IMG/VR virus record: IMGVR_UViG_3300036901_000131
Origin: a virus
Length of the DNA stretch: 61,443 bases
Strand: one strand, 5' to 3'
Shown: positions 1 to 61,443 of the stretch, piece by piece
How the letters are laid out: the number at the start of each line of letters is the position of its first letter
How positions within the stretch are numbered: the stretch's first letter is position 1
Notes under the pieces: generated by a model
Told to the model about the DNA's origin: nothing
Databases searched by the model: none
The model's input: the letters and a program-made list of their open reading frames with translations, nothing else
Program-made: the position numbers and the translations under genes

Positions 1-7196: not shown

Positions 7197-10079
7197 TTAT
7201 GCGTTTGCTTCGAATGTTAAAAATCCCAACCAGTTCAACTGAACGTCTTCACCCGTGACGGTGACTTGCAATTGGTTGGAGACGATTGTCAGGGTTGGTA
7301 CTGACCAGTCAGCAGCACCTCCGGTGCTGTTTTCAAGTGTGTATACAGGTGATGTTCCAATGAAGGAGTAATCTCCTGCATTATTACAGATGACGAATGA
7401 TGGTGCAAGGACAAACGTCGCCGCGTTGGTGGCATCATTGTTTATGATGATGGTTGGATCGTAACCAATGACCGATCCGGTGATTCTGGCGAGACTAAAA
7501 GCTATCAACGCCGGTAGATTGTTCGCTCCTGGAGTGTCCGAGTCCGTGGTGAGAACGACCGGAGAGACCGCATCAACACCACCAGAAAAATCGTATCCCG
7601 TAGTGCCTTGAGAACCATTGCTCATGATCGTGGAAGGACCACCGCCATTATAGCCGGTCGTGAAACCATCAGGCATGGCATTTGTGATGTCCTGCATGGT
7701 TGTCGTGACGTTACCATCGGAATCTGTCGCCAGATTGATGGTGAGATCAGGGGTTGAGAAGACGATTGAAAGGCTCTGGTTGTCGATACCAGAGGTGTCA
7801 TTGATGACGAGTACATAGCTGTTTTCGGCATTGCCCGCTGACGGTGCGGTGACGTAATAACTCCAAGGGTTGCCGGTATCACTGGTCCAATTGACCACGG
7901 CATTCGTTCCAGGGATGGTGATGCCAGAGACTTTTTGTTCATGCTTGGTTGGCGTATTGTCACAGAGATAGGACGTGGGAACGCCACGAACAACGAAATC
8001 ACCCGAACAGAAATCTCGCCCACCTCGGCCAAGAACCACAGAATTGTCATAATAGACACTAGCGTCATCGCCAATGGCGACGGCACCAGCGATGCCACTG
8101 CTGATACTACCCATGATCGCGACGTTGTTTGAACCAATCGCCTGATTACCATAGCCGATGACAATGCTTCCGAGTGCGGCATTGTTATAGGCACCAATGG
8201 CTATGCCTGAGGTGTAGCTTCTCGCATCATATCCAACCACGATACCGTAGCTTTGGGCTACGTAAGAACTCCCGCCAATTACCACCGAGCCAACTAATCC
8301 TACGCCCTTCGCTTTGCCTCCGATTGCCACCGCGCCATAGCCTTCAGAATAAGCTTTATAGCCAACGGCGATACCGCCGCTATGATCTGAAGCGGTTGCC
8401 GCTTTAAATCCGAGCGCGACCGCGTAGTTCCCCCCACAGCCAGTATAGGCACCGATGGCCACCGAACCCAGACCTGAAACGGTAGCTTGTTTGCCTATGG
8501 AGATCGCGTAGGGAGCATTGTTCGCAACTTCAAAACCAAGCGCGATGCCATATGGTTCTGAAACTGTACTGGAAGCACCAATCAAGATACCAAAAACCGC
8601 AGGACTTTCGATTTCTGAGGACAGACCGCCGATCAGGATACCGTTTGTGGCCGCATTGATGGCCGGGGTGCTCGCGAGGGTGATCGCGTTGTCTGCGGTA
8701 GAGCCTCCATAACCAATCGCGATTGCATAATTCGCTACTGCATAACTTGACTTTATGGCAAGTGAAGTATTTCCCAAGGCGACTGTGTAGCTAGATTCTC
8801 CGAAAGGGCCGCCGATTGCTATCGAGCCATTTTCCGCCTTGGCCTGACTGCCGATGGCGATTGACCAATCATCAAAAGTTTTGGCTTTGTAGCCGATGGC
8901 AATGTTAATAGAACCAACCGCGTATGACTGAGCACCGATGGCGATGTTGTAAGCAGATGCTATCGTCACATGAGAACCGATGGCGATGGAGTTTTGTCCA
9001 TAAGCTTCGACGGAATAGCCAATCGCAACAGAATAGGAGGAGTTGATTCTGTTCGACATGCCAATGGAGATTGAATGGCCGGTACCACTTTCCAGATCAG
9101 TATTACTACCGATGACCACTGATCTTTCTCCCATCGATGACGTGTAGCCGCCTATCGTGATGGCAAAATCCGCACCTGGCTGGGCGAGTATTCCAATGGC
9201 TATCGCGTTATTCGCGGAAGCATAGGATTCGCCACCAATGGCGATGCCGTAGTAATTGGTGGCATTTGCATGATCCCCAATGGCGATGGTAGAAAAGCCA
9301 GAAGAACTGGATGAGTACCCGATGGCGATCGTATTATTGTTGGTGGAATGCGCCTGTGACCCAATCCCTATCGCCTGGGGGCCGTAGGCATGAGCCTGTC
9401 GTCCAATCGCGATGGAGTTAACATAAGTTGCTCTTGAAGAATATCCTATAGATACATCGTAAGTACCAGTGGTCGTGGCATGAACACCGATGGAGATTGT
9501 GTTCTGATTACCGGCGTAGGCTTCGGCCCCGATGGCTATGGAATAATTATCAGCCACATAGGAACTCTCTCCGATGGCGATCCCGCTACTACCAGTGTTT
9601 TTAGCTGAAAGACCGATAGCAATGGACTTTTGATTGAGCGCGTAAGCCTGCGTTCCGAGCGCGACTGCATTATCCGCGTACGCATGAGTATGACGCCCTA
9701 TCGCGATGGACGCATTATAGGATGCTTTTGAAAAATATCCTATTGCCATGTCGTAAGTACCAACAGTCGTGGCATGCACGCCAATGGCTATGGTATTGTC
9801 ATAAGCGGCGTACGTTTCGGCACCAATCGCGATGCCGAAAAAATCTCTGGCATCCGCGCTCTTGCCAATGGCGATGCCACCATAATTCCCGGCTGATGCA
9901 CCTTCACCAATGCCGAAATTACCCAGTTCACTGTATCCGGTTGGCGATCCAATGTAGGTTGAAATCGCGCTGATAGTCGTTTTCGCGTTGCTGCCGCTCT
10001 GCACGACACCGAGGATTTCCGTTCCGGTCAGTGTGTCGGCGACGGGTAGCGCGGAGGTTGTTGAATTCGATCCACTCAT
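7197..10079 (-). CDS. tail fiber protein with YadA-head/Hep_Hag-like 14-residue repeats
   Basis: 960 aa. The central region is dozens of ~14-residue repeats (…NSIAIGxxAxAxGxx… with IAIG/VAIG/VALG every 14 residues), as in trimeric-autotransporter head and phage fiber beta-roll repeats. The N-terminal approximately 45 aa (ATLTGTEILGVVQ…TTISAISTY) and the C-terminal domain are shared with the adjacent 767-aa paralog. Confidence 0.7.
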   Translation of the reverse strand: MSGSNSTTSALPVADTLTGTEILGVVQSGSNAKTTISAISTYIGSPTGYSELGNFGIGEGASAGNYGGIAIGKSADARDFFGIAIGAETYAAYDNTIAIGVHATTVGTYDMAIGYFSKASYNASIAIGRHTHAYADNAVALGTQAYALNQKSIAIGLSAKNTGSSGIAIGESSYVADNYSIAIGAEAYAGNQNTISIGVHATTTGTYDVSIGYSSRATYVNSIAIGRQAHAYGPQAIGIGSQAHSTNNNTIAIGYSSSSSGFSTIAIGDHANATNYYGIAIGGESYASANNAIAIGILAQPGADFAITIGGYTSSMGERSVVIGSNTDLESGTGHSISIGMSNRINSSYSVAIGYSVEAYGQNSIAIGSHVTIASAYNIAIGAQSYAVGSINIAIGYKAKTFDDWSIAIGSQAKAENGSIAIGGPFGESSYTVALGNTSLAIKSSYAVANYAIAIGYGGSTADNAITLASTPAINAATNGILIGGLSSEIESPAVFGILIGASSTVSEPYGIALGFEVANNAPYAISIGKQATVSGLGSVAIGAYTGCGGNYAVALGFKAATASDHSGGIAVGYKAYSEGYGAVAIGGKAKGVGLVGSVVIGGSSYVAQSYGIVVGYDARSYTSGIAIGAYNNAALGSIVIGYGNQAIGSNNVAIMGSISSGIAGAVAIGDDASVYYDNSVVLGRGGRDFCSGDFVVRGVPTSYLCDNTPTKHEQKVSGITIPGTNAVVNWTSDTGNPWSYYVTAPSAGNAENSYVLVINDTSGIDNQSLSIVFSTPDLTINLATDSDGNVTTTMQDITNAMPDGFTTGYNGGGPSTIMSNGSQGTTGYDFSGGVDAVSPVVLTTDSDTPGANNLPALIAFSLARITGSVIGYDPTIIINNDATNAATFVLAPSFVICNNAGDYSFIGTSPVYTLENSTGGAADWSVPTLTIVSNQLQVTVTGEDVQLNWLGFLTFEANA

Positions 10080-10090
10080 TTAAATATTCC

Positions 10091-12394
10091 TTACTGATTG
10101 GATTCGAGTTTGAGAAAAGCCATCCAACCGATGCTGCCAACTCCTTGATCCTGAACGGTGATCGTGAGCACAGCATCGGCACCAGAACCAACCACGGTCA
10201 GGGCCGGAACCGTCCAATCGACTGCGCCGTCCGTATTGTTCTGTAATGTGAACGTTGGCGTTCCAATGAACTGATAGGTGCCACTACCATCCTTGTAACA
10301 AAGCACCGGAGCGAGGGAGAAGCTGGCCGCGTCAGCGGAGCCTTCCCAGAGAGCGGCTTCATAAGCGATCACGGTTCCGTACAAATTCGCCATCGTGTAA
10401 TAAGTCATGGCTGGTGTGTTGGTGGTCGTCGGACTGTTGCCGTCGACTGTCAAAACGACTGGTCCCGATGTGGTATCAACACCGCCGCTCAGATTGGTCG
10501 TGCTGATCCCGGCAGAAAATGACTGCGTGCCGTCCGTGAAAGTCATCGACATTGGTGCTAAGCTAAAACCATAATCACTTATTGGAAGAGCCGATACGTT
10601 TCCTTCGCTATCGGTAGGGAGATAGATTATTACGGAATCATAACCAGCATCGACAAAAGCCTCTTGATTCGCTGCTGGGCTTGGATCGATGACCGTGAAT
10701 GTCAGGGAGTTTCCCGCACTTCCGGGAGTATTGGCGGTCATGGTCACGCTTGAATCACCCACGGTGAAACTAAAACTGGCGGCGGTTTCCACCGATGTCT
10801 TACCGGCCAGTTTTATCCAGGTCTCGTTGGGTTTGAACGTACCGTTGTAAGTATTTGGATAGCCTGCAATAACGAAACTTCCCATGGTTCGGTCGATGCC
10901 ATGACCAATCACGACGGAATGCGGATAATGGCTGCTCGCGCCGTAACCAATCGCGATGGCATTTTCCGCTGTAGCCATAGCACCAAAACCAATTGCGATG
11001 GCATAAGTTTCCGTCGCTTGAGTAAAAGCACCAAGCGCGGTGGCATAATTCCCGTATCCGTGAGCACTAACACCAAGCGCGACGGCACCCTGCTCCATCG
11101 CTTTGGCATCGTAACCGAGCGCGGTGGCAGCAGTCACAAACGCGACGGTGTGATAACCAAGGGCGACTGTCTTTTCGCCATGGGCATAACTATTGTCACC
11201 AATCGCGATGCCATACAGCGCTGATTTGACTGAGACGTAAGCACCAATCCCTATGGCACAAATTGAGCCAGCGATGTAAACACTACTGCCGATGGCGATT
11301 GAAGTATTGGAGTCCGCATCCACTCTGGCGACATTACCAATGGCGATTGCGTTAACATTACCAAATGAATTTGCGAGGTTTCCAATCGCAACTGAGCCAC
11401 CATGAGCGTAGGCTTGATACCCTATGGCCAGTGCGTAGGTTCCCTTGGCGACCGCCTTGAAGCCCATGGCGATGGATTTCAAGCCATAAGATTCTGAATC
11501 TGCACCAAGCGCGATGCCATACAACGCGGCATCAGCGGCATAAGCGAAGCCACCGATGGTGATCGAATATGTTCCTTTCGCGACGGTGCCGTAGCCAAGC
11601 GACGCGACTCCGCCAGCAGTAATGGCCGCGCCACCACCCACCGCCGTCGCTTTGTCACCTGAGTTGACGCAGTAAGGACCTATCGCGATGGTGTAATCTG
11701 AAGTCGCGGTCGCGTGATAACCAACGGCGAGCGCTGACGTTCCATTCGCGGTACTCTTCTCGCCGACAGTGACCGTGTGATTACCAATGGCGTAGGCTTT
11801 GTAACCAATCGCGACCATCGAGCTACCCGATACGCCAAACGCCTGATGCCCGATTATCACGCTGTAGCTGCCGTAGGATTCCGCATGGGCTCCAATGGCT
11901 ATCGAGTATCCTGTTTCTCCTCTGCATTGCGCGGCTGCGCCGATAGCGATGCCAAAGGGATTGGCCTGCGAATTATAACCCATGGCGATGGCTGCCGGTC
12001 CAAAAGCACCGGCAACTACCCCGATGCTGATCCCATGAGCGTCTGCAACATATGCATGATAACCGAGCGCGATTGTGTAACCAGTACCGGCAATCGCGTT
12101 ATAACCTAGCGCGGTCGCGTTACTGCCTTGGGCGGCGGCATTCCGGCCAACAGCCACTCCATTGGATGCGACTGATGTGCTTTCCCAACCTATCGCGACC
12201 TGACCGACATCCGACCCATTGACAGCGGCGTCTTCGCCGAACACCACGTTCTCGCCATTCAACGCTGCAACGGCGTAGGTCGAGATAGCGGTCAAGGTGG
12301 TTTGCACATCTCCCGCATCCTGAACAACGCCGATGATCTCGGCTCCAGTCAGGGTTGCGGCATCCGGAAATTGCGTGGTTTTTAAATTAGCCAT
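10091..12394 (-). CDS. tail fiber protein paralog (Hep_Hag-like repeats)
   Basis: 767 aa. N-terminus MANLKTTQFPDAATLTGAEIIGVVQ…TLTAISTY and C-terminus (…DWTVPALTVV…LTITVQDQG…FLKLESNQ) are homologous to the 7197..10079 product. Central repeats follow the pattern AIGxxAxAxG. Confidence 0.7.
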   Translation of the reverse strand: MANLKTTQFPDAATLTGAEIIGVVQDAGDVQTTLTAISTYAVAALNGENVVFGEDAAVNGSDVGQVAIGWESTSVASNGVAVGRNAAAQGSNATALGYNAIAGTGYTIALGYHAYVADAHGISIGVVAGAFGPAAIAMGYNSQANPFGIAIGAAAQCRGETGYSIAIGAHAESYGSYSVIIGHQAFGVSGSSMVAIGYKAYAIGNHTVTVGEKSTANGTSALAVGYHATATSDYTIAIGPYCVNSGDKATAVGGGAAITAGGVASLGYGTVAKGTYSITIGGFAYAADAALYGIALGADSESYGLKSIAMGFKAVAKGTYALAIGYQAYAHGGSVAIGNLANSFGNVNAIAIGNVARVDADSNTSIAIGSSVYIAGSICAIGIGAYVSVKSALYGIAIGDNSYAHGEKTVALGYHTVAFVTAATALGYDAKAMEQGAVALGVSAHGYGNYATALGAFTQATETYAIAIGFGAMATAENAIAIGYGASSHYPHSVVIGHGIDRTMGSFVIAGYPNTYNGTFKPNETWIKLAGKTSVETAASFSFTVGDSSVTMTANTPGSAGNSLTFTVIDPSPAANQEAFVDAGYDSVIIYLPTDSEGNVSALPISDYGFSLAPMSMTFTDGTQSFSAGISTTNLSGGVDTTSGPVVLTVDGNSPTTTNTPAMTYYTMANLYGTVIAYEAALWEGSADAASFSLAPVLCYKDGSGTYQFIGTPTFTLQNNTDGAVDWTVPALTVVGSGADAVLTITVQDQGVGSIGWMAFLKLESNQ

Positions 12395-12974
12395 CTGCTG
12401 CTTCGCCTTCTAGTTCAAAATATCCGCCTTCCTCAAGCAACCAGAAGCCTTCATTTTCGAGCAGAAGATATGGTCCAGCTTGTTCCAGCAGCCAGTTGTC
12501 ACCCGTTTCAAGCAGCCATGCGCTGCCATCCTCCAATAGTCTGTCGTAGGAGGTAGCGATCAAAGTCGCATCGGCGGAATCACTCGCCGACGCCGTTTCC
12601 ACGAAGTCGGTCAAAACCGGAGTGATGACACTGACGATGGTCGTTGTTGGCTCCGCTGTGTGCCACTGATAATTGTTGCCTTGCACGGTCGAACACCGAT
12701 AGGCCGTGATCCGAGCAACATTCTCCGGTTCGCCATCCACAAGTTGCATCAAGAGAGTACAGGTGCCGAACGGCATGTTGTTTCGGTTGCTCACGTCGGC
12801 GCTGGTTTGAGCCAAAGAGGCTTCGACGTGTGGGCCTTCGCCCGTGGTCACCCAGAAGCGACCCACGCCGACCTGTTTGATGAGGTAGCCAACAGCCGTC
12901 GTACCCGATTCATCTATCGCGAAGAGAATGGGTAGTCCGGACGGCCCAAAATATTTGACGGGTAGTGATTTCAT
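12387..12974 (-). CDS. tail-associated protein with C-terminal WLLE tandem repeats
   Basis: 195 aa, overlapping the start of fiber gene 2. C-terminus has four or five about 10-residue repeats (GSAWLLETGDNWLLEQAGPYLLLENEGFWLLEEGGYFELEG). Confidence 0.4.
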   Translation of the reverse strand: MKSLPVKYFGPSGLPILFAIDESGTTAVGYLIKQVGVGRFWVTTGEGPHVEASLAQTSADVSNRNNMPFGTCTLLMQLVDGEPENVARITAYRCSTVQGNNYQWHTAEPTTTIVSVITPVLTDFVETASASDSADATLIATSYDRLLEDGSAWLLETGDNWLLEQAGPYLLLENEGFWLLEEGGYFELEGEAADG

Positions 12975-13009
12975 AACAGTATCTCATATTTAGGAGATAC
13001 CGTTATTAC

Positions 13010-14206
13010 TCAGTCGTCGGATGGTGTTCCGTAATAGTAGTCATTCCAGAACAAGCCACCAACGAAGTCCCGGACATGGTCGATCCTGGTCTGCGTCGCA
13101 ATGTTGTTGGCCAGACACTGCCGGATCACGGTCACCGGGTCCTGACCATCCCAGATTTTGAACGCCATGCCGCGCTCAAACTTCGGCAGGGATAAGACAA
13201 CCTCAACGGCGAATCGTTTCTTGTCACCGCACTCCTTCGCGCGAGCGACGAACACCGTCAGCATTGCCGCCTTGATCCTGATGCGTCTCTCGAACTCATT
13301 GCTGAAGTCGTCGATGGCCCGCTTGTCCTTGTCATCCATGAACTGCTTCACGTCATCAACCGTCTCATGCAGCACCAGAGCCCAGACATTCTTTTCCAGG
13401 TTCAAGGTATCCTTGGTGCCATGGATGCGGCAGTACAGGAGGGCCTTCGCCTTCACCATATGACCACTGTCGAAGCGCACGACATAGCCTTCGGCGTCCT
13501 CTAGTAATGAGGTCTCGGTTAGGAATCGCTGAATATCCTCGGCTGAGCCGTCCATCGCTCTGACGACAGGAATATGGAAGCGCGCGGCGATCTCGACCAT
13601 CGCGGGATACAGGTGATACTGACCAGAAACGTTGTGCCGGATGCCGGTCAGAGTTAGCTCGTCCTCGGGATAATCCAGCACGATGCGTTGCTTACGAGAT
13701 GTCCACTCGAAGATGGCCGTGAGACCTTCCTCGCGCATCGCCTCACAGAACGGCGCGTAGGCGTCGCCCACGGCGTCGCTGATCGGCTTGGCTACGTCGG
13801 TGGCTCCCATCTTGGTATGCCACTGCCAAGCGCCCTGACGCTTGAACGCGGTGATCATACTTCCATCCCTCTTCTCAAGGACGCGGTGCGGCATTGACCA
13901 GTCAATGATGCCCATCTGGGTCTCTGGTAACTGATTTACATTGAAGAACTTCGCATAAGGTTTTGCCACGACATCCCCTGTGCTGATGTCGAATTTGATG
14001 CCACGGCAATCGCGGCGAAGTACCGCCAGACGATGCGGCAGACCGGCCAACAACATTGGATCGGGAAAGGTCGTGGGACAGGTGAACATGTAGTTGATCA
14101 CCAGGTAGCCATTGACTTCATCACGCTTGATGATGAACTCTTCGCTACCTTCAATGGCCGGGAGATAATCCTGAATGTTGGATGCTGCTTGAAAACGATA
14201 CTTCAT
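13010..14206 (-). CDS. rnlA: RNA ligase 1 (T4 RnlA-like)
   Basis: Aligns by eye to T4 Rnl1 at DCRGIKFDISTG/ECRGIMFEMDG, PYAKFFNVNQ/PMEKFFNLNE and the nucleotidyltransferase motif I lysine (EKRDGSM/TKEDGSL). Length 398 aa against 374. Confidence 0.8.
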   Translation of the reverse strand: MKYRFQAASNIQDYLPAIEGSEEFIIKRDEVNGYLVINYMFTCPTTFPDPMLLAGLPHRLAVLRRDCRGIKFDISTGDVVAKPYAKFFNVNQLPETQMGIIDWSMPHRVLEKRDGSMITAFKRQGAWQWHTKMGATDVAKPISDAVGDAYAPFCEAMREEGLTAIFEWTSRKQRIVLDYPEDELTLTGIRHNVSGQYHLYPAMVEIAARFHIPVVRAMDGSAEDIQRFLTETSLLEDAEGYVVRFDSGHMVKAKALLYCRIHGTKDTLNLEKNVWALVLHETVDDVKQFMDDKDKRAIDDFSNEFERRIRIKAAMLTVFVARAKECGDKKRFAVEVVLSLPKFERGMAFKIWDGQDPVTVIRQCLANNIATQTRIDHVRDFVGGLFWNDYYYGTPSDD

Positions 14207-14235
14207 AATTACGCGAGTGTATCATAAATAATCCC

Positions 14236-14409
14236 ATGAGAACATACATCAATCTAGTCGAGCACGATTCGGCACTCAACCGCATCTGGCAAAACGCGAG
14301 AACGTTACAAAGTGAGATCAAATATCTCAATGTCAGTCAGGATGTGAAGTCCAAACTGTTGCTCTCGATGCAACGGGTCACCGACTACCTGGACGCGCTT
14401 CACACCTAA
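14236..14409 (+). CDS. hypothetical small protein (57 aa)
   Basis: ATG to TAA on the plus strand between two minus-strand genes. Helical-looking sequence MRTYINLVEHDSALNRIWQNARTLQSEIKYLNVSQDVKSKLLLSMQRVTDYLDALHT. Not in the ORF track (below 60 aa). Confidence 0.25.
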   Translation: MRTYINLVEHDSALNRIWQNARTLQSEIKYLNVSQDVKSKLLLSMQRVTDYLDALHT

Positions 14410-14457
14410 TCGTCATCCAACAACGATCCATATGTTGTCTCCAATAGCTTTTGGGCT

Positions 14458-14826
14458 TCACTTTTGGGAAGAGCGGCTTTGCTCGGCCCAGTATTTCGCT
14501 GCGGCCTCTGTGTTATCTCCGAACAAAATGTCATTGACCGTCACGCGTGTGAGAATTCGTTGGAAAATATCCCGTAACACTTTTTGACTCTCGGTCGGTG
14601 GCGGCGGCGGATTACGCAAGGTGATGACATTCTCGGTGCCCTCCATCACCACATATTTCTCAGCGAACTCGGCTTCCGTCATCGCGTAAGGAAACCCGCG
14701 CGTGGCATAGATCATGTATGTGGTCTCACAGGCATCGCACGTCACACGCACGAACTTTCCATAGCAACCTTCGGGAACTTCCCACATATGCAACTTACCG
14801 CAGTTCACGCAATCACCGGTTATCAT
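14458..14826 (-). CDS. Cys-rich zinc-finger-like protein
   Basis: 122 aa with CVNCGK…CYGKFVRVTCDAC (CxxC…CxxC). The antisense plus-strand ORFs are rejected. Confidence 0.4.
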   Translation of the reverse strand: MITGDCVNCGKLHMWEVPEGCYGKFVRVTCDACETTYMIYATRGFPYAMTEAEFAEKYVVMEGTENVITLRNPPPPPTESQKVLRDIFQRILTRVTVNDILFGDNTEAAAKYWAEQSRSSQK

Positions 14827-14828
14827 CT

Positions 14829-15188
14829 TCAGAACCTTTCAGCGTTCCTGAACGCTTCTGTCTTACCATCAGCCAGCACGAATGTCACACTGTCATAATC
14901 GTACTCGAACGCGAGATTGACCTCGCGCGTGTTGTTCTTGATGTAGCGCACCCAGATCGACCACTTGCCCTGAATGTTGTTGAACAACCATCGGTTCAGC
15001 AGACTGACAGGATGCGGAATCTCGGTGACGATGAACCGATGTCGGCTCCAGTCGAGCGGGATGATACCGCGATGCCATCGATCAGCGAGATCATCCGGAT
15101 CGAACTCAAGTCCGGTGAAACAGACCTTGGAGGGAATCAATTGCTGATCACAAAAACAGTCTTCATGTTTGGTTTTGGCCCGAACCAA
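14829..15188 (-). CDS. hypothetical protein
   Basis: 119-aa ORF co-directional with the operon. The overlapping plus-strand 189-aa ORF has antisense-like composition. Confidence 0.35.
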   Translation of the reverse strand: MVRAKTKHEDCFCDQQLIPSKVCFTGLEFDPDDLADRWHRGIIPLDWSRHRFIVTEIPHPVSLLNRWLFNNIQGKWSIWVRYIKNNTREVNLAFEYDYDSVTFVLADGKTEAFRNAERF

Positions 15189-15225
15189 GCGTCATCAACT
15201 AATATGCTTTTGCATTCGGCGACCG

Positions 15226-15474
15226 TCATCCGGCGCAACTTTCCAGGGAGTTCATCCGAGCGTCGAGACGATTTTCGACATCGGTGATGTCCTGTTGCAG
15301 GCGATTTTCAAGGTCGTTGATGTCCTGCTGGAGGAGGGATATCTCTTCTTGAAGGCCGGAAACATCCAATTCGAGGTCGCCAATCTTCTCTTGTTGGCGT
15401 GCGTTTTCTTCTTGCAGTTCCTCGAAGTTGTAATTCAGGAATGCAAAATCTTCGATGGTGTCAATTCTATTCAT
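15226..15474 (-). CDS. coiled-coil protein
   Basis: Start trimmed to the internal ATG at 15474 (MNRIDTIEDF…), which lies 2 nt downstream of the VWA-protein stop codon (15467..15469). Heptad-like repeats DINDLENRLQQDITDVENRLD. Confidence 0.35.
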   Translation of the reverse strand: MNRIDTIEDFAFLNYNFEELQEENARQQEKIGDLELDVSGLQEEISLLQQDINDLENRLQQDITDVENRLDARMNSLESCAG

Positions 15475-16711
15475 GAAAAATTTCCTTTGGTTCGTAGTAG
15501 CAAACTTGGCCGTATGATGGCTTGGCACGCGGATTCGAGTGAATGATGAACAGAGTATCACAAAAATCCTCGTCACCCCAATCATCATCGACATAGCCAT
15601 CGGTGAAAATCAGCAATCTGTGCGGCTCGATCTCATGTTCCTTCATGTACTCCCAGCAGCAGGAGGGCACCGTGCCGCCACCGCCACGGAAGGGATAGTC
15701 GTAGATTTCATCCGCGTTATCCGGTGTGAAGGTCATGACATTGTAGACCTCGGTGTCAAAGGTTCCGATGATCAGTTCAAAATCCGCGAACGTGCTGATG
15801 ATGCCAGCGCACTCGGAGAGGAAATCGGTGACCATCTCCTTCGTGGTTGACGCGGAACCATCTAGGAACGCCGCCGCCTTCACTTTCTCCTGGACATCCG
15901 AACCCGGCAGGATGAAACCAGTGGACCAGAACCGGCGTGACAATCGCATGTAAGTGTAGTCATATTTGATCGCTGAGCGCAGTACATTATCCAGCATCTT
16001 CCGCCAATCGATCTTGTGTTCCAGCAGTTTATTGAGCATCCGTAGAATGCCAGCCGGTATTTTGCCGGGATCGACATTGGGTTGTTGCGCCGCCTGAATG
16101 AGCGTGGTGCGAATGTTGTTCCGGATATCCTCCATTTCTTCCGAGGTGAGGACCGGTGGACCATCGCCTTTCTGACCATCGCTGTGCTTGAGGTCTTTCT
16201 GTCCATCTCCACCGCCGTTGCCATCAAGATGCATGTCGAGTGGCATCTGAATCTTGACCTGTTTCCTTTCCAGCAGGGCGTAGAGTTCCTCGGCGCTGAA
16301 ATCATCGGTATAATCCGGATCGAACAATACTCGGACTATCGGTGGCTTGTTTTTGATCTCGCGACCGATCATCTGACCCTGACTGTCCTTGGTGGTCAGT
16401 AAGGTGTAATTCACAAGGTAGTCGATGGCCATCCCCCAAATATCTGGATTTCTGTTGCCGCATCTGAACATGTGGTTAAAAACGCAATGAAGAACTTCAT
16501 GAGCGGTCAACCAGATCAACTCTTCGCGATCCAGTTGCTTGACGAAGTCCCGATTGTAGTAGAAGAACCGGCCATCAGTGGCCGCCGTCAGACACCAGGT
16601 GACTTCCTTCAGTTCGAGATGCAGGATGATGGGGCCGAAGATCGGCCATTCCAACAGCAATCTGACACGGGCTTTTTGGAGTTCAATGAGAACCGGATCG
16701 GTGTTCCTCAA
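15467..16711 (-). CDS. VWA-domain protein with N-terminal HExxH metallopeptidase-like domain (DUF2201/CoxE-like, CobT-like partner of the AAA+ ATPase)
   Basis: WLTAHEVLHCVFNH (HExxH) lies in the N-terminal DUF2201_N-like region with a C-terminal VWA-like region. Start overlaps the MoxR gene stop (ATGA). Confidence 0.65.
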   Translation of the reverse strand: MRNTDPVLIELQKARVRLLLEWPIFGPIILHLELKEVTWCLTAATDGRFFYYNRDFVKQLDREELIWLTAHEVLHCVFNHMFRCGNRNPDIWGMAIDYLVNYTLLTTKDSQGQMIGREIKNKPPIVRVLFDPDYTDDFSAEELYALLERKQVKIQMPLDMHLDGNGGGDGQKDLKHSDGQKGDGPPVLTSEEMEDIRNNIRTTLIQAAQQPNVDPGKIPAGILRMLNKLLEHKIDWRKMLDNVLRSAIKYDYTYMRLSRRFWSTGFILPGSDVQEKVKAAAFLDGSASTTKEMVTDFLSECAGIISTFADFELIIGTFDTEVYNVMTFTPDNADEIYDYPFRGGGGTVPSCCWEYMKEHEIEPHRLLIFTDGYVDDDWGDEDFCDTLFIIHSNPRAKPSYGQVCYYEPKEIFHE

Positions 16712-18072
16712 ATGATCATATCCTTGTACTCTTTGGCGAATTTCTTGAATTCTTCCATGTTCTTCTGATCGAATCGCAACTCATAAATCTTCATGGCCAT
16801 TTTGTGAAACATGATCATGACTTCGGGGGTGAAGTTGCGCAGCGCATACCCGATGGCCCGATCAGCCCGATCAGCCCACTTCTTGCGTTCCGGACTGGAA
16901 TCTATCCGCAGTCTGTCGCCGCGATATTTCTTGTCTACGACATCGGATTCCTTCTTCAGTTCGTATCCCATTTGCACGCATGTCGAATAGGCGATCTGGG
17001 TGCGAAACTTGTTATCCTTGGGATTGAAGGCGGTCACGCTGCCATCGAAAATTCTCTGGACATTCGGCATGTCTTCCATGAATTCACGATGCTGTAGAAA
17101 GGCCGTGCCACCGACATTACCGATGGCTCCGCACACTTCTGGTTTGATGACGTGGGGTGGGCCTGGTTTGCTGACGATCCGGGAGACGAATTCCCATGTG
17201 CGTGGGCTGCGGAAGCTGTTTTCCGGATGGTTGGCAAAATCCTCATCGAACAAATGCGATGTCCATTTCGCGAGATAACCGACCACATCCGAGTGCATGC
17301 CGTTGAGCACCGCCCATTTCTGCCAGTCCTCGTGATTGACCTCCATCTCGATGTGATCGAAGCGATTGGCGACTGGTTTGAGCAGTTTGTAGGTGAGACC
17401 TTTATCACCATCGCGGTTGCCCATGGCGAGGATCATCACGCCATCCGGCACGACGTAATCACCAATGCGTCGATCCAGCACCAATTGGTAGGCAGCCGCC
17501 ATGACGTTGGGTGGGGCCGAGTTGAATTCTTCGAGGCCGAGGATGGCTTCGGATTTTCCGGTGATGGTCCAGAGCACCTTGCCGGAGGTCAGGCGATCAT
17601 CCGCGTCCGTGACGATGACAACGAAATGGTTGGGTTTCTTTTCGATGAGGCGAGCATTCTTGCCAGCCTCGACGGCCTTGACCCTGATATCGGGATTCGT
17701 GCAATATGGTATGCTATTGTTGCCGATGGGATTGTAGAATTTGACAATCTCCGTCTCATGGACATCGACGATCTCGACGAGGTCAAGATCACGTGGGAAA
17801 ACCAATGGTGGGGTCCAGATCAGTCCGCGCATGCCGCCAATGGTTTCCACGAACGGCACGCCACGGATGTCCTCGGGCGCGACCGAGGTCAGACGAAAAT
17901 CGATGAAGGCGATGTCAAGCTCGTCGGCGACCTGGCGGGCGACCGCTGACTTGGAGATGCCTGGCGCACCATGGACATAGAGGGAAATCCCGGTCCCTCG
18001 CATGTGCTTGATGATGTCGGAGACGTATGACGGACGTACTTTATTGAGGGCTAAATCTAAATCTGTTGGCAT
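16708..18072 (-). CDS. MoxR/CobS-like AAA+ ATPase
   Basis: Walker A motif LYVHGAPGISKSAVARQVA. AAA_5/MoxR-like architecture of 454 aa. Paired with the VWA protein. Confidence 0.75.
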   Translation of the reverse strand: MPTDLDLALNKVRPSYVSDIIKHMRGTGISLYVHGAPGISKSAVARQVADELDIAFIDFRLTSVAPEDIRGVPFVETIGGMRGLIWTPPLVFPRDLDLVEIVDVHETEIVKFYNPIGNNSIPYCTNPDIRVKAVEAGKNARLIEKKPNHFVVIVTDADDRLTSGKVLWTITGKSEAILGLEEFNSAPPNVMAAAYQLVLDRRIGDYVVPDGVMILAMGNRDGDKGLTYKLLKPVANRFDHIEMEVNHEDWQKWAVLNGMHSDVVGYLAKWTSHLFDEDFANHPENSFRSPRTWEFVSRIVSKPGPPHVIKPEVCGAIGNVGGTAFLQHREFMEDMPNVQRIFDGSVTAFNPKDNKFRTQIAYSTCVQMGYELKKESDVVDKKYRGDRLRIDSSPERKKWADRADRAIGYALRNFTPEVMIMFHKMAMKIYELRFDQKNMEEFKKFAKEYKDMII

Positions 18073-18127
18073 TCCTCAATTTAAGCCGTTGACCGTGTCC
18101 TGGTCAATCATTGTTTGATGATAACGA

Positions 18128-18487
18128 CTAATCAATTTTCATGAGTAGTGAGAGACGGCCCTCGACCAGTTTGAGTTTGATGCCAATCCAGTGATCGTAG
18201 ACGACTATCTCGTCCTTGCCACAATAGTACGGCATCTTGGCGTGCTGATCGAGATAGATCATGTGCGCTGGCTTGAATTGTTCATCATCCGGGACCTTGA
18301 TCTCGTAGCCTCGGAAGTGTTTCCGCATGATCTGAATACCGAGGATCGTCAGCCGAAGTCCCTTACCGGCGCGATAATTGAAGAACATCTGGCGCAGAAT
18401 CTGTTCATCGGTCAATGGCAGGAGAAATTCTTCGATGGCCGTTTTTCGGATGTGTGAAACGATGGCCAGATGGATTTTATTCTCCAT
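18128..18487 (-). CDS. hypothetical protein
   Basis: 119-aa ORF, co-directional. Confidence 0.4.
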   Translation of the reverse strand: MENKIHLAIVSHIRKTAIEEFLLPLTDEQILRQMFFNYRAGKGLRLTILGIQIMRKHFRGYEIKVPDDEQFKPAHMIYLDQHAKMPYYCGKDEIVVYDHWIGIKLKLVEGRLSLLMKID

Positions 18488-18770
18488 CTTCCTCGATGAC
18501 GGTTCCTGCGATCAGCATGTGCACCGCGAATTTATCAGTCTTGAATATTACATTCAACTTATTTTTCAAGTTGTGCGCGTGGCCAGCATTGGGGAAACTC
18601 GACTTCTTGTACTTGGCACCGAGATCGATGATCGTATGCAGTGACCTCAGATTGATCGGTTGATCGTCATAAAACACCGCGTAGATGGCGTCCGCGAGCA
18701 GAACCTGCTCCGCCTTATAGGTCTTCGGATCAGTGAACGACAAAAGGATTTTTGGTTTTGGACGTGACAT
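18477..18770 (-). CDS. hypothetical protein
   Basis: 97-aa ORF overlapping the downstream gene by 11 nt. Confidence 0.4.
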   Translation of the reverse strand: MSRPKPKILLSFTDPKTYKAEQVLLADAIYAVFYDDQPINLRSLHTIIDLGAKYKKSSFPNAGHAHNLKNKLNVIFKTDKFAVHMLIAGTVIEEDGE

Positions 18771-18841
18771 CTGAAATCCCCGAATAGAAAGTCGGGGGTT
18801 TAAAAGTCCCGTCTCCGTCTTTATTTATCTGCGCAGTTATT

Positions 18842-19162
18842 TTAGATCGACTCTGGACTGACCAATAAGGGATATTCGTGCTGTCTGGCCAACGCATTCG
18901 TCATGTCGGCCTTATGACTGGCAACCTCGAAGGTATAACTGCCGACCCTGGCCTTACCCTCCCGATGAATCTTCAACATCGTGACAGTCGCGTCATCCAG
19001 TGACAGATTGAAAATACTGATCAAAACTTGGACGACGAACTGCATAGCTGTGAAGTCGTCGTTAAGAATGATGACGCAGTACATCGGTGGTCGCTTGTGT
19101 TTTGGTTTGGTGAGCGTCCTGCCGTCTTCGTTTATATCACCGAAATATTCATGGATTGTCAT
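18842..19162 (-). CDS. clpS: ATP-dependent Clp protease adaptor ClpS
   Basis: KPPMYCVIILNDDFTAMQFVVQVLISIFNL…LKIHREGKARVGSYTFEVAS aligns with E. coli ClpS ([28 protein letters not shown]…[20 protein letters not shown]). Confidence 0.8.
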   Translation of the reverse strand: MTIHEYFGDINEDGRTLTKPKHKRPPMYCVIILNDDFTAMQFVVQVLISIFNLSLDDATVTMLKIHREGKARVGSYTFEVASHKADMTNALARQHEYPLLVSPESI

Positions 19163-19584
19163 TGTGGTTTCCTAATCGTATCTGATTTATCCAGGTAGTC
19201 GAACCAAAAGTCTTTGCCGTTGTCGCTTGGTATCAACCTGTAATAGATGTCATGATCGTATTCGGCGTCCGTGCTGGATGTGCCACCGCCCCCCGCAACG
19301 GAGTCGTTCGTATTGCCGCCATTGGTGTCGTTGGTATCATCTGGACCAAAGCCTTTGATGCTGGCCGCGCACATCCTGATCAACCCGTTGGTGTCCAGTG
19401 TGGTGACCGTATCCTCGTCGATTTCCACCCTGTTGGGTGCCCAATCGTCATTATTTCCCCATTGCCAGTCCGATTTCAACAAATCTTTGATGAATGTCAT
19501 GACCTTTGGTGCGTTGCACGGCATGGGTTGAGCATGCGCGGTCGTGATGAACAAGGAAAGCAGAACTCCGCCGAGGATTTTCAT
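19159..19584 (-). CDS. secreted hypothetical protein (signal peptide)
   Basis: MKILGGVLLSLFITTAHAQP leader. Start overlaps the clpS stop. Confidence 0.45.
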   Translation of the reverse strand: MKILGGVLLSLFITTAHAQPMPCNAPKVMTFIKDLLKSDWQWGNNDDWAPNRVEIDEDTVTTLDTNGLIRMCAASIKGFGPDDTNDTNGGNTNDSVAGGGGTSSTDAEYDHDIYYRLIPSDNGKDFWFDYLDKSDTIRKPQ

Positions 19585-19629
19585 GATTGACTTCCAAAAT
19601 CCGAAAGTACCTTTCCCGTCAGTGAAAAA

Positions 19630-20058
19630 TCAAGCTGAAATTTGGATTTCCTTCGCTTTCTGGATGTCTGGAATCTGTCGGATCAGGTCAATTTCCAATA
19701 GTCCGTGTTCCAATTTGGCGGATTCGACGATCACGTGTTCGCCGATCATGAATTCGCGAGAAAAATCCCGATACGCTATGCCTCGATAGAGAATCACATG
19801 TTCGGGTTCGACGAGGCCATCAATCGCTATTTGCGAGGGCGTTTCCTTGCTGCCACGAATGGTCAGAAGTTCGCCTTGCAGGATGATGCTGAGATCAGTT
19901 CGGGTGAATCCGGCCACCGCCAGGGTCAGGCGGTATTTATCCTTGCCGATATGCGTGATGTTGTGCGGCGGGAATTTGTTCGCCGCGTTGCGTTCGAAAA
20001 ATCGTGGGTCGAGGCCAACACTATGTTTTAACACAGTGTCCATGGCGTTAGCGTTCAT
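19630..20058 (-). CDS. ibpA: small heat-shock protein, Hsp20/alpha-crystallin family (IbpA-like)
   Basis: YRLTLAVAGFTRTDLSIILQGELLTIRG…LYRGIAYRDFSREF…LEHGLLEIDLIRQIP aligns with E. coli IbpA ([28 protein letters not shown]…LYQGIAERNFERKF…LVNGLLYIDLERVIP). Start set at MNANAM (20058), preceded by AGGAGGTG. The ORF track extends to 20103. Confidence 0.8.
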   Translation of the reverse strand: MNANAMDTVLKHSVGLDPRFFERNAANKFPPHNITHIGKDKYRLTLAVAGFTRTDLSIILQGELLTIRGSKETPSQIAIDGLVEPEHVILYRGIAYRDFSREFMIGEHVIVESAKLEHGLLEIDLIRQIPDIQKAKEIQISA

Positions 20059-20205
20059 TGTATCACCTCCTAAAAGCGAAGTTTCGGCCCTGCGTTCAGG
20101 CACCGAACGAATATTTATTCAAAATACATAGTTCGCTGTGCTTGCGACCAGACGCGATCCGTCGTATGATGAGACTTCGTTGCTCGAACTATAAGGGATA
20201 TCCTC

Positions 20206-20817
20206 ATGCCGTTGGACGTAGCAGGCTTCCCGATTCAGGTGTCATCGCTGACTGATGTTCTGAAGTCGCTTGGCATCGCGCCCATACCGCGCGAAGTTCT
20301 CGCCCGACACAAGAAATCGGAAATCAAGAAACACCCCGCGCACTGGGCCGCGCCGATCCTTCACCTCTATCGTGACTCGGTCGCTTACATAGGCACGGCT
20401 TTCGTGTGCAGCATCGTCGCGGCCATCGTGGTCTTCACCTATGACCTGGTGACCTGGCATCTACTGCTGGGAACCATCCTGGGGCCGATTCTGATGTTCG
20501 TCTTGCCGATACTCATGTTGTTCGGCATGGTCGTACTCGATGGCATACGGATAAGTGTCAAGGATAAAGCCGAATGGGTCGAGAGCAAGGCCATCCTGCG
20601 TGGCACGGACAACATTCCGTGTGAGATCGCGAACCTCGGCAAGGCCATTCTCAAGGAGCAGCCCACCGCCGCCTTCGTCAAAGGCACGCTGGTGCAGAAC
20701 AATGTCACCCTCGATCCCTATCTGATCGTCAAGGATGGCGCTGATGAAGCGGTTCTGGGCATCTGGGATGACAACGGCATCCTGCTGATCGCCGCTCGAC
20801 CCGCTCACTTTCGATAA
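20206..20817 (+). CDS. membrane protein (2-3 TM helices), hypothetical
   Basis: 203 aa with hydrophobic segments (AYIGTAFVCSIVAAIVVF, LLLGTILGPILMFVLPILMLFGMVVL). Confidence 0.45.
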   Translation: MPLDVAGFPIQVSSLTDVLKSLGIAPIPREVLARHKKSEIKKHPAHWAAPILHLYRDSVAYIGTAFVCSIVAAIVVFTYDLVTWHLLLGTILGPILMFVLPILMLFGMVVLDGIRISVKDKAEWVESKAILRGTDNIPCEIANLGKAILKEQPTAAFVKGTLVQNNVTLDPYLIVKDGADEAVLGIWDDNGILLIAARPAHFR

Positions 20818-20855
20818 TCCAGTGAAAACAGGGGCATTTTTTGCCCCTGTTTTTG

Positions 20856-21437
20856 TCAGGCTTTGGCGGCTTTCATCAGATCAGCTTTGGAGATCATCGG
20901 CGCGAGGATGATCGTCATGTCGGCGTCGCCGTCAGACAACGATCTGTCGATCTTGTGATCGCCAATCGCGTGCAGGAACCGTTCGACGATTTGTCTGCCC
21001 CAGTCCCGGTGGGTGCGTTCCCGGCCTCGGAATCTCACCACCACTTTCACCTTGTCACCTTCGTCGAGGAAGCCTCTGGCGCGTTTCACCTTGATCATCA
21101 TGTCATTGTCGTTGGTGACAGGGCGCAGTTGAATTTCCTTGGTATCCACCATCATCTCGCGTTGACGTTTGGCCAATTCCTTTTCGGTTTTTTTCTTCTC
21201 GAAGCGGAATCGATCCGCGTCCAGCACCCGACAGATCGGCGGATCGGAGTCAGTCGCCCCAGGAGCCACCACGACAAGGTCAAGACCTTGGTTGCGGGCC
21301 TTTGAGAGCGCATCATGAAATGAGAAAATACCAAGTTGCCGGTCACCGTCGAGGAGACGTACCGTGCGAGCACGAATGTGCTCATTAATGACGAAATCAG
21401 TAGCCAAGTGTAAACCACATGTGTTGAAAAAATCCAA
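20856..21437 (-). CDS. infC: translation initiation factor IF-3
   Basis: INEHIRARTVRLLDGDRQLGIFSFHDA…PPICRVLD…TKEIQLRPVTNDNDMMIKVKRARGFLDEGDKVKVVVRFRGRE…MTIILAP aligns along its full length with E. coli IF-3 (INGEIRAQEVRLTG…PPVCRIMD…[20 protein letters not shown]…ITLRFRGRE…MIMVLAP). Confidence 0.85.
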   Translation of the reverse strand: MDFFNTCGLHLATDFVINEHIRARTVRLLDGDRQLGIFSFHDALSKARNQGLDLVVVAPGATDSDPPICRVLDADRFRFEKKKTEKELAKRQREMMVDTKEIQLRPVTNDNDMMIKVKRARGFLDEGDKVKVVVRFRGRERTHRDWGRQIVERFLHAIGDHKIDRSLSDGDADMTIILAPMISKADLMKAAKA

Positions 21438-21595
21438 TGAGAATGAAATTATTTATATACCATACATAACAATTGCATGTCTAAGGCTAATTTTTCTGAC
21501 AGTTGACATCCGGTCGGCCATCGGTAATCATGGCAGCGCTCTTTGAACCGTGCATCGCCTCTCCTGTCGTCCGCCCTACCGGGCGGATTCGGCTG

Positions 21596-22221
21596 TCCTC
21601 GGATGGCTTCAAAAAACGCGGGTAAGACGCGAGTATACGCACGGCCAAATGGTCACGAAAAATGTAACATGGCGCTGAACATCTCGGTTATCCTGAGGTT
21701 TGGATGGCCACGAAAATATCAGTATAAAAGCCATGTCTCGGCTATCCTCTGGATGGCCACGAAAACTAGCGCGGCACTAGGTTGCTTTTCCCTTGGTTAT
21801 CGCGAGATGGCCACGCAAAAACTTATGACTTCATACACGGCTTGATGGCCACGAAAATGAAAGGAATGCTTTGGATGATTTGGCTATCCTAGTCGGATGG
21901 CTATGAAAACGAATGGTCGAACACTGCGGGTCTCATTTTGGCCACGGAAAATAGTAGGCCGCAGCCTGGCTGTGAGGCGACTGTCCGGTTATCCTGACTT
22001 TTGGATGGCCACGAAAACAGCGTGATTTCACCGTTGCCGACTGGGCCGAGGTCTACGAAAACACCTTTGGACCGTGGGCGAGTCGGCTATCCCGTTTTGG
22101 GATGGCCACGAAAATACCAAGACACATCCCACATGTGTTTGAAGGCTATCATTCCATGATGGCCACGAAAATTATCCTGCTTCCGAGGCATACCAGAATC
22201 GGCCATCATTTTGGCTATCAG
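21596..22221. repeat. array of at least 10 degenerate direct repeats: GGYTATCC-N3-8-GGATGGCC-ACGAAAAY units separated by unique 22-33 bp spacers
   Basis: Core GGATGGCCACGAAAAY or close variants start near 21647, 21702, 21751, 21804, 21843, 21895, 21939, 22002, 22049, 22100 and 22158 (about 40-63 bp apart). Most copies carry an upstream GGYTATCC forming an 8-bp imperfect inverted repeat with GGATGGCC, whose only non-Watson-Crick positions are T.G on the plus strand. All copies share one orientation and lie between two minus-strand genes. Confidence 0.6.
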
Positions 22222-23099
22222 ACGAAGAAATCGTTGTCCACGAACATGCCGCAGGATGCCTTTACGGAAAAACCAACGCGAGGCACGATCTTGCTCCTGA
22301 CGGAGAGGCGCTCCTTGATGATCGCCAGATTTTTCTGGATCACCGGCTCCGGACTTTCGCGACTTTTCTCATTGGGCGGATTGTAGCGCACGAGGTTCAC
22401 CCGCACGTTCAGACCATACTGTTCCACCGCGTCACAGATCGCCTGCACATCGGCCTCCCGGTCATTCTCGCCGTCGATGAACGCCCAGTGCAGCACGATC
22501 TCCCGCTTCTGGGATTTCTGCCACTCGGACAACAGATCGAGGCCGTGGCCGACCGGCAGAGCCCTCGGCAGCCAGCGTTTGCGGAATTTCTCGTTCATGC
22601 TGTAGATGGAATAATAGAACTCGACCGGAGAGCCGCCGAACGCCTGTACCAGGGTGTAGCGGAAGTCCTGTGGCATGATGGTCGAGATGTTGAATTTGGC
22701 GCGTAGCCCCCTCTGGCGGGCCATGCAGGACAGACAGCCGATGATCTCCTGATTGTCCTCCAGCAGATGCGGGTTCGACAGCGCCTCGCCACGTGACATC
22801 CAGTTGACGTGCACTGAATCAGCATGGCCCTGATCATCCGCGACGGCGTCATAATAGGTCAGTACCTGCAAGGCTTGTTCGAGATACAAATCCATGTCAA
22901 CCGGCTCGAACGAAGTCTGCCCGGTGGCGGTGAGATGACACATGCGACAGGCATGCTTGCAGCCGGTGTGTGATGACAGGTAGACGATGAAGTAATCGTC
23001 CGTGCGTCGAACATAGCGGGTTTCGATGTAGCCTTCCTTCATCTGGCGGATGAAATTGACCGATCTGTCCTCATCGGACTTGAGAATGTTCCATTTCAT
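22218..23099 (-). CDS. radical SAM enzyme, RlmN/Cfr-like (short form)
   Basis: GCKHACRMCHL is the CxxxCxxC radical-SAM cluster motif. The C-terminal VNLVRYNPPNE…GFSVKASCGMFV resembles RlmN/Cfr (NLIPFNP…AACGQL, with the conserved C-terminal Cys). At 293 aa it lacks the RlmN N-terminal domain. Confidence 0.55.
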   Translation of the reverse strand: MKWNILKSDEDRSVNFIRQMKEGYIETRYVRRTDDYFIVYLSSHTGCKHACRMCHLTATGQTSFEPVDMDLYLEQALQVLTYYDAVADDQGHADSVHVNWMSRGEALSNPHLLEDNQEIIGCLSCMARQRGLRAKFNISTIMPQDFRYTLVQAFGGSPVEFYYSIYSMNEKFRKRWLPRALPVGHGLDLLSEWQKSQKREIVLHWAFIDGENDREADVQAICDAVEQYGLNVRVNLVRYNPPNEKSRESPEPVIQKNLAIIKERLSVRSKIVPRVGFSVKASCGMFVDNDFFV

Positions 23100-23623
23100 G
23101 AATAATCAAACTCAAACAATTCGTTCATCTTCCTCAAATCGTCGACGTGACAGCAAAAACGATCCCCAAATCGGAAGTTGCGTTTTGGCAACTCAATGAG
23201 ATCGTCATGCACGTACCAGCCGACAAGATCGAAGGCGGTTTCTATCGAGCCGCGCACGACCACGTAGATGTTGGCCCAGCGTTGCGGCTCATGCGGATTG
23301 ACGATCAGGTTGCCGGTCAGACGAGGGCCTGCGCCATCCATGCCAAGATGGATGACTTCCACGGTCATGCCGTGGAAGGTGAAATCCGATCCACCGTCAC
23401 CATGCGTGTCATAAATCTCTGAGTTGAACTTCTGTTGGAACGCGTCCGCCGCGAATTTTTCCGCCTCGTATGCCTGCCGGTCGGTCTGCGCGCTGGTCCG
23501 GCTGCCGTCCTTGCGAATGTCGGAAATGCCAGCGTCTCTTTTAGCGTGATACCGTTCACTCCCGTCCGTCATAGGAATTTTCCCTGACATGCATGTCACG
23601 AATAGTATTACGCAAACCAGCAC
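23096..23623 (-). CDS. hypothetical protein (start uncertain, possibly an internal ATG)
   Basis: 175-aa ORF. The N-terminal hydrophobic stretch may be spurious. Overlaps the downstream gene by 4 nt. Confidence 0.35.
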   Translation of the reverse strand: MLVCVILFVTCMSGKIPMTDGSERYHAKRDAGISDIRKDGSRTSAQTDRQAYEAEKFAADAFQQKFNSEIYDTHGDGGSDFTFHGMTVEVIHLGMDGAGPRLTGNLIVNPHEPQRWANIYVVVRGSIETAFDLVGWYVHDDLIELPKRNFRFGDRFCCHVDDLRKMNELFEFDYS

Positions 23624-23738
23624 GTTGTTGTTTCATGAACCTATAAAGCAACAAGCCTACCTGAGTGCGGCATGAATCATCATCTGCCAAACCTTCTCGC
23701 AGCACATCGGCGATGAGTTCTATCTCCATGTCGGTCAT
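23556..23738 (-). CDS. hypothetical small protein
   Basis: 60-aa ORF, coupled (4-nt overlaps) with its neighbours. Confidence 0.3.
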   Translation of the reverse strand: MTDMEIELIADVLREGLADDDSCRTQVGLLLYRFMKQQRAGLRNTIRDMHVRENSYDGRE

Positions 23739-23992
23739 GTCATCTCCACCAGACCGGCGAGCGAAAATTCGGTCAGGTCCATGTGAATGGCCAGTACCTT
23801 GATGCGCTGAATGGTCTCTTTCGGTACTGGTTTCCCACTCAGGATATCGGCCAGGGTCTCCAACGCGATCTCAAACTCCCGATGATCACACCAGTAATCG
23901 ACTTCCGCCTTTTCCTCGACGGATAAGTCACAACTTGTCATCAACGCCTCGAATATCCGCTCTGTCTCGGACCATGTAAAATCATCAGTCAT
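23735..23992 (-). CDS. hypothetical acidic protein
   Basis: 85-aa ORF. Confidence 0.35.
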   Translation of the reverse strand: MTDDFTWSETERIFEALMTSCDLSVEEKAEVDYWCDHREFEIALETLADILSGKPVPKETIQRIKVLAIHMDLTEFSLAGLVEMT

Positions 23993-24003
23993 GTAATACT
24001 ATC

Positions 24004-25242
24004 CTACGAAGTTGCCGCAATCGCCTTATATACGACATCGGGTTCCGTGCCGTCAACAATCGTGGCTTTCCGTACGATGATTTCAGAGATGCCCTTCGCT
24101 TTCATGTCAGGCAGATCGAATTGTGTCCGCAACAGTCTGGATTCGAGGACACTGCGCAGGGCGCGTCCATTGGTCTTGCGCGTGCGTGCCAGCCTGGCGA
24201 CCGCCTGCAAGGCATCGGCATCGAATGTCAGGTCAATCCCGTCCAATGCGAACATCTTTGAATATTGCTTGATCAGGGCGTTTTTTGGCTCGGTGAGAAT
24301 GCGCACCAGTTGATCCTCATCGAGTTCGTCCAGCATGGTGATCACCGGCACGCGTCCGATCAATTCCGGGATCAAACCAAATTTGATCAGATGTTCCGGC
24401 TCCACGCGACGGAACGAATCCTTGGATTGTATTTTTTGTTTGTCGACCTTCGCACCATAGCCGATGCTGGTCTCTTCCTGTTCGAGGATTTTATCCAGGC
24501 CGACGAAGGCTCCGCCCAGGATGAACAGGATGTTGTGGGTGTTGACCTTCACGAGGTCAGCGTTCGGGCCGCGCCGGTTGCCCGATGCCACCATGGTCTC
24601 GGTACCTTCCAGGAGCTTCAGGAGAGCCTGTTGGACACCTTCGCCGGTCACATCCTTGTTGGATGATCCGGTGACCTCGCGGCTGCGCTTCTTGTCGATC
24701 TCGTCGAGGAAGATGATGCCTCGCTCGGCTTTCTTCACGTCGTTGTCAGCGGCCTGAAGCAGGCGTGAGATGATGCTCTCGACATCATCACCAACGTATC
24801 CGGCCTCGGTCAACGAGGTGGTATCGACGATGGTGAGTGGAACATCCAACATGCGGGCGATGGATTTCGCCAGCAGGGTCTTACCAACCCCGGTCTGGCC
24901 GATCATCAGAATGTTTGATTTGTCGATCTCGATGCCGTCGATGACGGGATTTTCGAGTCTCTTGTAGTGGTTGTAGACGGCGACGGAGAGGACTTCCTTG
25001 GTATGGTTCTGACCGATCACATACTGGTCGAGATAGTCCTTGATCTCTCTGGGGTAAGGTGTGGTCGACTTGGTTTTGGTCAGAATGACTTTGTCTTTTT
25101 CATAACTGTTGAGAACTTCTGTGCATTTCCCAACACATTCATCACAGATGAATCCAGTTTCTCCCTGAATTAATCGCTTAACTTTCTGGGAAGATTTTGA
25201 ACAAAATGAACACTTAAGCAGCTTTTGAGAATTAGCCATCAT
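24004..25242 (-). CDS. clpX: ATP-dependent Clp protease ATP-binding subunit ClpX
   Basis: N-terminal zinc-binding domain (LLKCSFCSKSSQKVKRLIQGETGFICDECVGKC versus E. coli [33 protein letters not shown]). Walker A motif GQTGVGKTLLAKSIARML. Start moved to MMANSQ (25242), preceded by GGAAGG. The track's 25302 start adds 20 unlikely residues. Confidence 0.85.
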   Translation of the reverse strand: MMANSQKLLKCSFCSKSSQKVKRLIQGETGFICDECVGKCTEVLNSYEKDKVILTKTKSTTPYPREIKDYLDQYVIGQNHTKEVLSVAVYNHYKRLENPVIDGIEIDKSNILMIGQTGVGKTLLAKSIARMLDVPLTIVDTTSLTEAGYVGDDVESIISRLLQAADNDVKKAERGIIFLDEIDKKRSREVTGSSNKDVTGEGVQQALLKLLEGTETMVASGNRRGPNADLVKVNTHNILFILGGAFVGLDKILEQEETSIGYGAKVDKQKIQSKDSFRRVEPEHLIKFGLIPELIGRVPVITMLDELDEDQLVRILTEPKNALIKQYSKMFALDGIDLTFDADALQAVARLARTRKTNGRALRSVLESRLLRTQFDLPDMKAKGISEIIVRKATIVDGTEPDVVYKAIAATS

Positions 25243-25298
25243 GAAAAAAAGCCTTCCACAGGACCTTATATTTATGTGCGAAACGAAAAGTTCAAATA

Positions 25299-34595: not shown

Positions 34596-35573
34596 ATGGC
34601 GACCGAACCGGCGATCAAGTCCGAGATCGAGAAGAAGGTCAGAATTTTTTATGGCCGTAATCTCTATCAAATGCTGGATAAAAGGGCAAGCAGCGCGAAT
34701 GCGTTTCAGCTAATCGGCTTGTCCTGTCTGCGTGATCTCGAAATCAATCGCAATGTCATTCTGACGGGTGATGAGGCAGAGGGTATCCATCAGATGCGAA
34801 TCGCGGTGCGTCGGTTACGCACCTCGATGTCCATTTTCAAGGACATTCTGGAACCGGACCCACAGACCAAGGTGGTGAAAACGCAACTGAAATGGCTGAT
34901 TTCACAATTGGCTCCCGCCCGCGACATCCATGTGTTCCAGACCGAGAGCGTTGAACCCATCGCGCAAGAGCAAAAAGATGAATTCGCGGAGTTACAGCGC
35001 ACTCTCGCGGATCGCAAGGACAAAGCTTTCGCGCAGGCGCGCAAGGCGATCCTGTCCAATGAATATCATACCGATATATCGGTGATGGCCTCATGGCTCG
35101 TGAGCGGTGGATGGCTGAAGGAATTAGATGAGACTCAGGCCAAACGACTGGCCGAACCGGTGCGAGATTTCGCGCAGATGATTTTGACGAGGCGAACCAG
35201 AAAAGTCATCAGCCAGTCCAAGCATCTCGACGAGCTTGATGCCACGCATCGCCATGCGCTTCGGATCATGATCAAGAAGCTGCGCTATTCCGTGGAGTTT
35301 TTTGGTGGCGTCTTTCCGAGAAAAACTTTCGCGAAGCGACAGAAGGCACTGAAGGCGCTCACGCGCTTGCAGAATTCGTTGGGTAAGCTCAATGACATCG
35401 CCGTGGACAAGGCTGAAGGTGTTCTGCAACTGCCCAAGAGCGGTGATTTCGAGACCGGCTACGCTGCTGGCCTCGTGGCTGGTCGTAAACAAACCGAGGT
35501 GAAGCCATTGCTGGCGGGGGCAATGAAGGCCGCTGCTGATCTGCGAAAGCATCGTAAGGGCGTCTCCGCCTGA
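34596..35573 (+). CDS. CHAD domain-containing protein
   Basis: GIHQMRIAVRRLRTSMSIF and HRHALRIMIKKLRYSVEFF match the CHAD conserved-histidine helical motifs (H-x-x-R-hy-x-x-R-R-x-R). Start set at MATEP (34596), preceded by GGGGGAG. Confidence 0.55.
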   Translation: MATEPAIKSEIEKKVRIFYGRNLYQMLDKRASSANAFQLIGLSCLRDLEINRNVILTGDEAEGIHQMRIAVRRLRTSMSIFKDILEPDPQTKVVKTQLKWLISQLAPARDIHVFQTESVEPIAQEQKDEFAELQRTLADRKDKAFAQARKAILSNEYHTDISVMASWLVSGGWLKELDETQAKRLAEPVRDFAQMILTRRTRKVISQSKHLDELDATHRHALRIMIKKLRYSVEFFGGVFPRKTFAKRQKALKALTRLQNSLGKLNDIAVDKAEGVLQLPKSGDFETGYAAGLVAGRKQTEVKPLLAGAMKAAADLRKHRKGVSA

Positions 35574-35608
35574 AATACGACTGCGCCCCTGCGGAGTTTC
35601 GACGGGTC

Positions 35609-35749
35609 GTGCAGGTCGTGTTTGGCTATGGTCGTGCGGTGACAGCGGAAGAAATCGCCTGTGTCTCCGAGGTCGATACGGCCACGGTGTGCCGCATCCT
35701 GGTCCGACTTGAGGAACGCGGGCTGATCCGCAAAAAGGAGAAAACATGA
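35609..35749 (+). CDS. possible small winged-helix DNA-binding protein (GTG start)
   Basis: …AVTAEEIACVSEVDTATVCRILVRLEERGLIRKKEKT resembles the recognition helix/wing of MarR/TrmB-type wHTH proteins. No in-frame ATG. The stop overlaps the ATG of a 32-aa hydrophobic peptide (35746..35844, MIYYIIIVPFAGMVFGLGIVIYDGIDRVLHEL). Confidence 0.2.
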   Translation: MQVVFGYGRAVTAEEIACVSEVDTATVCRILVRLEERGLIRKKEKT

Positions 35750-35852
35750 TCTACTACATCATCATCGTCCCATTCGCTGGCATGGTGTTTGGCCTTGGCA
35801 TCGTCATTTATGACGGCATCGACAGGGTACTTCACGAGCTATAAATAGTGCC

Positions 35853-36101
35853 ATGAAGACAATTCGCCAATTGATCACCTTGCTCGAACAGCCATCAATT
35901 CAAGCAAATCCACGGAAAACACGCATGCCGTCCGCTGAATTCGCCCAACTGGCGGTTCAACGGCTTGGCTCGGCGAAAGCCTCTTACATGAGTTTTCCGG
36001 AAATATTTGCATTCGCCGAGTCACAAGGTGTGCAAATCCCTGTCGCTTTGAGAGTCGATCCAAATTACAAAGTAGATTCGGATCACTGGAAGCTCGTTTA
36101 A
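35853..36101 (+). CDS. hypothetical protein
   Basis: 82-aa ORF. Confidence 0.35.
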   Translation: MKTIRQLITLLEQPSIQANPRKTRMPSAEFAQLAVQRLGSAKASYMSFPEIFAFAESQGVQIPVALRVDPNYKVDSDHWKLV

Positions 36102-36421
36102 GCGATGGTCGTCCACCAGATACCATTGCTCGAATCGTTCTGAACCCGAACGTTCACCTCTCCTTTGTACATGGATCGCGTCAGGGTCTTCATGCGCGAC
36201 ATCAGTTCGGCGTTTTGCTCGGCGGTGATCTTGGTGGTCTCCTCCAGCGGCGTGCCAAAATCAACTGTCACCACCGCCGTTGAATGACTTGAACCATTCA
36301 CGTGCAGATGTGGGGTAAAAACCAGGCCGAGAGTGAGCAGCCAGTCGCGAAAATCGTCCGGCTCCACGGTCTTCTTGCTGGACTTCTTGATGGCTTTGGC
36401 TTTAACGGAAACTTCGGTCAT
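36098..36421 (-). CDS. hypothetical protein
   Basis: 107-aa ORF convergent with the previous gene. Confidence 0.35.
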   Translation of the reverse strand: MTEVSVKAKAIKKSSKKTVEPDDFRDWLLTLGLVFTPHLHVNGSSHSTAVVTVDFGTPLEETTKITAEQNAELMSRMKTLTRSMYKGEVNVRVQNDSSNGIWWTTIA

Positions 36422-36486
36422 TGGGCACCTGAAATACTGTGATTGGAATAACGTTTTGATAGCAGAAGAGATGAGCGAGGTTCAAG

Positions 36487-36807
36487 TCATTTCAACAATT
36501 CGGCCAGCCACTCAAACCAGATTTTGTTATCAACCCAGACCGTGGTCAGACCATTGGTGAGGGTCGTGATGATTCGTTCTTCGCCATCCTTGTCATAAAT
36601 CGTCCACTCCCAGTAAATCGCATGGCCTATTTCATGGAGAAACGTGTTGGCGATCTGGCGGTCATCCTGGCTGGTGCAGATGCATATTTCCCCTTTGTTC
36701 TTGTCGCAGATACCGGCGTTCCCAGCATCTTCCATCTGTTTCGCCGTCCATTCCTCGACATTATAGATTCGGTATCCTATCTTGATGGTGTTCGACGGTA
36801 GCTTCAT
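36487..36807 (-). CDS. small putative zinc metallopeptidase (HExxH)
   Basis: FLHEIGHAIYWEW contains an HEIGH zinc-binding motif in a 106-aa protein. Confidence 0.4.
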   Translation of the reverse strand: MKLPSNTIKIGYRIYNVEEWTAKQMEDAGNAGICDKNKGEICICTSQDDRQIANTFLHEIGHAIYWEWTIYDKDGEERIITTLTNGLTTVWVDNKIWFEWLAELLK

Positions 36808-36908
36808 GATGGTAATATAAGCTAATCATAGCCAGAGCGAAACAAATTTCACGCTTGTGATGATGCTGATGTTCAGTTATGCTTATCCTTCATCAAGGGA
36901 ACTAAAAT

Positions 36909-37124
36909 ATGGTAGTCGGCGACCGAGTCGAAATTGTTAAAATACCAGACCATTTGCCGCTTGATGAAGTTCAGGAACTTGAACTTTGTATTGGACGTGT
37001 GTTTCCAATCAAGGAGATCGATGAATGGGGACTGGTGACGTTGGAAATCGGCGAGGTCACCGGCCAGCAAGCGCATCAGTCGGTCATTTCCATCAAACCA
37101 GAATTTCTCGAACCCGTGGTATGA
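36909..37124 (+). CDS. hypothetical protein
   Basis: 71-aa ORF directly upstream of, and coupled to, the Smr gene. Confidence 0.35.
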   Translation: MVVGDRVEIVKIPDHLPLDEVQELELCIGRVFPIKEIDEWGLVTLEIGEVTGQQAHQSVISIKPEFLEPVV

Positions 37125-37125
37125 C

Positions 37126-37476
37126 GTGCGCGACGCTGACAAAGCCGTCTGGGAGAAATACGTCGAAGACGTGACCCCTCTCGGACAAATCCCTCCATCA
37201 ACATCAGAAGTGGCGGTGGAGCGGGTCATTCTCAGCCGCAGGCTTGATCTGCATGGGCTTTCAGTGGCGGAGGCGCATACCGCCACCATGAACTTCATAG
37301 AAGCCGCCACAGATCGTTCGGTGACCGTGGTGACCGGGCTTAGCGGAGCCATCCGCCAGGAATTCCCATGCTGGTTCGAACGCATGCCGCATCTTAGGAT
37401 CGAGGAACGGAATGGCGGTGGCGCATTCGCGGTTCATTTCCGACGCAAGCGGAAACGTGATGTCGGAAAAAAGTGA
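37126..37476 (+). CDS. Smr domain-containing protein
   Basis: LDLHGLSVAEAHTATMNFIEAATDRSVTVVTGLSG matches the Smr pattern (LDLHG.….A….L…..….….VITGKG). Confidence 0.55.
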   Translation: MRDADKAVWEKYVEDVTPLGQIPPSTSEVAVERVILSRRLDLHGLSVAEAHTATMNFIEAATDRSVTVVTGLSGAIRQEFPCWFERMPHLRIEERNGGGAFAVHFRRKRKRDVGKK

Positions 37477-37645
37477 ACTGTCGCCCATCAAGTGGGTTTG
37501 CGTGTATTGCCGAGGTAAGCAAGAGACACCCGACTTCGCGCCCTTTGAAGGCGAAACCAAAGCGTATAGAACCATCATCACGGAGGCGGCGCGCAACGGG
37601 CAAATCGCCTGCTATGCCTGCCTGCACAAACTGATGGGACGCTGA
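37460..37645 (+). CDS. zinc-ribbon small protein
   Basis: CVYCRGKQ…CYACLHKL has two CxxC pairs. Start trimmed to the internal ATG. Confidence 0.3.
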   Translation: MSEKSELSPIKWVCVYCRGKQETPDFAPFEGETKAYRTIITEAARNGQIACYACLHKLMGR

Positions 37646-37647
37646 AC

Positions 37648-37860
37648 ATGTCAGGCTCGCGAGAATGCACCGAACGCTTTCCAGATGCCCACCGCCAGCT
37701 TTTGGTGGTGCTGGTCACCCAGGCTTGGGTGCGTATCCAGGATGATCCGAAGATGCGCGACGCGCGAAAGGAGTTGTTGGACATCCGGCGACGCTTGGAG
37801 GGCACGGATACCCGCGTGATTGTGGAACGCGCCTATCCCTCAGGCGTCATCGACGACTAA
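37648..37860 (+). CDS. hypothetical small protein
   Basis: 70-aa ORF. Confidence 0.3.
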   Translation: MSGSRECTERFPDAHRQLLVVLVTQAWVRIQDDPKMRDARKELLDIRRRLEGTDTRVIVERAYPSGVIDD

Positions 37861-37929
37861 ACATTACGTTTTCGAGATAATAACTTGAATTAAACGAGGT
37901 CGGTCTGCCATACTACTTGGGAAAGTAGC

Positions 37930-38442
37930 ATGGAAATGACTGAACTGATTAAGTTACCCAAAGTTTTTTGCGATAACGATGGTGTTTTGGCCGACTTCGA
38001 TAGACATGTTCTTGAGTTATTCGGCACCCCTCCGAGCGGCATCCCCGACGATGAGATGTGGGACCTGATCCTCGCGACACCGGATTTCTGGCCGACCATC
38101 CCGCTCAAGTATGGCGCGCATGACCTGTGGGCGATGCTCGCGCCGTATAAGCGAGCGTTCCTCACCGGTTGCCCAAAGGGTCACTATGAGGTCGCCGCCG
38201 CGCACAAGGTGGTATGGTTGAAGAAGCACTTCGGTGATGATGTCGAGGTGATCACCTGTTTGTCACGCAATAAGCCTTTGCACATGGAATCCCCTGGCGA
38301 CATCTTGATTGATGACATGTCCGGCAATATGAGACGTTGGCGCAAGGCGGGCGGCATCGGCATTCACTACAGAACCGTCGAGCAGGCGATGACCGATTTC
38401 AAGAGCGTGATGGAGTCACTCAATGAGCCAAATGCCGTTTGA
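37930..38442 (+). CDS. 5'(3')-deoxyribonucleotidase (NT5C-like, HAD superfamily)
   Basis: The N-terminal VFCDNDGVLADFDRH carries the HAD motif I D-x-D-G-V-L-A-D-F typical of NT5C-family deoxyribonucleotidases common in T4-like phages. Confidence 0.6.
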   Translation: MEMTELIKLPKVFCDNDGVLADFDRHVLELFGTPPSGIPDDEMWDLILATPDFWPTIPLKYGAHDLWAMLAPYKRAFLTGCPKGHYEVAAAHKVVWLKKHFGDDVEVITCLSRNKPLHMESPGDILIDDMSGNMRRWRKAGGIGIHYRTVEQAMTDFKSVMESLNEPNAV

Positions 38443-38662
38443 TGTGGGTGATCAGGTCACTCCGTTACAGTTCTTGCTTGATAAAAACCTGTTCGCGAAT
38501 GGAATATTGGAATTTGGACATGTTTACACGGTTCTGACCGCCAATGCCGTCGCGTTCACGATTGACGGGTTGGGTATGGAAGTCGACTGGACGAACAGCG
38601 AGAAATTCTGGCGACTTATCGCGAGGAAATCAACGACATTTTCGCTTGGCGAGATAGCATGA
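38423..38662 (+). CDS. hypothetical small protein
   Basis: 79-aa ORF overlapping the NT5C gene end. Confidence 0.3.
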   Translation: MSQMPFDVGDQVTPLQFLLDKNLFANGILEFGHVYTVLTANAVAFTIDGLGMEVDWTNSEKFWRLIARKSTTFSLGEIA

Positions 38663-38668
38663 GATGTC

Positions 38669-39154
38669 ATGGCAGAATTCGGTAACAAGGTTTACATCAA
38701 GCGGACGCTTGAAAAATTACGGAACCTGAACAAAAACGAGTACATCACCGAGCGTGATTACCGCGAGATCGATGGCATGATCGCGCTGTCGGTGTTTTCT
38801 CGTCCGGCATCGGACTCAAGTTTCGTTTCGTCCTTCGAGGAAGAAACCCAGTTCCCCTACGCGCTGATCATGAAATACAAGCGCACGTTTTCTGGGCATC
38901 AGGATGTGATCGAATTTCCCGAACCTTCCGGTACTGGTTTCATCATCATGAATGAAGCCAAGGTGCCGCGTTTCACCACCAGGCTGGATGATGGTCTGAT
39001 GCTGCTGTTGGACGCGGACTGGACTATAAGCAATACCGGCCTGGCCAAATGCGAGCGTGAAAATCTCAAGTTTCGCGAGAAGCTACGAACCCCCGCGCTC
39101 AGCGTGTGCGGGATCGGCTTGCAGTTACACCTGTCGCGGGCTTCCGGCTCCTAG
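38669..39154 (+). CDS. hypothetical protein
   Basis: 161-aa ORF. Confidence 0.4.
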   Translation: MAEFGNKVYIKRTLEKLRNLNKNEYITERDYREIDGMIALSVFSRPASDSSFVSSFEEETQFPYALIMKYKRTFSGHQDVIEFPEPSGTGFIIMNEAKVPRFTTRLDDGLMLLLDADWTISNTGLAKCERENLKFREKLRTPALSVCGIGLQLHLSRASGS

Positions 39155-39530
39155 GATCATCATTGAGCGGATTGGGTCCTCTCCAGGTTGGCTTGGAGGT
39201 GTCTCTGGTACTAAGAAAATACAGACCGATGGCGACGGCGACCACGGTCTTTACCTTATCAGGATTGATGATGGTGTGATCTGGTTTGTCCACTTTTGTC
39301 CCGAGATAGGGCGGGAACGTGGCGGACGCCAGCACATGTTCGAGGCCACACATCTTGCGTCCGGCGTGGGTCGCGACCCGAAGCAATCCTGGCTTACCGG
39401 GCCAGCGAAAATACCGAGCTTCTGAATGCCTCGACACAGCGACCAATTCAAACCCAGCCGCCTTCAGCATGTCGGAGGCTTCCTCGCACACCGCGAGAGT
39501 CGGAACCACCCGCTTGTTGGTTTTGGCCAT
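39099..39530 (-). CDS. hypothetical protein
   Basis: 143-aa ORF overlapping the 3' end of the previous plus-strand ORF, so one of the two ends is uncertain. Confidence 0.3.
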   Translation of the reverse strand: MAKTNKRVVPTLAVCEEASDMLKAAGFELVAVSRHSEARYFRWPGKPGLLRVATHAGRKMCGLEHVLASATFPPYLGTKVDKPDHTIINPDKVKTVVAVAIGLYFLSTRDTSKPTWRGPNPLNDDPRSRKPATGVTASRSRTR

Positions 39531-39539
39531 ATCAGCCCT

Positions 39540-39797
39540 TTAGCAATCCTGTTCATCGAGCAGGGCCTCACCGGCATCGGTGAGCATCAGGGAAGCGAAT
39601 GAGCTTCTCTCACCGTTCCGCGTGTTGTCAACTCCCGCGATGATGATCAAACCTGCGGCCTCCGCCTTGGCGATCTCTGTGTCGGAAATGCCTTGCTTGG
39701 TGACTTCGCCTCGGCTGAGCATCTGGTGTGAAACGTCACCGAGAAGGCGTAAAAGAGGAAGTGTATCAATATTATCCATGATCTGAAGGTAATCCAA
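39540..39797 (-). CDS. hypothetical protein
   Basis: 85-aa ORF. Confidence 0.35.
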   Translation of the reverse strand: MDYLQIMDNIDTLPLLRLLGDVSHQMLSRGEVTKQGISDTEIAKAEAAGLIIIAGVDNTRNGERSSFASLMLTDAGEALLDEQDC

Positions 39798-39913
39798 CCC
39801 ATGAAAAATGTCAAGGTCGAAACGGGGTCAAAATATCCTGACTAAATAAACTCCATACAGGCGGTAGTCCTCGCAAGTCGGCGAGGCGGAAAGACCTGTA
39901 TGGAGAATTAAAA

Positions 39914-40837
39914 ATGAACAATAAGAACATCGAGCTTTTGGTGTTGATCAAAGGCCGTCCCATCACTCAGTATCATCATCAGGGCAATGTCTTCATCGAA
40001 GGCAGGGCGGGCAGTGAATACGAGATCGAACTGCGCAACCATACCGCCGGACGAGTGGAAGTCGTCCTGTCGGTCGATGGTCTCTCGGTCATCGACGGCA
40101 AATTCGCTGGCCCACAAAGCAGTGGTTATCTGCTGAACGCGCACGGTAACATTCGGGTGCCTGGTTGGATTCTGAACAATCAGAGCGTCGCCAAATTCGC
40201 CTTCGCGGACAAGGAACAAAGCTATTCCACGCAGATGAGTGAAGGCGAGGCGCACAACAATGGTGTCATCGGCATCATGGCGTTCGGTGAGAAACCTCGC
40301 TACGTGTCGTATCCTCAGTTTCATTACATAGCGCCGTATCAACCGATCTATCAGAACAGTCAGGTGAAGACGGTCTATGACAGCGTGAATTGCGGCACAT
40401 CGGCCATCAATTCGTCATCTTTCACGAATTCATCCCAGGCTTTTGGCGGCGCGATGCCCGTCAATTCGTTACCGTTCATTGGCGCGAGCCTCAATAGTGT
40501 CAGTGCGTCCGCGTCGTCCGGTGAAATCCATCAGAGACGAGTACCAAACCGACACCGGATCGATGAGAGCGCGAGAGAAGAAAAAACCTCTGGCGGCATC
40601 ATTGAACAATCACTCGGCACGGCGTTCGGAGAAGCGACCAATTTCGCCACCACGAAAGTGTCCTTCGAGCGCGCCGAGATGATCTCCATGATGGTGGTCT
40701 ATTATGACGAGGCACGCGGCCTGAGAGCCCGTGGCATCGAGATCACGAAGCAATCCCGTAAGAGGCATCAGAAAGTGCCGAAAGCCTTCCCAGCCCTTCA
40801 GGAGGGCTGCCAGCCGCCACACGGCTGGAAGGGCTGA
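39914..40837 (+). CDS. hypothetical protein
   Basis: 307-aa ORF with GGAG upstream. The N-terminal half looks beta-rich. Confidence 0.45.
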   Translation: MNNKNIELLVLIKGRPITQYHHQGNVFIEGRAGSEYEIELRNHTAGRVEVVLSVDGLSVIDGKFAGPQSSGYLLNAHGNIRVPGWILNNQSVAKFAFADKEQSYSTQMSEGEAHNNGVIGIMAFGEKPRYVSYPQFHYIAPYQPIYQNSQVKTVYDSVNCGTSAINSSSFTNSSQAFGGAMPVNSLPFIGASLNSVSASASSGEIHQRRVPNRHRIDESAREEKTSGGIIEQSLGTAFGEATNFATTKVSFERAEMISMMVVYYDEARGLRARGIEITKQSRKRHQKVPKAFPALQEGCQPPHGWKG

Positions 40838-41566
40838 TTACTGGGTGATCTCGCCAAAGAAAGCGAGCTTGTTACTCTTGGAACGCCACAGCATCGCCGA
40901 ACGTCCGCCGTACAATTTACCCTCCTCGTCGCTCGCGCGGGTGCTCGTGGTCTTCGTCCCGGTGGGTTCGATGAGGTCTTCCATCTTACGGCGGAATTTC
41001 GCCTGATCGACCTCATGTCCCATCAGCGATTCATAGACTTTTTGCAGGCTGGTGATGGCGAATTCCCGAGGCATGAGAAACAACGGCAGGGTTGAGTAGT
41101 GGGCTTTGTCGCGAATACGCTTGACCGCGTAATAGATGATTTTCTTGTGATCGAAAGCCAGTTTCTGTGGCAAATTATCGACCGGGAAAAAATCAGCCTG
41201 ATTGTCCGGAGTCTTGATCATGGCGATGTACGCCAGTGACGCCGACCAACCACGCGGATCACGCTTCCTGCCACTGAACATGGCGAGTTGCTCAAGATGC
41301 GAAACTCTCATCTTGAATTTCGTCAGCATCGCGCGTTTGGCGGCGGCGTGGGTATCATTATCGTCATCAGTGTGAATGACCGTGCCAACGAGACCACGAA
41401 CCCCCTCATAAGGTTCACGATCACGCACCGGTAGCAAGACATGCAGACGCGCCGGTTCTCCTTCGACATCGGCGATCAGGGCGAACAAGACCACGTCAAC
41501 AGTCATGAGTGGCCGCTCGAATTCGTACTCATATGTGGTGGCCACTGCTTCCGGCGATCTGGACAC
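40838..41566 (-). CDS. Nudix-fold protein, NrtR-like (Nudix plus C-terminal winged helix)
   Basis: N-terminal PLMTVDVVLFAL…LHVLLPVRDREPYEG…LVGTVI resembles Nudix beta-strands. The C-terminal LPLFLMPREFAITSLQKVYESLMG resembles the NrtR wHTH region. Confidence 0.45.
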   Translation of the reverse strand: MSRSPEAVATTYEYEFERPLMTVDVVLFALIADVEGEPARLHVLLPVRDREPYEGVRGLVGTVIHTDDDNDTHAAAKRAMLTKFKMRVSHLEQLAMFSGRKRDPRGWSASLAYIAMIKTPDNQADFFPVDNLPQKLAFDHKKIIYYAVKRIRDKAHYSTLPLFLMPREFAITSLQKVYESLMGHEVDQAKFRRKMEDLIEPTGTKTTSTRASDEEGKLYGGRSAMLWRSKSNKLAFFGEITQ

Positions 41567-41729
41567 GAAACTCTCCTAAGGTCTGATCGAACTATATAGC
41601 ATAGATTTCGCCCCCGTCAACCCTATTTTCAAAATTGAAAGAATCATTGTTGACTTCGGCCCTCTCGTACCCTTATTTTAAAAATGAAAATAGGGTTTGG
41701 TGGTCAGTCACCTTCCCGAGGAGACGGCG

Positions 41730-42767
41730 ATGACAGACGTAAGTACCTTATCTGGTGAGCAAATTCTCGCCATCCCGGCGTTCGAGCCGGAGCGATTGTT
41801 CGCCACGCCGGACCTGATGCCAGCCAGATACAAGGAACTTGCTCGACGGTGGCATCCTGATCTCCCAAGAGGAAACGAAGAAGTATTCAAGCATATCTCC
41901 ATCCTGCATGACCAGGCGAAGCATCTCATAGATACCGACAATTGGCAGATACCAGGCGAATTCTCATTCGTTACTGATGATGGCAAACGCTACACATTGA
42001 AATACTTCAAAATGTTCGAATTCGAGCTAGGTAAAGCCTATCTCAGCGAGACCCGCGTGACCTACGTGATTCGTAACGAATTCGCCGATCTGGTCGAGAA
42101 CGCGAAAAGAACGATCAGTGGATTGGAGTTTCCCGACAAAGAAACCGAAGATGTGATGCGGCGCTATTTGCCGGTCATCAAGGAAATGTTCAAGACGAAC
42201 GACAGTATCATCCTGATGATCGAGAAGCCAGCCGATCTCATACGCATGCGTGATCTCCTCGATCATCAGGGCGGTCAGATCGATCCGAAACACGTGGCCT
42301 GGATGGTGAGCCGGATGCTCAATCACGCCAGCTATCTTGAGGTGACGAAGTTATCTCATAACGATTTTTCGTTGGATACGCTGTTCGTATGCCCAGAGCA
42401 TCACACGATCTGCGTCCTCGGCGGATGGTGGTACGCGACGAAGATTGGCGAGAAACTGTCAGCGATGCCGCAGCGAACCATCAACAACGCGCCGAGTGAC
42501 GTGATCCATAGCAAAGAAGCGTCCGTGAGCATCGACGCGGAGTTAGTAAGACTAACCGGACGGGAATTGTTGGGCAATGCCAACGGCATTCATCTGACGA
42601 CCGGAACGATACCAGCGCCAATGGTCAACTGGCTGCGGCTCGCGAGCCGAGGCAGCCCGGTGAAAGACTACAGAGAATGGCGTGAGAAAACCCTGATGGA
42701 TAGTTTTGGACCGCGCAAGTTCATCAAGATGAACGTTGCAACTCCGCAAGTATATCCACCACTGTAA
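41730..42767 (+). CDS. J-domain protein fused to a protein-kinase-like (probably atypical or pseudo-kinase) domain
   Basis: N-terminus YKELARRWHPDLPRGNEEVFKHISILHDQ contains the HPD J-domain signature. The C-terminal MLNHASYLEVTKLSHNDFSLDTLFVCPEHHTICVLGGWWYA resembles kinase subdomains VIb-VII (…HRDLKxxNIL…DFG…) with non-canonical residues. Start set at MTDV (41730) with GAGGAG upstream. Confidence 0.55.
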   Translation: MTDVSTLSGEQILAIPAFEPERLFATPDLMPARYKELARRWHPDLPRGNEEVFKHISILHDQAKHLIDTDNWQIPGEFSFVTDDGKRYTLKYFKMFEFELGKAYLSETRVTYVIRNEFADLVENAKRTISGLEFPDKETEDVMRRYLPVIKEMFKTNDSIILMIEKPADLIRMRDLLDHQGGQIDPKHVAWMVSRMLNHASYLEVTKLSHNDFSLDTLFVCPEHHTICVLGGWWYATKIGEKLSAMPQRTINNAPSDVIHSKEASVSIDAELVRLTGRELLGNANGIHLTTGTIPAPMVNWLRLASRGSPVKDYREWREKTLMDSFGPRKFIKMNVATPQVYPPL

Positions 42768-42836
42768 CCAACACTTTTCCGTCAGGTTCGTCGCTCCTGC
42801 GGGAAAGTTTTAATCAGCGACGTTAGGAGAAATAAC

Positions 42837-43760
42837 ATGGGTGGCGCATCATTCGATCCCGGTCACTGGGCCTCATACTCAAAGGCGAAAGTAGCCGGGA
42901 AACCAACCGCAGCGGTATTCACGTCGCGTGGACTCAAGGAGAGTCTTGATCCGAAAAAGATGAAGAACATGCTTCGCGAATCCTGCGATGATGATGTCTG
43001 TCCGGAATCGATGCCAATCATCATCGGTCTGGATGAAACCGGCTCGATGGGCATGATACCGGATTACATGATCCGTACCGGATTTCCAAAATTGTTCGAG
43101 GAAATCTACGCCCGCAAGCCGATCAAACATCCGCACATCATGTTCATGGGCATCGGTGACGCGGAAGTCGATCAGGTTCCGGTACAGGTCAGTCAGTTCG
43201 AATCCGGCATGCGATTGGCGGATCAGTTGATCGACATGTATCTCGAAGGAAACGGCGGCGGCAACAATCACGAGGGCTACACGATGCCCTGGTATGTCGC
43301 GTCGATGCACACGAAGATCGATTGTTTCGATAAGCGTGGCAAGAAAGGCTACCTGATCACGGTCGGTGACGAGGAACCCAATCCGATCCTGTACCGCAAG
43401 GATATCCTGCGGTCGCTTGGCGTCGCTCCGGAAACTGATCTGACAGCGAAACAGCTTCTCGATATGGCGAGCAAGATGTATCACGTGTTTCATGTCATCG
43501 TCGAACAAGGTAGTTATGCTCATTCGCATCCGGCACAGGTGAAAAAGGCGTGGACCGAATTGCTTGGTGAGCGGGTGCTTCCCTTGTCGGATTACACCAA
43601 TCTGAGCGAGGTGATCGTATCCGCGATACAACGAAACGAAGGAGCTTCGTACGACGCCGTGGTGAAAAGCTGGACCGGTGCCACGTCACTGGTCGTCGCG
43701 AGAGCGATTGGCAGCATGATCACGACGCCAACCGGTAACGGTGGAGTTGTTCGCTTCTGA
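42837..43760 (+). CDS. VWA-like domain protein
   Basis: PIIIGLDETGSMG resembles the MIDAS motif (D-x-S/T-x-S) at the start of a Rossmann-like beta-alpha pattern. The antisense 250-aa ORF is rejected. Confidence 0.5.
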   Translation: MGGASFDPGHWASYSKAKVAGKPTAAVFTSRGLKESLDPKKMKNMLRESCDDDVCPESMPIIIGLDETGSMGMIPDYMIRTGFPKLFEEIYARKPIKHPHIMFMGIGDAEVDQVPVQVSQFESGMRLADQLIDMYLEGNGGGNNHEGYTMPWYVASMHTKIDCFDKRGKKGYLITVGDEEPNPILYRKDILRSLGVAPETDLTAKQLLDMASKMYHVFHVIVEQGSYAHSHPAQVKKAWTELLGERVLPLSDYTNLSEVIVSAIQRNEGASYDAVVKSWTGATSLVVARAIGSMITTPTGNGGVVRF

Positions 43761-43774
43761 GATTGTGATAGCAT

Positions 43775-44422
43775 GTGTGCCCGACTCTTAAAAACGTCGG
43801 ACACACATGTTGGAGAACTTTCGTGAAAGCTAAAGCGTTCGTTGGTCAGGTAGTTCAGGTGGAACCGCATCCCAGCATTGAAAATCTCGATGTCGTTTCC
43901 ATGACCGGTGTGAAGATTTTCGGTATCCCCTGGATACCGCGCAATATCGCCAACCGTGAACCGCCCGACCCGGAAGGTGATGGCTCAACCGAGCCTCGCT
44001 ATGAGGTGGGTGATTACGCGGTCATGCTGACCGAGAACATGATCCTGCCGGACTGGCTGTTGAAGCATCTCGACATGTGGGATCACGAGAAAAACAAGGG
44101 CACGTGTGGCGGCAGCAAAGGCAATCGGCTGCGAACCAGAAAGATTCCCAACAATGAAACCGGCATCGTGTCCGACGTGGCGCTGCTGCCGGTCTATTGG
44201 ACGCGAAAAACCGATGAGATGCACAATGGCAGAGTCACGCAACAGGGGCTCTTGCATTTCGCCACCGCCATCGAACCCGATTCGACGGATTTGTTGATAT
44301 CAGCGATCACAGTGTCGAAAGTGATCAACCCCGATGATGGCTCTGACGATGGTGACATCACGCCAGTCGGTTTCGATGTCGCGTCTAACATTGGGATCGA
44401 GGAAATCTACGTACCGCAGTGA
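43775..44422 (+). CDS. hypothetical protein (start uncertain)
   Basis: 215-aa ORF. A possible later start is at MTGVKIF. Confidence 0.35.
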   Translation: MCPTLKNVGHTCWRTFVKAKAFVGQVVQVEPHPSIENLDVVSMTGVKIFGIPWIPRNIANREPPDPEGDGSTEPRYEVGDYAVMLTENMILPDWLLKHLDMWDHEKNKGTCGGSKGNRLRTRKIPNNETGIVSDVALLPVYWTRKTDEMHNGRVTQQGLLHFATAIEPDSTDLLISAITVSKVINPDDGSDDGDITPVGFDVASNIGIEEIYVPQ

Positions 44423-44820
44423 ATTTGGGGAGTTAGACCTCCCCTTTTCAGCTTTTTCCAGTCCAGTTCCCACATTACGATGAGGTGATAGCCTAGCGAT
44501 CTACATGAACAACGGCTGCCTCAGACAGAAATTGCAGGGTCGTTTTTCTACTGTGGTTATTGGCGGTCATAGCTCCGCACCGCTTACACCCTTTGCCCTT
44601 AAGATGTGATCTTGGCTGCTGAGGTATGACGCCGTGAATTGGGCATCCAACATAGATTATTTCCTGTGACCCTCTGTACACTGACATGCTATAGTCATAT
44701 CTAGTTCCATGCACAATCATGGCCGACTCTATGAATTTCTGTGTCGTTAATTTTAAGCCCATTGACTTTCTCACATACTGTGAAAGTATACACGAGATGA
44801 AAGGCGGAGTGGAGGACATT

Positions 44821-45984
44821 ATGCGTGCAGTTGCTGTCATCGGAGCCAACTTTGGTGATGAGGGGAAAGGTCTAATTACCGATTATCTCTCTACACCAAC
44901 AAGTATGGTTGTAAGGTCGAGCGGCGGTAGTAATGCAGGACATACAGTCGTCAGGGATGGCAAGCGGCATATCTTTCGTCATGTCGGCAGCGGCGCGCTG
45001 AAAGGAGCCGCTACCTTCCTGTCGGAATATTTCATCAACAACCCGATCCTGTATTTCAAGGAGCTTGAAATTCTCAAAGGGATCGGTGTCGAACCGCTGG
45101 TGTTCGCCGATCCTGGTGGTATGGTGACGACACCATGGGACATGATGATCAACACTATCCTGGAGGAAAGTCGCGGCGGACATCGACACGGCAGTTGTGG
45201 CGTTGGCATCAATGAAACGATGAAACGAAACACGGGCTTTCATCCGTTTCGGGTCATCCATCTGTTCGACGCGAGGAACATTTGCCGATACATCATGAGC
45301 GATTATGTTCCGAATCGCCTGCGGGAGCTTGAGCTTGAGCCGTCGCCGGTCTGGCGGGAACGACTGACCTCACATCACATTCTCGACGCATTCGTTGAGG
45401 AGTGTGAACAATACCTCAAATCGATTCACATCACATCGCTCAAACAGGCCATCGTCATGAACGGCTCCGACGACATCGTGTTCGAGGGGGCGCAGGGATT
45501 GTTGCTGGATCAGGACCACTATTGGTTCCCCCACGTCACGCATTCCAAGACCGGATTGCATAACGTGTTGGAGATCGCGAAGCAGAATGACGGAATCGGC
45601 GAGATCGCCGTGGTATATGTCTCGCGCGCTTATGCCACGCGACATGGAGCCGGTCCCTTTCCGAGGGAACATTTGTCCTTGTCATATGAGGATGAGACCA
45701 ACGTGCCCAACCGTTGGCAGGGTTCGCTTCGTTTCGGTCATCTCGACCTGAGTTTGCTGGCGCAATCCATTCGCCATGATCTTTGGGCATTCCAAGGAAA
45801 ACCGATACTGGCGATGACCTGTCTCGATCAGGTGGCCGATCCAGTCGAATTCTGGCAGGACGGCATGCTGCAAAGCGAACCCAGAGTCGTCATGGTACGA
45901 CGCGCCTGCGCGTCAATCGAGGCGAAGCAATCACTGATCAGTTTCGGCCCATCGGCCAAGGATGTAATTCCCTTCAAATATTGA
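44821..45984 (+). CDS. purA: adenylosuccinate synthetase homolog (PurA family; candidate PurZ-like)
   Basis: AVIGANFGDEGKGLITDYL and VVRSSGGSNAGHTVV align with E. coli PurA GTQWGDEGKGKIVDLL and VVRYQGGHNAGHTLV, with His replaced by Ser. GSCGVGINETMKR matches the IGTTGRGIGPAYEDK region. Start set at MRAV (44821), preceded by GGAGTGGAGGA. Confidence 0.8.
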   Translation: MRAVAVIGANFGDEGKGLITDYLSTPTSMVVRSSGGSNAGHTVVRDGKRHIFRHVGSGALKGAATFLSEYFINNPILYFKELEILKGIGVEPLVFADPGGMVTTPWDMMINTILEESRGGHRHGSCGVGINETMKRNTGFHPFRVIHLFDARNICRYIMSDYVPNRLRELELEPSPVWRERLTSHHILDAFVEECEQYLKSIHITSLKQAIVMNGSDDIVFEGAQGLLLDQDHYWFPHVTHSKTGLHNVLEIAKQNDGIGEIAVVYVSRAYATRHGAGPFPREHLSLSYEDETNVPNRWQGSLRFGHLDLSLLAQSIRHDLWAFQGKPILAMTCLDQVADPVEFWQDGMLQSEPRVVMVRRACASIEAKQSLISFGPSAKDVIPFKY

Positions 45985-46143
45985 TTCAGTGGGTTCTCGC
46001 CGGTTTACCTGAGAATACTTCTGCGAACGGGCGACGTGCGCCACCCGTATTGCGGGCAAAAATCCCGGCGATTTTCTTGACAGATTCAGATTCCGTGTTA
46101 TGACTCCCAGTGTCAAACATTTTTTTGGGAGTTTCAACACGAT

Positions 46144-47919
46144 ATGGCGAGAACACAGACACGAAGGAAGGCGGCTGCGAAGAAGTCAGCGCGGCGCAAG
46201 ACGCCCGTGAAGGCGGCAGTGAAGCGCAAGGCTGCCGTGAAGGTCGCCGCGAAGAAAGCCGCTCCGGCACGCAAAACCGCTCCAGCCCGTAAGAGCGCGC
46301 CGCCGAAAGTCGCGCGAAAGGCCGCGCCGAAGGCTGCTCGCGCTCCGCGCGTTGTCGCCGCTGACGGTCAGGTGGTCAAACCGGCCAAATCGCCAAGCAA
46401 ACGAGCCCTGGACGCGCAATTGCAGGAACGTCGCCTGTCCCTGGCCGCGCAGTTGCATGACAAGGAGCCCGAACGCGATACCTCCATGATCATCGTCGAT
46501 TATCATCAGCTTCGCACGGAAGCGATTCGCGCCATGGGCGGCGATATCGAGTCGGCGGACGCGAGCGATCTGGTTGAGGTCGAGGGCGTGATGGTCGTGC
46601 GCGGTTCGTTCGCCACCGAGGCCAAAGGTCAGGCCGTGGTCAAGAAAATCCGGGAGCAGAAGAAGGGCGCGGGTACCGTTTTCAACGTGCATCCGCTGGA
46701 TTTTCACATCCTGACCGGCGACCAGCGCATCAATACCCGCGATTTCTCGACACCGGCCATGATCAAGCGGGTCGCTGAACTGACCTATGACATCGCGGCC
46801 AACGGTGTCCAGTTGGAGCTTAAGGCGTTCCAGCGCAACGATCTGCTGTATGGCATGAGCGGCGAAACGCGTTGGCGTGCCACGGCTCATGCGCATGTTC
46901 TCAAATCGCGTGGCCTCGTGGAAGACGCGCCGCCCAGCATTCCGGTCATCCTGATCGCGAAGGGCAAGGACGATGCGTTCATCCAGTTGGATGTGATCAA
47001 ACAGAACATGGTCTTCCCGCAGCCGCCGCTGGAAATCGCCGAGGGCATCGCCAAGTCATTCCATCTCGGCAACACGGTGGAAAAAATCGCGACATACATG
47101 AACGAGACCAAAGCCTGGGTTGAAGGCCGAATCGCGATCATGGGGATGCCCGCCCGCGTCAAGAACATGATTCGGGAAGGCGAAGTTACCATCCCGTTCG
47201 CGTGGCGCGTCTGGGAAGAGGAGAAGCAGGACCCCGATCAAACGGTCGCGACTCTTGAATTCGCTGTCCGCACGGCGAAAGCCCAGGGTTCGACACGCGC
47301 CATGCCTCGGCATCTGCCGCCGAAGGCCGACGCGCCTCGCAAAACGACCGCGAGAGCGCCAGCGCCAGCCGAGGCCACGAACGACACGAGCACCACGACG
47401 GATGAAGTGGCGGCTTTTGGCACGGCCTTGCGGGAGGGCATGGAGACCGGCGCGGCCTCGGCTGTCGGGGTCGACACGGTGACCGACCCCGGTGCGAGCA
47501 CGGTCACCGTCGATGCTTCGGCGATGGAAAAACTGGCGGCACGGCTTCAGGAAGTCGAAGCCGAACTGGACCTGTTCAAACAACAGGACGCGAAGAAGGA
47601 TGCCATCATCGCGGAGAAGGATGCCAAAATCGCGGCGGTGACCAAGGAACGCGATCAAGCCAACAAGCGGGCCGATGAATCAAAAGCCAAAGAGCAAGAA
47701 GCCACAGCCAGGGCCGACAAATCCGATGCAGCACAAGCCAGGTTGACGAAGCACTTCGATAATATCGCCGGGGTGCTGGCCAATTGCCCGCTCAAGAACC
47801 CGGAAGATGGCACGGTTGGAATGTTCCCCTCGCTTGAGAATTTCATCAATCCGGTTGCATCAACCTTGGGCATCGATGTTCCGGAGTGGGCGAAGCCGGA
47901 GGAAGAAGAGGCGGCGTAA
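46144..47919 (+). CDS. histone H1-like/AlgP-like basic N-terminal DNA-binding protein with C-terminal coiled coil
   Basis: First about 75 residues are K/A/R/P repeats (RRKAAAKKSARRKTPVKAAVKRKAAVKVAAKKAAPARKTAPARKSAPPKVARKAAPKAARAPR). C-terminal heptad-rich EAELDLFKQQDAKKDAIIAEKDAKIAAVTKERDQANKRADESKAKE. Antisense ORFs in this GC-rich gene are rejected. Confidence 0.5.
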   Translation: MARTQTRRKAAAKKSARRKTPVKAAVKRKAAVKVAAKKAAPARKTAPARKSAPPKVARKAAPKAARAPRVVAADGQVVKPAKSPSKRALDAQLQERRLSLAAQLHDKEPERDTSMIIVDYHQLRTEAIRAMGGDIESADASDLVEVEGVMVVRGSFATEAKGQAVVKKIREQKKGAGTVFNVHPLDFHILTGDQRINTRDFSTPAMIKRVAELTYDIAANGVQLELKAFQRNDLLYGMSGETRWRATAHAHVLKSRGLVEDAPPSIPVILIAKGKDDAFIQLDVIKQNMVFPQPPLEIAEGIAKSFHLGNTVEKIATYMNETKAWVEGRIAIMGMPARVKNMIREGEVTIPFAWRVWEEEKQDPDQTVATLEFAVRTAKAQGSTRAMPRHLPPKADAPRKTTARAPAPAEATNDTSTTTDEVAAFGTALREGMETGAASAVGVDTVTDPGASTVTVDASAMEKLAARLQEVEAELDLFKQQDAKKDAIIAEKDAKIAAVTKERDQANKRADESKAKEQEATARADKSDAAQARLTKHFDNIAGVLANCPLKNPEDGTVGMFPSLENFINPVASTLGIDVPEWAKPEEEEAA

Positions 47920-47972
47920 TCACACACGAACCATCGAAGCCCTCGGGATCGCTCCCGAGGGCTTTCTTTTTG

Positions 47973-48500
47973 TCAAGCTCTCCAGAATTCGACGATCCGA
48001 TCCCACCAATCCTTGGGCGCACCCTCGGCGATGGCGATCAAGCCTCCCCGCTTACGAACCTCAGGATTCCAGATGCCGAGGCAGGCTGTATTGGGCCACC
48101 GGGATTGATCTCCGGCGACGCTGTTATAATCAACATCGAGCACCGGGTCCCTGTCGAAATATTGCAGGGAAAATTTGGCTCCCGGAACCGCGCGTTGAAC
48201 CTGGAGCGCCAACCTAACCAGTGGCGTCGGAGCGGGACTCGCATCAACGGCGTGCCTAGCCGTCGAGCCCCAATTGGACAGGAATTTCGCCAATGATGTG
48301 CCTCTGACATGATAAGCCCGTTTCCATTTAAACTGATCGAGAGGCCGACCATTGGCGTTCTCAGCGATCCACGCGAGCCGATATTTCTCCTTGTAATCGT
48401 CCACGACTGATCGCGGAATCGGGGTGATGCCCATTCTCGTCAGAGGATCGACAATCGGTACGGTATCAAAACTCTCTATGACGTTGGTATCGCGCGGCAT
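47973..48500 (-). CDS. paralog family protein (member 1 of 3)
   Basis: Shares DPLTRMGITPIP, F-x-L-x-YF-x-RDPVL-x-V-x-Y and CLGIWD with 49774..50274 and 50285..50815. Start set at the ATG aligned with the paralogs. Confidence 0.45.
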   Translation of the reverse strand: MPRDTNVIESFDTVPIVDPLTRMGITPIPRSVVDDYKEKYRLAWIAENANGRPLDQFKWKRAYHVRGTSLAKFLSNWGSTARHAVDASPAPTPLVRLALQVQRAVPGAKFSLQYFDRDPVLDVDYNSVAGDQSRWPNTACLGIWNPEVRKRGGLIAIAEGAPKDWWDRIVEFWRA

Positions 48501-48904
48501 GGCCGAGAACTCCATGATTCGTTGAGACAATCGAAGCATATGAGATTTCGGGCGGGACGGCAATCCTCACTTGACGCTCCATGGGGAATATTCCGATGAT
48601 GCCTAAGGAAAAGGAGCCATCCGCATGTTAGACGCCATCTCCAAACCCTCGCTGGTCGAAATAATTCAATGGGGCGGCATTCTCGCTGCCTAGCGACAAG
48701 AAATGAACAAAGCCATGCTGTCGCGCATCCGCCGCTCGACCTCGTAAATGTCCTGCGCCCCGCGCAAGAATTCCTCCTGCGGGCAGTATGGCTTCCACTG
48801 ATAATGACGAATGATGATGGTCGATTGATGACGCGGAAATAGGTGATTTAAGATACGAATGATCATGCACACTATTTAACATTTACTTCGCACTCGCAAC
48901 AATC

Positions 48905-49153
48905 CTAATCGTCCGGCCATTTTATTATGTCGATGACCTTGAGAAGTTCCTCAAAGGTTTCCCGTGCGATGGCGAGACCATGCTTTTTCTTGATTTCGTA
49001 CGCTAGGCGCAACAACATGAGGGTATAGGTTCGCGCTTCCTCGTCGATCCCGGCGAGACCCATTTGAATGACAGCATTCGTGGCATCCCAGAGCAACTTA
49101 TCACTCTCGGTCATCGGGAGCGGAACAGTCGTCACGATCTCTTCATCAGCCAT
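48905..49153 (-). CDS. hypothetical acidic protein
   Basis: 82-aa ORF. Confidence 0.35.
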   Translation of the reverse strand: MADEEIVTTVPLPMTESDKLLWDATNAVIQMGLAGIDEEARTYTLMLLRLAYEIKKKHGLAIARETFEELLKVIDIIKWPDD

Positions 49154-49162
49154 GTCGTAACC

Positions 49163-49570
49163 CTATCGGTTCTGATTTTTGCCCTGGCCATGTTGACGAA
49201 CGGCGATCATCTGCCGGTGCCTGTGACCTTCTGATTTGCCGCGAACATGCTCACGTGTAGCGAGGACTTTCTTCAAGGCCCACCATTCGATGTCTTCCAG
49301 AGGATCGCTGCCGTCATCGGAACAATACAAGCGATGCTCGTCGAATTTTGTCAGCAATTCCCTGGTGGAGAGCTTCTGAAGCCTCGCTTCCATGGCGTTC
49401 TGTTGATGACCACGCGAACGCGCCCTGCGACGCTCCACACGGCGTTGCATGATGTCATAGACCGTCAGCATGTCGGCATCAGGCGGGATGCCCTGCATGA
49501 TGATGCGCTCCCGCCGTTGGGCCTTTAGATTGGTTCGCTCAAGGTGCGGCGGCGGCATGTCAGGGACCAC
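49163..49570 (-). CDS. hypothetical basic protein
   Basis: 135-aa ORF containing RRERIIMQ…RRRARSRGHQQ. Confidence 0.35.
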   Translation of the reverse strand: MVPDMPPPHLERTNLKAQRRERIIMQGIPPDADMLTVYDIMQRRVERRRARSRGHQQNAMEARLQKLSTRELLTKFDEHRLYCSDDGSDPLEDIEWWALKKVLATREHVRGKSEGHRHRQMIAVRQHGQGKNQNR

Positions 49571-49733
49571 GGAACATCAGCCACCATATTAGCACGAGGC
49601 TGCCAACCGTCAAAACCGTCCCCACGATGTAATATGGAATGGGCGATGATGCCCAGATCGCCGCGTACAGCAGAAAACAGATGCCGCAGCCCAGGATCAT
49701 TCCAAGGAGCAAGGCTCCGAACGGATTGAACAT
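49560..49733 (-). CDS. small membrane protein (57 aa)
   Basis: MFNPFGALLLGMILGCGICFLLYAAIWASSPIPYYIVGTVLTVGSLVLIWWLMFRGP has two TM helices. Overlaps the next gene start by 11 nt. Confidence 0.3.
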   Translation of the reverse strand: MFNPFGALLLGMILGCGICFLLYAAIWASSPIPYYIVGTVLTVGSLVLIWWLMFRGP

Positions 49734-49773
49734 GGGGAATGGTCCATCTCACCGGAGATGGACCATCCTCTTA

Positions 49774-50274
49774 TCAGGCGGCGATGGCGAGGATCACACC
49801 CTGATCCCATATCGCCAGACAGTCCCTGTGCTTTCGCCCGTCCAATGAATAGACGACGTACAGCACGGGGTCCTTCTCGAAATAATCCAACTCGAAGGTG
49901 GTCTCGATCCTGCCTTTCACCAGTTCTTCCTGAACCCGTTCTGCCAGGTCAATGATGTCACCTGGCGTTTCGACACGATCCATGTGGTTCCCGAGCCCGT
50001 CGATTGGGAATTGTAACCATTGCCGGAGCGTGAGTCCCACGATCATGGGTAGCCCCATCTGAATGATGAGGTCACTGGTGATGTTACCTTCCGCATCGTA
50101 ATAGATGGTCATCCATCCGATTGAGTTGCGGTTTACAACGCTCACGTATTGATAGTGAATGGAAAACCATTCCTCATAGTCGGCCTTGTGCTTCGTTACG
50201 ACATCTTCGGGAATCGGCGTGATGCCCATTTTTGTCAGAGGATCAAGAATTTTTCCTGCTGCGTCGAGTGGCAT
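49774..50274 (-). CDS. paralog family protein (member 2 of 3)
   Basis: MPLDAAGKILDPLTKMGITPIPEDVV…FELDYFEKDPVLYVVY…CLAIWD. Start trimmed to the ATG aligned with the paralogs. Confidence 0.45.
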   Translation of the reverse strand: MPLDAAGKILDPLTKMGITPIPEDVVTKHKADYEEWFSIHYQYVSVVNRNSIGWMTIYYDAEGNITSDLIIQMGLPMIVGLTLRQWLQFPIDGLGNHMDRVETPGDIIDLAERVQEELVKGRIETTFELDYFEKDPVLYVVYSLDGRKHRDCLAIWDQGVILAIAA

Positions 50275-50284
50275 GGGAACCTCC

Positions 50285-50815
50285 TCAATGGTCGGCGATG
50301 GCGACAGTCTTGCCGGTGTCGAATCCTCCGCTACCAGGCACCTTGTCCCAAATCCCCAGACAGGCTTTGCGCTTTCCCCCGTCGAATGGATATACGGCAT
50401 ACAACACGGGGTCTCTTTCGAAATAATCCAACTGGAAGGTGGTATCGGGGATTTCGCGATGAACCCGTTCCGCCAGTTCAACGATTTCCGAGGGAGCGCC
50501 GGAATGATCATCGGTGTTGCCCAATCCGTAGATTGGCTTAGCTAACCAAGTTTTGAGCGTTTCATGGCGTTCGTATCCATGATAACCTGTTGGACACAAA
50601 TCACTGGTTATCACCCGATCCGAGGCATACCAATAGATCGTCGCCCATCTGAACATACGGGACAAACCACGACGGCTTGGGTTCGCGCAGAAAAAGGCTT
50701 CTGTATACTCGGCCTTGTGTCGAGCGACGACATCTTCGGGAATCGGCGTGATGCCCAATTTCACCAGAGGATCGAGAACTACTGAACTTTCGCGGCCTGC
50801 TGCGTCGAGTGGCAT
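50285..50815 (-). CDS. paralog family protein (member 3 of 3)
   Basis: MPLDAAGRESSVVLDPLVKLGITPIPEDVV…FQLDYFERDPVLYAVY…CLGIWD. GGAG upstream of the trimmed start. Confidence 0.45.
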   Translation of the reverse strand: MPLDAAGRESSVVLDPLVKLGITPIPEDVVARHKAEYTEAFFCANPSRRGLSRMFRWATIYWYASDRVITSDLCPTGYHGYERHETLKTWLAKPIYGLGNTDDHSGAPSEIVELAERVHREIPDTTFQLDYFERDPVLYAVYPFDGGKRKACLGIWDKVPGSGGFDTGKTVAIADH

Positions 50816-51468
50816 GGCGGAGACTCCCTGTTTTTTCCTAACGTTGATGACGGAGTCGCTTATAGCCGAGTGGAAGGAGGGAGGCAACTCATGAAAGTCG
50901 GTATCAAGCTCGACTCGGAGCACACTGAGGAAAGGCTAATTCCACCAAAACAGTGCTGATTATCTCCACTTGATCGGATCGATTCATCACAGGGATACAT
51001 GCAGGGCAATGTTCAATTCGTCTCGTGCGCGATCAATTGGGCGAAAAACGATTCCTCAAATGAAAGTGCTTTGGAGCTAATTCGGTTGGTCAAAGAGCAC
51101 GCCTGAAACGAGTTGGGAGAGAGCTTTTGGCCCTCTCCCTTCTGTTTCAAGGCTTACGGCTCACGCCGCCTCTTAAAGCCCATCCTTTCAGATTCTGCTC
51201 AGCCGCTCACGCAGCGAGAGCAAATTCCTGGGGAAGAATGTCATTATCGTTGACATCTCAGGTTTTGGACTGATCTTGGGTCGTACCTTACCCCGTGGCC
51301 ACATATCGTCCTTACTACCGAAATCGATCCTAATTTCACCCCCATAGGTCTCCAAGGGTGGAGATGCGGAGGAATGGTGGAGGTGCGGACTTGTTGCAGG
51401 TCCGGTCTTTCAGTCTATGCCACTCAGCATCTACCACGATAGTCCTGCGGTTTCCCGCCTGACAACTT

Positions 51469-51669
51469 CTATTTAGTCGATCCCCCCCGAGGACGCAAGC
51501 GAAATCCGTATTTCGTCCAGAGTTTCTCCGGTCGCGGCATCGTGCGCAATCTGCACCAGGCGGCGCTGATGGCGTTCCGATACTCGGTGTCGGTCGCGTA
51601 GTGATCGCGCGTTATCCGATCAAAACGAATCTCATTCAACATCTTGTGATAGTCAGAATAAACGCTCAT
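51469..51669 (-). CDS. hypothetical small protein
   Basis: 66-aa ORF at the edge of a long non-coding region. Confidence 0.25.
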   Translation of the reverse strand: MSVYSDYHKMLNEIRFDRITRDHYATDTEYRNAISAAWCRLRTMPRPEKLWTKYGFRLRPRGGSTK

Positions 51670-51720
51670 GCAGCCATTCCCGAAAGAACGGAGCCAGTCA
51701 CTTTGACTGGCCCCTCATTC

Positions 51721-52131
51721 TCACCATCCTATGTTGACCGTGGTCGCATTACAAACATCGACCGGACCACCACCGTTGATTTTGTGTGGTTTGCCATCCG
51801 CCGTCCGCACCTCGATGTACTTCGTGCAGCCGGACCAACCGGTCGGGAACCTGATGATGGTCGTTCCACCCGATGGGATCATGCCGCCGCCTGGAATGGG
51901 CATCCAGTCGGTTCCCCACATCATCGAGTTCGCTGTCTGGATGCCAGTGACAGGGGCTGGTGAGTTGTTCTTGAAACAAAGCAACGGCAGGCCACGCAAC
52001 GCCGCGCAATTGACCATTTGCGTGGGCGATTGCGCCTTGGCCGGAAGCGATAGAAGAAGCAAGCCACTTAACAGAACTATTACATATTTCACGACGTTCT
52101 TCCTGATGATGATGCGTTGCCTTAAGCGCAC
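51721..52131 (-). CDS. secreted hypothetical protein (signal peptide)
   Basis: VKYVIVLLSGLLLLSLPAKAQSP leader followed by a Gly/Pro-rich mature region. Overlapping ORFs in other frames are rejected. Confidence 0.4.
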   Translation of the reverse strand: MRLRQRIIIRKNVVKYVIVLLSGLLLLSLPAKAQSPTQMVNCAALRGLPLLCFKNNSPAPVTGIQTANSMMWGTDWMPIPGGGMIPSGGTTIIRFPTGWSGCTKYIEVRTADGKPHKINGGGPVDVCNATTVNIGW

Positions 52132-52259
52132 CCTAAATTAAGGGCAATCGGAAATTCCACCATCGAACTAAAAACTTTGAACAGAACTTCATGTTGACAG
52201 AAAACACTTACAATCCTCATGCGATTGGGCTACAAGTAAGAACTTTCTTGGAGAATGAT

Positions 52260-52715
52260 ATGACGACATTGGATAGAATCAGAGCCGACCGAGACATCGC
52301 GAGAAAGGCTCATGACCCGGTGATCAGCAACATACTGGGCATCGTGATCTCGGACTGTGAAAACAAGGCGCATGGATCGCCGGGTAAGGGTTCGCATGAA
52401 CTGACGGAAGCCGACATCCTCGGTGTGGTTCAGGGCTGGGCGAAGAAAACAAGCGAGACGATGGCTCTGATCAAGGACCGTCCGGAACGGGTTGGTGAAT
52501 ACGTCAAGATGGGAACCGAGGCGGCGGTGCTGGCGGCGTATCTTCCCACCGAGAGGTTGTCGGCGGAGAGATTGCGAGAAATCGCCACTGAACAGAAAGG
52601 TCTCGACATAGGAAAGATCATGCAATACTTGAAGACCGAATATCCTGGTCAATATGACGCGAGAGAAGCCTCCGTCATCATCAAGGATGTACTTGTCGAG
52701 ACATCCAAGGAATAG
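52260..52715 (+). CDS. GatB/YqeY domain protein
   Basis: LREIATEQKGLDIGKIMQYLKTEYPGQYDAREASVIIKDVL resembles the YqeY C-terminus (…[32 protein letters not shown]). Start set at MTTLDRIR. Confidence 0.55.
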   Translation: MTTLDRIRADRDIARKAHDPVISNILGIVISDCENKAHGSPGKGSHELTEADILGVVQGWAKKTSETMALIKDRPERVGEYVKMGTEAAVLAAYLPTERLSAERLREIATEQKGLDIGKIMQYLKTEYPGQYDAREASVIIKDVLVETSKE

Positions 52716-52875
52716 AACACGCGGAGGCGGAGGACTGATCCCCATCGGTCAGTCCTTCGTCTATACTAATAACATCAGCAAATTTAGTTCATGTTTGACA
52801 AACGATGAAATACCCTTAGTGTAGTCTGATTGTTGTTCAAATGGAGTGCACGAAGTGGCCGAAATCGATTCCCTC

Positions 52876-53307
52876 ATGACCCATGTCGCGAAAATCGTGA
52901 CGGCGTATGCCTCGAACCATCAAGTTGACGATCTTTCAGCCGTGGTCAAGAGCGTTAACGCGACGATGCGAAGTTTGAACGGCGGCGCGTCGAACGGGAG
53001 TAGCGAACCGGTGGCTCCGGCCAGACAACCACTTCAACCAGCCGTGCCACCACATAAATCCGTGTTCTCGGATTACATCGTCTGTCTGGAAGACGGCGAA
53101 AAACTGAAAATGCTAAAACGGCATCTCAGGACTTCTCATGGTATGACACCGGAGCAGTATCGTCAGAAGTGGAATTTGCCAGGCCACTATCCGATGGTGT
53201 GCCCGAATTACGCCGCGCAGCGAAGCGACCTCGCCAAAGAGCTTGGGCTCGGAACCATTGACAAGACCCCAAAGACGGTCGCCAGACGGGCGCGGAAGGC
53301 GGCTTAA
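52876..53307 (+). CDS. MucR/Ros family transcriptional regulator
   Basis: SDYIVCLEDGEKLKMLKRHLRTSHGMTPEQYRQKWNLPGHYPMVCPNYAAQRSDLAKELGLG closely matches the Ros/MucR core (IVCLECGKKFKTLKRHL…HGLTPEEYREKWGLP.DYPMVAPNYS..RS.LAK.LGLG). The second zinc-ligand Cys is Asp here. Confidence 0.7.
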   Translation: MTHVAKIVTAYASNHQVDDLSAVVKSVNATMRSLNGGASNGSSEPVAPARQPLQPAVPPHKSVFSDYIVCLEDGEKLKMLKRHLRTSHGMTPEQYRQKWNLPGHYPMVCPNYAAQRSDLAKELGLGTIDKTPKTVARRARKAA

Positions 53308-53308
53308 C

Positions 53309-53545
53309 ATGCCTACAAACTTCGCGGATATGCTCGATCAGGCGCGCGAAGCCTTGGAAAGGCAAATTGATGCAGAACCAGGGCACCCGCGTTATCAGGC
53401 CGAATGTGAGGTCACCCTCGACGATGACAGCCGGATCATCGTCACGTTGGATGTGAAGTTTCTGCCAAAGCCAACGGCTGTCGAGGGAGGATCAGTGGAA
53501 GGGGCGCGACCTGTCTGGTGCATTGAGCCGGAGGCTGATTCGTGA
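53309..53545 (+). CDS. hypothetical small protein
   Basis: 78 aa from the ATG 2 nt after the MucR stop codon (TAA at 53305..53307). Confidence 0.3.
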   Translation: MPTNFADMLDQAREALERQIDAEPGHPRYQAECEVTLDDDSRIIVTLDVKFLPKPTAVEGGSVEGARPVWCIEPEADS

Positions 53546-53602
53546 TCGTATCCTGCATGCGAATGCGCCGATGGCGAGGCGTTGTAGGGGAAATGGAACG
53601 GG

Positions 53603-54073
53603 TCATAATCTTACATAGGGACGGGGAATGGCACCTGGACTGATGTTATAGTCCCATATGTTGATTGTGCCGTCGTGTATCTCTCTGTGGCAATTGCTAC
53701 AGATCAGCACACATTTGTTCAACTCCTTGATCGCTTTTTCCTGCGTGAGGAGACCTTTTCTCGTTAAGGAGAATTCCTTTTCGCCAGGGATCAGATGGTG
53801 GAAGTCCAATGCAGCCAAAGATCGTTGATAGGAACAAACTTGACAACATCCGCCTTTGTAATCCACACACCATTGCTTGAAAGCTTTTCGTCGATATTGT
53901 TGCAGTTCATGCTTACAGGACTTGCAAATCTTGTCAAAGTAATCAACTTGGGCTGAATTGGATGATGGCTTTTTGGAAGCTTTGAAGAATTCTGAGATGG
54001 ATTTTTCGACAGAACATTCACGACACATAATTTTCGTTGAAATCATGCATCTATTTATCTTTTCGATTCGCAA
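53603..54073 (-). CDS. HNH homing-endonuclease-like protein
   Basis: CQVCSY…LDFHHLIPGEKEF…CVLICSNCHREIH carries the HNH motif with flanking Cys pairs. It lies immediately downstream of two tRNA genes on the same strand. Confidence 0.65.
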   Translation of the reverse strand: MRIEKINRCMISTKIMCRECSVEKSISEFFKASKKPSSNSAQVDYFDKICKSCKHELQQYRRKAFKQWCVDYKGGCCQVCSYQRSLAALDFHHLIPGEKEFSLTRKGLLTQEKAIKELNKCVLICSNCHREIHDGTINIWDYNISPGAIPRPYVRL

Positions 54074-54084
54074 TGCGAATCGAA

Positions 54085-54156
54085 AGCTGGCGGATGGATT
54101 CGAACCCTCGACACTCTCGTAGGCACCGAGAAACTCTACCTCTGAGTTACACCAGC
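54085..54156 (-). tRNA. tRNA, anticodon GCC (Gly) by hand folding; atypical
   Basis: Minus-strand read GCTGGTG-TA-ACTC-AGAGGTA-GAGT-T-TCTCG-GTGCCTA-CGAGA-GTGTC-GAGGG-TTCGAAT-CCATC-CGCCAGC. The 7-bp acceptor has one G.U. D and anticodon stems pair, with U33 and anticodon GCC. The T-stem has one mismatch and position 37 is U. No CCA is encoded. Confidence 0.45.
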
Positions 54157-54164
54157 AGAGGTAA

Positions 54165-54239
54165 TGGAGCGGATAGACGGAAATCGAACCGTCGTCCTCA
54201 GCTTGGAAGGCTGTGGCTCTACCATTGAGCTATATCCGC
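54165..54239 (-). tRNA. tRNA-Gly (anticodon UCC), CCA encoded
   Basis: Minus-strand read GCGGATA-TA-GCTC-AATGGTA-GAGC-C-ACAGC-CTTCCAA-GCTGA-GGAC-GACGG-TTCGATTT-CCGTC-TATCCGC-T-CCA. Perfect acceptor and D stems. The anticodon loop CUUCCAA and adjoining sequence closely resemble E. coli tRNA-Gly(UCC) (CAGCCTTCCAAGCTGA, GGTTCGATT). The T-loop is 8 nt as folded. Confidence 0.55.
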
Positions 54240-54292
54240 GTTGGCCCTATTTAGCATTACTCTCTCAGGAATGCAAGAGCATAAATATTGGC

Positions 54293-54673
54293 ATGTTCCG
54301 ATTAGACGAGATGATGGACCTGATTTCCACGCCGGTCGTGGTGAGGAATGATTTTGGCTTCAAGTTCAATATTTTAGACGCTTTCGCCAACCTGCGCGGA
54401 CTGCCTGTGGTGTTCGATGTCCGGTCGCGACCGGATTACCGCGTATACAGTGAGACGATCTGTGGCTTCGTCCATGAGATCACCACGATGAACGAGCATG
54501 TGTTCGTCAATTGGTACGTCTCTGATGATCCACTTGGCCGGGTCATCGCCGATGTCCTGCTGAAAATCACCCCAACCATGCCGCCGAGCATGACACCGAT
54601 CAGTCAATACCTGCTGGACTTCGTCAACTTTCAGATTCACATGCGAAATATCATCGGGTTCCGGCTGTCATGA
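54293..54673 (+). CDS. hypothetical protein
   Basis: Trimmed to the first ATG downstream of the tRNAs, giving 126 aa. Confidence 0.35.
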   Translation: MFRLDEMMDLISTPVVVRNDFGFKFNILDAFANLRGLPVVFDVRSRPDYRVYSETICGFVHEITTMNEHVFVNWYVSDDPLGRVIADVLLKITPTMPPSMTPISQYLLDFVNFQIHMRNIIGFRLS

Positions 54674-54795
54674 GGTTATCTGACCGCGCTGCATGTGCTG
54701 TTGGGTCATCTTGCGCGCGTGGCGCTGTGCCTTGCGCTTGGCTTTTTTATCGGCCTGCCGCTTAAGCAGCCATTCCGTCATCGTCACCGGTTTTT

Positions 54796-55074
54796 TCATG
54801 TCTTATCCTCAACGATCTTAGGGGCGTTCTTGAGCATGGCCCGGTACCGTATCTTGGTTTTCTCTCGGTTCACGGTCAGTTTCGATCCGGCAATATCCAA
54901 CCATCCGATCTTGGTGGTGAGCAACGCGTGCTCCACCATGTCATCGGTCGGTTCAGCGGGAACGATTTTGTAGCCTGAACTTTCTATCTCCGAGAGGAAA
55001 AAATCCAGCATCGTTTCAACCGTGAGGAAACTTCTCTGATTCGCTTTTTTCTTGATATTTTCATACAGTGCCAT
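54796..55074 (-). CDS. hypothetical protein
   Basis: 92-aa K/E-rich ORF. The overlapping plus-strand ORF 54695..54973 is rejected on composition. Confidence 0.3.
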   Translation of the reverse strand: MALYENIKKKANQRSFLTVETMLDFFLSEIESSGYKIVPAEPTDDMVEHALLTTKIGWLDIAGSKLTVNREKTKIRYRAMLKNAPKIVEDKT

Positions 55075-55288
55075 GATTTTCTCCGAAGGTGATGAGAGCG
55101 AACCTCATCTCGGGTACGTGCAACCCGATCCATTTGCGCCCTTATAGCAATTTCGTGGCACGAACTGCTGGGCCAAACGCTTAGGAACCCTCACATTACA
55201 GATCGACACATCGAGAGTCAATCGTTGACGCATCGGTGGCGTGGTAAAAAAATCCTGACGGACGCATCCGTCAGGATTTACAGAGGTC

Positions 55289-56071
55289 TTAGTAAACCGC
55301 CACGAATGCGGAACCATCACTGGTCACTGATTTTGTCCAGTTATAGACATTCCCCTCGGCGGTCGTGATGCGATTGGAATAGATGTGCGAGATGTATTCG
55401 GTTGGTCCGTTGACGCCAATCGAAGTCGCTGCCGTCGTGATGCCTGAGCCAGCCGTGTCAACGGTGACGGTTGAAACCGCGCCACTGGATACCGTCGCGA
55501 CATGCGCGGCGGGCTGTGTGGTCCCTACAACGCCATTGAAGATCAGGGTATCGCCATAAGGAGCACTGCCACCGGGAGCCGCGCCGCCGACATAGCCGGT
55601 TCCACTGGAGCCGGTGATCGTTCCCACCTTATATTTGAGATTGAAGGTCGCGCCTGATCCCGATTGCTGCGTGCCACCAGTGACCGCACCGGTTTGCGCG
55701 ACCGGGTTGGACAACAGGGCGGTGACAGAACCAATCGCCGAAATGCTGAACGTGGTGACCGCCCCACCGGTCACGGTGAGCACCGTGAGGGTCGCGCTGC
55801 CACTGCTAGCGAGGGTGATGATGTTGTTGGCGACATAGTTGGTGCCACCACTGTTCGCGAGCGTCGCTGAATCGACACCATAATGAACGGTGAACGAAGC
55901 GCCACTGGCGACCTTGTTGAGCGGGTAGGCGTAGATCGTGCAATAGGTTGGATTTGATGAAAGCGCCGAAGCAATCGCCACGGTTGGAGCCAACATCACG
56001 GTCGCGGTATGAGTGCCATCGGTGACGTTGAATTTCTGCGGGTTGAGTTGCTTGAGAATATATCCGTTCAC
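55289..56071 (-). CDS. Ser/Thr/Gly-rich probable virion surface or fibrous protein
   Basis: 260 aa with a low-complexity G/S/T/A/V composition of beta-rich type (…TGGAVTTFSISAIGSVTALLSNPVAQTGAVTGGTQQSGSGATF…). GC-rich antisense ORFs are rejected. Confidence 0.4.
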   Translation of the reverse strand: MNGYILKQLNPQKFNVTDGTHTATVMLAPTVAIASALSSNPTYCTIYAYPLNKVASGASFTVHYGVDSATLANSGGTNYVANNIITLASSGSATLTVLTVTGGAVTTFSISAIGSVTALLSNPVAQTGAVTGGTQQSGSGATFNLKYKVGTITGSSGTGYVGGAAPGGSAPYGDTLIFNGVVGTTQPAAHVATVSSGAVSTVTVDTAGSGITTAATSIGVNGPTEYISHIYSNRITTAEGNVYNWTKSVTSDGSAFVAVY

Positions 56072-56246
56072 GACACTGCTGCCGTTGTAGAAACTAACTT
56101 CGATTCCAGTTGGACCAAAGTTATGAGCATTGATCCAGAGATTTCTTATATTTATCGGAGCCGCGTTTTTTGCGTGCCATTACGACTTGACGTGATGGCT
56201 TCATCGGATAAACTGCCGTCAAGGAGATCACGAAGATGCCCGTGAC

Positions 56247-56966
56247 ATGATCAGCGTAAGCTACACTTCGGCGCAGCGAGCCAACGGACGCGTCTACCTC
56301 AAGGCCATGATCCCCAAGGCGCGGCAGTGGATCGCCGAAGCAAAGAATGCGGAAGTCAAGGCGATCTCAGCCATCGCCAAATCAGCGGCTCAGCACGTCA
56401 CGGAGGAGAAACTCGATTCCTTCATCATCTATCAGACTGCCACCGGATGGCATGCCGATGTTCTGCTCAAGAAAATGCCGCCTGGCGTCCCAACGATCTG
56501 CGGTTCTCAGTCAATGTCGCCATCTCGAACGAAAGAGGAGGCGGAGCAGAACGGTCTGATGATGCTCGCGGGTATGCTCATGCTCGCTGATGAGAACAAA
56601 ACCAAGAAAGGCGGCAAACTCAGACCACCCGTCTTCAATCTTTATGATAGAGCGATCAATTTGGTGCCTGAATTTTTCACCGATCTTCAGTCCATGCTGC
56701 CCGAAGGTGTTCCGCTTCGATTGATCGGATTCCTCAATCACGAGGAGGCCATTCAGAGAATAGAAGCGGCATTGGATCAATTTCTTCCACAATTACGCGA
56801 GACGAATGGAAAAAAACTGGACCTCAGATTGAAGCGACTGCCTCGGAACGAACTCATCATGCTGATGAGCACGCTGCACCGGGCGGCGATGACCGGAGTC
56901 CCGGAATATCCGGCGAGAACGGCAACAACCGCCACGTATCACACGGAACACACCACCAGACAGTAG
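56247..56966 (+). CDS. hypothetical protein
   Basis: 239-aa ORF with natural composition. Overlapping alternative-frame ORFs are rejected. Confidence 0.4.
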   Translation: MISVSYTSAQRANGRVYLKAMIPKARQWIAEAKNAEVKAISAIAKSAAQHVTEEKLDSFIIYQTATGWHADVLLKKMPPGVPTICGSQSMSPSRTKEEAEQNGLMMLAGMLMLADENKTKKGGKLRPPVFNLYDRAINLVPEFFTDLQSMLPEGVPLRLIGFLNHEEAIQRIEAALDQFLPQLRETNGKKLDLRLKRLPRNELIMLMSTLHRAAMTGVPEYPARTATTATYHTEHTTRQ

Positions 56967-57094
56967 TGTGGTAATTTTACAACGATGATTTTTTTGACCC
57001 TTTGCCCTTGATTTCCTATTGCGTCACCCCAGCAAAAATGCTTTTTGCGCCCTCCCGCACAACATCTCTCGGAAAGGAGAATCGGAGGTGCAAA

Positions 57095-57307
57095 ATGGTC
57101 AGCTTGTTTCATGTTTTTCAGGTCGCGACCGATTACGGTTACGCGGCTTTCATCGAGTTCTTCGTCGACATGGGCGACCAGGCGGTCACGCACGTGATCG
57201 CGGTCATCGTGTTCAAGGCGGGCGCGATTCATGTTGGCTGGAAGGTCTTCAAGCACGTCCGTCGCAAGAAGGTCGGGTCGAAGATCGTCGACCCGAGTGT
57301 CGAATGA
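57095..57307 (+). CDS. small hydrophobic protein
   Basis: 70 aa from the ATG preceded by GGAGAATCGGAGG. MVSLFHVFQVATDYGYAAFIEFFVDMGDQAVTHVIAVIVF. Confidence 0.3.
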   Translation: MVSLFHVFQVATDYGYAAFIEFFVDMGDQAVTHVIAVIVFKAGAIHVGWKVFKHVRRKKVGSKIVDPSVE

Positions 57308-57483
57308 GCTAATTCATCCTCTTTGCTAAACTCAAGATTTTTTCTTGAGTTTGGCCAAGAGGATGAGCCTCTTTCCGCATGGGTCATCGAGTCAGTCACT
57401 ACCTGCGATGATAGGCTGGACGGTGATTCCGAGGATGGGAGCGCCCCATGTTTTCGCAGGCTTGCGAGGCGCTCCCGTTCGAC

Positions 57484-58299
57484 TCAATCATTCGTCAGGC
57501 CATGCTTCCGCAATTCATTGGAAGTCATCTGATGTTTGGTCACGTAGTACCAATCATCCGAATAAACATTGGTGCGAAGAACCGCGTCCATCCGCTGCTC
57601 CGGAACGATCTTGCGTTTGGTCTCACCATCCACGATGAAGGCGACGATGCGTGCCGGGGGAACCTGTGCGTAAGTCACCATGTACCAGATGCCGCCAAGC
57701 AGCAGAGCATCGGTGTCATCATCCAACGGTTTGATCGTCATGTGATTGGTTCTGGGATCACGCCATGGCGAGGTCGCCGGACGAAGAATGCCGTCCTCGC
57801 CTTTCACGTAGTGATAGCCACGGTGCCAAGTGTAAATGGTTTTGTCTTTGTAGCCGTAGAGGCTGTGACGATCCTCGACAGAGGAGCGAATGATGCCATC
57901 CCGAGGATCGACATACAGACCCTTGGAACGGATGCTGCCATAGCGAGAGGTGCCATGGCAAAATACTTCATCACCAACCATGTAGGTGTTGATTTCGATC
58001 TCGTCACGGGCGTGCCCGAGCAGATGCTGATCCATCAGGTTGCCGTTCGGAACCGTCTGGCAAATCTCCGACCACACTTCGTCATACGGCCTGCCAACAC
58101 AACTCCACATATAGCGGATCAGCGGCGTGATGTGGTCTGTGAAATCTTTCGTATAGTCCTGATAGGGACGGCGCATGCCCTGAAAATAGGGCAAATCTTC
58201 CAAATCGCCACGATTTTCCTTTTGACGGACATCGTGGTAGCCATCGGCACTGTGAGTGCGAGGACTCTCACAAAGTACCTTCTTCATATCTGATCTCAT
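57484..58299 (-). CDS. hypothetical protein
   Basis: 271 aa with natural, aromatic- and charged-residue-rich composition. The fully overlapping plus-strand 281-aa ORF has antisense-like Ile/Val/Arg bias and is rejected. Confidence 0.45.
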   Translation of the reverse strand: MRSDMKKVLCESPRTHSADGYHDVRQKENRGDLEDLPYFQGMRRPYQDYTKDFTDHITPLIRYMWSCVGRPYDEVWSEICQTVPNGNLMDQHLLGHARDEIEINTYMVGDEVFCHGTSRYGSIRSKGLYVDPRDGIIRSSVEDRHSLYGYKDKTIYTWHRGYHYVKGEDGILRPATSPWRDPRTNHMTIKPLDDDTDALLLGGIWYMVTYAQVPPARIVAFIVDGETKRKIVPEQRMDAVLRTNVYSDDWYYVTKHQMTSNELRKHGLTND

Positions 58300-58421
58300 G
58301 AAATGCTCTCCTGAGCTTACGGGTTCACTTGATCATGATGAGTCTCCTGTGGTTAGATTAAGCTACTGACGCTATATATCGCGACGGTGATTGTCAAGCT
58401 TGGTTTTGGCTAAATATCTGC

Positions 58422-59198
58422 ATGTTCAGAACTCTCATCACCTTGCTCGAAGACTCCGACTCGCATACGCCCGTGTGGCATGGCGCGTCCAAGGAGGACG
58501 CCAAGGTCATTCTTCATCATCCCACCCTGTCGGACGGAGAGTTCGGCTACGGCTTCTACACCGTTCCATCACCAGCCCTAGCGGAGGATGAGGATGAGGA
58601 ACGGGTCATTCTGGAATACCGGGTGAAGGAGAACATCCGCATCCTCGATCTCGATGATAACGCCGATCTCCACCTCTGGATGCGTTACCATCATCATCTG
58701 CACAATCCCCATCTCTGGAAACTGCTGTATGAGGTCGGGATCGATGGCGTGATGAACGATTCTAGCATGTGTTTCTACAATCTCGACGCCCTGCAATTCG
58801 AACGAGTGTACTCCGGGGTGATCGAAGACCCGCTGGAGGAAACCGACACGAAACTGCTGGATGAGGTCGCGCTGGGCGGGCTCGCGAGATGCACCGCCGT
58901 GACGATCAACGCCTTGCTGGCGGACTTCCATCTGCGCCCGATCATCCTGCGCGATGTGCCGGTCGATAATCCTGGCGTGCTGCGCGTGCTGACCATGAAG
59001 GGTCTGTCCTACAAACCATTCCCGTTTGACGCGGGCAGGACGGTGCAGCAATTCGTCGGCGTGCATAAGATGTACGACTGGTATCTGTTGACACCAGGCC
59101 ATGCCATGGCCTTGATCCGAGGCGAGTTGTTCGACGCCGAGAACAAGGGACCGGACGGCAGGAAGCTCCAGGCCGTGTTTCAGATCAGCAGGAGATAA
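58422..59198 (+). CDS. hypothetical protein
   Basis: 258-aa ORF. The antisense 174-aa ORF is rejected. Confidence 0.4.
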   Translation: MFRTLITLLEDSDSHTPVWHGASKEDAKVILHHPTLSDGEFGYGFYTVPSPALAEDEDEERVILEYRVKENIRILDLDDNADLHLWMRYHHHLHNPHLWKLLYEVGIDGVMNDSSMCFYNLDALQFERVYSGVIEDPLEETDTKLLDEVALGGLARCTAVTINALLADFHLRPIILRDVPVDNPGVLRVLTMKGLSYKPFPFDAGRTVQQFVGVHKMYDWYLLTPGHAMALIRGELFDAENKGPDGRKLQAVFQISRR

Positions 59199-59200
59199 TC

Positions 59201-59569
59201 ATGCTCATGAGGGAAATCCTGGAAAGCTCGGACTGGGGTCGCCCGCCCGATGACAATGAACGACAAACCATTGTCAACAATACCGAGGATGAATATCGGT
59301 TGCCAAACCTCGCTTCAATTCTTCCTGAGGATTACTGGCATCCGGTCGTGAAAGTCCTGCTTAAAAATGGCGATCCGAACGTCACTATCTATCGCGGCGT
59401 TCCTGATGGCGTGTCCGAAATACGACCGGGAGACTGGGTCGCTTTGTCACGTTCCTACGCAGCGCAGCATAATGGGGGCAATGTCATCTCAAAACGTGTA
59501 CCGGTAGCGGATGTCGCCTGGGCGGGCACGGACATCAACGAATACTACTATGTTCCCATTCGTCAGTGA
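59201..59569 (+). CDS. hypothetical protein
   Basis: 122-aa ORF tightly following the previous gene. Confidence 0.4.
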   Translation: MLMREILESSDWGRPPDDNERQTIVNNTEDEYRLPNLASILPEDYWHPVVKVLLKNGDPNVTIYRGVPDGVSEIRPGDWVALSRSYAAQHNGGNVISKRVPVADVAWAGTDINEYYYVPIRQ

Positions 59570-59793
59570 CGTGCTTCCCATATATCAAGCGCGATGACTG
59601 AGCATATCAGATCGGCGCAGATCAACGTTCCTGGCGTGAACCAACGAAGTTTCTCTCGATCTGATGGATGTTTATTGCAATAATCGCAATAATACGCGTT
59701 TCGATTTGGGAACCGTTCGGCGATCTGACCACATTGTGGTGGCGCTACGAGCAAACGAGGCTCCCACGTTTCATGATGAGAGCCTCGCGTTGA

Positions 59794-60492
59794 TCAGGCG
59801 ATGGCGGTCGTTCTGCGATACGTCACCGTGGCGCGCATGGTCAGCTTGACGGCGTTGCCGAGCGTCTCCTCGCCAGATGGACCGGATGGGCCGGAGGCAC
59901 CCGCGAGGAAGCCAGAGCCGTAGGATTGCGCCATGGCCGTCTTGGAAGACAGTGTCCGCGTGTTTGAATAGTCATTGGTCACCGGCTGGAAGGTCACCGT
60001 ACCAACACGATAATTCGACGCCATCACCTTATTGATGACATGAAGTTCAGTATTGGATTTTTTCAGCAGATCGACACGCAGCGCGCTTTCATTCTCCTCG
60101 ATCATGCTCATGGGTGGGGTCGTGTCGGCGCTGATGTCGGTGATGCTCAGACCCTCCGTGGATACGGCACGGGTCCGCTTGTCGAGGCCGTAATTCTCCT
60201 TCTCGGAGACGCGCGCCGACGCCTGAAGGTCGATTTGCTCCATGCCGGACGAAGTGGTGCTTCTCGCGATATTCGAAAAACTCCATGTCGCGTCAGGAAT
60301 GAACTTCTTCATCATCTCTCGGATGCGCTCTTGCAGCTTCGGTTCGGTCATGTCCGACGTGACCATGCCGGAGATGGAGGCGACCATTTTCACGGTGTTG
60401 TTGACGATAGTACGTTCTGATAGCAATACGAACGTGATGTCATCCTGAACTGTATCTTTAGGCATCAAAATTTTCCTGTGGTTGAACGGCAA
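59794..60492 (-). CDS. hypothetical protein
   Basis: 232-aa ORF. No motif recognised. Confidence 0.4.
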   Translation of the reverse strand: MPFNHRKILMPKDTVQDDITFVLLSERTIVNNTVKMVASISGMVTSDMTEPKLQERIREMMKKFIPDATWSFSNIARSTTSSGMEQIDLQASARVSEKENYGLDKRTRAVSTEGLSITDISADTTPPMSMIEENESALRVDLLKKSNTELHVINKVMASNYRVGTVTFQPVTNDYSNTRTLSSKTAMAQSYGSGFLAGASGPSGPSGEETLGNAVKLTMRATVTYRRTTAIA

Positions 60493-60569
60493 ATCATAAC
60501 AGCATCTGCACTCAAATGGGAGTCATTTTTTCATAATTCCTGAGATATCAGAGTTCGTTTCTTCGAACT

Positions 60570-61443
60570 TCAAACATTCATCTGTAGGGGCGTGACACGT
60601 TCCATGATCATCTTGTTTCTGACGTGCGCCCAGGCATATGAGCAGAAGTTGATTTTCTCCATCAGGGCATTGAGCACACTGGGATCGCCGAGGAGTTGGT
60701 CGAATTTGGTCGGATTGGTTTGCCAACGACCGACGATGGTCGTCCAGTTGAACACGTTGATGAAATTGTTCAGTTCCACGAGTTGATCGCAATGGCTGGC
60801 ACTCGTTGCCGCCTTGATCTGTCCGCCGAGCCCGGTGTTCTCCAATGAGGGATGCACGATGTAAGTGTGAAGTGTCTGGTCAACGTAATAAATTCCGCGC
60901 TCAAGCAGCGCCATCATCGGCAGGATCATGTCTTGCTGTTCACAACCCACCAAGGGGCCGTGTTTTTGGTAGAGATCACGCGCCCACGCCGATGAACCCG
61001 CCGAACCGACCTGATGCCGGATCATTTCGACTGGTGTCAACCAGCGAGACGCTCGATTCGGAAACTCAGTGTAGAATGGAGTGCTTTCCATTTCATCCAT
61101 GTAGCACACGCCAGTGTTCACGTAGGATGGGTCGAATTCCTCGAACGCGCGAACCGTATGCAACGCGCGATCCGGATGATTGAGATCATCGGCGCTGCAT
61201 GAGATGACGATGTCACCCTCGATCTGGGTATCAATGTAGTTCAGGTGCCGGTTCAATCCGGCCATGCCTTTGTAGGAGGTGTCCGCGCATGACAAAATGC
61301 GTACTTTGTTCGGGCCATCATATTCGTCGGCGAGTCTCTTGATGATGTCGAGAGACCCATCCGTGGATTCCTGATCACTGATCACGATCTCCATGGGGAA
61401 ATACGATTGGTCGAGGATCGAGCGCACGGTTTTCTCCACGTGC
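60570..61443 (-). CDS. family-2 glycosyltransferase (N-terminus beyond window end)
   Basis: VEKTVRSILDQSYFPMEIVISDQESTDGS is the GT-A/GT2 N-terminal signature (…S.L.Q.….E.I.VDDGSTD). The ORF runs off the right edge. Confidence 0.65.
   Translation of the reverse strand, partial: HVEKTVRSILDQSYFPMEIVISDQESTDGSLDIIKRLADEYDGPNKVRILSCADTSYKGMAGLNRHLNYIDTQIEGDIVISCSADDLNHPDRALHTVRAFEEFDPSYVNTGVCYMDEMESTPFYTEFPNRASRWLTPVEMIRHQVGSAGSSAWARDLYQKHGPLVGCEQQDMILPMMALLERGIYYVDQTLHTYIVHPSLENTGLGGQIKAATSASHCDQLVELNNFINVFNWTTIVGRWQTNPTKFDQLLGDPSVLNALMEKINFCSYAWAHVRNKMIMERVTPLQMNV

Follow-up and report, generated by a model that had tools for sequence, protein, structure and literature searches.

The window, meaning the whole stretch of DNA that we analysed, is an entire metagenomic contig of 61,443 bp. 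It comes from a huge-phage lineage with Agrobacterium phage Atu_ph07 and the two Sinorhizobium phages Phosso and AP-J-162 as relatives, and it covers ~10-13% of a genome of that type (470-640 kb). On its minus strand lies a co-oriented block that encodes a membrane protein, ClpX, a radical-SAM protein, IF3, Hsp20, ClpS, an AAA ATPase and a DUF2201 protein, in that order. The features of the block and its surroundings are as follows.

15467-16711, minus strand: DUF2201 metallopeptidase/VWA-like protein
16708-18072, minus strand: AAA+ ATPase (phrog_1297)
18842-19162, minus strand: clpS, 106 aa, full length (Pfam PF02617)
19159-19584, minus strand: ORF of 141 aa with a hydrophobic, signal-peptide-like N-terminus
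19630-20058, minus strand: IbpA-like Hsp20, 142 aa, with an alpha-crystallin domain that bears an AVAGF motif and, at the C-terminus, I-Q-I (IXI)
20206-20817, plus (opposite) strand: predicted membrane protein, 203 aa
20856-21437, minus strand: infC (IF3), with IF3_N and IF3_C domains, exact start codon uncertain
21599-22174, no strand: repeat array in an ORF-free gap, ~10-11 copies of GATGGCCACGAAAA[CT]
22218-23099, minus strand: radical-SAM protein with CxxxCxxC (phrog_27142), also in relative L252
23096-23992, minus strand: three small ORFs of 85, 60 and about 158-175 aa that separate clpX from the radical-SAM gene
24004-25242, minus strand: clpX, 412 aa, full length, identical to database protein P0001
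25299-26273, minus strand: predicted membrane and coiled-coil protein, 324 aa, directly upstream of clpX
41730-42767, plus strand: ORF of 345 aa with a weak J-domain-like N-terminus and an HPD motif in RRWHPDL
51131-51502, minus strand: two-piece (permuted) alphaproteobacterial-type tmRNA, found with Rfam covariance models

A sequence-only reading of this DNA had described ClpS, an IbpA-like small heat-shock protein and ClpX as clustered at 18842-25242, and we found all three there, full length, intact and on the minus strand. ClpX is 51% identical to E. coli ClpX over 409 aa and exceeds the NCBIfam ClpX equivalog cut-offs (NF003745, 528.7 bits versus 359; TIGR00382, 494.5 versus 370.75). Its Pfam domains are zf-C4_ClpX (E = 1.1e-13) and AAA_2. 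The cysteines of the C4 zinc-finger N-domain (C11, C14, C33 and C36) are invariant in our alignment, and the Walker A (GQTGVGKT, 115-122), Walker B (DEIDK, 180-184), Arg finger (R297, in IGRVP) and sensor-II (R360, in NGRALR) motifs of the ATPase are all kept, with GYVG at 148-151 as the pore-1 loop. The putative ClpP-docking loop, IGF in E. coli (I268-G269-F270), aligns with I260-G261-Y262 of the window protein and is thus present as IGY. The same IGY occurs in the closest relatives and IGF, MGF or LGF in others; almost all of 64 phage-type ClpX sequences retain the tripeptide, a pattern that argues for selection on ClpP binding. Six ClpX residues contact the ssrA degron (Y153, V154, T199, V202, R228 and H230; Fei et al. 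2020, PMC7652416), and four of them (Y, V, V and R) are kept here. T199 is replaced by N195 and H230 by G225, and the RKH loop reads RRG. The T199N and H230G changes bear on specificity and not on family membership; because of them, the protein probably differs from E. coli ClpX in the degrons it prefers.

ClpS is 48% identical to E. coli ClpS, carries an N-terminal extension of ~25 aa and matches Pfam PF02617 with an E value of 1.5e-28 (98.9 bits versus a cut-off of 23). It falls under the cut-off of the NCBIfam ClpS equivalogs (97 versus 149) and is therefore a divergent ClpS. All six residues of the predicted N-degron pocket (N34, D35, D36, T38, M40 and H66) are identical to those of E. coli, and the pocket is near-invariant when 55 phage ClpS proteins (those of the window and Phosso and 53 from IMG/VR loci) are aligned to E. 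coli ClpS. The residues expected to bind the ClpA N-domain, E79 and K84, are likewise kept in the window protein, the glutamate being found in 54 and the lysine in 53 of the 55. The ORF of the small heat-shock protein spans 19630-20103, with a probable start at 20058 according to the gene call on Logan contig L001. It matches Pfam PF00011 (E = 2.4e-11; 44 bits versus a cut-off of 20.8) and phrog_432 (E = 2.5e-28) and is 33% identical to IbpA over 141 aa. IbpA and IbpB are its best NCBIfam matches, both under their equivalog cut-offs (IbpA, 85.7 versus 212), and its C-terminus (...KEIQISA) carries the I-Q-I.

The same interval holds IF3 (20856-21437) and an RlmN/Cfr-like radical-SAM gene (22218-23099), both of which had been overlooked. 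IF3 passes its equivalog TIGR00168 (148.6 bits versus a cut-off of 60), and the likeness of the radical-SAM protein to RlmN/Cfr is distant, far under the equivalog cut-offs. No family match was found for the 324-aa protein upstream of clpX, the 203-aa membrane protein or the three small ORFs, the first of which (85 aa) lies after clpX in relative L252 (81% identical) too. The stop codon of the 141-aa ORF overlaps the start codon of clpS, and no homolog of this ORF was found in related loci. On the gene strand, the repeat unit in the ORF-free gap reads TTTTCGTGGCCATCC, and GGATA[AG]CC comes next in most copies. Seven copies are near-exact (versus 0.09 expected), and the copies lie 38-108 nt apart; the array is a candidate iteron-like element or set of regulatory sites, and it was not found in relatives L251 and L252.

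Farther along the window, the tmRNA scores well over the gathering thresholds of two Rfam models (RF01849, 89.8 bits versus 50; RF04321, 86.9 versus 47). The inferred tag is (A)VNDNDILPQEFALAA, ending ...EFALAA, and the terminal LAA is the canonical ClpX degron, as in E. coli. Since ssrA tags are ClpXP degrons, the tmRNA is functionally linked to ClpX. Its alpha type agrees with the alphaproteobacterial hosts of Atu_ph07, Phosso and AP-J-162. A J-domain protein had also been proposed at 41730. The HPD motif is indeed there, and J domains are the top PDB sequence matches, yet their E values are only 0.05-1.5, the Pfam DnaJ (PF00226) score of 15.2 bits (E = 0.023) is below the cut-off of 27.8, and a single-sequence AlphaFold2 model was unusable (pLDDT 32). 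The assignment is therefore weakly supported.

The arrangement around clpX recurs widely. Downstream of ClpX in phage-type IMG/VR loci, IF3 was found in 55, Hsp20 in 46 and ClpS in 53 of 64, and a homolog of the 324-aa membrane protein lay upstream of clpX in 58. In 40 of the 64, ClpX, IF3, Hsp20 and ClpS follow in the same order and orientation (median span, 3.2 kb), and gene order is kept even among phages whose ClpX proteins are only 48% identical. We concluded from the recurrence of this order that the clustering of ClpX, Hsp20 and ClpS is not due to chance. In contrast, clpP adjoined clpX in 80 of 80 bacterial clpX loci, and none of the 80 had ClpS, Hsp20 or IF3 within 6 kb. The block is common to the window, a 637-kb ENA contig and a relative with an 81%-identical ClpX. 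In L251 and L252, as in the window, clpS is followed downstream by the gene pair for the AAA+ ATPase and the DUF2201 protein; this pair is thus part of the collinear block. Collinearity of the genomes in general, instead of functional coupling, could account for the conserved order.

Among cultured phages, Atu_ph07, Phosso (PV764938) and AP-J-162 (PMC11242549) share the order topoisomerase II, ClpX, IF3 ... sHSP ... ClpS. In Phosso it runs topoisomerase II, ClpX, IF3 ... sHSP, tk, ClpS, and in Atu_ph07 ClpX adjoins IF3. The gene families match those of the window and the block has translation genes within it; AP-J-162 also has a tmRNA. The sequences differ, ClpX included, being only about 50-55% identical, and the window cassette is stretched to 6.4 kb by insertions absent from the other three (the radical-SAM gene, the repeat array and the signal-peptide ORF). 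At individual ClpX residues, the window has IGY where Phosso has IGF, RRG where Phosso has RKN and N195 where Phosso has T. E. coli ClpXP, ClpS-ClpAP and IbpA offer a second comparison. The domain architecture is shared, as are the ClpX catalytic and pore motifs, the ClpS pocket and ClpA contacts and the alpha-crystallin domain and IXI of the sHSP. Unlike in E. coli, two of the six ssrA contacts are changed and ClpS and the sHSP score under the NCBIfam equivalog cut-offs, and whereas bacteria pair clpP with clpX and clpS with clpA, the phage gathers clpX, clpS, infC and the sHSP gene in one block.

As the sequence-only reading had reported, there is no ClpP within the window: the best E value was 1.0 for tblastn with E. 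coli ClpP and 0.56 when the 650 six-frame segments were all scanned with a ClpP profile. ClpX, through its AAA module, gave the only match in the window to E. coli ClpA. We also searched for other pieces of this phage's genome and recovered none; one candidate contig carrying ClpP was rejected because it belonged to a different phage. From the missing ClpP it had been argued that the phage would be forced onto host ClpP or ClpA. That step does not hold, as it presumes that the window is representative of the genome. Phosso (30200-30814) and Atu_ph07 (463635-464249) both encode a ClpP, each 64% identical to E. coli ClpP. These are bona fide clpP genes, far from clpX and outside the structural modules, and both phages encode a full-length ClpA as well; the published gene list of Atu_ph07 includes ClpX, ClpA, ClpB, ClpP, ClpS and DnaJ (Attai et al. 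2018, PMC6102473). When matches were paired by identical size in bp, ClpX and ClpP fell together on uncultured contigs of 578,292, 434,884, 171,789, 240,363 and 34,655 bp. In this lineage clpX and clpP are typically tens to hundreds of kilobases apart, and a window without clpP is therefore not very informative; because the window is ~1/10 of such a genome, the lack of the gene is most likely a sampling effect, the gene being in the unsampled remainder.

Other huge phages likewise encode ClpX. Bacillus phage G (gp257/gp258) and the Lak megaphages carry ClpP too, and in phage G, unlike in the window, clpP adjoins clpX in bacterial style; ClpP and ClpX of phage G were found by virion mass spectrometry (PMC12484599). 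PA5oct-like Pseudomonas jumbo phages have a ClpS 39% identical to the window's together with their own ClpP and ClpA. They are absent from the best 40 of 204 ClpX matches (Pseudomonas records occur among the 204) and represent a different lineage with a different arrangement.

How far, then, might the phage depend on its host? It would be somewhat surprising, in our judgment, if the phage truly lacked ClpP and ClpA and its ClpX and ClpS docked on the host's ClpP and ClpA, retargeting or modulating host proteolysis. The 61 kb without ClpP favor such docking, and the two nearest large relatives (contigs of 472 and 637 kb, with 66-67% identical ClpX) have no ClpP among the best 120 matches of either ClpP search. 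Iyer et al. (PMC7824862) propose, for phages without ClpP, that their ClpS delivers targets to the ClpAP of the host. The kept docking tripeptide and the ClpA contacts E79 and K84 would suit a host or a phage partner equally. Against this stand the small share of the genome sampled, the ClpP and ClpA of Phosso and Atu_ph07 (the complete syntenic genomes examined), the huge uncultured contigs that hold ClpX and ClpP together and the usual distance between the two genes. It seems to us improbable that ClpX mostly acts independently of ClpP and serves as a chaperone that remodels phage DNA replication or transposition-like complexes. E. coli ClpX acts on lambda O and MuA, on which the idea is modelled, and it would explain why clpX keeps its position beside topoisomerase II: clpX has topoisomerase II genes within a few kilobases of it not only in the window but also in many IMG/VR loci and in Phosso, Atu_ph07, L251 and L252, and the authors of the Atu_ph07 (PMC6102473) and AP-J-162 (PMC11242549) reports suggested such a role. 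However, the ClpP-docking tripeptide persists in almost all of the phage-type ClpX sequences, distant aquatic loci keep the ClpX-IF3-Hsp20-ClpS cassette with no topoisomerase genes within 10 kb, and the translation and proteostasis genes are the tighter partners of clpX.

The genes might instead play no part in infection, being recent passengers from a host or lying on a bacterial or chimeric contig. ClpX, ClpS and sHSPs are typical cellular genes, and this ClpX does reach cellular equivalog thresholds. Yet the best cellular ClpX among about 185,000 species genomes is only 50-52% identical to it, as against 55-81% for relatives in the phage lineage, and it falls in a phage-only clade. The block is arranged in the opposite way to bacterial loci, with their clpP-clpX pairing, and its order outlasts divergence of ClpX to 48% identity. 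ClpX, IF3 and Hsp20 are under strong purifying selection (pN of 0.12-0.17 versus pS of 0.68-0.70, giving dN/dS of 0.07-0.09). Composition is even throughout the window (tetranucleotide correlation between halves, 0.96), phage hallmark genes are among the neighbors, and synteny ties the window to cultured phages. On ClpX identity, the phage-only clade, synteny and dN/dS, we rejected a recent host-derived origin, and we give passengers or a bacterial or chimeric contig almost no credence.

Gene identity, motif conservation, synteny, purifying selection and the presence of ClpP and ClpA in relatives instead make it probable that the window carries a genuine, functional ClpX, ClpS and IbpA-like sHSP in a vertically inherited huge-phage block and that the missing clpP is a sampling effect. 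For the docking partner, substrates and biological role of these proteins, we infer the following from that reading. ClpX hexamers would dock ClpP through their IGY loops, the phage's own ClpP being the likeliest partner and host ClpP a possible one, and the docked ClpX would unfold substrates and feed them into ClpP. ClpS would bind N-degron substrates and the ClpA N-domain, thereby tuning ClpAP, and the sHSP would hold unfolded proteins. Together with IF3, the tmRNA, tRNAs and the RlmN-like enzyme, the block may constitute a phage-owned toolkit for translation and protein quality control. The fragment thus adds an example of a gene block already known from many huge phages, in which such a toolkit would serve a long, protein-intensive infection.

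The trio of genes encoding ClpS, an IbpA-like Hsp20 small heat shock protein (sHSP) and ClpX lies within a long minus-strand gene run (18842-25242). The features of this interval, together with the gene immediately upstream of clpX, are as follows.

18842-19162, minus strand: ClpS, 106 aa (Pfam ClpS, 98.9 bits; cut-off, 23)
19630-20103, minus strand: Hsp20 ORF, with a likely start at 20058 that gives 142 aa
20856-21437, minus strand: IF3, with both domains and the equivalog cut-off exceeded
22218-23099, minus strand: radical-SAM protein with a CKHACRMC motif (phrog_27142, E 8.5e-101)
24004-25242, minus strand: ClpX, 412 aa, an exact match to the database protein P0001
25299-26273, minus strand: membrane protein, 324 aa, predicted to be multi-pass with a central coiled coil

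The Hsp20 start follows the gene call on an independent contig of this phage from Logan. ClpX has a C4 zinc finger and an AAA_2 module and exceeded the cut-offs of both NCBIfam ClpX equivalogs (528.7 bits against 359 and 494.5 against 371). Compared with their E. coli counterparts over nearly the full length, ClpX, ClpS and the sHSP (against IbpA) showed 51%, 48% and 33% identity, respectively, and the sHSP has an AVAGF motif and an I-Q-I at its C terminus. These results confirmed the three identifications made in the sequence-only reading, and all three proteins are full length. That reading had, however, overlooked the IF3 gene, the RlmN/Cfr-like radical-SAM gene and a repeat array in the same interval. 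The radical-SAM protein only distantly resembles the RlmN/Cfr rRNA/tRNA methyltransferases (47 bits, far under the cut-offs), and its gene, which lies between those for ClpX and IF3, is thus another possible translation-related gene.

The motif checks proposed in the sequence-only reading, for the ClpP-docking loop of ClpX and the ClpA-binding residues of ClpS, were both positive. ClpX has its zinc ligands (C11, C14, C33 and C36), Walker A K121, pore-1 Y149/V150, Walker B E181, Arg finger R297 and sensor-II R360, and the tripeptide of the ClpP-docking loop is present as I260-G261-Y262; IGY also occurs in the closest relatives, and IGF or MGF occurs in most others. ClpS keeps the N-degron pocket (N34, D35, D36, T38, M40 and H66) and the ClpA contacts E79 and K84, and nearly every one of 55 phage ClpS sequences in the comparison has both sets. 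Six ClpX residues are critical for ssrA recognition (Fei et al., PMC7652416), and the E. coli reference that we used for numbering agrees with the literature positions. The window ClpX keeps four of the six, with T199 replaced by Asn and H230 by Gly, and its RKH motif reads RRG. Since human ClpX, which has Leu at the T199 and H230 positions, does not degrade ssrA substrates (PMC7652416), it is reasonable to infer from these replacements that the degron preference of the phage ClpX may be altered.

The window also carries a tmRNA gene, which was overlooked by ARAGORN and detected by Rfam.

51131-51502, minus strand: two-piece (permuted) tmRNA of the alphaproteobacterial type (Rfam RF01849, 89.8 bits)

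Its type fits an alphaproteobacterial host. The inferred tag is (A)VNDNDILPQEFALAA, with the unusual resume codon GUC, and it ends in ...EFALAA, in which LAA is the canonical ClpX degron, despite the two ssrA-contact changes in ClpX.

The clustering of the three genes, noted from the sequence alone, proved to be a recurrent property of very large phages. Phosso, a cultured Sinorhizobium phage, has the order topoisomerase II, ClpX and IF3, followed farther on by sHSP, thymidine kinase and ClpS, oriented as in the window, and in the Agrobacterium phage Atu_ph07 clpX adjoins IF3 and topoisomerase genes. The relative L252, whose ClpX is 81% identical, has the order topoisomerase II, vault-like protein, membrane protein, ClpX, (radical-SAM), IF3, Hsp20, ClpS, AAA ATPase and DUF2201, and L251, a 637-kb ENA contig, has the same order minus the radical-SAM gene and any detected vault-like protein. 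Among the best 80 ClpX loci in IMG/VR, 64 were phage type and 16 bacterial type. Downstream of ClpX on the same strand, the phage-type loci carried IF3 (55/64), Hsp20 (46/64) and ClpS (53/64), and in 40 of them all three were present in the same order, spanning a median of 3.2 kb; the window cassette, lengthened by insertions, occupies 6.4 kb. The 324-aa membrane protein had no family match. At 58 of the 64 loci, the gene directly upstream of ClpX encodes a homolog of it, and this conserved position marks it as a putative uncharacterized partner of phage ClpX. A scan for sigma-70 promoters and terminators across 18-27 kb gave nothing better than shuffled sequence.

The bacterial arrangement is different. 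In all 80 bacterial genomes compared, clpP adjoins clpX, and in none was ClpS, Hsp20 or IF3 found within 6 kb of clpX. This difference in gene context rules out the possibility that the trio is a bacterial clpPX/clpSA fragment caught with host DNA. The 16 bacterial-type IMG/VR loci (the "viral" contigs L024-L029, L032, L046, L047, L049, L051, L052, L057, L060, L063 and L065) have clpP directly upstream of clpX, with a ClpP 64-76% identical to that of E. coli, and seem to be host DNA or the flanks of prophages, not Clp genes borne by phages.

Phage genes surround the cassette; both T4-type topoisomerase II subunits are encoded in the window, as are the following.

7197-12394, minus strand: two large YadA-head-repeat proteins, probably fibers or adhesins
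13010-14206, minus strand: T4 Rnl1-like RNA ligase
15467-18072, minus strand: AAA+ ATPase (phrog_1297) and DUF2201 metallopeptidase/VWA-like protein
27291-30056, minus strand: vault-like protein, 921 aa (Major Vault Protein shoulder, E 3e-20, plus vault repeat domains)
34539-35573, plus strand: CHAD-domain protein
41730-42767, plus strand: J-like ORF, 345 aa
44719-45984, plus strand: adenylosuccinate synthetase
54085-54239, minus strand: tandem tRNA-Gly(GCC)/tRNA-Gly(UCC)

The ATPase/DUF2201 pair downstream of ClpS is shared with L251 and L252, and the vault-like protein is conserved in L252 (4548-7259). The "HNH endonuclease" label of phrog_1314 on the DUF2201 protein looks misannotated. The ORF at 41730 had been called a J-domain protein; it does contain the HPD motif (as RRWHPDL), but its similarity to J domains, although consistent, is weak and below threshold. 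A tblastn search against phages gave one weak match, to an unannotated ORF of the 485-kb uncultured phage LR745208, and a single-sequence AlphaFold2 model had a pLDDT of 32.

The repeat array occupies an ORF-free stretch (21599-22174) inside the 780-nt gap between the radical-SAM and IF3 genes and consists of ~10 to 11 copies of GATGGCCACGAAAA[CT], irregularly spaced 38-108 nt apart. On the gene strand, the motif reads TTTTCGTGGCCATCC, followed 5-9 nt on by GGATA[AG]CC. Seven near-exact copies were observed against 0.09 expected, none was found elsewhere in the window, and the array is absent from L251 and L252. It could represent replication-origin iterons or regulatory binding sites.

The alternative that these are recent host-derived passenger genes was rejected. 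Among ~185,000 species-representative genomes, the best cellular ClpX was only 50-52% identical, and in a neighbor-joining tree (built without bootstrap and with limited bacterial sampling), the window ClpX fell in a phage-only clade, with the bacterial sequences forming a separate compact cluster. Compared with the 81% relative, pS was near saturation (0.68-0.84), pN was 0.12-0.28, and dN/dS was 0.07-0.09 for ClpX, IF3 and Hsp20; this divergence, the tree and the dN/dS values all oppose recent acquisition.

The absence of ClpP from the window was confirmed (best E of 1.0 by tblastn with E. coli ClpP and of 0.56 with a ClpP profile against all six-frame segments), and ClpA was likewise not found there. 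An 8-kb region gave no megablast match among 50,697 phage records, and an exact 45-mer scan of IMG/VR gave none either. By ClpX, the closest cultured relatives are Phosso (469 kb, 54% identity) and Atu_ph07 (490 kb, 50%), and metagenomic relatives with 57-67% identical ClpX are contigs of 472, 520, 576, 578 and 637 kb. The longest contig with this exact ClpX measures 61,443 bp, as does the window, so the window is an entire metagenomic contig and, next to relatives of 469-637 kb, covers roughly one-tenth of a huge-phage genome. A full-length ClpA is encoded by both Phosso and Atu_ph07, and so is a stand-alone ClpP with 64% identity to E. coli ClpP. In both, this ClpP lies among nonstructural genes; it is remote from clpX in the Phosso genome, and in Atu_ph07 the distance is ~27 kb, across the record origin. 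The published gene list of Atu_ph07 includes ClpX, ClpA, ClpB, ClpP, ClpS and DnaJ (PMC6102473), the Sinorhizobium phage AP-J-162 has six Clp ORFs, with clpX beside IF-3 and topoisomerase (PMC11242549), and both ClpP and ClpX were found in phage G virions (PMC12484599). A true ClpP lies less than 10 kb from ClpX at three IMG/VR huge-phage loci, and matching sizes in base pairs linked ClpX and ClpP on contigs of 578,292, 434,884, 171,789, 240,363 and 34,655 bp; the nearest large relatives (472 and 637 kb) were not among the ClpP matches listed. Searches beyond the window did not find this phage's own ClpP, and a metagenome scan with a clade-specific ClpP neighbor (alignment A3) returned no relatives. 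One candidate ClpP, P0140, lies on a JGI contig with Phosso-like synteny of ClpP, a BNR-like gene and NAD kinase; that contig has a GC content of 42.5% and correlates with the window at 0.23 in tetranucleotide composition, so it comes from a different phage.

The sequence-only reading had proposed a phage with ClpX and ClpS that must rely on host ClpP or ClpA. The identifications behind that proposal stand, but its ClpP-less premise does not, as the fragment is about a tenth of a genome whose relatives encode both ClpP and ClpA. The relatives strongly suggest that the window phage has its own ClpP, and the missing gene is most likely an artefact of fragment size; true dependence on the host proteins, for all that neither gene is in the window, is unlikely. 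The best explanation is that the cassette is a block of translation and proteostasis genes passed down vertically within a lineage of huge phages whose complete genomes carry a full Clp system. ClpX would then most likely dock on ClpP, either that of the phage or possibly that of its host, with ClpS modulating ClpA and the sHSP holding unfolded proteins. The authors of related-phage papers have suggested instead that ClpX acts in ClpP-independent remodeling during replication; the conserved docking loop speaks against this role, which we regard as very improbable here.

A more far-reaching reading, to which we give little credence, is that the membrane protein, ClpX, IF3, sHSP and ClpS are not simply collinear but form a coregulated functional unit in which phage ClpX/ClpP and ClpS/ClpA would be partly orthogonal to the host protease. 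A retuned ClpX (T199N, H230G and IGY) would work with phage ClpP and phage ClpS with phage ClpA, the always-adjacent membrane protein might anchor ClpX or serve as its adaptor, and the protease system would be coupled to translation initiation by IF3 and to ribosome rescue by a tmRNA of the phage that carries a tag of its own, allowing selective clearance of host or stalled products during takeover.

Phage ClpX, ClpS, ClpP, ClpA, Hsp20, DnaJ and IF3 are already on record for cultured jumbo phages and have been covered in a review (Iyer et al., PMC7824862), and this contig is one further, fairly divergent example. Two points go modestly past the literature that we searched. The first is how broad and how tight the ClpX-IF3-sHSP-ClpS cassette is, in sharp contrast to the bacterial clpP-clpX pair; it occurs on dozens of contigs of uncultured huge phages in soil and aquatic samples. 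The second is the set of lineage-specific changes at ClpX ssrA contacts beside a phage tmRNA. Should the cassette be a functional unit, it would give a way into studying how protein quality and translation are controlled by very large phages as they infect.

Follow-up and report, generated by a model that had tools for sequence, protein, structure and literature searches.

An IF-3 gene of a huge T4-like phage lies beside a degenerate CRISPR-like array

RESULTS

The IF-3 gene and its product

The window that we analysed is the whole 61,443-nucleotide stretch of IMG/VR virus record IMGVR_UViG_3300036901_000131, and coordinates refer to it unless another locus is named. In the ORF listing, a minus-strand ORF runs from a TTG at 21437 to 20856, stop codon included. 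An earlier note on this DNA had described its product as a near full-length IF-3 with N- and C-terminal domains, and the profile searches bore this out, with matches far above their cut-offs. IF3_N (PF05198) scored 77.8 bits against a gathering cut-off of 26.9 (ORF residues 17-87, profile positions 1-69 of 70), the C-terminal 30S-binding domain IF3_C (PF00707) scored 83 bits against 34.8 (residues 97-180, profile positions 1-85 of 86), and the NCBIfam infC equivalog TIGR00168 scored 148.6 bits against 60 (profile positions 6-167, i.e. 162 of the 170 covered). Solved IF-3 chains aligned end to end with the ORF product (5me0_Y, E 4e-39, residues 3-171; E. coli IF-3 8jsg_A, E 4e-32), and the PHROG family phrog_9787 matched the whole protein (E 1.6e-46, residues 5-168 against profile positions 4-164 of 168). 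We thus confirmed that the ORF is an intact two-domain bacterial-type IF-3 carried by a phage.

The gene had been placed at 20856-21437 in the earlier note. This ORF is real, but it is the longest one possible, and we moved its start by 30 nt to 21407. In the orthologous loci L003, L005 and L007, an in-frame TAA is found 5-6 codons 5' of a conserved TTG, which sits 6-7 codons ahead of the N-E-(R/H)-I-R motif and corresponds to window position 21407. The JGI gene call P0001 starts at the same codon (183 aa), and the first residue is a literal 'L', meaning a TTG start, in 19 of the 28 JGI calls of the clade whose N-terminus lies near the domain. Because the conserved TTG is bounded by upstream stops in the orthologues and coincides with the JGI call, the true CDS is most likely 20856-21407 on the minus strand (TTG at 21407-21405, TGA stop at 20858-20856; also delimited by the ORF and the Pfam and NCBIfam matches) and encodes 183 rather than 193 aa. 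The ten in-frame upstream codons (MDFFNTCGLH, 21408-21437, minus strand), where the orthologues have stops, are probably 5' leader and not coding. We also considered an AUU-type start at the ATT, ATC or ATA codon before the N-domain Asn (window, L003 and L007) and rejected it: this codon specifies a conserved hydrophobic residue in the first N-domain strand, and the same position is GTG (Val) in L005 and L008. The autoregulatory AUU start that the earlier note had raised as a point of comparison is not present, the start being a TTG that is conserved in the clade.

Within the CDS, the N-terminal domain occupies 21177-21389 and the C-terminal domain 20898-21149 (both minus strand); the latter carries the motifs KEIQLRPV and RFRGRE, both invariant in the clade. 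The segment between the two Pfam matches (21150-21176, minus strand) is the C-terminal part of a Lys/Arg-rich linker, FEKKKTEKELAKRQREMMV, whose first residues lie within the N-domain match and to which the E. coli linker aligns with a 2-residue difference in length.

Functional residues and selection

In the alignment to E. coli IF-3, residues R25, Q33 and R66 correspond to R17, Q24 and R60 of the 183-aa protein, and all three are kept in the N-terminal domain; in the clade, R17 is invariant and C59/R60 are nearly so. These E. coli residues contact the elbow of the initiator tRNA and set fidelity (PMC9723500). The hallmark IF-3 motifs are invariant in the clade alignment. In the C-terminal domain, the equivalents of E. 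coli R99, R129, R131, R133, H137 and R147 are retained and R112 is replaced by Lys. R116 is replaced by Gly with an Arg one position earlier, the same arrangement as in the best-matching solved chain 5me0_Y, and E. coli Y75 is F, again as in 5me0_Y. The equivalent of R168 is absent: the position is Ala or Asp across the whole clade, and Ala in the window protein. Eight C-domain arginines, R99, R112, R116, R129, R131, R133, R147 and R168, were reportedly identified by Petrelli et al. in 2003 as used for 30S binding in E. coli. Five of these are kept, one has a conservative change (R112), one is shifted (R116) and one is lost (R168). Given the loss of R168 and the shift of R116, it is possible that contacts with the ribosome are altered.

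Pairwise dN/dS against three orthologues was 0.09-0.16, with synonymous sites near saturation. The ORF is not a pseudogene, an outcome that the earlier note had named as fatal to its proposal: the frame is intact, dN/dS is low and the key residues are conserved. The best named cellular homologues, from Chloroflexota MAGs, are just 42-48% identical, which argues against a recent capture from a host. On this evidence the IF-3 gene appears to be an old, vertically inherited phage gene under purifying selection.

Expression signals

We found an TATAAATA box at 21450-21457 (minus strand), 43 nt 5' of the TTG. The box is promoter-like, resembling the T4 late-promoter consensus or an extended -10 element. 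L003 has the box, and L007 has TATATAAA, at a similar distance from the start. Two exact copies are present in the 61 kb against 0.33 expected. Copies with one mismatch show no enrichment (19, with 12.8 +/- 4 expected), and with so few exact copies we rejected a T4-type late promoter class. Judged from its sequence and position, the box may nevertheless act as a promoter for the IF-3 gene. The putative 5' leader that follows (42 nt, 21408-21449, minus strand) is AU-rich and predicted to be unstructured (MFE -3.2 kcal/mol, z -0.15), and no Shine-Dalgarno sequence was found in it when upstream regions were compared with those of the neighbouring genes. An Rfam search of 20500-22500 returned only sub-threshold snoRNA noise.

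Downstream of the gene, a bidirectional intrinsic terminator (20825-20853, both strands) consists of a 12-bp GC-rich hairpin with a U run on each side; the minus strand folds with -20.6 kcal/mol (z -4.5), the plus strand with -22.6 kcal/mol (z -4.8). It is common to IF-3 and the convergent membrane-protein gene at 20206-20817. Three IF-3 loci comprise 38 gene calls, and in each locus the sole TTG gene is IF-3; the other 35 comprise 32 with ATG and 3 with GTG, and by-eye reading of the upstream regions gave an ordinary Shine-Dalgarno in roughly 40% of the neighbouring genes. The IF-3 gene looks like a monocistronic transcription unit of its own, and the combination of the TATAAATA box, a leader lacking a Shine-Dalgarno, a weak TTG and a strong terminator suggests modest, controlled expression. 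With TTG in the window clade and GTG in the phages Phosso and Atu_ph07, the whole lineage avoids AUG for IF-3, yet it does so without the AUU behind autoregulation in E. coli.

Phage context and synteny

The window represents part of the genome of a huge T4-like phage, and genes near IF-3 encode a T4-type topoisomerase II large subunit (gp39) and a gp52-like subunit, T4 RNA ligase 1 (RnlA) and ClpX. When 15000-30000 of the window was compared by megablast with 50,697 phage records, no match was found; the phage has no close sequenced relative. Relatives of the IF-3 protein are nevertheless numerous in metagenomes: more than 100 are 48-75% identical, and the phage contigs that carry those at 60-75% identity reach 638 kb. 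Contigs carrying relatives include ones of 249, 378, 485, 637 and 638 kb, and IMG/VR yielded 41 IF-3 loci.

The gene order topoII-(MVP-like)-ClpX-...-IF3-...-HSP20-ClpS was found again in L003 and L005, and the isolated Sinorhizobium phage Phosso (469 kb) has a topoisomerase (topoIV/topoII)-ClpX-IF3 order. AP-J-162 has the topoisomerase-ClpX-IF3 neighbourhood too (PMC11242549). The neighbourhood of an Atu_ph07/Phosso-like lineage (topo II subunits-ClpX-IF-3) therefore occurs in the window, L003, L005, Phosso and AP-J-162, and the position of IF-3 is kept across phages whose IF-3 proteins are only 41-75% identical.

The IF-3 gene lies in a region rich in accessory genes, several of which we record here. 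Genes for proteostasis proteins surround it on the minus strand (ClpX with a zinc finger, 24004-25302; an HSP20-family small heat-shock protein, 19630-20103; a short ClpS-like adaptor, 18974-19162), and L003 holds the same ClpX/HSP20/ClpS set. The gp52-like topoisomerase subunit must start at a TTG one base after the stop of the gp39-like gene (32228-32234), as no other canonical start lies ahead of its conserved N-terminal motif. A 921-aa protein (27291-30056, minus strand) with a major-vault-protein shoulder and Vault_3 repeat domains is conserved in related phage contigs (L003, 1-782; L065, 4376-6898); in L065 its gene adjoins CRISPR-like arrays and an ADP-ribosyltransferase. Further afield are a PurA-like adenylosuccinate synthetase of 421 aa (44719-45984, plus strand) and two adjacent tRNA-Gly genes with anticodons GCC and UCC (54085-54239, minus strand). 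Four accessory genes are unusual for phages, at 833-1738 (minus), 34539-35573 (plus), 40838-41566 (minus) and 6058-6873 (minus); they encode an ADP-ribosylglycohydrolase, a CHAD-domain protein, an NrtR-type winged-helix regulator and a sulfotransferase. Two large tandem proteins of 960 and 767 aa (7197-12394, minus strand), rich in YadA-head repeats, are probably fibres or adhesins.

A CRISPR-like array next to the gene

The 780-nt gap 5' of IF-3 holds a degenerate CRISPR-like array of ~11 units (21586-22172) on the plus strand, divergent from IF-3. Each unit is a hairpin of ~8 bp, GG(Y)TATCC-loop-GGATGGCC, followed by the handle ACGAAAAY, and the spacing is 38-67 nt. The core motif has nine copies within two mismatches in the window, all of them inside the array, against 0.68 expected. 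A putative sigma-70-like promoter picked up by a consensus scan, TTGACA-17-AATCAT (21503-21531, plus strand), points into the array, and the comparable TTGACT-16-TATGGT precedes the array in L005.

The hairpins are strand-specific and point away from IF-3. G.U pairs make up 85 of the 403 stem pairs of the array hairpins, and the mean MFE was -9.4 kcal/mol in the sense and -7.4 kcal/mol in the antisense orientation (p 1e-6; -10.5 versus -6.05 for the window units). For the unit alignment we used a length-matched seed, since MAFFT misaligned the 5' arms of units with unequal loops; in the length-matched alignment all cells pair, and in four of the eight pairs both sides have changed. When no window sequence went into the covariance model (R2), it recovered five window units, all on the plus strand (E 3e-9 to 2.3e-7), and a model that included window seeds recovered 11.

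Regular arrays of a homologous unit, with identical 36-nt repeats and ~30-nt spacers, are present in L109, L129 and L132, and the L109 array follows a Cas6e-like gene (PF08798). The homologue of this Cas6e-like gene is the last gene of an operon in L166 (ENA ERZ25073662 ctg132313, a phage-like contig of 554,748 bp), where positions 4701-11731 hold a complete type IV-A CRISPR-Cas locus: Csf2-DinG-Csf3-two unassigned ORFs (209 and 253 aa)-Cas6e, then 16 identical 36-nt repeats. PADLOC typing gave Csf2 1e-12, DinG 4e-48, Csf3 2e-15 and Cas6e 4e-12. One of the two ORFs is Cys-rich and possibly Csf1-like; an ART-PolyVal gene lies near the locus, as in L065. The repeats beside the L166 Csf2-DinG-Csf3-Cas6e genes and the L109 Cas6e, both from related huge phages, are homologues of the window unit, which consists of an 8-bp hairpin and the 8-nt ACGAAAAC handle. 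Unlike the units of type IV-A arrays, those of the window differ from each other, their spacing is irregular (38-67 nt) and some 'spacers' would be only ~10 nt. No cas genes were found in the 61-kb window by tblastn with the L166 cas proteins and the L109 Cas6e, and a search for the repeat core in 185,579 bacterial genomes gave coding repeats and unrelated short tandem repeats but no host CRISPR with this repeat. The window array is thus an orphan, degenerate array of the type IV-A family.

We considered other identities for the array and rejected them. It is not a CsrA sponge, GGA not being conserved in L005, and not a set of DnaA boxes, TTATCC occurring in the window alone. The CUGAUGA of a hammerhead ribozyme is missing. 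A ToxI-like type III antitoxin is contradicted by the irregular spacing, and there is no toxN beside the look-alike 36-nt repeats in L097. Against dsDNA iterons, the distance between the arms varies, and the G.U pairs make the hairpins strand-specific. The look-alike repeats are exact 36-nt tandem repeats, GGATTGTAGCCATCCCTGGCTACGAAAAAGCAAACT, in about 3 copies, in L097 (2430-2545) and in L085 (Cloacimonadales MAG OY782781.1). Their hairpin and tail resemble the phage unit, they have neither spacers nor an adjoining toxN or cas gene, and the resemblance may be due to chance.

Related arrays lie beside IF-3 in L005, on the same strand as IF-3, and in L006, while L003 has none by its IF-3, and the association of array and IF-3 looks positional rather than regulatory. 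The maintenance of the hairpins hints at some remaining function, for instance in processing or as a decoy; the array might be a functional hairpin RNA (e.g. a decoy for Cas6 or a crRNP) and not a fossil. A search of the literature turned up no relevant paper on such hairpin arrays in jumbo phages.

Beyond the array lies a second translation-related gene near IF-3, encoding a Cfr/RlmN-like radical-SAM enzyme of 293 aa (22218-23099, minus strand). The protein has the CxxxCxxC cluster motif (CKHACRMC) and a C-terminal catalytic Cys (SCG), lacks the N-terminal domain and has no Pfam match; it matches Cfr (9p0p, E 6.6e-8) and phrog_27142 (E 8.5e-101). It is related to the Cfr/RlmN rRNA/tRNA adenine methyltransferases. 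L003 has an ORF of about this size (291 aa, no Pfam match on record) at the corresponding position, directly before IF-3.

DISCUSSION

We consider it very likely, with a probability of roughly 0.85, that the gene is a functional, vertically inherited IF-3 orthologue of a huge T4-like phage lineage and supplements or replaces the IF-3 of the host. The data show what the protein is, that its domains are intact and its functional residues conserved, that the gene is under purifying selection, and that it lies in a phage context with shared synteny; from this we infer that the protein binds the 30S subunit, when it would be expressed and how the phage would benefit. In the proposed mechanism, the C-domain would bind the host 30S subunit and the N-domain would monitor the initiator tRNA and the start codon, like the cellular factor. 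During a long infection with host expression shut down, the phage IF-3 could top up or replace that of the host, which would maintain a supply of free, recycled 30S subunits able to initiate accurately on phage mRNAs.

Could the protein instead be a selective factor, as the earlier note had suggested? It would then shift the selectivity of the 30S subunit (for the start codon, for leaderless or Shine-Dalgarno-less leaders or for the initiator tRNA) and phage mRNAs would outcompete those of the host. The clade does have a signature of its own: the R168 equivalent is lost, the N-terminus is short and not basic, and the C-terminal tail is conserved. TTG starts, the lack of a Shine-Dalgarno or both are seen in some phage genes, IF-3 and the gp52-like gene among them, and redirected translation has been proposed in the huge-phage literature (PMC7162821). 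However, all known residues that read the tRNA elbow are conserved, and UUG translation is hardly changed by excess IF-3 in E. coli extracts: a 10-fold excess in vitro affected UUG mRNAs only marginally and GUG mRNAs slightly, and strongly repressed AUU (PMC5499595). The earlier note had tied the TTG and GTG starts in the window to discrimination by IF-3. The TTG of the gp52-like gene is real, but the link is weak, because excess IF-3 barely affects UUG; the IF-3 gene itself starts with TTG. Most neighbouring genes (32 of 35) start with ATG and, in our own reading, ~40% have an ordinary Shine-Dalgarno, so no phage-specific initiation signal is evident. A selective role is unlikely in our judgement. 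In a more elaborate scenario, which we regard as doubtful, the IF-3 of this clade has become a factor dedicated to take-over. The conserved UUG start and the lack of a Shine-Dalgarno in the leader would allow it to be made when host-type initiation is compromised, and through the changes in the clade (loss of the R168 equivalent, an N-terminus that is not basic, an additional tail at the C-terminus) the selectivity of the 30S subunit or the reactivation of ribosomes would be retuned to phage messages; together with the Cfr/RlmN-like enzyme it would form a 'ribosome-retooling' module.

Two further explanations deny the gene a role in the phage or the phage itself. Phages do pick up host genes, and the surroundings of IF-3 are rich in accessory genes, so the gene might be a recent host capture or a decaying pseudogene, a passenger with no role for the phage. 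The intact frame with both domains above their cut-offs, the dN/dS of 0.09-0.16 at near-saturated dS, the position conserved across phages and the identity of at most 48% to named cellular proteins make this highly improbable. Alternatively, the window could be part of a bacterial chromosome or megaplasmid and the gene the cell's own infC, given that IF-3 is universal in bacteria and that ClpX, ClpS and HSP20 are cellular-type genes. Yet the infC-rpmI-rplT operon is missing, the flanks contain T4-type gp39/gp52, T4 RNA ligase 1 and phage-only PHROGs, the closest loci are IMG/VR viral contigs as well as contigs of 485-638 kb that share these phage genes, and the locus is syntenic with the isolated phage Phosso; we give a bacterial origin almost no credence. 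A functional IF-3 that supplements or replaces the host factor remains our preferred reading, and we compare it below with known IF-3 systems.

In its two-domain architecture, linker and length, the phage IF-3 is like bacterial IF-3 (E. coli 8jsg_A; 5me0 and 5lmn chains), and the motifs NExIR, PP(V/I)CR, KEIxxRP and RFRGRE are common to both. It differs from bacterial IF-3 in having no basic N-terminal tail, in the loss of the R168 equivalent and in a 4-residue insertion (ATDS) before PPxCR. A non-canonical AUU, AUA or AUC start and the infC-rpmI-rplT operon are the regulatory hallmarks of bacterial infC. The phage gene starts with TTG, in contrast to the autoregulatory AUU of E. coli infC, and we found no such operon at the phage locus, with no L35 or L20 genes; its flanks are the CRISPR-like array and the convergent membrane-protein gene.

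Among phages, the closest parallels are the 470-490 kb jumbo myoviruses Phosso, AP-J-162 (Sinorhizobium) and Atu_ph07 (Agrobacterium), which have an annotated IF-3, a topo II-ClpX-IF-3 neighbourhood and a non-AUG start, as in the window. Their IF-3 proteins are 41-44% identical to that of the window. The genes of Phosso and Atu_ph07 have a GTG start, an AAGGAG Shine-Dalgarno and a TTGACA-type promoter, whereas the window clade has TTG, no Shine-Dalgarno and the TATAAATA box. The regulatory features of the clade are thus unlike both those of bacterial infC (AUU, L35/L20 operon) and those of the Atu_ph07 type (GTG and Shine-Dalgarno). The IF-3 and IF-1 of metagenomic huge phages (Al-Shayeb et al. 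2020, PMC7162821), phrog_9787 and the IF-3 of Rak2-like jumbo phages belong to the same family and have the same proposed role in translation take-over or support; the window clade is a different sub-lineage. Phage bS21 (PMC9723584), whose gene also lies beside the Phosso locus, is another initiation-related 30S component in large phages with an analogous rationale, but it is a ribosomal protein and not a factor, and has no homology to IF-3.

How rare is a viral IF-3? The earlier note had called it rare, and per record it is: tblastn found IF-3 in 96 of 50,697 phage records, some of these records tiny and unannotated. But it recurs in jumbo phages, forms a PHROG family and has been published. 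Annotated examples are found in Atu_ph07, Phosso, RaK2-like phages, large Escherichia and Vibrio phages and others, and IF-3 in huge or jumbo phages has been treated before (PMC7162821, PMC7824862, PMC11242549). Phage IF-3 is already known, and what is described here is a new member together with a sizeable, well-conserved and previously unnamed sub-lineage, which adds more than 100 metagenomic relatives, in genomes of up to about 640 kb, to the phage IF-3 set. The locus is a concrete, testable case for the question whether the initiation factors of phages only supplement those of the host or reprogramme its ribosomes. Current understanding is unchanged, and an IF-3 is ordinary for a huge phage; the degenerate type IV-A-like array and the Cfr/RlmN-like gene may be more original than IF-3 itself.

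What the first reader, a model, noticed from the sequence alone, without database searches (positions are those of the whole stretch)
21596..22221. Orphan array of hairpin-plus-tail repeats with unique spacers in a 780-bp non-coding island
At least 10 same-orientation units sit between the IF-3 and radical-SAM genes. Each unit is GGYTATCC, a 3-8 nt loop, GGATGGCC and an ACGAAAAY tail, and units are separated by 22-33 bp non-repeated spacers. The two halves form an 8-bp inverted repeat whose only non-Watson-Crick positions are T.G, never A.C, on the plus strand. That is the signature of an RNA hairpin transcribed from the plus strand, antisense to both flanking genes. Left-half variation (C or T at position 3) preserves pairing through G.U. 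The repeat-spacer layout is CRISPR-like, but the repeats are degenerate, spacer length varies, and no cas genes are visible. Alternatives are an iteron-type replication origin or centromere with roughly 5-helical-turn phasing (about 40-63 bp), an array of small RNA modules, or a processed leader array for an unknown RNA-guided system. The left half GGTTATCC also resembles the first 6 nt of a DnaA box (TTATCC).
Basis: seen in the sequence. Interest (0 to 1): 0.75.

Follow-up and report, generated by a model that had tools for sequence, protein, structure and literature searches.

The report
Phage hairpin-plus-tail RNA repeat array
A jumbo-phage contig carries a real, strand-specific array of about 13 RNA-type hairpins, each followed by the fixed tail ACGAAAA; the same module forms arrays in several unrelated phages, so it is probably an undescribed non-coding RNA that engages a host factor, not a replication origin.

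Summary
Window 21591-22247 (+) holds 12-14 same-orientation units. Each has a variable hairpin whose 3' arm ends in GGCY, then an almost invariant ACGAAAA. The motif occurs nowhere else in the 61 kb.

I found the same module as arrays in other metagenomic phage contigs:
- related jumbo phages, with the array at different positions (L204/L205, L206);
- two unrelated temperate phages (L210/L211/L276, L283);
- an unplaced contig (L045).

The stem covaries (A-U/G-U/G-C; A-U/C-G/U-A) and loops vary from 3 to 12 nt. Wobble pairs are G.T on the array strand far more often than A.C. Anchored stems of at least 5 bp occur in 41/79 units on the sense strand and 13/79 on the antisense strand.

Promoter-like sites lie upstream in the same orientation. 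In L283 a canonical intrinsic terminator follows the last unit. Spacing shows no helical or codon phase. No cas gene, Rfam family or cultured-phage or plasmid match was found.

Best reading: a promoter-driven, cas-less, CRISPR-like non-coding RNA array whose modules bind a trans-acting, probably host, RNA-binding or processing protein, acting as a decoy and/or guide supply. The function is inferred, not shown. The iteron and DnaA-box readings are not supported.

The parts
21503..21531 (+). Sigma-70-like promoter candidate TTGACA-17-AATCAT (also readable as TTGACA-N14-GGTAATCA), pointing into the array
   Evidence: 10 of 12 consensus matches. The same TTGACM -35 box with a similar spacing lies upstream of L204 array C (TTGACC-N14-GGTATAAC, read) and L204 array B. 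This is a consensus match only; transcription has not been shown.
21570..21587 (+). Leader hairpin TCCGCCC-tacc-GGGCGGA between the promoter and the first unit
   Evidence: Read. It is not conserved in relatives and its role is unknown.
21591..21616 (+). Unit 0 (degenerate): GGCTGTCC tc GGATGGCT + TCAAAAAA
   Evidence: The mismatched stem positions are G.T only.
21643..21662 (+). Unit 1: short hairpin GGCC aaat GGTC + ACGAAAAA
21686..21717 (+). Unit 2: GGTTATCC tgaggttt GGATGGCC + ACGAAAAT
   Evidence: present in the minimum-free-energy and centroid folds.
21740..21766 (+). Unit 3: GGCTATCC tct GGATGGCC + ACGAAAAC
21795..21820 (+). Unit 4: GGTTATC gcga GATGGCC + ACGCAAAA
21839..21858 (+). Unit 5: short hairpin GGCT tgat GGCC + ACGAAAAT
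21882..21910 (+). Unit 6: GGCTATCC tagtc GGATGGCT + ATGAAAAC
21929..21951 (+). Unit 7: short hairpin GGTC tcatttt GGCC + ACGGAAAA
21987..22018 (+). Unit 8: GGTTATCC tgactttt GGATGGCC + ACGAAAAC
22043..22062 (+). Unit 9: weak hairpin (GGGC cgag GTCT) + ACGAAAAC
22085..22115 (+). Unit 10: GGCTATCCC gtttt GGGATGGCC + ACGAAAAT
22144..22172 (+). Unit 11: GGCTATCAT tcc ATGATGGCC + ACGAAAAT. The inner pairs are changed on both sides relative to the other units.
22201..22247 (+). Two degenerate terminal units (GGCTATC ag ACGAAGAA; TGTCC ACGAACAT) that overlap the stop codon of the radical-SAM gene on the other strand
21591..22247 (+). Whole array: a putative single non-coding transcript, antisense to both neighbouring genes
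   Evidence: The same array is identical in three other metagenome contigs.

Best explanation
The region is a gene for a non-coding RNA array. It is read from the + strand, starting at a promoter near 21503-21531. The transcript consists of about 13 modules.

Each module is a hairpin of free sequence and loop. Its 3' arm ends in GGCY, and the invariant single-stranded ACGAAAA follows directly. Modules are separated by unconstrained 19-36 nt segments.

The module is a binding, and probably processing, site for a sequence- and structure-specific RNA-binding protein supplied in trans. The same module occurs in unrelated phages that share no protein in the stretches held, so that partner is most likely a host protein. 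The host is probably an alphaproteobacterium.

The array would then work as a cas-less, CRISPR-like counter-defence RNA. It would be a multivalent decoy that titrates the partner and/or a supply of crRNA-like small RNAs that re-programme it. Known analogues are RNA anti-CRISPRs (Racr) and viral crRNA-like 'Cracr' arrays.

Shown: the repeat family, the strand-specific covarying hairpin, the invariant tail, and the distribution across phages.
Inferred from consensus signals: transcription.
Purely inferred: the partner protein and the decoy or guide role.
For: 1. Structure. Stems of at least 5 bp that end exactly at the tail occur in 41/79 units when folded as the sense strand and in 13/79 as the antisense strand. 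Shuffled left flanks give a mean of 7.3 (maximum 19). Swapping left arms between units gives a mean of 25.4 (maximum 35).

2. Pair types. Pair 1 is A-U 23 / G-C 9 / G-U 9. Pair 5 is A-U 31 / C-G 9 / U-A 1. Pair 6 is U-A 21 / C-G 5 / A-U 1. The covariation score is 0.515 against 0.324 +/- 0.024 in shuffles, with 0 of 500 shuffles reaching it. Scored symmetrically, G.T outnumbers A.C by 57 to 12.

3. Whole-array fold. The + strand gives -238 kcal/mol (z = -5.05). The - strand gives -213 kcal/mol (z = -2.24).

4. Transcription-unit signals in the sense orientation:
- a promoter-like site in the window;
- promoter-like sites in L204 array B and array C;
- a 10-bp GC-rich hairpin plus U-run directly after the last unit of L283;
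- a strong hairpin after the L206 array.

5. Family. Arrays with the same core occur in L045, L204/L205, L206, L210/L211/L276 and L283.
- L206 is syntenic with the window, but its array lies in a different intergenic gap.
- L276 and L283 are small temperate phages that share no protein with the jumbo clade.
- The closest relative by the neighbouring genes (77% amino-acid identity) has only 94 bp at this site.
This is the pattern of an accessory, host-directed module.

6. Conservation pattern. The tail and the base of the stem are invariant, stems covary and loops are free. Established knowledge of crRNA repeats bound by Cas6 and Cas5 predicts the same pattern.

7. Segment length. The window's inter-unit segments (19-36 nt from the 7-nt tail, median 24; about one less if the handle is 8 nt) are in the range of the short pseudo-spacers (21-24 nt) of viral Cracr arrays (bioRxiv 10.1101/2024.10.29.618823).

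8. Context. An ART-PolyVal ADP-ribosyltransferase, a conflict-type gene, lies between two arrays in L204.
Against: - There are no expression data. The promoter calls are consensus matches near the chance rate (3 found against 1.4 expected).
- About 40% of family units lack a convincing hairpin. Some are bare GGCTACGAAAA copies 10-19 nt apart. That fits binding sites but not guides.
- No partner protein was identified.
- No known CRISPR repeat family was matched. Rfam, including its CRISPR-DR models, gave nothing.
- No segment matches anything in the sequences held or in cultured phages or plasmids.
- G.T wobble would also stabilise a single-stranded DNA hairpin, so sequence alone cannot exclude a role in single-stranded DNA.
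- Only 61 kb of what is probably a much larger genome is visible, so a phage-encoded partner elsewhere is possible.
Confidence: 0.42

Rival explanations
1. It is a working guide array, a true CRISPR-type or other RNA-guided system. The unique segments would be guides, processed at the hairpin or tail, with ACGAAAAY as an 8-nt 5' handle. They would be loaded into a host effector, or a phage effector encoded outside the window, to target host genes or rival mobile elements.
For: - The architecture is hairpin + 8-nt A-rich tail + unique segment.
- L283 is nearly regular: 11 units, period mostly 59-66, unique segments of about 30-45 nt, and a terminator.
- Promoters lie upstream.
- Virus-borne cas-less arrays that use host Cas are known.
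- From memory only: the tail resembles CRISPR repeat 3' ends (Cas13a repeat ...GGGGACUAAAAC, 7/8; type I/III AUUGAAAC, 5/8).
Against: - The repeats are degenerate, with loops of 3-12 nt and stems of 4-10 bp.
- Across the family the segments range from 12 to 70 nt, and some units are bare tails 10-19 nt apart.
- Arrays are identical between samples, so there is no spacer turnover.
- L204B and L211 show growth by local duplication, not acquisition.
- No cas gene is present in the window.
- No protospacer was found.
Confidence: 0.22
2. It is a cis-acting DNA element: a replication origin with iterons, a partition centromere, or a terminase (pac/cos) recognition array, bound as duplex or extruded DNA.
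For: - It is a cluster of direct repeats in a large non-coding island next to an AT-rich stretch (21420-21500).
- In L283 the array sits just upstream of an HNH endonuclease gene, a typical packaging-module neighbour.
- F-plasmid sopC-type centromeres are arrays of repeats that contain inverted repeats (established knowledge).
Against: - There is no helical phasing.
- The distance between the two arms varies by up to 9 bp, which does not fit dimer binding to half-sites.
- Arms covary instead of keeping a sequence, and wobble pairs are strand-asymmetric.
- One genome has three arrays on both strands with more than 40 units.
- The position differs between syntenic genomes, and the array is absent from the closest relative.
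- No Rep, ParA or ParB family was detected in the window; the family list shows only the first 25 of 29 families.
- The DnaA-box-like left arm is not conserved in the family.
Confidence: 0.12
3. It is a selfish or neutral repeat, comparable to REP/BIME, NIME or MITE-like palindromic elements, that expanded locally and has no function for the phage.
For: - It consists of hairpin-forming repeats in intergenic DNA.
- Copy number and position vary.
- There is evidence of local duplication.
- It is present in unrelated genomes.
Against: - The units are never dispersed. There is no singleton in 61 kb of the window or in the about 17 kb and 13 kb of L212 and L206. The only exception is one solitary unit in L211.
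- All units of an array share one orientation.
- The tail stays invariant and the stems keep pairing through compensatory change, while the intervening DNA has diverged beyond recognition. That indicates purifying selection on the module.
- No RAYT or IS200-type transposase was seen.
Confidence: 0.1
4. It mimics a type III antitoxin RNA (pseudo-ToxI-like). The units would be processed at the A-rich tail by a host ToxN/AbiQ-type endoribonuclease and would neutralise it.
For: - It is a promoter-array-terminator unit with an A-rich motif at each unit boundary.
- From established knowledge, phage escape from ToxIN by expanding pseudo-ToxI repeats is documented, and ToxN-family enzymes cut A-rich sites.
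Against: - Type III antitoxins are head-to-tail repeats of fixed length (about 34-45 nt), and the whole unit folds and contacts the toxin. Here the unit length varies from 10 to 155 nt and only about 11 nt plus a generic stem is conserved.
- No toxin gene lies downstream.
Confidence: 0.05

Closest known systems
Viral crRNA-like ('Cracr') arrays and virus-borne mini-CRISPR arrays without cas genes (bioRxiv 10.1101/2024.10.29.618823)
   Same: - Phage-borne and lacking cas genes.
- Promoter-driven and made of several units.
- Repeat-like hairpin elements are degenerate.
- Unique segments are short (21-24 nt there; 19-36 nt, median 24, in the window).
- Accessory and variably present.
   Different: - Known Cracr arrays have 2-3 spacers, and their repeats are recognisably similar to a host CRISPR repeat.
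- Here there are 7 to more than 29 units, and loops and stems vary widely.
- Some units are bare tails.
- No known repeat family or cas-promoter target could be matched.
RNA anti-CRISPRs (Racr; solitary repeat units), PMC10651486
   Same: - A small non-coding hairpin RNA in a phage intergenic region, just downstream of a promoter.
- It is proposed to titrate a host RNA-binding complex.
- L211 carries one solitary unit in addition to its array.
   Different: - Racrs are solitary by definition and match a known CRISPR repeat.
- These are long arrays with no identified cognate repeat.
Canonical CRISPR arrays of types processed at a repeat hairpin (I-C/I-E/I-F, VI-A)
   Same: - A hairpin directly followed by an A-rich tail of about 8 nt.
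- A leader promoter, one orientation and unique intervening segments.
- The conservation pattern is similar: tail invariant, stem covarying, loop free.
   Different: - The repeats are not identical.
- The period is not regular.
- There are no cas genes.
- There is no spacer turnover between samples, and growth is by duplication.
- The resemblance of the tail to ACUAAAAC or AUUGAAAC is recalled from memory, not tested.
Protein-sponge RNAs (CsrB/RsmZ, CrcZ) and phage pseudo-ToxI
   Same: - Many copies of a short protein-binding motif are displayed on one transcript.
- Copy number and spacing vary, and the sequence between motifs is unconstrained.
   Different: - The motif is different. GGA is not conserved and lies in the stem, and there is no (ARN)n tract.
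- The unit length is not fixed as in ToxI.
- No binding protein is known.
Iteron origins and sopC/parC-type centromeres
   Same: - Clustered direct repeats in a non-coding island.
- sopC repeats also contain inverted repeats.
   Different: - There is no helical phase and the arm spacing varies.
- Wobble pairing is strand-specific.
- There is no adjacent Rep or Par gene.
- One genome carries several arrays, and position varies among relatives.

Membership tests
CRISPR array | Near-identical direct repeats of 23-50 nt | tested here: not met
   Only GGCY+ACGAAAA (11 nt) is invariant. Stems are 4-10 bp, loops are 3-12 nt, and left arms differ between units.
CRISPR array | Regular period with unique spacers of uniform length | tested here: inconclusive
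   The segments are unique. The period is 38-75 in the window and 51-75 in L283, but 10-155 in L204.
CRISPR array | Associated cas genes | tested here: not met
   79 ORFs of the window were scanned against PADLOC and Pfam. No Cas family was found. None was seen in L204, L206, L276 or L283. The rest of the phage genome is not visible.
CRISPR array | Spacers that match foreign DNA, and turnover between strains | tested here: not met
   No matches in the loci held, the INPHARED phage collection or the PLSDB plasmid collection. Arrays are identical across samples. The databases searched are small relative to the environment.
Racr (solitary repeat unit) | Sequence and structure similarity to a CRISPR repeat of the host | tested here: inconclusive
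   No Rfam CRISPR-DR or other family was hit, even at E = 10. The host is unknown, and a full CRISPR-repeat database could not be searched.
Racr (solitary repeat unit) | Solitary, with no neighbouring repeat within 100 bp | tested here: not met
   There are 12-14 clustered units in the window. Only L211 3269-3296 is solitary.
Viral crlRNA (Cracr) array | Degenerate repeat-like elements flanking short pseudo-spacers, expressed from one promoter | tested here: met
   The units are degenerate. The segments are 19-36 nt from the 7-nt tail (median 24). There is a promoter-like site upstream. The match is one of form only.
Viral crlRNA (Cracr) array | Pseudo-spacer complementary to a host cas or toxin promoter | not testable with these tools
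Iteron origin or partition centromere | Duplex protein-binding repeats in helical register | tested here: not met
   The Rayleigh test on 73 spacings gives p > 0.08 for periods of 9.5-12. The arm-to-arm distance varies from 3 to 12 nt.
Iteron origin or partition centromere | Adjacent initiator or ParA/ParB-type gene | tested here: not met
   The neighbours are IF-3, radical-SAM, ClpX, Hsp20 and ClpS genes. No Rep or Par family was detected in the window; the list shows only the first 25 of 29 families.
REP/BIME-type palindromic elements | Many dispersed copies and a cognate Y1 transposase | tested here: not met
   The motif is confined to arrays in all phage sequence held. No transposase was found. 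Host genomes could not be scanned for single units.
Type III antitoxin RNA (ToxI-like) | Head-to-tail repeats of fixed length with a toxin gene downstream | tested here: not met
   The unit length varies. No ORF lies downstream on the same strand in the window.
CsrB/RsmZ-type sponge | GGA motifs in hairpin loops or single-stranded regions | tested here: not met
   GGA lies in the 3' stem arm in the window. In relatives it is replaced by GGG or AGG.

The most novel reading that the evidence does not exclude
The hairpin-GGCY-ACGAAAA module is the ligand of a so far uncharacterised host RNA-binding or RNA-guided system, probably in peat or soil Alphaproteobacteria. Unrelated phages have independently acquired and expanded arrays of it, up to more than 40 copies per genome. 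That would make it a new class of RNA counter-defence (sponge or hijacked guide scaffold) that is not derived from any catalogued CRISPR repeat.
Probability: 0.3. Interest if true: 0.85.

Novelty: new variant of a known kind. Interest (0 to 1): 0.7.

Why it matters
Phage-encoded RNAs that disarm host immunity (Racr, Cracr, pseudo-ToxI) are a very recent and small class. They were found by looking for similarity to known repeats.

This family was found without such a template. It is large (7 to more than 29 units per array, with several arrays in one genome). It is shared by jumbo and small temperate phages and is under clear structural selection.

If it is a decoy or guide scaffold, its invariant 11-nt core gives a direct handle for fishing out the unknown partner by RNA pull-down or co-occurrence analysis in host genomes. 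That could reveal a new host RNA-binding defence or a divergent CRISPR type.

If it turns out to be a DNA element, it would be an unusual strand-specific one. Either way the module is easy to search for.

Tried and rejected
1. Small ORFs or repeated promoters. The core RTGGCYACGAAA could read M-A-T-K, but the start codon is missing in about 40% of units and in all L211, L206 and L283 units. Spacings are not multiples of 3, and the frames run through several units. Rejected.

2. DnaA boxes. The TTATCC arm is not conserved in the family. Rejected.

3. CsrA sponge. GGA is not conserved. Rejected.

4. Minus-strand terminators. The T-run would precede, not follow, the conserved hairpin. Only occasional hairpins in the intervening segments were flagged. 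Rejected.

5. tRNA, tmRNA or Rfam families. Nothing was found in the region.

6. Synteny-based covariation. The closest relatives lack the array, so covariation was taken from paralogous units and from arrays found by motif scans.

7. Motif scans that returned mostly noise:
- The double-tail scans of metagenomes and genomes gave unrelated satellites and tandem repeats; only L045 was real.
- The triple-tail scan of viral contigs gave unrelated arrays, including palindromic CCACGAAAATCGTGG clusters.
- The single-unit scan gave chance coding hits.

8. MVP-gene neighbourhoods in 33 jumbo-phage contigs. Only L204/L205 carry arrays.

9. Search for a protein shared by all array-bearing phages. None was found.

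10. Literature search for the motif. It returned only primers.

11. MAFFT could not align the left arms because loop length varies. I therefore used register-anchored counting.
Full report
CONTEXT

The window is a 61-kb contig of an uncultivated jumbo-type phage. Genes identified:
- IF-3, at 20856-21437 (-);
- an RlmN/Cfr-like radical-SAM enzyme, at 22218-23099 (-);
- ClpX, ClpS and Hsp20;
- a T4 Rnl1-like RNA ligase;
- type II topoisomerase subunits;
- a 921-aa major-vault-protein-like protein;
- a Ros/MucR regulator;
- two tRNA-Gly genes and an alpha-type two-piece tmRNA.

Ros/MucR and the alpha-type tmRNA point to an alphaproteobacterial host. That step rests on established knowledge of the distribution of those families and is an inference. 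Cultured phages share only distant protein similarity, and the region has no DNA match.

Between the two minus-strand genes lies 780 bp without a credible ORF. It holds 12 tails matching CCACGAAAA with at most 2 mismatches, plus degenerate units at both ends. All are on the + strand, and tail-to-tail spacing is 38-75 nt.

The 12-mer TGGCCACGAAAA is enriched in the window (19 hits against 6.2 +/- 3.0 in shuffles). Its 11 best matches all lie in the array.

Seven units carry 7-9 bp hairpins, four carry 4-bp GGYY/GGYC stems (one of them read by eye only), and the end units are degenerate. In the window every non-Watson-Crick stem position is G.T on the + strand, apart from one pair in the degenerate last unit.

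The same array, base for base, is present in three other metagenome contigs from JGI, ENA and Logan. It is therefore a stable feature of a phage population and not an assembly artefact.

IT IS A FAMILY, NOT A ONE-OFF

The closest relatives by the neighbouring radical-SAM gene lack the array:
- at 77% identity there are only 94 bp between the two genes;
- at 75% and 64% identity the gap holds small ORFs.
This site is therefore an insertion hot spot.

Motif scans of public collections found the same module elsewhere:
- L045, with at least 10 units and unrelated flanks.
- L204/L205. These have three arrays. Array A has at least 29 units and runs off the contig end. Arrays B and C converge on opposite strands. 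Array C lies directly downstream of a homologue of the window's MVP-like gene (52% identity).
- L206. It is syntenic with the window (ATPase, Hsp20, IF-3 and ClpX homologues), but its array lies in a different gap.
- L210/L211/L276, a phage of about 23 kb with a large serine recombinase, a Gp77 adaptor and a Mu-gp48-type baseplate gene.
- L283, another temperate-type contig with PolA, gp32 and a recombinase. It has the most regular array: 11 units of CAGCCCT-loop-AGGGCT-ACGAWAAC, with a period mostly of 59-66.

The jumbo clade and the temperate phages share no detectable protein in the stretches held. Most other hits of these scans were unrelated satellites or tandem repeats.

ANATOMY AND STATISTICS OF THE MODULE

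Across 78 units the invariant part is GGCY followed by ACGAAAA. The next base and everything downstream is free.

Upstream, a 5' arm pairs with the sequence that ends in GGCY. Results for stems anchored exactly at the tail:

| Test | Units with a stem of 5 bp or more |
|---|---|
| Sense strand (Watson-Crick + G.U) | 41 of 79 |
| Antisense-equivalent rule (Watson-Crick + A.C) | 13 of 79 |
| Left flank shuffled | mean 7.3, maximum 19 |
| Left arms swapped between units | mean 25.4, maximum 35 |

The swap test shows that the arms match within each individual unit. With L283 included, 51 of 89 units have such stems.

Pair types from the base of the stem:

| Pair | Types observed |
|---|---|
| 1 | A-U 23, G-C 9, G-U 9 |
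| 2 | G-C, invariant |
| 3 | C-G 27, U-G 14 |
| 4 | C-G 27, U-G 14 |
| 5 | A-U 31, C-G 9, U-A 1 |
| 6 | U-A 21, C-G 5, A-U 1 |

Loops are 3-11 nt in these units, and up to 12 nt elsewhere in the family.

A register-anchored count with the pair-counting tool gives a covariation score of 0.515 against 0.324 +/- 0.024, with 0 of 500 shuffles reaching it. Cells changed on both sides number 15 against 4.8. The units in that count were pre-selected for pairing, so the 100% paired figure carries no information.

When G.T and A.C are allowed equally, G.T outnumbers A.C by 57 to 12. The whole window array folds better as the + strand (z = -5.05) than as the - strand (z = -2.24), and all the canonical hairpins appear in the + strand centroid.

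WHAT IT IS NOT

- Not coding and not in helical register. Spacings show no period of 3 and none of 9.5-12.
- Not a string of small ORFs or promoters. The ATG/GTG inside the 3' arm is missing in whole arrays.
- Not a duplex dimer-binding site. The distance between the arms varies by up to 9 nt, and the arms covary instead of keeping a sequence.
- Not a DnaA-box cluster. The left arm is TTATCC only in this window.
- Not REP-like. The units are never dispersed. The one exception is a solitary unit in L211, which has the same GTTCTTTGACA leader as that phage's array.
- Not a catalogued RNA. Rfam gives nothing for the region, even at E = 10, and Rfam includes CRISPR-DR models.
- Not next to cas genes. 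None was found among 79 window ORFs.
- No match in INPHARED phages or PLSDB plasmids.
- No literature mention of the motif.

DIRECTION OF EXPRESSION (INFERRED)

A TTGACA-17-AATCAT site lies 60 nt upstream of the first unit and points into the array. Similar TTGACC sites precede L204 arrays B and C.

The window and L204C can both be read as TTGACM-N14-GGTAWWMA. From memory, this resembles the alphaproteobacterial housekeeping promoter consensus.

In L283 the last unit is followed within 20 nt by a 10-bp GC-rich hairpin and a U-run on the same strand. That is a canonical intrinsic terminator. The L206 array ends at a 10-bp GC hairpin.

Five of the seven arrays first characterised (L283 not yet counted) are antisense to their neighbouring genes. 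Together with the strand-specific wobble pairs, this makes a discrete sense-strand transcript the most economical reading. No expression data were available.

MECHANISM

The conservation pattern has three parts: an invariant single-stranded tail, a conserved stem base with a persistent U.G pair, and a covarying stem with a free loop. This is what is expected for an RNA recognised by a protein that reads the tail and the foot of a helix. Cas6 and Cas5 read crRNA repeats in this way (established knowledge).

Several features fit a set of binding sites under selection for number and accessibility:
- arrays grow by local duplication (shared segment prefixes in L204B, repeated 17-nt units in L211);
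- arrays contain bare tails 10-19 nt apart;
- segment lengths range widely (12-70 nt);
- arrays do not change between samples.
They fit a set of acquired guides less well.

The module appears in unrelated phages from the same kinds of samples. It is absent from close relatives, and it sits in a different place in syntenic genomes. This is the behaviour of accessory counter-defence cargo, and it points to a host-encoded partner.

I therefore commit to this reading: a cas-less, CRISPR-like RNA array that acts in trans on a host RNA-binding or processing protein, mainly as a multivalent decoy. The production of crRNA-like small RNAs is a closely related alternative. The window and L283 arrays are regular enough for that, and the window's segments of about 24 nt match the short pseudo-spacers of viral Cracr arrays.

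My confidence in this class of explanation is about 0.42. The guide-array version taken alone is about 0.22, DNA cis elements about 0.12, a selfish repeat about 0.10, and a type III antitoxin mimic about 0.05.

COMPARISON WITH WHAT IS KNOWN

The nearest described things are Racr solitary repeat units (PMC10651486), viral Cracr arrays (bioRxiv 10.1101/2024.10.29.618823) and virus-borne mini-CRISPR arrays.

The array meets their formal layout: phage-borne, no cas genes, a promoter, degenerate repeat-like hairpins and short unique segments.

The defining test is similarity to a host CRISPR repeat and complementarity to a host target. That could not be run, and the available proxy (Rfam) was negative.

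The array fails the definitions of a canonical CRISPR array, an iteron origin or centromere, a REP element, a ToxI-type antitoxin and a CsrB-type sponge.

I therefore file it as a new variant of the phage non-coding decoy or guide array kind. There is a real possibility, about 0.3, that the partner system is itself new.

Noticed in passing
window 51131-51502 (-); 54085-54239 (-): The phage encodes an alpha-type two-piece (permuted) tmRNA and two adjacent tRNA-Gly genes (GCC, UCC). ARAGORN did not call the tmRNA; Rfam did.
   Followed up: partly
window 52846-53307 (+): A Ros/MucR-family zinc-finger regulator (Pfam E = 1.5e-43). The family is typical of Alphaproteobacteria. This is a host clue and a possible xenogeneic-silencing mimic.
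   Followed up: partly
window 27291-30056 (-): A 921-aa protein with major-vault-protein shoulder and repeat domains. Homologues at 34-54% identity occur in 33 IMG/VR jumbo-phage contigs of up to 500 kb. Its role in phages is unknown.
   Followed up: partly
window 21438-22217, compared with L028 5877-5970, L032 5889-7220 and L033 1242-5929: The gap between the radical-SAM and IF-3 genes is a hypervariable hot spot. It holds 94 bp in one relative, two or three ORFs in another, and about ten small ORFs plus a NUMOD3 homing-endonuclease gene in a third.
   Followed up: yes
L211 3269-3296: A solitary hairpin-tail unit lies about 800 nt upstream of that phage's array. It is preceded by the same GTTCTTTGACA leader as the array, which makes it an SRU-like singleton.
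   Followed up: partly
L204 2380-3138 (-): An ART-PolyVal ADP-ribosyltransferase gene lies between arrays A and B. The window itself encodes an ADP-ribosylglycohydrolase at 833-1738.
   Followed up: no
L251, L263, L264, L245, L247, L254, L258 (IMG/VR contigs; for example L251 around 6803-6918, - strand): These contigs hold unrelated clusters of the palindrome CCACGAAAATCGTGG, spaced 20-24 bp apart and ending at an AT-rich stretch. They look like duplex operator or origin iterons and make a useful contrast with the array studied here.
   Followed up: no
L209 13050-13580: Copies of a 52-bp repeat that contains GGCTACGAAAAA flank a small gene. It looks iteron-like and is unrelated to the hairpin-tail family.
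   Followed up: no
window 13010-14206 (-): A T4 Rnl1-type RNA ligase gene. It suggests that the phage counters tRNA-cleaving host defences.
   Followed up: no
L283 9648-9680 (+): The consensus terminator scan missed a clear intrinsic terminator, GGAACGGCC-uucg-GGCCGUUUUUU. Folding shows it plainly.
   Followed up: yes

What the first reader, a model, noticed from the sequence alone, without database searches (positions are those of the whole stretch)
22218..23099. Short RlmN/Cfr-like radical SAM enzyme next to the repeat array
The enzyme carries the CxxxCxxC cluster motif and the RlmN/Cfr C-terminal Cys region, but at 293 aa it lacks the N-terminal substrate-recognition domain. RlmN methylates A2503 of 23S rRNA and A37 of tRNAs, and Cfr-type methylation confers multi-drug resistance. 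A phage copy could reprogram host ribosomes or tRNA. Its position abutting the hairpin-repeat island invites the idea that the repeats are its RNA substrates.
Basis: partly seen in the sequence, partly recalled or inferred. Interest (0 to 1): 0.5.

Follow-up and report, generated by a model that had tools for sequence, protein, structure and literature searches.

The report
Truncated RlmN/Cfr-like enzyme lacking resolving cysteine
This phage gene encodes a short relative of the RNA-methylating enzymes RlmN and Cfr, from a large unstudied family that keeps the methyl-carrying cysteine but always has tyrosine in place of the second catalytic cysteine, so it probably modifies a nucleic acid by altered chemistry and has no link to the neighbouring repeats.

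Summary
The ORF at 22218..23099 (-) is real and encodes 293 aa. Its only specific relatives by sequence profile and by fold are RlmN and Cfr. It is not an ortholog of either: it scores about 47 bits against curated cut-offs of 290-550.

It keeps the CxxxCxxC cluster motif (C47/C51/C54), the SAM and 5'-dA pocket, Glu26 and the C-terminal loop cysteine (C283 = RlmN C355 / Cfr C338). It lacks the N-terminal domain. The resolving cysteine (RlmN C118 / Cfr C105) is Tyr40, and Tyr holds that position in all 120 close homologs and 150/150 sequences in the second, more diverse set.

The family (PHROG 27142) has at least 434 clusters at 50% identity. It occurs in jumbo phages (201phi2-1 gp434, CcrColossus, Brevundimonas phages), T4-like metagenomic phages, megaplasmids, and Planctomycetota and Myxococcota. 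I found no paper that characterises it.

In this phage lineage the conserved gene order is ClpX, an 85-aa gene, the radical SAM gene, IF3. In several other phage lineages the gene lies in or near tRNA gene arrays.

The repeat array is not linked to the enzyme. Relatives with 77% identical enzymes lack it. Similar arrays occur elsewhere without the enzyme. The hairpins fold on the opposite strand.

Best reading: a non-canonical class-A radical SAM enzyme acting on a nucleic-acid base, most likely in tRNA or rRNA. The target is not proven.

The parts
22218..23099 (-). Gene for a 293-aa single-domain radical SAM enzyme of the RlmN/Cfr (class A methylase) superfamily, PHROG 27142
   Evidence: ORF; PHROG 27142 E 8.5e-101; NCBIfam RlmN/Cfr models E about 1e-12 but 47 bits against cut-offs of 290-550; a family profile hits only Cfr and RlmN in the PDB; AF2 model pLDDT 91, best Foldseek hits RlmN with TM 0.75
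22938..22961 (-). CxxxCxxC [4Fe-4S]/SAM cluster motif (C47, C51, C54)
   Evidence: Translation YLSSHTGCKHACRMC; aligned with RlmN C125/C129/C132 and Cfr C112/C116/C119; conserved in 98-100% of 120 homologs and in 150/150 sequences of the second set
22980..22982 (-). Tyr40, at the position of the resolving cysteine RlmN C118 / Cfr C105
   Evidence: Ungapped alignment FIVYLSSHTGC against TLCVSSQVGC (RlmN) and SFCISSQCGC (Cfr); Tyr in 120/120 homologs and in 150/150 sequences of the second set; the RlmN sequence was verified from MG1655
22251..22253 (-). Cys283 in the flexible C-terminal loop ASCGMF, equivalent to the methyl-carrying RlmN C355 / Cfr C338
   Evidence: Translation KASCGMF; alignments; invariant together with G284; the loop has low pLDDT in the model, and the equivalent Cfr segment is unresolved in its crystal structure (PMC12887959)
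23735..25302 (-). Upstream same-strand genes conserved with the enzyme in this phage lineage: ClpX homolog (24004..25302) and an 85-aa protein (23735..23992)
   Evidence: Pfam zf-C4_ClpX and AAA_2; the order ClpX, 85 aa, radical SAM, IF3 is conserved in L157 and L158
20856..21437 (-). Downstream same-strand translation initiation factor IF3 gene, the conserved neighbour of the enzyme in this lineage
   Evidence: Pfam IF3_N and IF3_C; it lies 95 bp after the enzyme gene in L157/L158 and downstream in L159

Best explanation
The gene encodes a stand-alone catalytic core of the RlmN/Cfr type, from a large uncharacterised sister family. 

Shown: the iron-sulfur/SAM site, the 5'-deoxyadenosine pocket, Glu26 (RlmN E105 / Cfr E91) and the mobile C-terminal cysteine are conserved. 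The N-terminal RNA-binding domain is missing, and the second catalytic cysteine is always tyrosine. 

Inferred: like RlmN and Cfr, the enzyme first methylates Cys283 from one SAM. It then cleaves a second SAM to a 5'-deoxyadenosyl radical. That radical turns the S-methyl group into a methylene radical, which adds to an sp2 carbon of a base. The resulting enzyme-substrate thioether cannot be released by the usual Cys118 route, so release must use another residue or a different chemistry. Tyr40 is the obvious candidate, acting as a proton or hydrogen-atom relay. 

The most likely target is a base in tRNA or rRNA of the infected cell or of the phage's own tRNAs. The enzyme would therefore belong to the phage's translation and proteostasis module. 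It has no functional link to the adjacent repeat array.
For: - Homology is specific to RlmN/Cfr. NCBIfam gives RlmN/Cfr models at E about 1e-12 and nothing else better than 0.02. The family profile hits only Cfr and RlmN in the PDB, at 2e-19 to 9e-11. Foldseek ranks RlmN and Cfr as the first 11 hits, with TM up to 0.75.
- Catalytic inventory: the C47/C51/C54 cluster. The residues Cfr F118/C119/M155/I290/C338/G339 (the 5'-dA pocket per PMC12887959) map to F/M53, C54, M101, V237, C283 and G284, all conserved. Cfr E91, S189 and S212 map to invariant E26, S139 and S164.
- Tyr40 and Cys283 are invariant in the 120 homologs and in 150/150 sequences of the second set.
- RNA or translation context: the order ClpX, 85 aa, radical SAM, IF3 is conserved in the lineage. 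tRNA genes lie within 8 kb in 14 of 73 phage loci, all on the same strand, and in L098 the gene sits inside a 22-tRNA array. An RNase II/R gene lies 45 bp downstream on a Pseudomonas megaplasmid. A CCA-adding enzyme gene lies about 2.5 kb away in CcrPW. An AbiEii nucleotidyltransferase gene is divergently upstream in the bacterial locus annotated by Pfam, and an AbiEii-type ORF recurs in several others.
Against: - No experiment exists for any member (literature searches found none).
- Cfr C105A is inactive and leaves an RT stop without methylation (PMC2836569), so a natural Cys-to-Tyr enzyme may not be a turnover methylase at all.
- Residues around the target base in the Cfr-rRNA model differ here, and the replacements are fixed across the family: M95 to V30, Y97 to R32, W101 to Y36, H214 to Y166. 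The substrate may therefore differ.
- The domain thought to bind RNA is absent, and the pI of about 6.5 is not basic.
- Neighbours are heterogeneous: 196 neighbour clusters in 76 loci. Many are DNA recombination or nucleotide-metabolism genes, such as UvsX/UvsY, gp46/47-like, RNR and dUTPase.
- The tRNA proximity (91 tRNAs per 1.07 Mb) was not tested against a proper null.
Confidence: 0.5

Rival explanations
1. It is a functional RlmN or Cfr ortholog that makes m2A or m8A at 23S rRNA A2503 (and A37 of tRNA) by the canonical two-cysteine mechanism, for example to reprogram ribosomes or make them drug resistant.
For: Sources annotate homologs as '23S rRNA (adenine2503-C2)-methyltransferase' or 'RlmN'. 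The best database relatives are RlmN and Cfr.
Against: It scores 45-48 bits against equivalog cut-offs of 290-550. The resolving Cys is replaced by an invariant Tyr. Cfr C105A abolishes resistance and methylation (PMC2836569). The N-terminal domain is missing. The base-pocket residues are changed. Identity to Cfr(D) is only 24.5%.
Confidence: 0.08
2. It acts on DNA or on a free (deoxy)nucleotide rather than RNA, either as a base C-methylation or other modification of phage DNA or its precursors, or as a radical repair reaction that uses Cys283 and Tyr40 as a hydrogen-atom relay.
For: In T4-like metagenomic phages the gene lies between UvsX and UvsY, or directly after gp47/gp46-like nuclease genes. 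Neighbours in other loci include RNR, dUTPase, dCMP deaminase, an AlkB-like oxygenase, cytidylyltransferase-like genes and MutT. There is no RNA-binding N-terminal domain. The family-specific invariant residues R28, R32, H204 and R238 would suit a phosphate-bearing small substrate. A Cys plus Tyr pair is the radical relay used by spore photoproduct lyase (my own knowledge; a different fold).
Against: Conserved core genes are common landmarks in T4-like genomes, so adjacency is weak evidence. No consistent nucleotide-metabolism partner was found. The closest characterised homologs act on RNA. I know of no C-methyladenine or comparable modification reported for the cultured host phages; this point comes from my own knowledge and was not checked.
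Confidence: 0.2
3. It modifies a protein or peptide, either as a conflict-system effector maturase as proposed for the radical SAM gene of FtsH ternary systems, or as a glycyl-radical-enzyme activase.
For: In one Polyangiales genome the homolog precedes a second radical SAM gene and an FtsH/fvmX/MoxR ternary system. Kaur et al. 2020 predicted that the radical SAM of such systems modifies a peptide effector (PMC7159879). PFL-activating enzyme is the next-best fold. A distant phage relative, Klebsiella phage 05F01 gene_104, sits next to NrdD.
Against: The FtsH system is adjacent in only one of 75 bacterial loci (L001 and L012 are the same genome). PFL-AE similarity is far weaker than RlmN/Cfr similarity. 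The invariant C-terminal Cys-Gly loop is an RlmN/Cfr hallmark that activases do not have. PADLOC gives no hit. No conserved small-peptide neighbour occurs across lineages.
Confidence: 0.07
4. Transcripts of the adjacent hairpin-repeat array (about 21596..22175) are the enzyme's RNA substrates, and the two form one module.
For: Physical adjacency in this window only.
Against: L157 and L158, whose enzymes are 77% identical, have 95 bp and no array at that place. The motif is absent from all 159 related loci. Arrays of the same hairpin type occur in L189 and L195 next to unrelated genes; no window ORF of 80 aa or more, the enzyme included, has a detectable homolog there. The hairpin strand is opposite to the gene.
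Confidence: 0.03

Closest known systems
RlmN (E. coli b2517; dual-specificity 23S rRNA A2503 / tRNA A37 C2-methyltransferase; PDB 3RFA, 5HR7)
   Same: Same radical SAM core fold (TM 0.74-0.75). Same CxxxCxxC motif and the GE motif (MxRGE against MGMGE). E105 corresponds to E26, N312 to N240, and the C-terminal loop Cys355-Gly356 to C283-G284.
   Different: Only 15-18% identity. The protein lacks residues 1 to about 75 (the N-terminal domain). C118 is replaced by an invariant Tyr. Many pocket residues are fixed to other amino acids: V107 to R28, H235 to Y166, E278 to H204, P310 to R238. It scores 47 bits against a cut-off of 290.
Cfr (23S rRNA A2503 C8-methyltransferase; PDB 9P0P; Cfr(D) on Enterococcus plasmids)
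   Same: Best PDB sequence match (profile E 2.3e-19). The 5'-dA/SAM pocket and C338 are conserved.
   Different: 24.5% identity to Cfr(D). C105 is replaced by Tyr. There is no N-terminal domain. Residues near A2503 are changed. It scores 46-48 bits against cut-offs of 468-550. There is no evidence of antibiotic resistance.
PHROG 27142 / Pseudomonas phage 201phi2-1 gp434 (UniProt B3FJU2), Caulobacter phage CcrColossus and CcrPW gp289, Brevundimonas jumbo phage homologs
   Same: True family members: 43-49% identity over the full length, TM 0.93 to the 201phi2-1 model, and the same Tyr/Cys signature.
   Different: None is characterised. They are annotated inconsistently as hypothetical, Fe-S-cluster redox, RlmN or methyltransferase. 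Their gene neighbourhoods differ from the window.
Other short phage RlmN-like clades (Tunturiibacter phage Tunturi_5 gp170; Klebsiella phage 05F01 gene_104; IMG/VR loci L153 and L156)
   Same: Short, single-domain, with the cluster motif and the C-terminal SCGMF/ACGMF cysteine loop.
   Different: 21-25% identity. Tunturi_5 keeps the Cys at the C118 position. 05F01, L153 and L156 have Val or Ile there, and 05F01 and L153 also lose the E105 equivalent.
Radical SAM component of FtsH ternary (vWA-MoxR) conflict systems (Kaur, Burroughs, Iyer, Aravind 2020)
   Same: One Polyangiales homolog lies directly upstream of such a system.
   Different: The association is seen in a single genome of 75. In bacteria the recurrent neighbour is a divergently transcribed LRR protein, present in 34 loci; an AbiEii nucleotidyltransferase gene accompanies it in the Pfam-annotated Polyangiales locus and in several others.

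Membership tests
RlmN (TIGR00048 equivalog) | Whole-protein HMM score at or above the curated cut-off (290 bits) | tested here: not met
   47.3 bits, E 1.3e-12, aligned to model positions 76-342 of 355
RlmN / Cfr (class A radical SAM methylases) | CxxxCxxC motif binding the [4Fe-4S]/SAM cluster | tested here: met
   C47/C51/C54 align with RlmN C125/129/132 and Cfr C112/116/119
RlmN / Cfr (class A radical SAM methylases) | Methyl-carrying cysteine in the C-terminal loop (RlmN C355, Cfr C338) | tested here: met
   C283-G284 in ASCGMF, invariant in the 120 homologs and in 150/150 sequences of the second set. Whether it is actually methylated cannot be tested here.
RlmN / Cfr (class A radical SAM methylases) | Second, resolving cysteine seven residues before the cluster motif (RlmN C118, Cfr C105), needed to release the product | tested here: not met
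   Tyr40 at that position, with Tyr in all 120 homologs and in 150/150 sequences of the second set. No other conserved Cys in the family. Cfr C105A is inactive (PMC2836569).
RlmN / Cfr (class A radical SAM methylases) | N-terminal helical accessory domain implicated in RNA binding | tested here: not met
   The protein starts at the equivalent of RlmN residue about 80 and Cfr about 65-90. The longer family members carry unrelated N-terminal extensions with no recognisable domain.
RlmN / Cfr (class A radical SAM methylases) | C2 or C8 methylation of A2503 in 23S rRNA, or of A37 in tRNA | not testable with these tools
   Needs enzymology or nucleoside mass spectrometry.
Cfr (TIGR04432, NF000424, NF011024) | HMM score at or above the curated cut-offs (468-550 bits) | tested here: not met
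   45.4-47.6 bits
RlmN/Cfr superfamily (homology and fold) | RlmN and Cfr are the closest solved structures by both sequence profile and fold | tested here: met
   The profile hits only Cfr and RlmN chains. Foldseek ranks 1-11 are RlmN or Cfr, E 2.5e-13 to 9e-10, followed by PFL-AE at 1.5e-7.
PHROG 27142 ('Fe-S-cluster redox domain-containing') | Full-length HMM match | tested here: met
   E 8.5e-101, residues 6-287 against profile positions 9-299 of 300
   PFLA TIGR02493 gives E 0.021 and 14 bits against a cut-off of 232. No QueE hit.
Known anti-phage defence proteins (PADLOC) | Match to a PADLOC model | tested here: not met
   Only PDC-S02 at E 0.024 and 12.6 bits

The most novel reading that the evidence does not exclude
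This is a widespread natural lineage of class-A radical SAM enzymes that has dispensed with the resolving cysteine. It would therefore carry out a chemistry not yet described for this class. There are three options: tyrosine-assisted release of a C-methylated base, a deliberate long-lived covalent enzyme-nucleic-acid thioether (the state trapped artificially in RlmN C118A), or a Cys/Tyr hydrogen-atom relay for a non-methylating radical reaction. Jumbo phages, megaplasmids and some multicellular-type bacteria would use it on tRNA, ribosomes or nucleotides during conflict.
Probability: 0.3. Interest if true: 0.7.

Novelty: new variant of a known kind. Interest (0 to 1): 0.5.

Why it matters
RlmN and Cfr are the only characterised class-A radical SAM methylases. 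Their two-cysteine ping-pong mechanism is a textbook case, and Cfr is a clinically important resistance enzyme.

This family has hundreds of sequence clusters and sits in well-studied model jumbo phages such as 201phi2-1, Phabio and CcrColossus. It keeps the methyl-carrying cysteine but has fixed a tyrosine where the product-releasing cysteine should be. It therefore either extends the known chemistry of the class or marks a new substrate.

The finding also warns against the automatic annotation '23S rRNA (adenine2503-C2)-methyltransferase' that public sources give these genes. If the target is tRNA or rRNA, this would be a phage-encoded C-methylation of the translation apparatus, encoded next to a phage IF3.

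Tried and rejected
- Domain fusions as a clue to function. The few longer family members (357-497 aa) carry heterogeneous N-terminal extensions with no Pfam domain, probably mis-called starts.
- A link to FtsH ternary conflict systems. It holds in a single genome only.
- Defence-system libraries give no hit.
- A conserved partner gene. Clustering about 2900 neighbour ORFs from 157 loci, followed by a Pfam census of 100 neighbour representatives, found no universal partner.
- The 175-aa ORF that overlaps the enzyme's start (23096..23623). It has no family and no homolog in any locus, and it is absent in the closest relatives, so it is an insertion rather than a partner.
- Rfam on the repeat array gives only sub-threshold noise.
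- A search for the array motif in IMG/VR returned 24 single chance hits and no array.
- A metagenome scan for paired motifs returned 8 contigs. Four (L191, L193, L194, L196) are AT-rich 40-bp tandem repeats; in L191, the one inspected, they lie upstream of a eukaryotic PsbO-like gene. These were a false lead. L189 and L195 are genuine arrays of the same type; L190 and L192 carry 4 and 2 motif copies but were not inspected.
- Suspected PurZ (Z-genome) gene at 44719..45984. It keeps the PurA-type GDEGKG motif and scores 48.9 bits against a cut-off of 300 on the PurZ model, so it was not pursued.
- The afdb50 fold library was unavailable.
- Literature searches for any characterised member found nothing.
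Full report
**Observation**

The window has an ORF at exactly 22218..23099 on the minus strand. It encodes 293 aa and starts at an ATG that overlaps the stop codon of the upstream ORF (ATGA). Residues 47-54 read C-KHA-C-RM-C (22938..22961). The C-terminus reads KASCGMF (22242..22262).

**What it is related to**

- Pfam sees only a weak generic Radical_SAM match, 14.9 bits.
- NCBIfam places it nearest RlmN and Cfr, at E about 1e-12. It scores only 45-48 bits where the curated equivalog cut-offs are 290-550, and it aligns only to model positions about 76-342.
- The next families, PFL activase and others, are at E 0.02 or worse.
- A profile built from 42 homologs hits nothing in the PDB except Cfr (2.3e-19) and RlmN chains (about 1e-11).
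- An AlphaFold2 model is confident (pLDDT 91.1, pTM 0.88), with only the C-terminal loop disordered.
- Foldseek against the PDB ranks RlmN and Cfr in positions 1-11 (E 2.5e-13 to 9e-10, TM up to 0.75). PFL-activating enzyme (1.5e-7) and viperin follow.

The protein belongs to the RlmN/Cfr superfamily but is an ortholog of neither.

I aligned the 120 best database homologs with E. coli RlmN. The RlmN sequence was taken from MG1655 b2517 and verified.

- The cluster cysteines and Cys283 (= RlmN C355) are invariant.
- The position of RlmN C118 is Tyr40 in 120 of 120 sequences.
- The local alignment is ungapped and anchored by the shared SS..GC motif: FIVYLSSHTGC against TLCVSSQVGC in RlmN and SFCISSQCGC in Cfr.
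- A second, more diverse set gives the same result: 149 representatives at 50% identity, aligned together with the window protein. Y40, C283, G284, E26, R28 and H204 are each 150/150.
- No other cysteine is conserved in the family.
- In Cfr, C105A (the C118 equivalent) and C338A both abolish resistance. C105A leaves a reverse-transcriptase stop without methylation (PMC2836569). From my own knowledge, RlmN C118A/S traps a covalent enzyme-RNA intermediate.

The family therefore keeps the half of the machinery that makes and activates the S-methyl group and lacks the residue that releases the product.

**Active-site mapping**

I used the residue lists in the 2026 Cfr structure paper (PMC12887959) and mapped them onto this family.

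- The 5'-deoxyadenosine/SAM pocket is retained: Cfr F118, C119, M155, I290, C338 and G339 correspond to F/M53, C54, M101, V237, C283 and G284. Cfr E91, S189 and S212 correspond to E26, S139 and S164.
- Residues within 5 Å of A2503 in the Cfr-rRNA model are replaced by different, family-invariant residues: M95 to V30, Y97 to R32, W101 to Y36, C105 to Y40. Cfr H214, a predicted SAM1-site residue in PMC2836569, is likewise replaced by invariant Y166.

This points to the same cofactor chemistry with a different or differently held substrate.

**Size and spread of the family**

- PHROG 27142 matches at 8.5e-101.
- The word-indexed search found 2056 homologs.
- An exhaustive profile search of 1.84 billion cluster representatives found 434 at E 1e-30 or better and 1447 at 1e-10 or better.
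- Cultured carriers are jumbo phages: Pseudomonas phages 201phi2-1 (gp434), Phabio, Psa21, D6, RVTF4 and Viktualia; Caulobacter phages CcrColossus and CcrPW; and nine Brevundimonas phages. Identity is 43-49%.
- The family also occurs on megaplasmids of 0.27-1.3 Mb, including pMPPla107.
- It occurs in chromosomes or MAGs, mostly of Planctomycetota and Myxococcota.
- IMG/VR gave 74 further loci.
- Public annotations vary: hypothetical, 'Fe-S-cluster redox', 'RlmN', 'radical SAM enzyme, Cfr family'.
- I found no paper that characterises a member.
- Other, more distant short RlmN-like clades exist in phages. Tunturi_5 gp170 keeps the Cys. Klebsiella phage 05F01 gene_104 and loci L153 and L156 have Val or Ile. 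Loss of the resolving Cys with retention of the C-terminal Cys is therefore recurrent in phage-borne versions.

**Genomic context**

The closest relatives have enzymes 77% and 64% identical. They show the gene order ClpX, 85-aa protein, radical SAM, IF3, followed by Hsp20 and ClpS. The window has the same order with two insertions: a 175-aa orphan ORF upstream, and about 780 bp of non-coding repeats between the enzyme gene and IF3.

Contexts elsewhere are heterogeneous.

- In T4-like metagenomic phages the order is UvsX, radical SAM, a 77-aa gene, UvsY, or gp47-like, an unknown gene, gp46-like, radical SAM.
- In one huge phage, a cytidylyltransferase-like gene overlaps downstream and a Ro60/TROVE gene lies upstream.
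- On one megaplasmid, an RNase II/R gene lies 45 bp downstream.
- In 34 bacterial loci, an LRR protein is divergently transcribed upstream. The Polyangiales locus with Pfam annotation adds AbiEii nucleotidyltransferase and sulfatase genes; AbiEii-type, sulfotransferase-like and sulfatase-position ORFs recur in smaller subsets.
- The FtsH ternary conflict system next to one Polyangiales homolog is a single-genome coincidence.
- No universal partner emerged from clustering about 2900 neighbour ORFs or from a Pfam census of 100 neighbour representatives.
- tRNA genes lie within 8 kb in 14 of 73 phage loci, always on the enzyme's strand. In L098 the gene is embedded in a 22-tRNA array. This is suggestive and was not tested against a null.

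**The repeat array**

Between about 21596 and 22175 there are 11-12 units of (C)GGYTATCC, a 3-8 nt loop, then GGATGGCCACGAAAA, spaced 38-67 bp apart. The 14-mer occurs 9 times in the window where 0.68 is expected.

- The stems need one or two G.U pairs, which exist only in + strand RNA. The + strand folds are more stable than the - strand folds in all four units tested.
- A sigma-70-like site (TTGACA, 17 nt, AATCAT) lies just upstream on the + strand at 21503..21531.
- No Rfam family matches.
- The array is absent at the same place in L157 and L158, and the motif is absent from all 159 related loci fetched by then.
- Arrays of the same hairpin type occur in other metagenome contigs. In L195 the array lies between a DNA methylase gene and a helicase-like gene. 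No window ORF of 80 aa or more, the enzyme included, has a homolog in those contigs.

The array is an independent, recurrent element of unknown function. It is not a partner of the enzyme.

**Mechanism**

Shown: cofactor-binding residues, the mobile Cys loop and Glu26 are conserved. The resolving Cys and the N-terminal domain are absent.

Inferred: SAM methylates Cys283. A second SAM gives the 5'-deoxyadenosyl radical. That radical abstracts hydrogen from the S-methyl group, and the resulting methylene radical adds to an sp2 carbon of a base. Release of the thioether adduct must then proceed without Cys118. Tyr40 could act as a proton or hydrogen-atom relay, or the adduct could persist.

The target is most likely a base in tRNA or rRNA. 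The reasons are homology, the IF3 synteny, the tRNA-array contexts, and the RNase R, CCA-adding enzyme and AbiEii neighbours. I put this at about 0.5. DNA or free-nucleotide substrates stand at about 0.2, protein substrates at about 0.07, and a canonical RlmN/Cfr function at about 0.08.

**Verdict**

- The 'RlmN/Cfr-like' call is right at superfamily level and wrong at ortholog level.
- The repeat-substrate idea is not supported.
- The finding is a new variant of a known kind: a large, uncharacterised, mostly mobile-element-borne sister family of the class-A radical SAM methylases with a fixed Cys-to-Tyr change at a catalytic position.
- Interest is moderate (0.5). The family is mechanistically intriguing and present in tractable model phages, but its function is unproven, and the family is already catalogued without its signature having been noted.

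Noticed in passing
window 21596..22175 (+ strand); also L189:1-560 and L195:1150-1800(-): An array of 11-12 degenerate units, GGYTATCC, a 3-8 nt loop, then GGATGGCCACGAAAA, spaced 38-67 bp apart. The stems need G.U pairs that exist only on the + strand. A sigma-70-like site lies upstream at 21503..21531. No Rfam match. Arrays of the same type occur in unrelated metagenome contigs; in L195 the array lies between a DNA methylase gene and a helicase-like gene. Function unknown.
   Followed up: partly
window 23096..23623 (-) and 23556..23738 (-): A 175-aa ORF whose stop overlaps the enzyme's start, plus a 60-aa ORF. Neither is present in the closest relatives L157/L158, where the 85-aa gene abuts the enzyme gene. 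The 175-aa ORF has no Pfam, NCBIfam or PADLOC hit. Neither ORF has a homolog in any fetched locus. This is a lineage-specific insertion.
   Followed up: partly
window 18842..25302 (-): A phage-encoded proteostasis and translation block: ClpS (18842..19162), Hsp20 (19630..20103), IF3 (20856..21437) and ClpX with its zinc finger (24004..25302). It is syntenic in L157 and L159.
   Followed up: partly
window 44719..45984 (+): A divergent adenylosuccinate synthase-like gene (phrog_1211; PurA models at about 144 bits against a cut-off of 402). The PurA-type GDEGKG motif is kept, and the PurZ model scores 48.9 bits against a cut-off of 300. It is probably not a Z-genome PurZ, but this is unresolved.
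   Followed up: partly
window 13010..14206 (-); 54085..54239 (-): A T4 Rnl1-type RNA ligase (phrog_562; TIGR02308 at 121 bits, below the cut-off) and two tRNA-Gly genes (GCC, UCC). These suggest that the phage handles tRNA damage and supply.
   Followed up: no
window 15467..18072 (-); 27291..30056 (-): A MoxR-like ATPase gene followed by a DUF2201/vWA-like gene. PHROG labels the second 'HNH endonuclease', but its L157 homolog has Pfam DUF2201. There is also a 921-aa protein with no PHROG hit whose L157 homolog carries a vault MVP_shoulder domain.
   Followed up: no
L098:1-16843 (IMG/VR 3300036851_000252); L002; L129; L140: In several unrelated large phages the family member lies inside or beside large tRNA gene arrays. 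In L098 it sits between tRNA-Arg and tRNA-Phe within a run of 22 tRNAs, all on the same strand.
   Followed up: partly
L001/L012 and 33 further bacterial loci (e.g. L048, L016, L034): In Planctomycetota and Myxococcota the family member is divergently paired with an operon encoding an LRR protein (34 loci). The Pfam-annotated Polyangiales locus also has AbiEii nucleotidyltransferase and sulfatase genes; AbiEii-type, sulfotransferase-like and sulfatase-position ORFs recur in smaller subsets. This is a conserved and undescribed gene neighbourhood.
   Followed up: partly
L197:2938-3867 (Klebsiella phage 05F01 gene_104); L198:2980-3978 (Tunturi_5 gp170): More distant short RlmN-like phage proteins. 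05F01 gene_104 has Val at the C118 position and Lys at the E105 position, and it lies directly upstream of NrdD. Tunturi_5 gp170 keeps both catalytic cysteines.
   Followed up: partly
L191:3340-3660, L193, L194, L196: AT-rich 40-bp tandem repeats that contain the same 14-mer GATGGCCACGAAAA. In L191, the one inspected, they lie upstream of a PsbO-like gene in what looks like eukaryotic (algal or moss) DNA. The sequence overlap with the phage array appears to be coincidental.
   Followed up: partly

What the first reader, a model, noticed from the sequence alone, without database searches (positions are those of the whole stretch)
41730..43760. J-domain fused to a kinase-like domain, followed by a VWA-like gene
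An N-terminal HPD J-domain that could recruit host DnaK is fused to a C-terminal region resembling protein-kinase subdomains VIb-VII (LSHNDFSLDTLFV…VLGGWW) with non-canonical catalytic residues. This may be a pseudokinase or an atypical ATP-binding scaffold. The next gene encodes a MIDAS-like VWA domain. The combination is unusual and could deliver DnaK to a specific target.
Basis: partly seen in the sequence, partly recalled or inferred. Interest (0 to 1): 0.5.

Follow-up and report, generated by a model that had tools for sequence, protein, structure and literature searches.

The report
J-domain pseudokinase in VWA–PurA-like operon
A phage gene encodes a DnaK-recruiting J-domain fused to a catalytically degenerate protein-kinase fold, and it belongs to a widespread, uncharacterised operon with a VWA protein and a divergent adenylosuccinate-synthetase-like enzyme found in hundreds of bacteria and phages.

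Summary

It is a pseudokinase by sequence. There is no Gly-rich loop. The beta3 Lys position is I/V/L. The HRD Asp varies (A/D/G). The catalytic-loop Asn is Thr/Ser. The DFG Asp is an invariant Gly (GGWW).

These two genes sit in a conserved cassette:
- NrtR-like repressor
- J-pseudokinase
- VWA
- divergent PurA-like ligase

The VWA/PurA-like pair is the core. I found it in at least 554 species' genomes, at least 578 viral contigs and 219 cultured phages. The J-pseudokinase sits directly upstream in about 70% of loci. NAD-salvage genes recur nearby in phages.

The most likely role is a specialised DnaK co-chaperone or adaptor for the VWA/PurA-like module. The biochemical output of the module is unknown, and I found no published description of it.

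The parts
41730..42767 (+). J-domain/pseudokinase gene (JK), 345 aa from the ATG. Residue numbers used in this report count from 41727, which adds 1.
   Evidence: ORF; SD GAGGAG upstream; 411 homologs of about 345 aa; AF2 pLDDT 95.
41748..41936 (+). J-domain (residues about 8-70). HPD is at 41853-41861.
   Evidence: Profile against PDB J-domains E=9e-6. HPD in about 99% of 176 sequences. Helix-HPD-helix in the model. Coordinates checked.
41952..42764 (+). Protein-kinase-fold domain (residues about 76-346), catalytically degenerate.
42357..42431 (+). Remnant of the catalytic loop (HNDFSLDT, residues 211-218) through GGWW (232-235), which stands in place of DFG.
   Evidence: Translation. Residue frequencies: position 213 A73/D70/G21; 218 T126/S30/N17; 233 G174 of 176; W234 174 of 176. 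Register taken from hhalign with Alice gp246 (HGAITPDN...DWC) and PknB.
42837..43760 (+). VWA-fold protein (307 aa, phrog_2971) with an invariant MG N-terminus and many invariant residues.
43032..43046 (+). MIDAS-like motif DETGS (family DxTGS).
   Evidence: Invariant D66, T68, G69, S70. Translation.
43775..44422 (+). Lineage-specific ORF (215 aa, GTG start) inserted between the VWA and PurA-like genes. Function unknown.
   Evidence: No Pfam or PHROG hit. A homolog is seen only in the closely related loci L002-L004. It is absent from the other 80 genome loci and from the 80 viral loci.
44719..45984 (+). Divergent PurA-like (adenylosuccinate-synthetase-family) enzyme. It is the constant partner of the VWA gene. 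The true start may be the internal Met at about 44821.
   Evidence: Pfam Adenylsucc_synt E=3e-47. NCBIfam scores are far below the PurA (143.8 against 402) and PurZ (48.9 against 300) cut-offs. It lies directly downstream of VWA in 81 of 84 genome loci and 78 of 80 viral loci.
40838..41566 (-). NrtR-like (degenerate Nudix plus winged-helix) putative ADP-ribose-responsive repressor, divergently transcribed.
   Evidence: PF21906 E=4.7e-13. NCBIfam 'ADPR responsive transcriptional repressor' E=2.5e-36, below the equivalog cut-off. Adjacent in 43 of 84 genome loci.
41671..41695 (.). Imperfect palindrome CCTTATTTT-N7-AAAATAGGG. It overlaps a -10-like hexamer of a promoter-like site (41650-41679, +) and is a candidate operator.
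   Evidence: the repeat finder, sequence, promoter scan. The number of promoter-like sites in the region is not above chance; only the position is suggestive.

Best explanation
The gene encodes a specialised (class-C-type) J-domain co-chaperone. Its client or adaptor module is a pseudokinase, meaning a protein-kinase fold that has lost the residues needed to bind Mg-ATP and transfer phosphate.

Proposed mechanism. The pseudokinase domain acts as a rigid docking scaffold for the products of the co-transcribed VWA and PurA-like genes. It could bind the VWA protein directly, perhaps through its MIDAS metal site, or the VWA/PurA-like complex. The HPD J-domain then recruits the host's DnaK-ATP and triggers its ATPase on that client. 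DnaK thereby assembles, activates, remodels or recycles the VWA/PurA-like machine. This parallels the way MoxR AAA+ ATPases serve VWA partners.

The operon is probably repressed by the divergent NrtR-like protein and released by ADP-ribose or a related nucleotide. That would tie the module to NAD/ADP-ribose status.

Shown here: the J-domain, the kinase fold, the loss of catalytic residues, the VWA fold with MIDAS, and the operon conservation. Inferred: DnaK recruitment, a physical JK-VWA-PurA-like interaction, and NrtR/ADPR control. Unknown: the chemistry performed by the PurA-like enzyme.
For: J-domain:
- The family profile hits solved J-domains at E=9e-6.
- HPD is kept in 171-174 of 176 homologs.
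- Helix II has basic residues and the VF motif is conserved in helix III.

Kinase fold:
- Sequence bridge: hhalign probability 99.1% to Alice gp246, which passes the Pfam Pkinase threshold.

Degenerate active site:
- No GxGxxG loop; a short FELG turn stands in its place.
- The beta3 Lys position is I/V/L.
- The HRD Asp position is A73/D70/G21.
- The catalytic-loop Asn position is T/S.
- The DFG Asp position is Gly in 174 of 176, followed by invariant WW. This resembles the aromatic-filled ATP pocket of the MviN pseudokinase (PMC12599244).

Operon linkage:
- JK lies directly upstream of VWA in 62 of 84 genome loci and 42 of 80 viral loci, always on the same strand, with VWA followed by PurA-like.
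- Gene gaps are 2-15 nt, or the genes overlap.
- The same trio is found in the very distant Mycobacterium cluster C1 phages.
- Only four protein families recur across these loci.

NrtR-like repressor and NAD context:
- A palindrome overlaps a -10-like site.
- NMNAT-Nudix, NAMPT or PRTase genes lie next to the cassette in independent phages.
Against:
- JK is dispensable for about 30% of VWA/PurA-like pairs: 42 of 150 loci lack it, in a clade-structured pattern. Whatever it does is accessory, or it is supplied in trans.
- The window protein itself does not reach the Pfam DnaJ threshold, and helix IV of a canonical J-domain is not evident in the model.
- The window protein keeps Asp213, and many polar residues are strongly conserved (K167, D121, H189, H211, D217, H226). 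An unconventional active site or ligand pocket cannot be excluded.
- The VWA protein is unusually conserved for a mere adaptor (63% mean column identity). The 'client' may itself be an enzyme whose relation to DnaK is unclear.
Confidence: 0.5

Rival explanations
1. The kinase-fold domain is an unconventional active enzyme, either a kinase with migrated residues or an AMPylase or glutamylase like SelO or SidJ. The J-domain docks it on DnaK, or the operon partner VWA is its substrate, and it covalently modifies that protein.
For: The kinase fold is intact and confidently modelled. Many polar residues are near-invariant around the former active site: K167 in 169 of 176, H211 in 172, H226 in 176, D217/E in 155, and D121 in 152. 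The Mycobacterium-phage homologs keep the catalytic-loop Asn and a DWC (DFG-like) Asp and pass the Pfam Pkinase threshold. Kinase folds with non-phosphotransfer chemistry are known, for example SidJ glutamylase (bioRxiv 10.1101/2021.04.13.439722, listed).
Against: In the window's family both Mg-binding positions are lost almost universally: Asn to T/S, and the DFG Asp to Gly in 174 of 176. The Gly-rich loop and the beta3 Lys are missing, and the putative catalytic base is Ala or Gly in more than half of members. No alternative conserved acidic pair could be placed in the cleft, because model coordinates could not be inspected.
Confidence: 0.15
2. The pseudokinase domain is a small-molecule sensor. 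Its remodelled pocket binds a nucleotide-like ligand, such as the product of the PurA-like enzyme, ADP-ribose or an NAD derivative, and this switches J-domain access to DnaK. The protein would then be a ligand-gated co-chaperone or regulator rather than a client adaptor.
For: The module is linked to nucleotide and NAD metabolism: the PurA-like enzyme, the NrtR-like regulator, and neighbouring NMNAT/NAMPT genes. Pocket-lining positions are invariant (GGWW, H226, K167). Pseudokinases often act as conformational switches, which is general knowledge covered by the reviews listed.
Against: Two invariant Trp residues at the DFG position and a hydrophobic residue at the beta3 Lys position suggest a filled pocket rather than an open one, by analogy with MviN (PMC12599244). 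No ligand is known and docking was not possible.
Confidence: 0.15
3. The protein is a DnaK hijacker like phage RB43 Rki. It titrates or redirects host DnaK, for example stabilising sigma-32 or blocking a DnaJ-dependent defence, independently of the neighbouring genes.
For: Rki is a phage-encoded J-domain protein that acts specifically on DnaK and promotes phage growth (PMC3486835). The window is phage-like (topoisomerase II, RNA ligase). Host DnaJ has been implicated in phage sensing (cited in PMC12619734).
Against: The same gene, in the same operon position, occurs in chromosomes and plasmids of free-living bacteria across many phyla. Host takeover makes no sense there. Strict adjacency and co-orientation with VWA/PurA-like argue for a shared function.
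Confidence: 0.1
4. The J-pseudokinase and VWA genes are neighbours by chance, or the fusion is a non-functional relic.
For: None beyond the absence of experimental data.
Against: There are 893 clusters at 50% identity at E<=1e-30, all of about 340-360 aa with the same architecture. HPD and about 50 other positions are conserved. Synteny is conserved across bacterial phyla, one Thermoplasmatales (archaeal) MAG contig, plasmids and unrelated phages.
Confidence: 0.02

Closest known systems
Rki (gp057w) of T4-related phage RB43, a phage-encoded J-domain protein (PMC3486835)
   Same: A phage-encoded, non-generic J-domain protein whose J-domain engages host DnaK for a dedicated purpose.
   Different: I know of no kinase-like domain in Rki (its abstract, mentions none), and no link of Rki to the VWA/PurA-like operon is known to me. 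The present family also occurs in cellular genomes. There is no detectable sequence relation beyond the J-domain.
Mycobacterium phage cluster C1 (Bixzunavirus) gp246-type 'serine/threonine kinase', e.g. Alice AEJ94468
   Same: True but distant homolog over J-domain plus kinase fold (20% identity; hhalign probability 99.1%, E=6e-19). HPD is retained. It is followed by a VWA-like gene (gp247) and a PurA-like gene (gp249).
   Different: gp246 still scores as Pfam Pkinase. It keeps the catalytic-loop Asn and a DWC motif with the DFG Asp, and probably a VAK Lys, but has Ala at the HRD Asp. The window's family has lost all of these. The 'kinase' annotation is by homology only, and the J-domain is not annotated.
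Eukaryotic J-domain/kinase combinations: GAK (auxilin-2, DNAJC26) and the oncogenic DNAJB1-PRKACA fusion
   Same: One polypeptide combines a J-domain with a protein-kinase fold. DNAJB1-PRKACA chains appeared among the J-domain hits (4wb7, 6wjf).
   Different: Those kinases are catalytically active. GAK has its J-domain at the C-terminus and extra PTEN-like and clathrin-binding domains (own knowledge). There is no orthology, and here the kinase is degenerate and the partners are VWA/PurA-like.
Bacterial pseudokinase families (ActPs1-3 including the MviN pseudokinase domain, GLW, CP1, DYD, DLHK; review PMC12599244)
   Same: bSTK-derived folds with degraded VAIK/HRD/DFG motifs. MviN fills the ATP pocket with aromatic residues, and GLW replaces the beta3 Lys with Leu/Trp. 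Both are comparable to I/V/L at beta3 and GGWW here.
   Different: None of the catalogued families carries a J-domain or the GGWW motif. Most are membrane-tethered. The present family is soluble, about 345 aa, and operon-linked to VWA/PurA-like.
MoxR AAA+/VWA chaperone pairs (NorQ/NorD, CbbQ/CbbO, BchI/BchD, RavA/ViaA)
   Different: No MoxR ATPase is part of the conserved cassette. ATP-driven remodelling would come from host Hsp70, recruited through a J-domain. This is an analogy of logic, not homology of the ATPase.
TerY-P triad (VWA TerY plus PP2C phosphatase plus Ser/Thr kinase; Anantharaman, Iyer and Aravind 2012, from own knowledge)
   Same: Operonic pairing of a VWA protein with a kinase-fold protein.
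   Different: There is no phosphatase gene. The kinase is degenerate and J-fused. A PurA-like enzyme is the constant partner instead.

Membership tests
J-domain proteins (Pfam PF00226 DnaJ) | Invariant HPD tripeptide in the loop between helix II and helix III | tested here: met
   HPD at residues 43-45 (41853-41861). H/P/D in 174/171/174 of 176 homologs. It lies between helices 28-42 and 51-69 of the AF2 model.
J-domain proteins (Pfam PF00226 DnaJ) | Significant sequence match to the J-domain profile | tested here: inconclusive
   The window protein alone scores E=0.023, 15.2 bits, against a gathering score of 27.8. The family profile hits about 50 solved J-domains at E<=0.1, best E=9e-6. Several homologs carry a precomputed PF00226 hit. 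The feature is met at family level and sub-threshold for the single sequence.
J-domain proteins (Pfam PF00226 DnaJ) | Complete four-helix J fold (helices I-IV) | tested here: inconclusive
   The model shows short N-terminal helices, helix II (28-42) and a long helix III (51-69) running straight into the kinase N-lobe. A separate helix IV is not evident.
J-domain proteins (Pfam PF00226 DnaJ) | Stimulates Hsp70/DnaK ATPase in an HPD-dependent manner | not testable with these tools
   Needs a biochemical assay.
Eukaryotic-like protein kinases (Pfam PF00069 Pkinase) | Bilobal protein-kinase fold | tested here: met
Eukaryotic-like protein kinases (Pfam PF00069 Pkinase) | Sequence match above the Pfam threshold | tested here: not met
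   No Pkinase hit for the window protein at E<=1; only phrog_3043 'kinase' at E=0.004. The distant homolog Alice gp246 does pass (37.9 against 31.7 bits).
Eukaryotic-like protein kinases (Pfam PF00069 Pkinase) | Gly-rich loop (GxGxxG) and beta3 VAIK lysine | tested here: not met
   A short FELG turn replaces the Gly-rich loop. The position aligned to the VAK Lys of Alice gp246 is I115, with I68/V62/L31 in the family. The N-lobe register rests on profile alignment and is less certain than the C-lobe register.
Eukaryotic-like protein kinases (Pfam PF00069 Pkinase) | HRD catalytic Asp and catalytic-loop Asn | tested here: not met
   Motif HNDFSLDT. The Asp position (213) is D in the window but A73/D70/G21/S7 in the family. 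The Asn position (218) is T126/S30/N17. Register.
Eukaryotic-like protein kinases (Pfam PF00069 Pkinase) | DFG Mg-binding Asp | tested here: not met
   GGWW replaces DFG. The Asp-equivalent G233 is Gly in 174 of 176. The protein is therefore a pseudokinase by the standard sequence definition, which requires loss of at least one of the three critical catalytic residues.
VWA / MIDAS domain proteins (neighbouring gene 42837-43760) | VWA alpha/beta fold | tested here: met
VWA / MIDAS domain proteins (neighbouring gene 42837-43760) | MIDAS DxSxS motif after beta1, plus downstream Thr and Asp ligands | tested here: inconclusive
   An invariant D66-x-T68-G69-S70 follows strand 58-66, with Thr in place of the first Ser. 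Candidate distal ligands are D108 and T175/D178 (invariant), but they could not be assigned without coordinates. An intein interrupts exactly the GY|LFTVGDE strand in phage Alice, which marks that site as important.
VWA / MIDAS domain proteins (neighbouring gene 42837-43760) | Match to a Pfam VWA model | tested here: not met
   No Pfam or NCBIfam hit. Only phrog_2971 'unknown function' matches.
Adenylosuccinate synthetase PurA / PurZ (neighbouring gene 44719-45984) | Equivalog-level score and the L-aspartate-binding loop (TTGRxRR) | tested here: not met
   NCBIfam PurA 143.8 bits against a 402 cut-off; PurZ 48.9 against 300. The P-loop GDEGKG, H41, Q224, T239 and D333 are conserved. But T300 becomes aromatic, T301 becomes Q, R303 is deleted, R305 becomes L, and V273 becomes an invariant H (E. 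coli PurA sequence and residue roles are from memory). It is a family member but not a PurA or PurZ ortholog.
NrtR family of Nudix-related regulators (gene 40838-41566) | Nudix-like N-domain plus NrtR winged-helix DNA-binding domain | tested here: met
   PF21906 NrtR_WHD E=4.7e-13. The NCBIfam ADPR-responsive-repressor model is covered 13-231 of 245, at 125 bits against a 400 equivalog cut-off. The Nudix box looks degenerate by eye. Ligand and operator were not tested.
TerY-P triad | VWA plus PP2C phosphatase plus active Ser/Thr kinase in one operon | tested here: not met
   No phosphatase family recurs in 84 genome or 80 viral loci, and the kinase is degenerate.
MoxR-VWA chaperone system | Adjacent MoxR-class AAA+ ATPase gene | tested here: not met
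   Only four families recur: VWA, PurA-like, JK and NrtR-like. An AAA ATPase lies downstream in pAtS4e but is not conserved elsewhere.
Known anti-phage defence systems (PADLOC-DB 2.0) | Match of any cassette protein to a defence-system model | tested here: not met
   No hit for JK, VWA, PurA-like or NrtR-like. Alice gp246 matches only generic kinase-domain models.

The most novel reading that the evidence does not exclude
The four-gene cassette is a previously unrecognised NAD/ADP-ribose-responsive system. It would be derepressed by ADP-ribose through the NrtR-like protein, for example when NAD-depleting immunity fires. The divergent PurA-like GTP-dependent ligase has had its aspartate pocket rebuilt. 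It would attach a nucleotide-derived group to a new amine acceptor, possibly the invariant N-terminal glycine of the VWA protein, or make a new nucleotide metabolite. The J-pseudokinase would harness host DnaK to load, activate or recycle this complex. Phages would use the system as a counter-defence or NAD-economy device and bacteria as a stress or defence module.
Probability: 0.1. Interest if true: 0.85.

Novelty: new variant of a known kind. Interest (0 to 1): 0.6.

Why it matters
J-domain proteins give Hsp70 its specificity, and pseudokinases are emerging as scaffolds and switches. A fusion of the two had not been catalogued in bacteria or phages in the literature I could search.

The larger point is the setting. 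The fusion marks a compact, very widespread and highly conserved operon (VWA plus divergent PurA-like, with or without the J-pseudokinase and the NrtR-like repressor). The operon is shared by bacterial chromosomes, megaplasmids, jumbo phages and about 200 cultured mycobacteriophages, and its function is unknown.

The cassette is repeatedly associated with an ADP-ribose-type repressor and with phage NAD-salvage genes. This makes it a candidate player in the NAD-centred arms race between phages and bacterial immunity, or in a new piece of nucleotide chemistry.

Tractable models exist in Agrobacterium vitis S4 plasmid pAtS4e, Massilia, Clostridium drakei, Mycobacterium phages of cluster C1 and Rhizobium phage RHph_TM40. 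The hypotheses are therefore directly testable.

Tried and rejected
- Megablast of 41000-46000 against cultured phages found nothing. The window has no close cultured relative.
- Single-sequence searches of the J-pseudokinase against Pfam, NCBIfam and the PDB gave only sub-threshold J-domain and kinase hints. Family profiles and structure prediction were needed.
- PADLOC gave no hit for any cassette protein. I rejected filing the cassette under a known defence system.
- I rejected reading the PurA-like gene as PurZ, which would imply a Z-genome. The PHROG label is 'aminooxy adenylosuccinate synthetase'. However, the score is 48.9 against a cut-off of 300, the GDEGKG Asp is retained, and no DatZ or MazZ was seen.
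- The search for related loci with the J-pseudokinase alignment failed because the alignment is too diverse. I used the VWA alignment instead.
Against PknB it gave probability 60%, with a believable C-lobe register. Its N-lobe register conflicts with the AF2 secondary structure, so I did not use it.
- Operator search across NrtR-containing loci found lineage-specific palindromes but no common motif. NrtR control stays an inference.
- Nine literature searches and five papers read found no description of the cassette or of a J-domain pseudokinase.
- I considered and rejected the TerY-P triad and MoxR-VWA as memberships, because the phosphatase and the AAA+ partner are absent.
Full report
**1. 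What is at the coordinates**

The region holds two co-oriented genes with good ribosome-binding sites. The first is 41730-42767 (+), 345 aa, with GAGGAG upstream. The second is 42837-43760 (+), 307 aa, with AGGAG upstream.
- HPD at 41853-41861
- HNDFSLDT...GGWW at 42357-42431
- DETGS at 43032-43046

The window is an entire 61,443-bp metagenomic contig (P0121). It looks like part of a large phage: T4-type topoisomerase II subunits, RNA ligase and a ParB-like protein. It has no close cultured relative.

**2. The J-domain is real**

The single sequence gives only sub-threshold hits: Pfam DnaJ E=0.023 and PDB J-domains E about 0.05. The protein belongs to a large family of uniform length: 411 word-indexed homologs, and 893 clusters at 50% identity at E<=1e-30.

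A profile of 44 members matches dozens of solved J-domains, best E=9e-6. H, P and D are present in 174, 171 and 174 of 176 members. The AF2 model (pLDDT 95.1) puts HPD between helices 28-42 and 51-69. A discrete helix IV is not apparent.

**3. The C-terminal domain is a protein-kinase fold with a dismantled active site**

A sequence bridge also exists. The family profile aligns end to end with the annotated 'serine/threonine kinase' gp246 of Mycobacterium phage Alice (hhalign probability 99.1%, E=6e-19). That protein passes the Pfam Pkinase threshold.

I took the register from gp246 (HGAITPDN...DWC) and, for the C-lobe, from PknB. The residues at the canonical positions in 176 homologs are as follows:

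| Canonical position | In this family |
|---|---|
| Gly-rich loop | absent; short FELG turn |
| beta3 Lys | I/V/L |
| HRD Asp | A73/D70/G21/S7 (the window has D213) |
| Catalytic-loop Asn | T126/S30/N17 |
| DFG Asp | Gly in 174 of 176 |

The Gly at the DFG position is followed by near-invariant Trp-Trp. By the standard definition this is a pseudokinase.

The two Trp residues and the hydrophobic beta3 residue recall pseudokinases whose ATP pocket is filled by aromatic residues. Examples are the MviN pseudokinase domain and the GLW family (PMC12599244). I could not inspect the coordinates to confirm this.

The mycobacteriophage branch retains the Asn, the DFG-like Asp and probably the Lys, but has Ala at the catalytic Asp. 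The family thus shows progressive degeneration of the active site.

**4. The next gene is a VWA protein**

The family is large (1123 hits) and unusually conserved: 63% mean column identity, with 47 invariant columns. Conserved features include:
- a conserved N-terminal extension with an RESxDS-like motif
- a GGGGN loop
- a TxGDE motif

The protein starts with Met-Gly in 115 of 117 called proteins and 159 of 164 loci. It has no Pfam or NCBIfam model.

**5. The surroundings change the picture: a conserved cassette**

Encoding contigs of four distant homologs all show the same order:
- a divergent NrtR-like (Nudix plus winged-helix) gene, or NMNAT-Nudix plus NAMPT in its place
- the J-pseudokinase (JK)
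- the VWA gene
- zero to two small ORFs
- an adenylosuccinate-synthetase-like gene

I then fetched loci through the VWA protein alone. I scored six-frame ORFs with profiles of each component.

| Loci | VWA | PurA-like directly downstream | JK directly upstream | NrtR-like adjacent |
|---|---|---|---|---|
| 84 non-redundant genome loci | 84 | 81 | 62 | 43 |
| 80 viral loci | 80 | 78 | 42 | 0 |

No other protein family recurs in these loci. JK presence follows VWA clades: 102 JK+, 42 JK- and 6 undetermined. The core is therefore VWA plus PurA-like, and JK is a frequent accessory.

Genes are tightly packed or overlapping.

Hosts span Gamma-, Beta- and Alphaproteobacteria, Clostridia, Cyanobacteria/Melainabacteria, Acidobacteria, Bdellovibrionales, a Patescibacteria MAG and a Thermoplasmatales MAG. 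The cassette also occurs on megaplasmids, including a complete four-gene copy on Allorhizobium ampelinum (Agrobacterium vitis) S4 pAtS4e. It occurs in 219 cultured phages: 201 Mycobacterium (mostly cluster C1), 10 Rhizobium jumbo-type and 6 Vibrio.

In phage Alice all three proteins are homologous to the window's: gp246, gp247 (hhalign probability 99.7%) and gp249 (32% identity).

**6. The partner enzyme is neither PurA nor PurZ**

It matches Pfam Adenylsucc_synt (E=3e-47). It scores far below the NCBIfam cut-offs for PurA (143.8 against 402) and PurZ (48.9 against 300).

In 153 family members the GTP P-loop GDEGKG, H41, Q224, T239 and the guanine-specifying D333 are conserved. The aspartate loop is rebuilt: T300 becomes aromatic, T301 becomes an invariant Q, R303 is deleted and R305 becomes Leu. 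V273 is an invariant His. The E. coli PurA sequence and residue roles used here are from my memory.

I infer a GTP-dependent ligase with a different amine acceptor or substrate. The PHROG label suggesting a Z-genome enzyme should not be taken at face value.

**7. Regulation and the NAD connection (inference)**

The divergent gene 40838-41566 matches the NrtR winged-helix domain and the NCBIfam 'ADPR responsive transcriptional repressor' at family level.

The 163-bp intergenic region contains an imperfect palindrome, CCTTATTTT-N7-AAAATAGGG (41671-41695). It overlaps the -10-like hexamer of a promoter-like site that points into JK. A related half-site lies over the promoter-like site for the regulator gene. 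The promoter scan is not above chance, and operators differ among lineages.

Independently, NAD-salvage genes lie beside the cassette in several places:
- a 549-kb phage-like contig, with NMNAT-Nudix and NAMPT immediately upstream
- Rhizobium phage RHph_TM40, with a PRTase-like gene and NMNAT/Nudix 3-4 kb upstream
- about 9 of 80 viral loci and a few Clostridium loci, with NAMPT-like genes

This points to NAD/ADP-ribose metabolism or NAD-centred phage-host conflict, but it does not define the chemistry.

**8. Most likely mechanism**

I propose that JK is a dedicated DnaK co-chaperone. The pseudokinase domain docks the VWA protein or the VWA/PurA-like complex. The J-domain fires DnaK's ATPase on it, for assembly, activation or recycling. 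This parallels MoxR AAA+/VWA pairs, with host Hsp70 standing in for the AAA+ motor.

Points in favour are an intact, strongly conserved HPD J-domain, a degenerate kinase site and obligate synteny with tight gene packing. Points against are that JK is missing from about 30% of cassettes, that there are no interaction data, and that there is a suspiciously conserved set of polar residues (K167, D121, H189, H211, D217, H226). Those residues could form a ligand site or an unconventional catalytic site.

Confidence by reading:
- adaptor/co-chaperone model: 0.5
- unconventional enzyme acting on DnaK or VWA: 0.15
- ligand-gated co-chaperone: 0.15
- Rki-like DnaK hijacker: 0.1, weakened by the cassette's presence in cellular genomes
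- no functional link between the genes: 0.02

**9. Comparison with what is known**

- Phage-encoded J-domain proteins are known, for example RB43 Rki (PMC3486835).
- J-domain plus kinase polypeptides exist in eukaryotes (GAK and the DNAJB1-PRKACA fusion; own knowledge).
- Bacterial pseudokinase families have been catalogued, but none has a J-domain or the GGWW motif (PMC12599244).
- VWA/kinase pairings (the TerY-P triad) and MoxR/VWA pairs are the nearest system-level analogies. Their defining partners, a PP2C phosphatase and a MoxR ATPase, are absent.
- PADLOC has no model for any component.
- Nine literature searches found no description of the cassette.

I therefore rate the finding as a new variant of known kinds (J-domain protein, pseudokinase, VWA protein), embedded in an apparently undescribed but very widespread operon.

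**10. Verdict**

Interest is 0.6. The domain fusion alone is moderately surprising. The conserved, uncharacterised, NAD-linked operon it reveals is the more valuable lead.

Noticed in passing
window 44719-45984 (+): A PurA-like gene is the constant partner of the VWA gene. PHROG labels it as the PurZ type, but NCBIfam puts it far below both the PurA and PurZ cut-offs. The GTP and IMP-type catalytic residues are kept while the aspartate-binding loop is rebuilt: T301 becomes an invariant Q, R303 is deleted and V273 becomes an invariant H. The annotated ATG at 44719 may be about 34 codons too far upstream. The P-loop begins at residue 45, compared with residue 12 in E. coli PurA.
   Followed up: partly
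window 40838-41566 (-) and intergenic 41567-41729: An NrtR-like (ADP-ribose-type) repressor gene is transcribed divergently from the cassette. The imperfect palindrome CCTTATTTT-N7-AAAATAGGG (41671-41695) overlaps a -10-like hexamer, and a related half-site lies at about 41621-41641. Other lineages have different palindromes, for example TAAATTGCAA-N8-TTGCAATTTA in L059.
   Followed up: partly
L008 (Mycobacterium phage Alice JF704092) 6053-7837, gp247: The VWA-like gene of Alice-type cluster C1 phages is interrupted by an intein of about 255 aa (weak Hint hit). The intein is inserted exactly in the invariant KKGY|LFTVGDE strand; the junctions read ...KGY/C...SN/CIFIGDE. Most other C1 phages have an intein-free copy. 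Inteins usually sit in functionally critical sites.
   Followed up: partly
window 42837-42842 and family-wide: The VWA-family protein starts with an almost invariant Met-Gly (115 of 117 called proteins, 159 of 164 loci). This also holds in mycobacteriophages (MGSGAWD). A free N-terminal glycine may be functionally important, for example as an acceptor or nucleophile.
   Followed up: partly
L005 5193-7720; L169 (Rhizobium phage RHph_TM40) 590-2265; about 9 of 80 IMG/VR loci: NAD-salvage genes (NMNAT-Nudix, NAMPT, PRTase-like) lie immediately upstream of, or a few kb from, the JK/VWA/PurA-like cassette in independent phage lineages.
   Followed up: partly
L170 (Allorhizobium ampelinum S4 plasmid pAtS4e) 3148-7108: A complete four-gene cassette sits in a cultured, genetically tractable strain: NUDIX WP_049777546, JK WP_015918603, VWA WP_015918602 and 'adenylosuccinate synthetase' WP_015918601. 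The stop and start codons overlap. Just downstream lies an AAA ATPase/DUF5682/DUF4132 cluster, and a T6SS VgrG gene lies upstream.
   Followed up: no
window 43775-44422 (+) and 39914-40837 (+): Two ORFs without any family hit flank or interrupt the cassette: a 215-aa ORF with a GTG start between VWA and PurA-like, and a 307-aa ORF upstream of the regulator. Both are conserved only in the closely related loci L002-L004.
   Followed up: no
window 46144-47919 (+): A ParB-like protein (phrog_1033; weak HTH_ParB hit) has a long Lys/Ala/Pro-rich, histone-H1-like N-terminal tail and a coiled-coil C-terminus. The region has locally high GC (0.60) and AT skew (0.185). The same gene follows the cassette in L002.
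   Followed up: no
window 7197-10079 (-) and 10091-12394 (-): Two adjacent large paralogous proteins (960 and 767 aa) both match phrog_20057 and phrog_10464 of unknown function. Similar large proteins, together with a collagen-like protein, lie upstream of the cassette in L002.
   Followed up: no
window 34539-35573 (+), 37930-38442 (+), 52191-52715 (+): The phage-like contig also encodes a CHAD-domain protein (E=2e-45), an NT5C-type 5'-nucleotidase-like protein and a YqeY-like protein. T4-type topoisomerase II subunits lie at 30371-33638 and an RNA ligase at 13010-14206.
   Followed up: no
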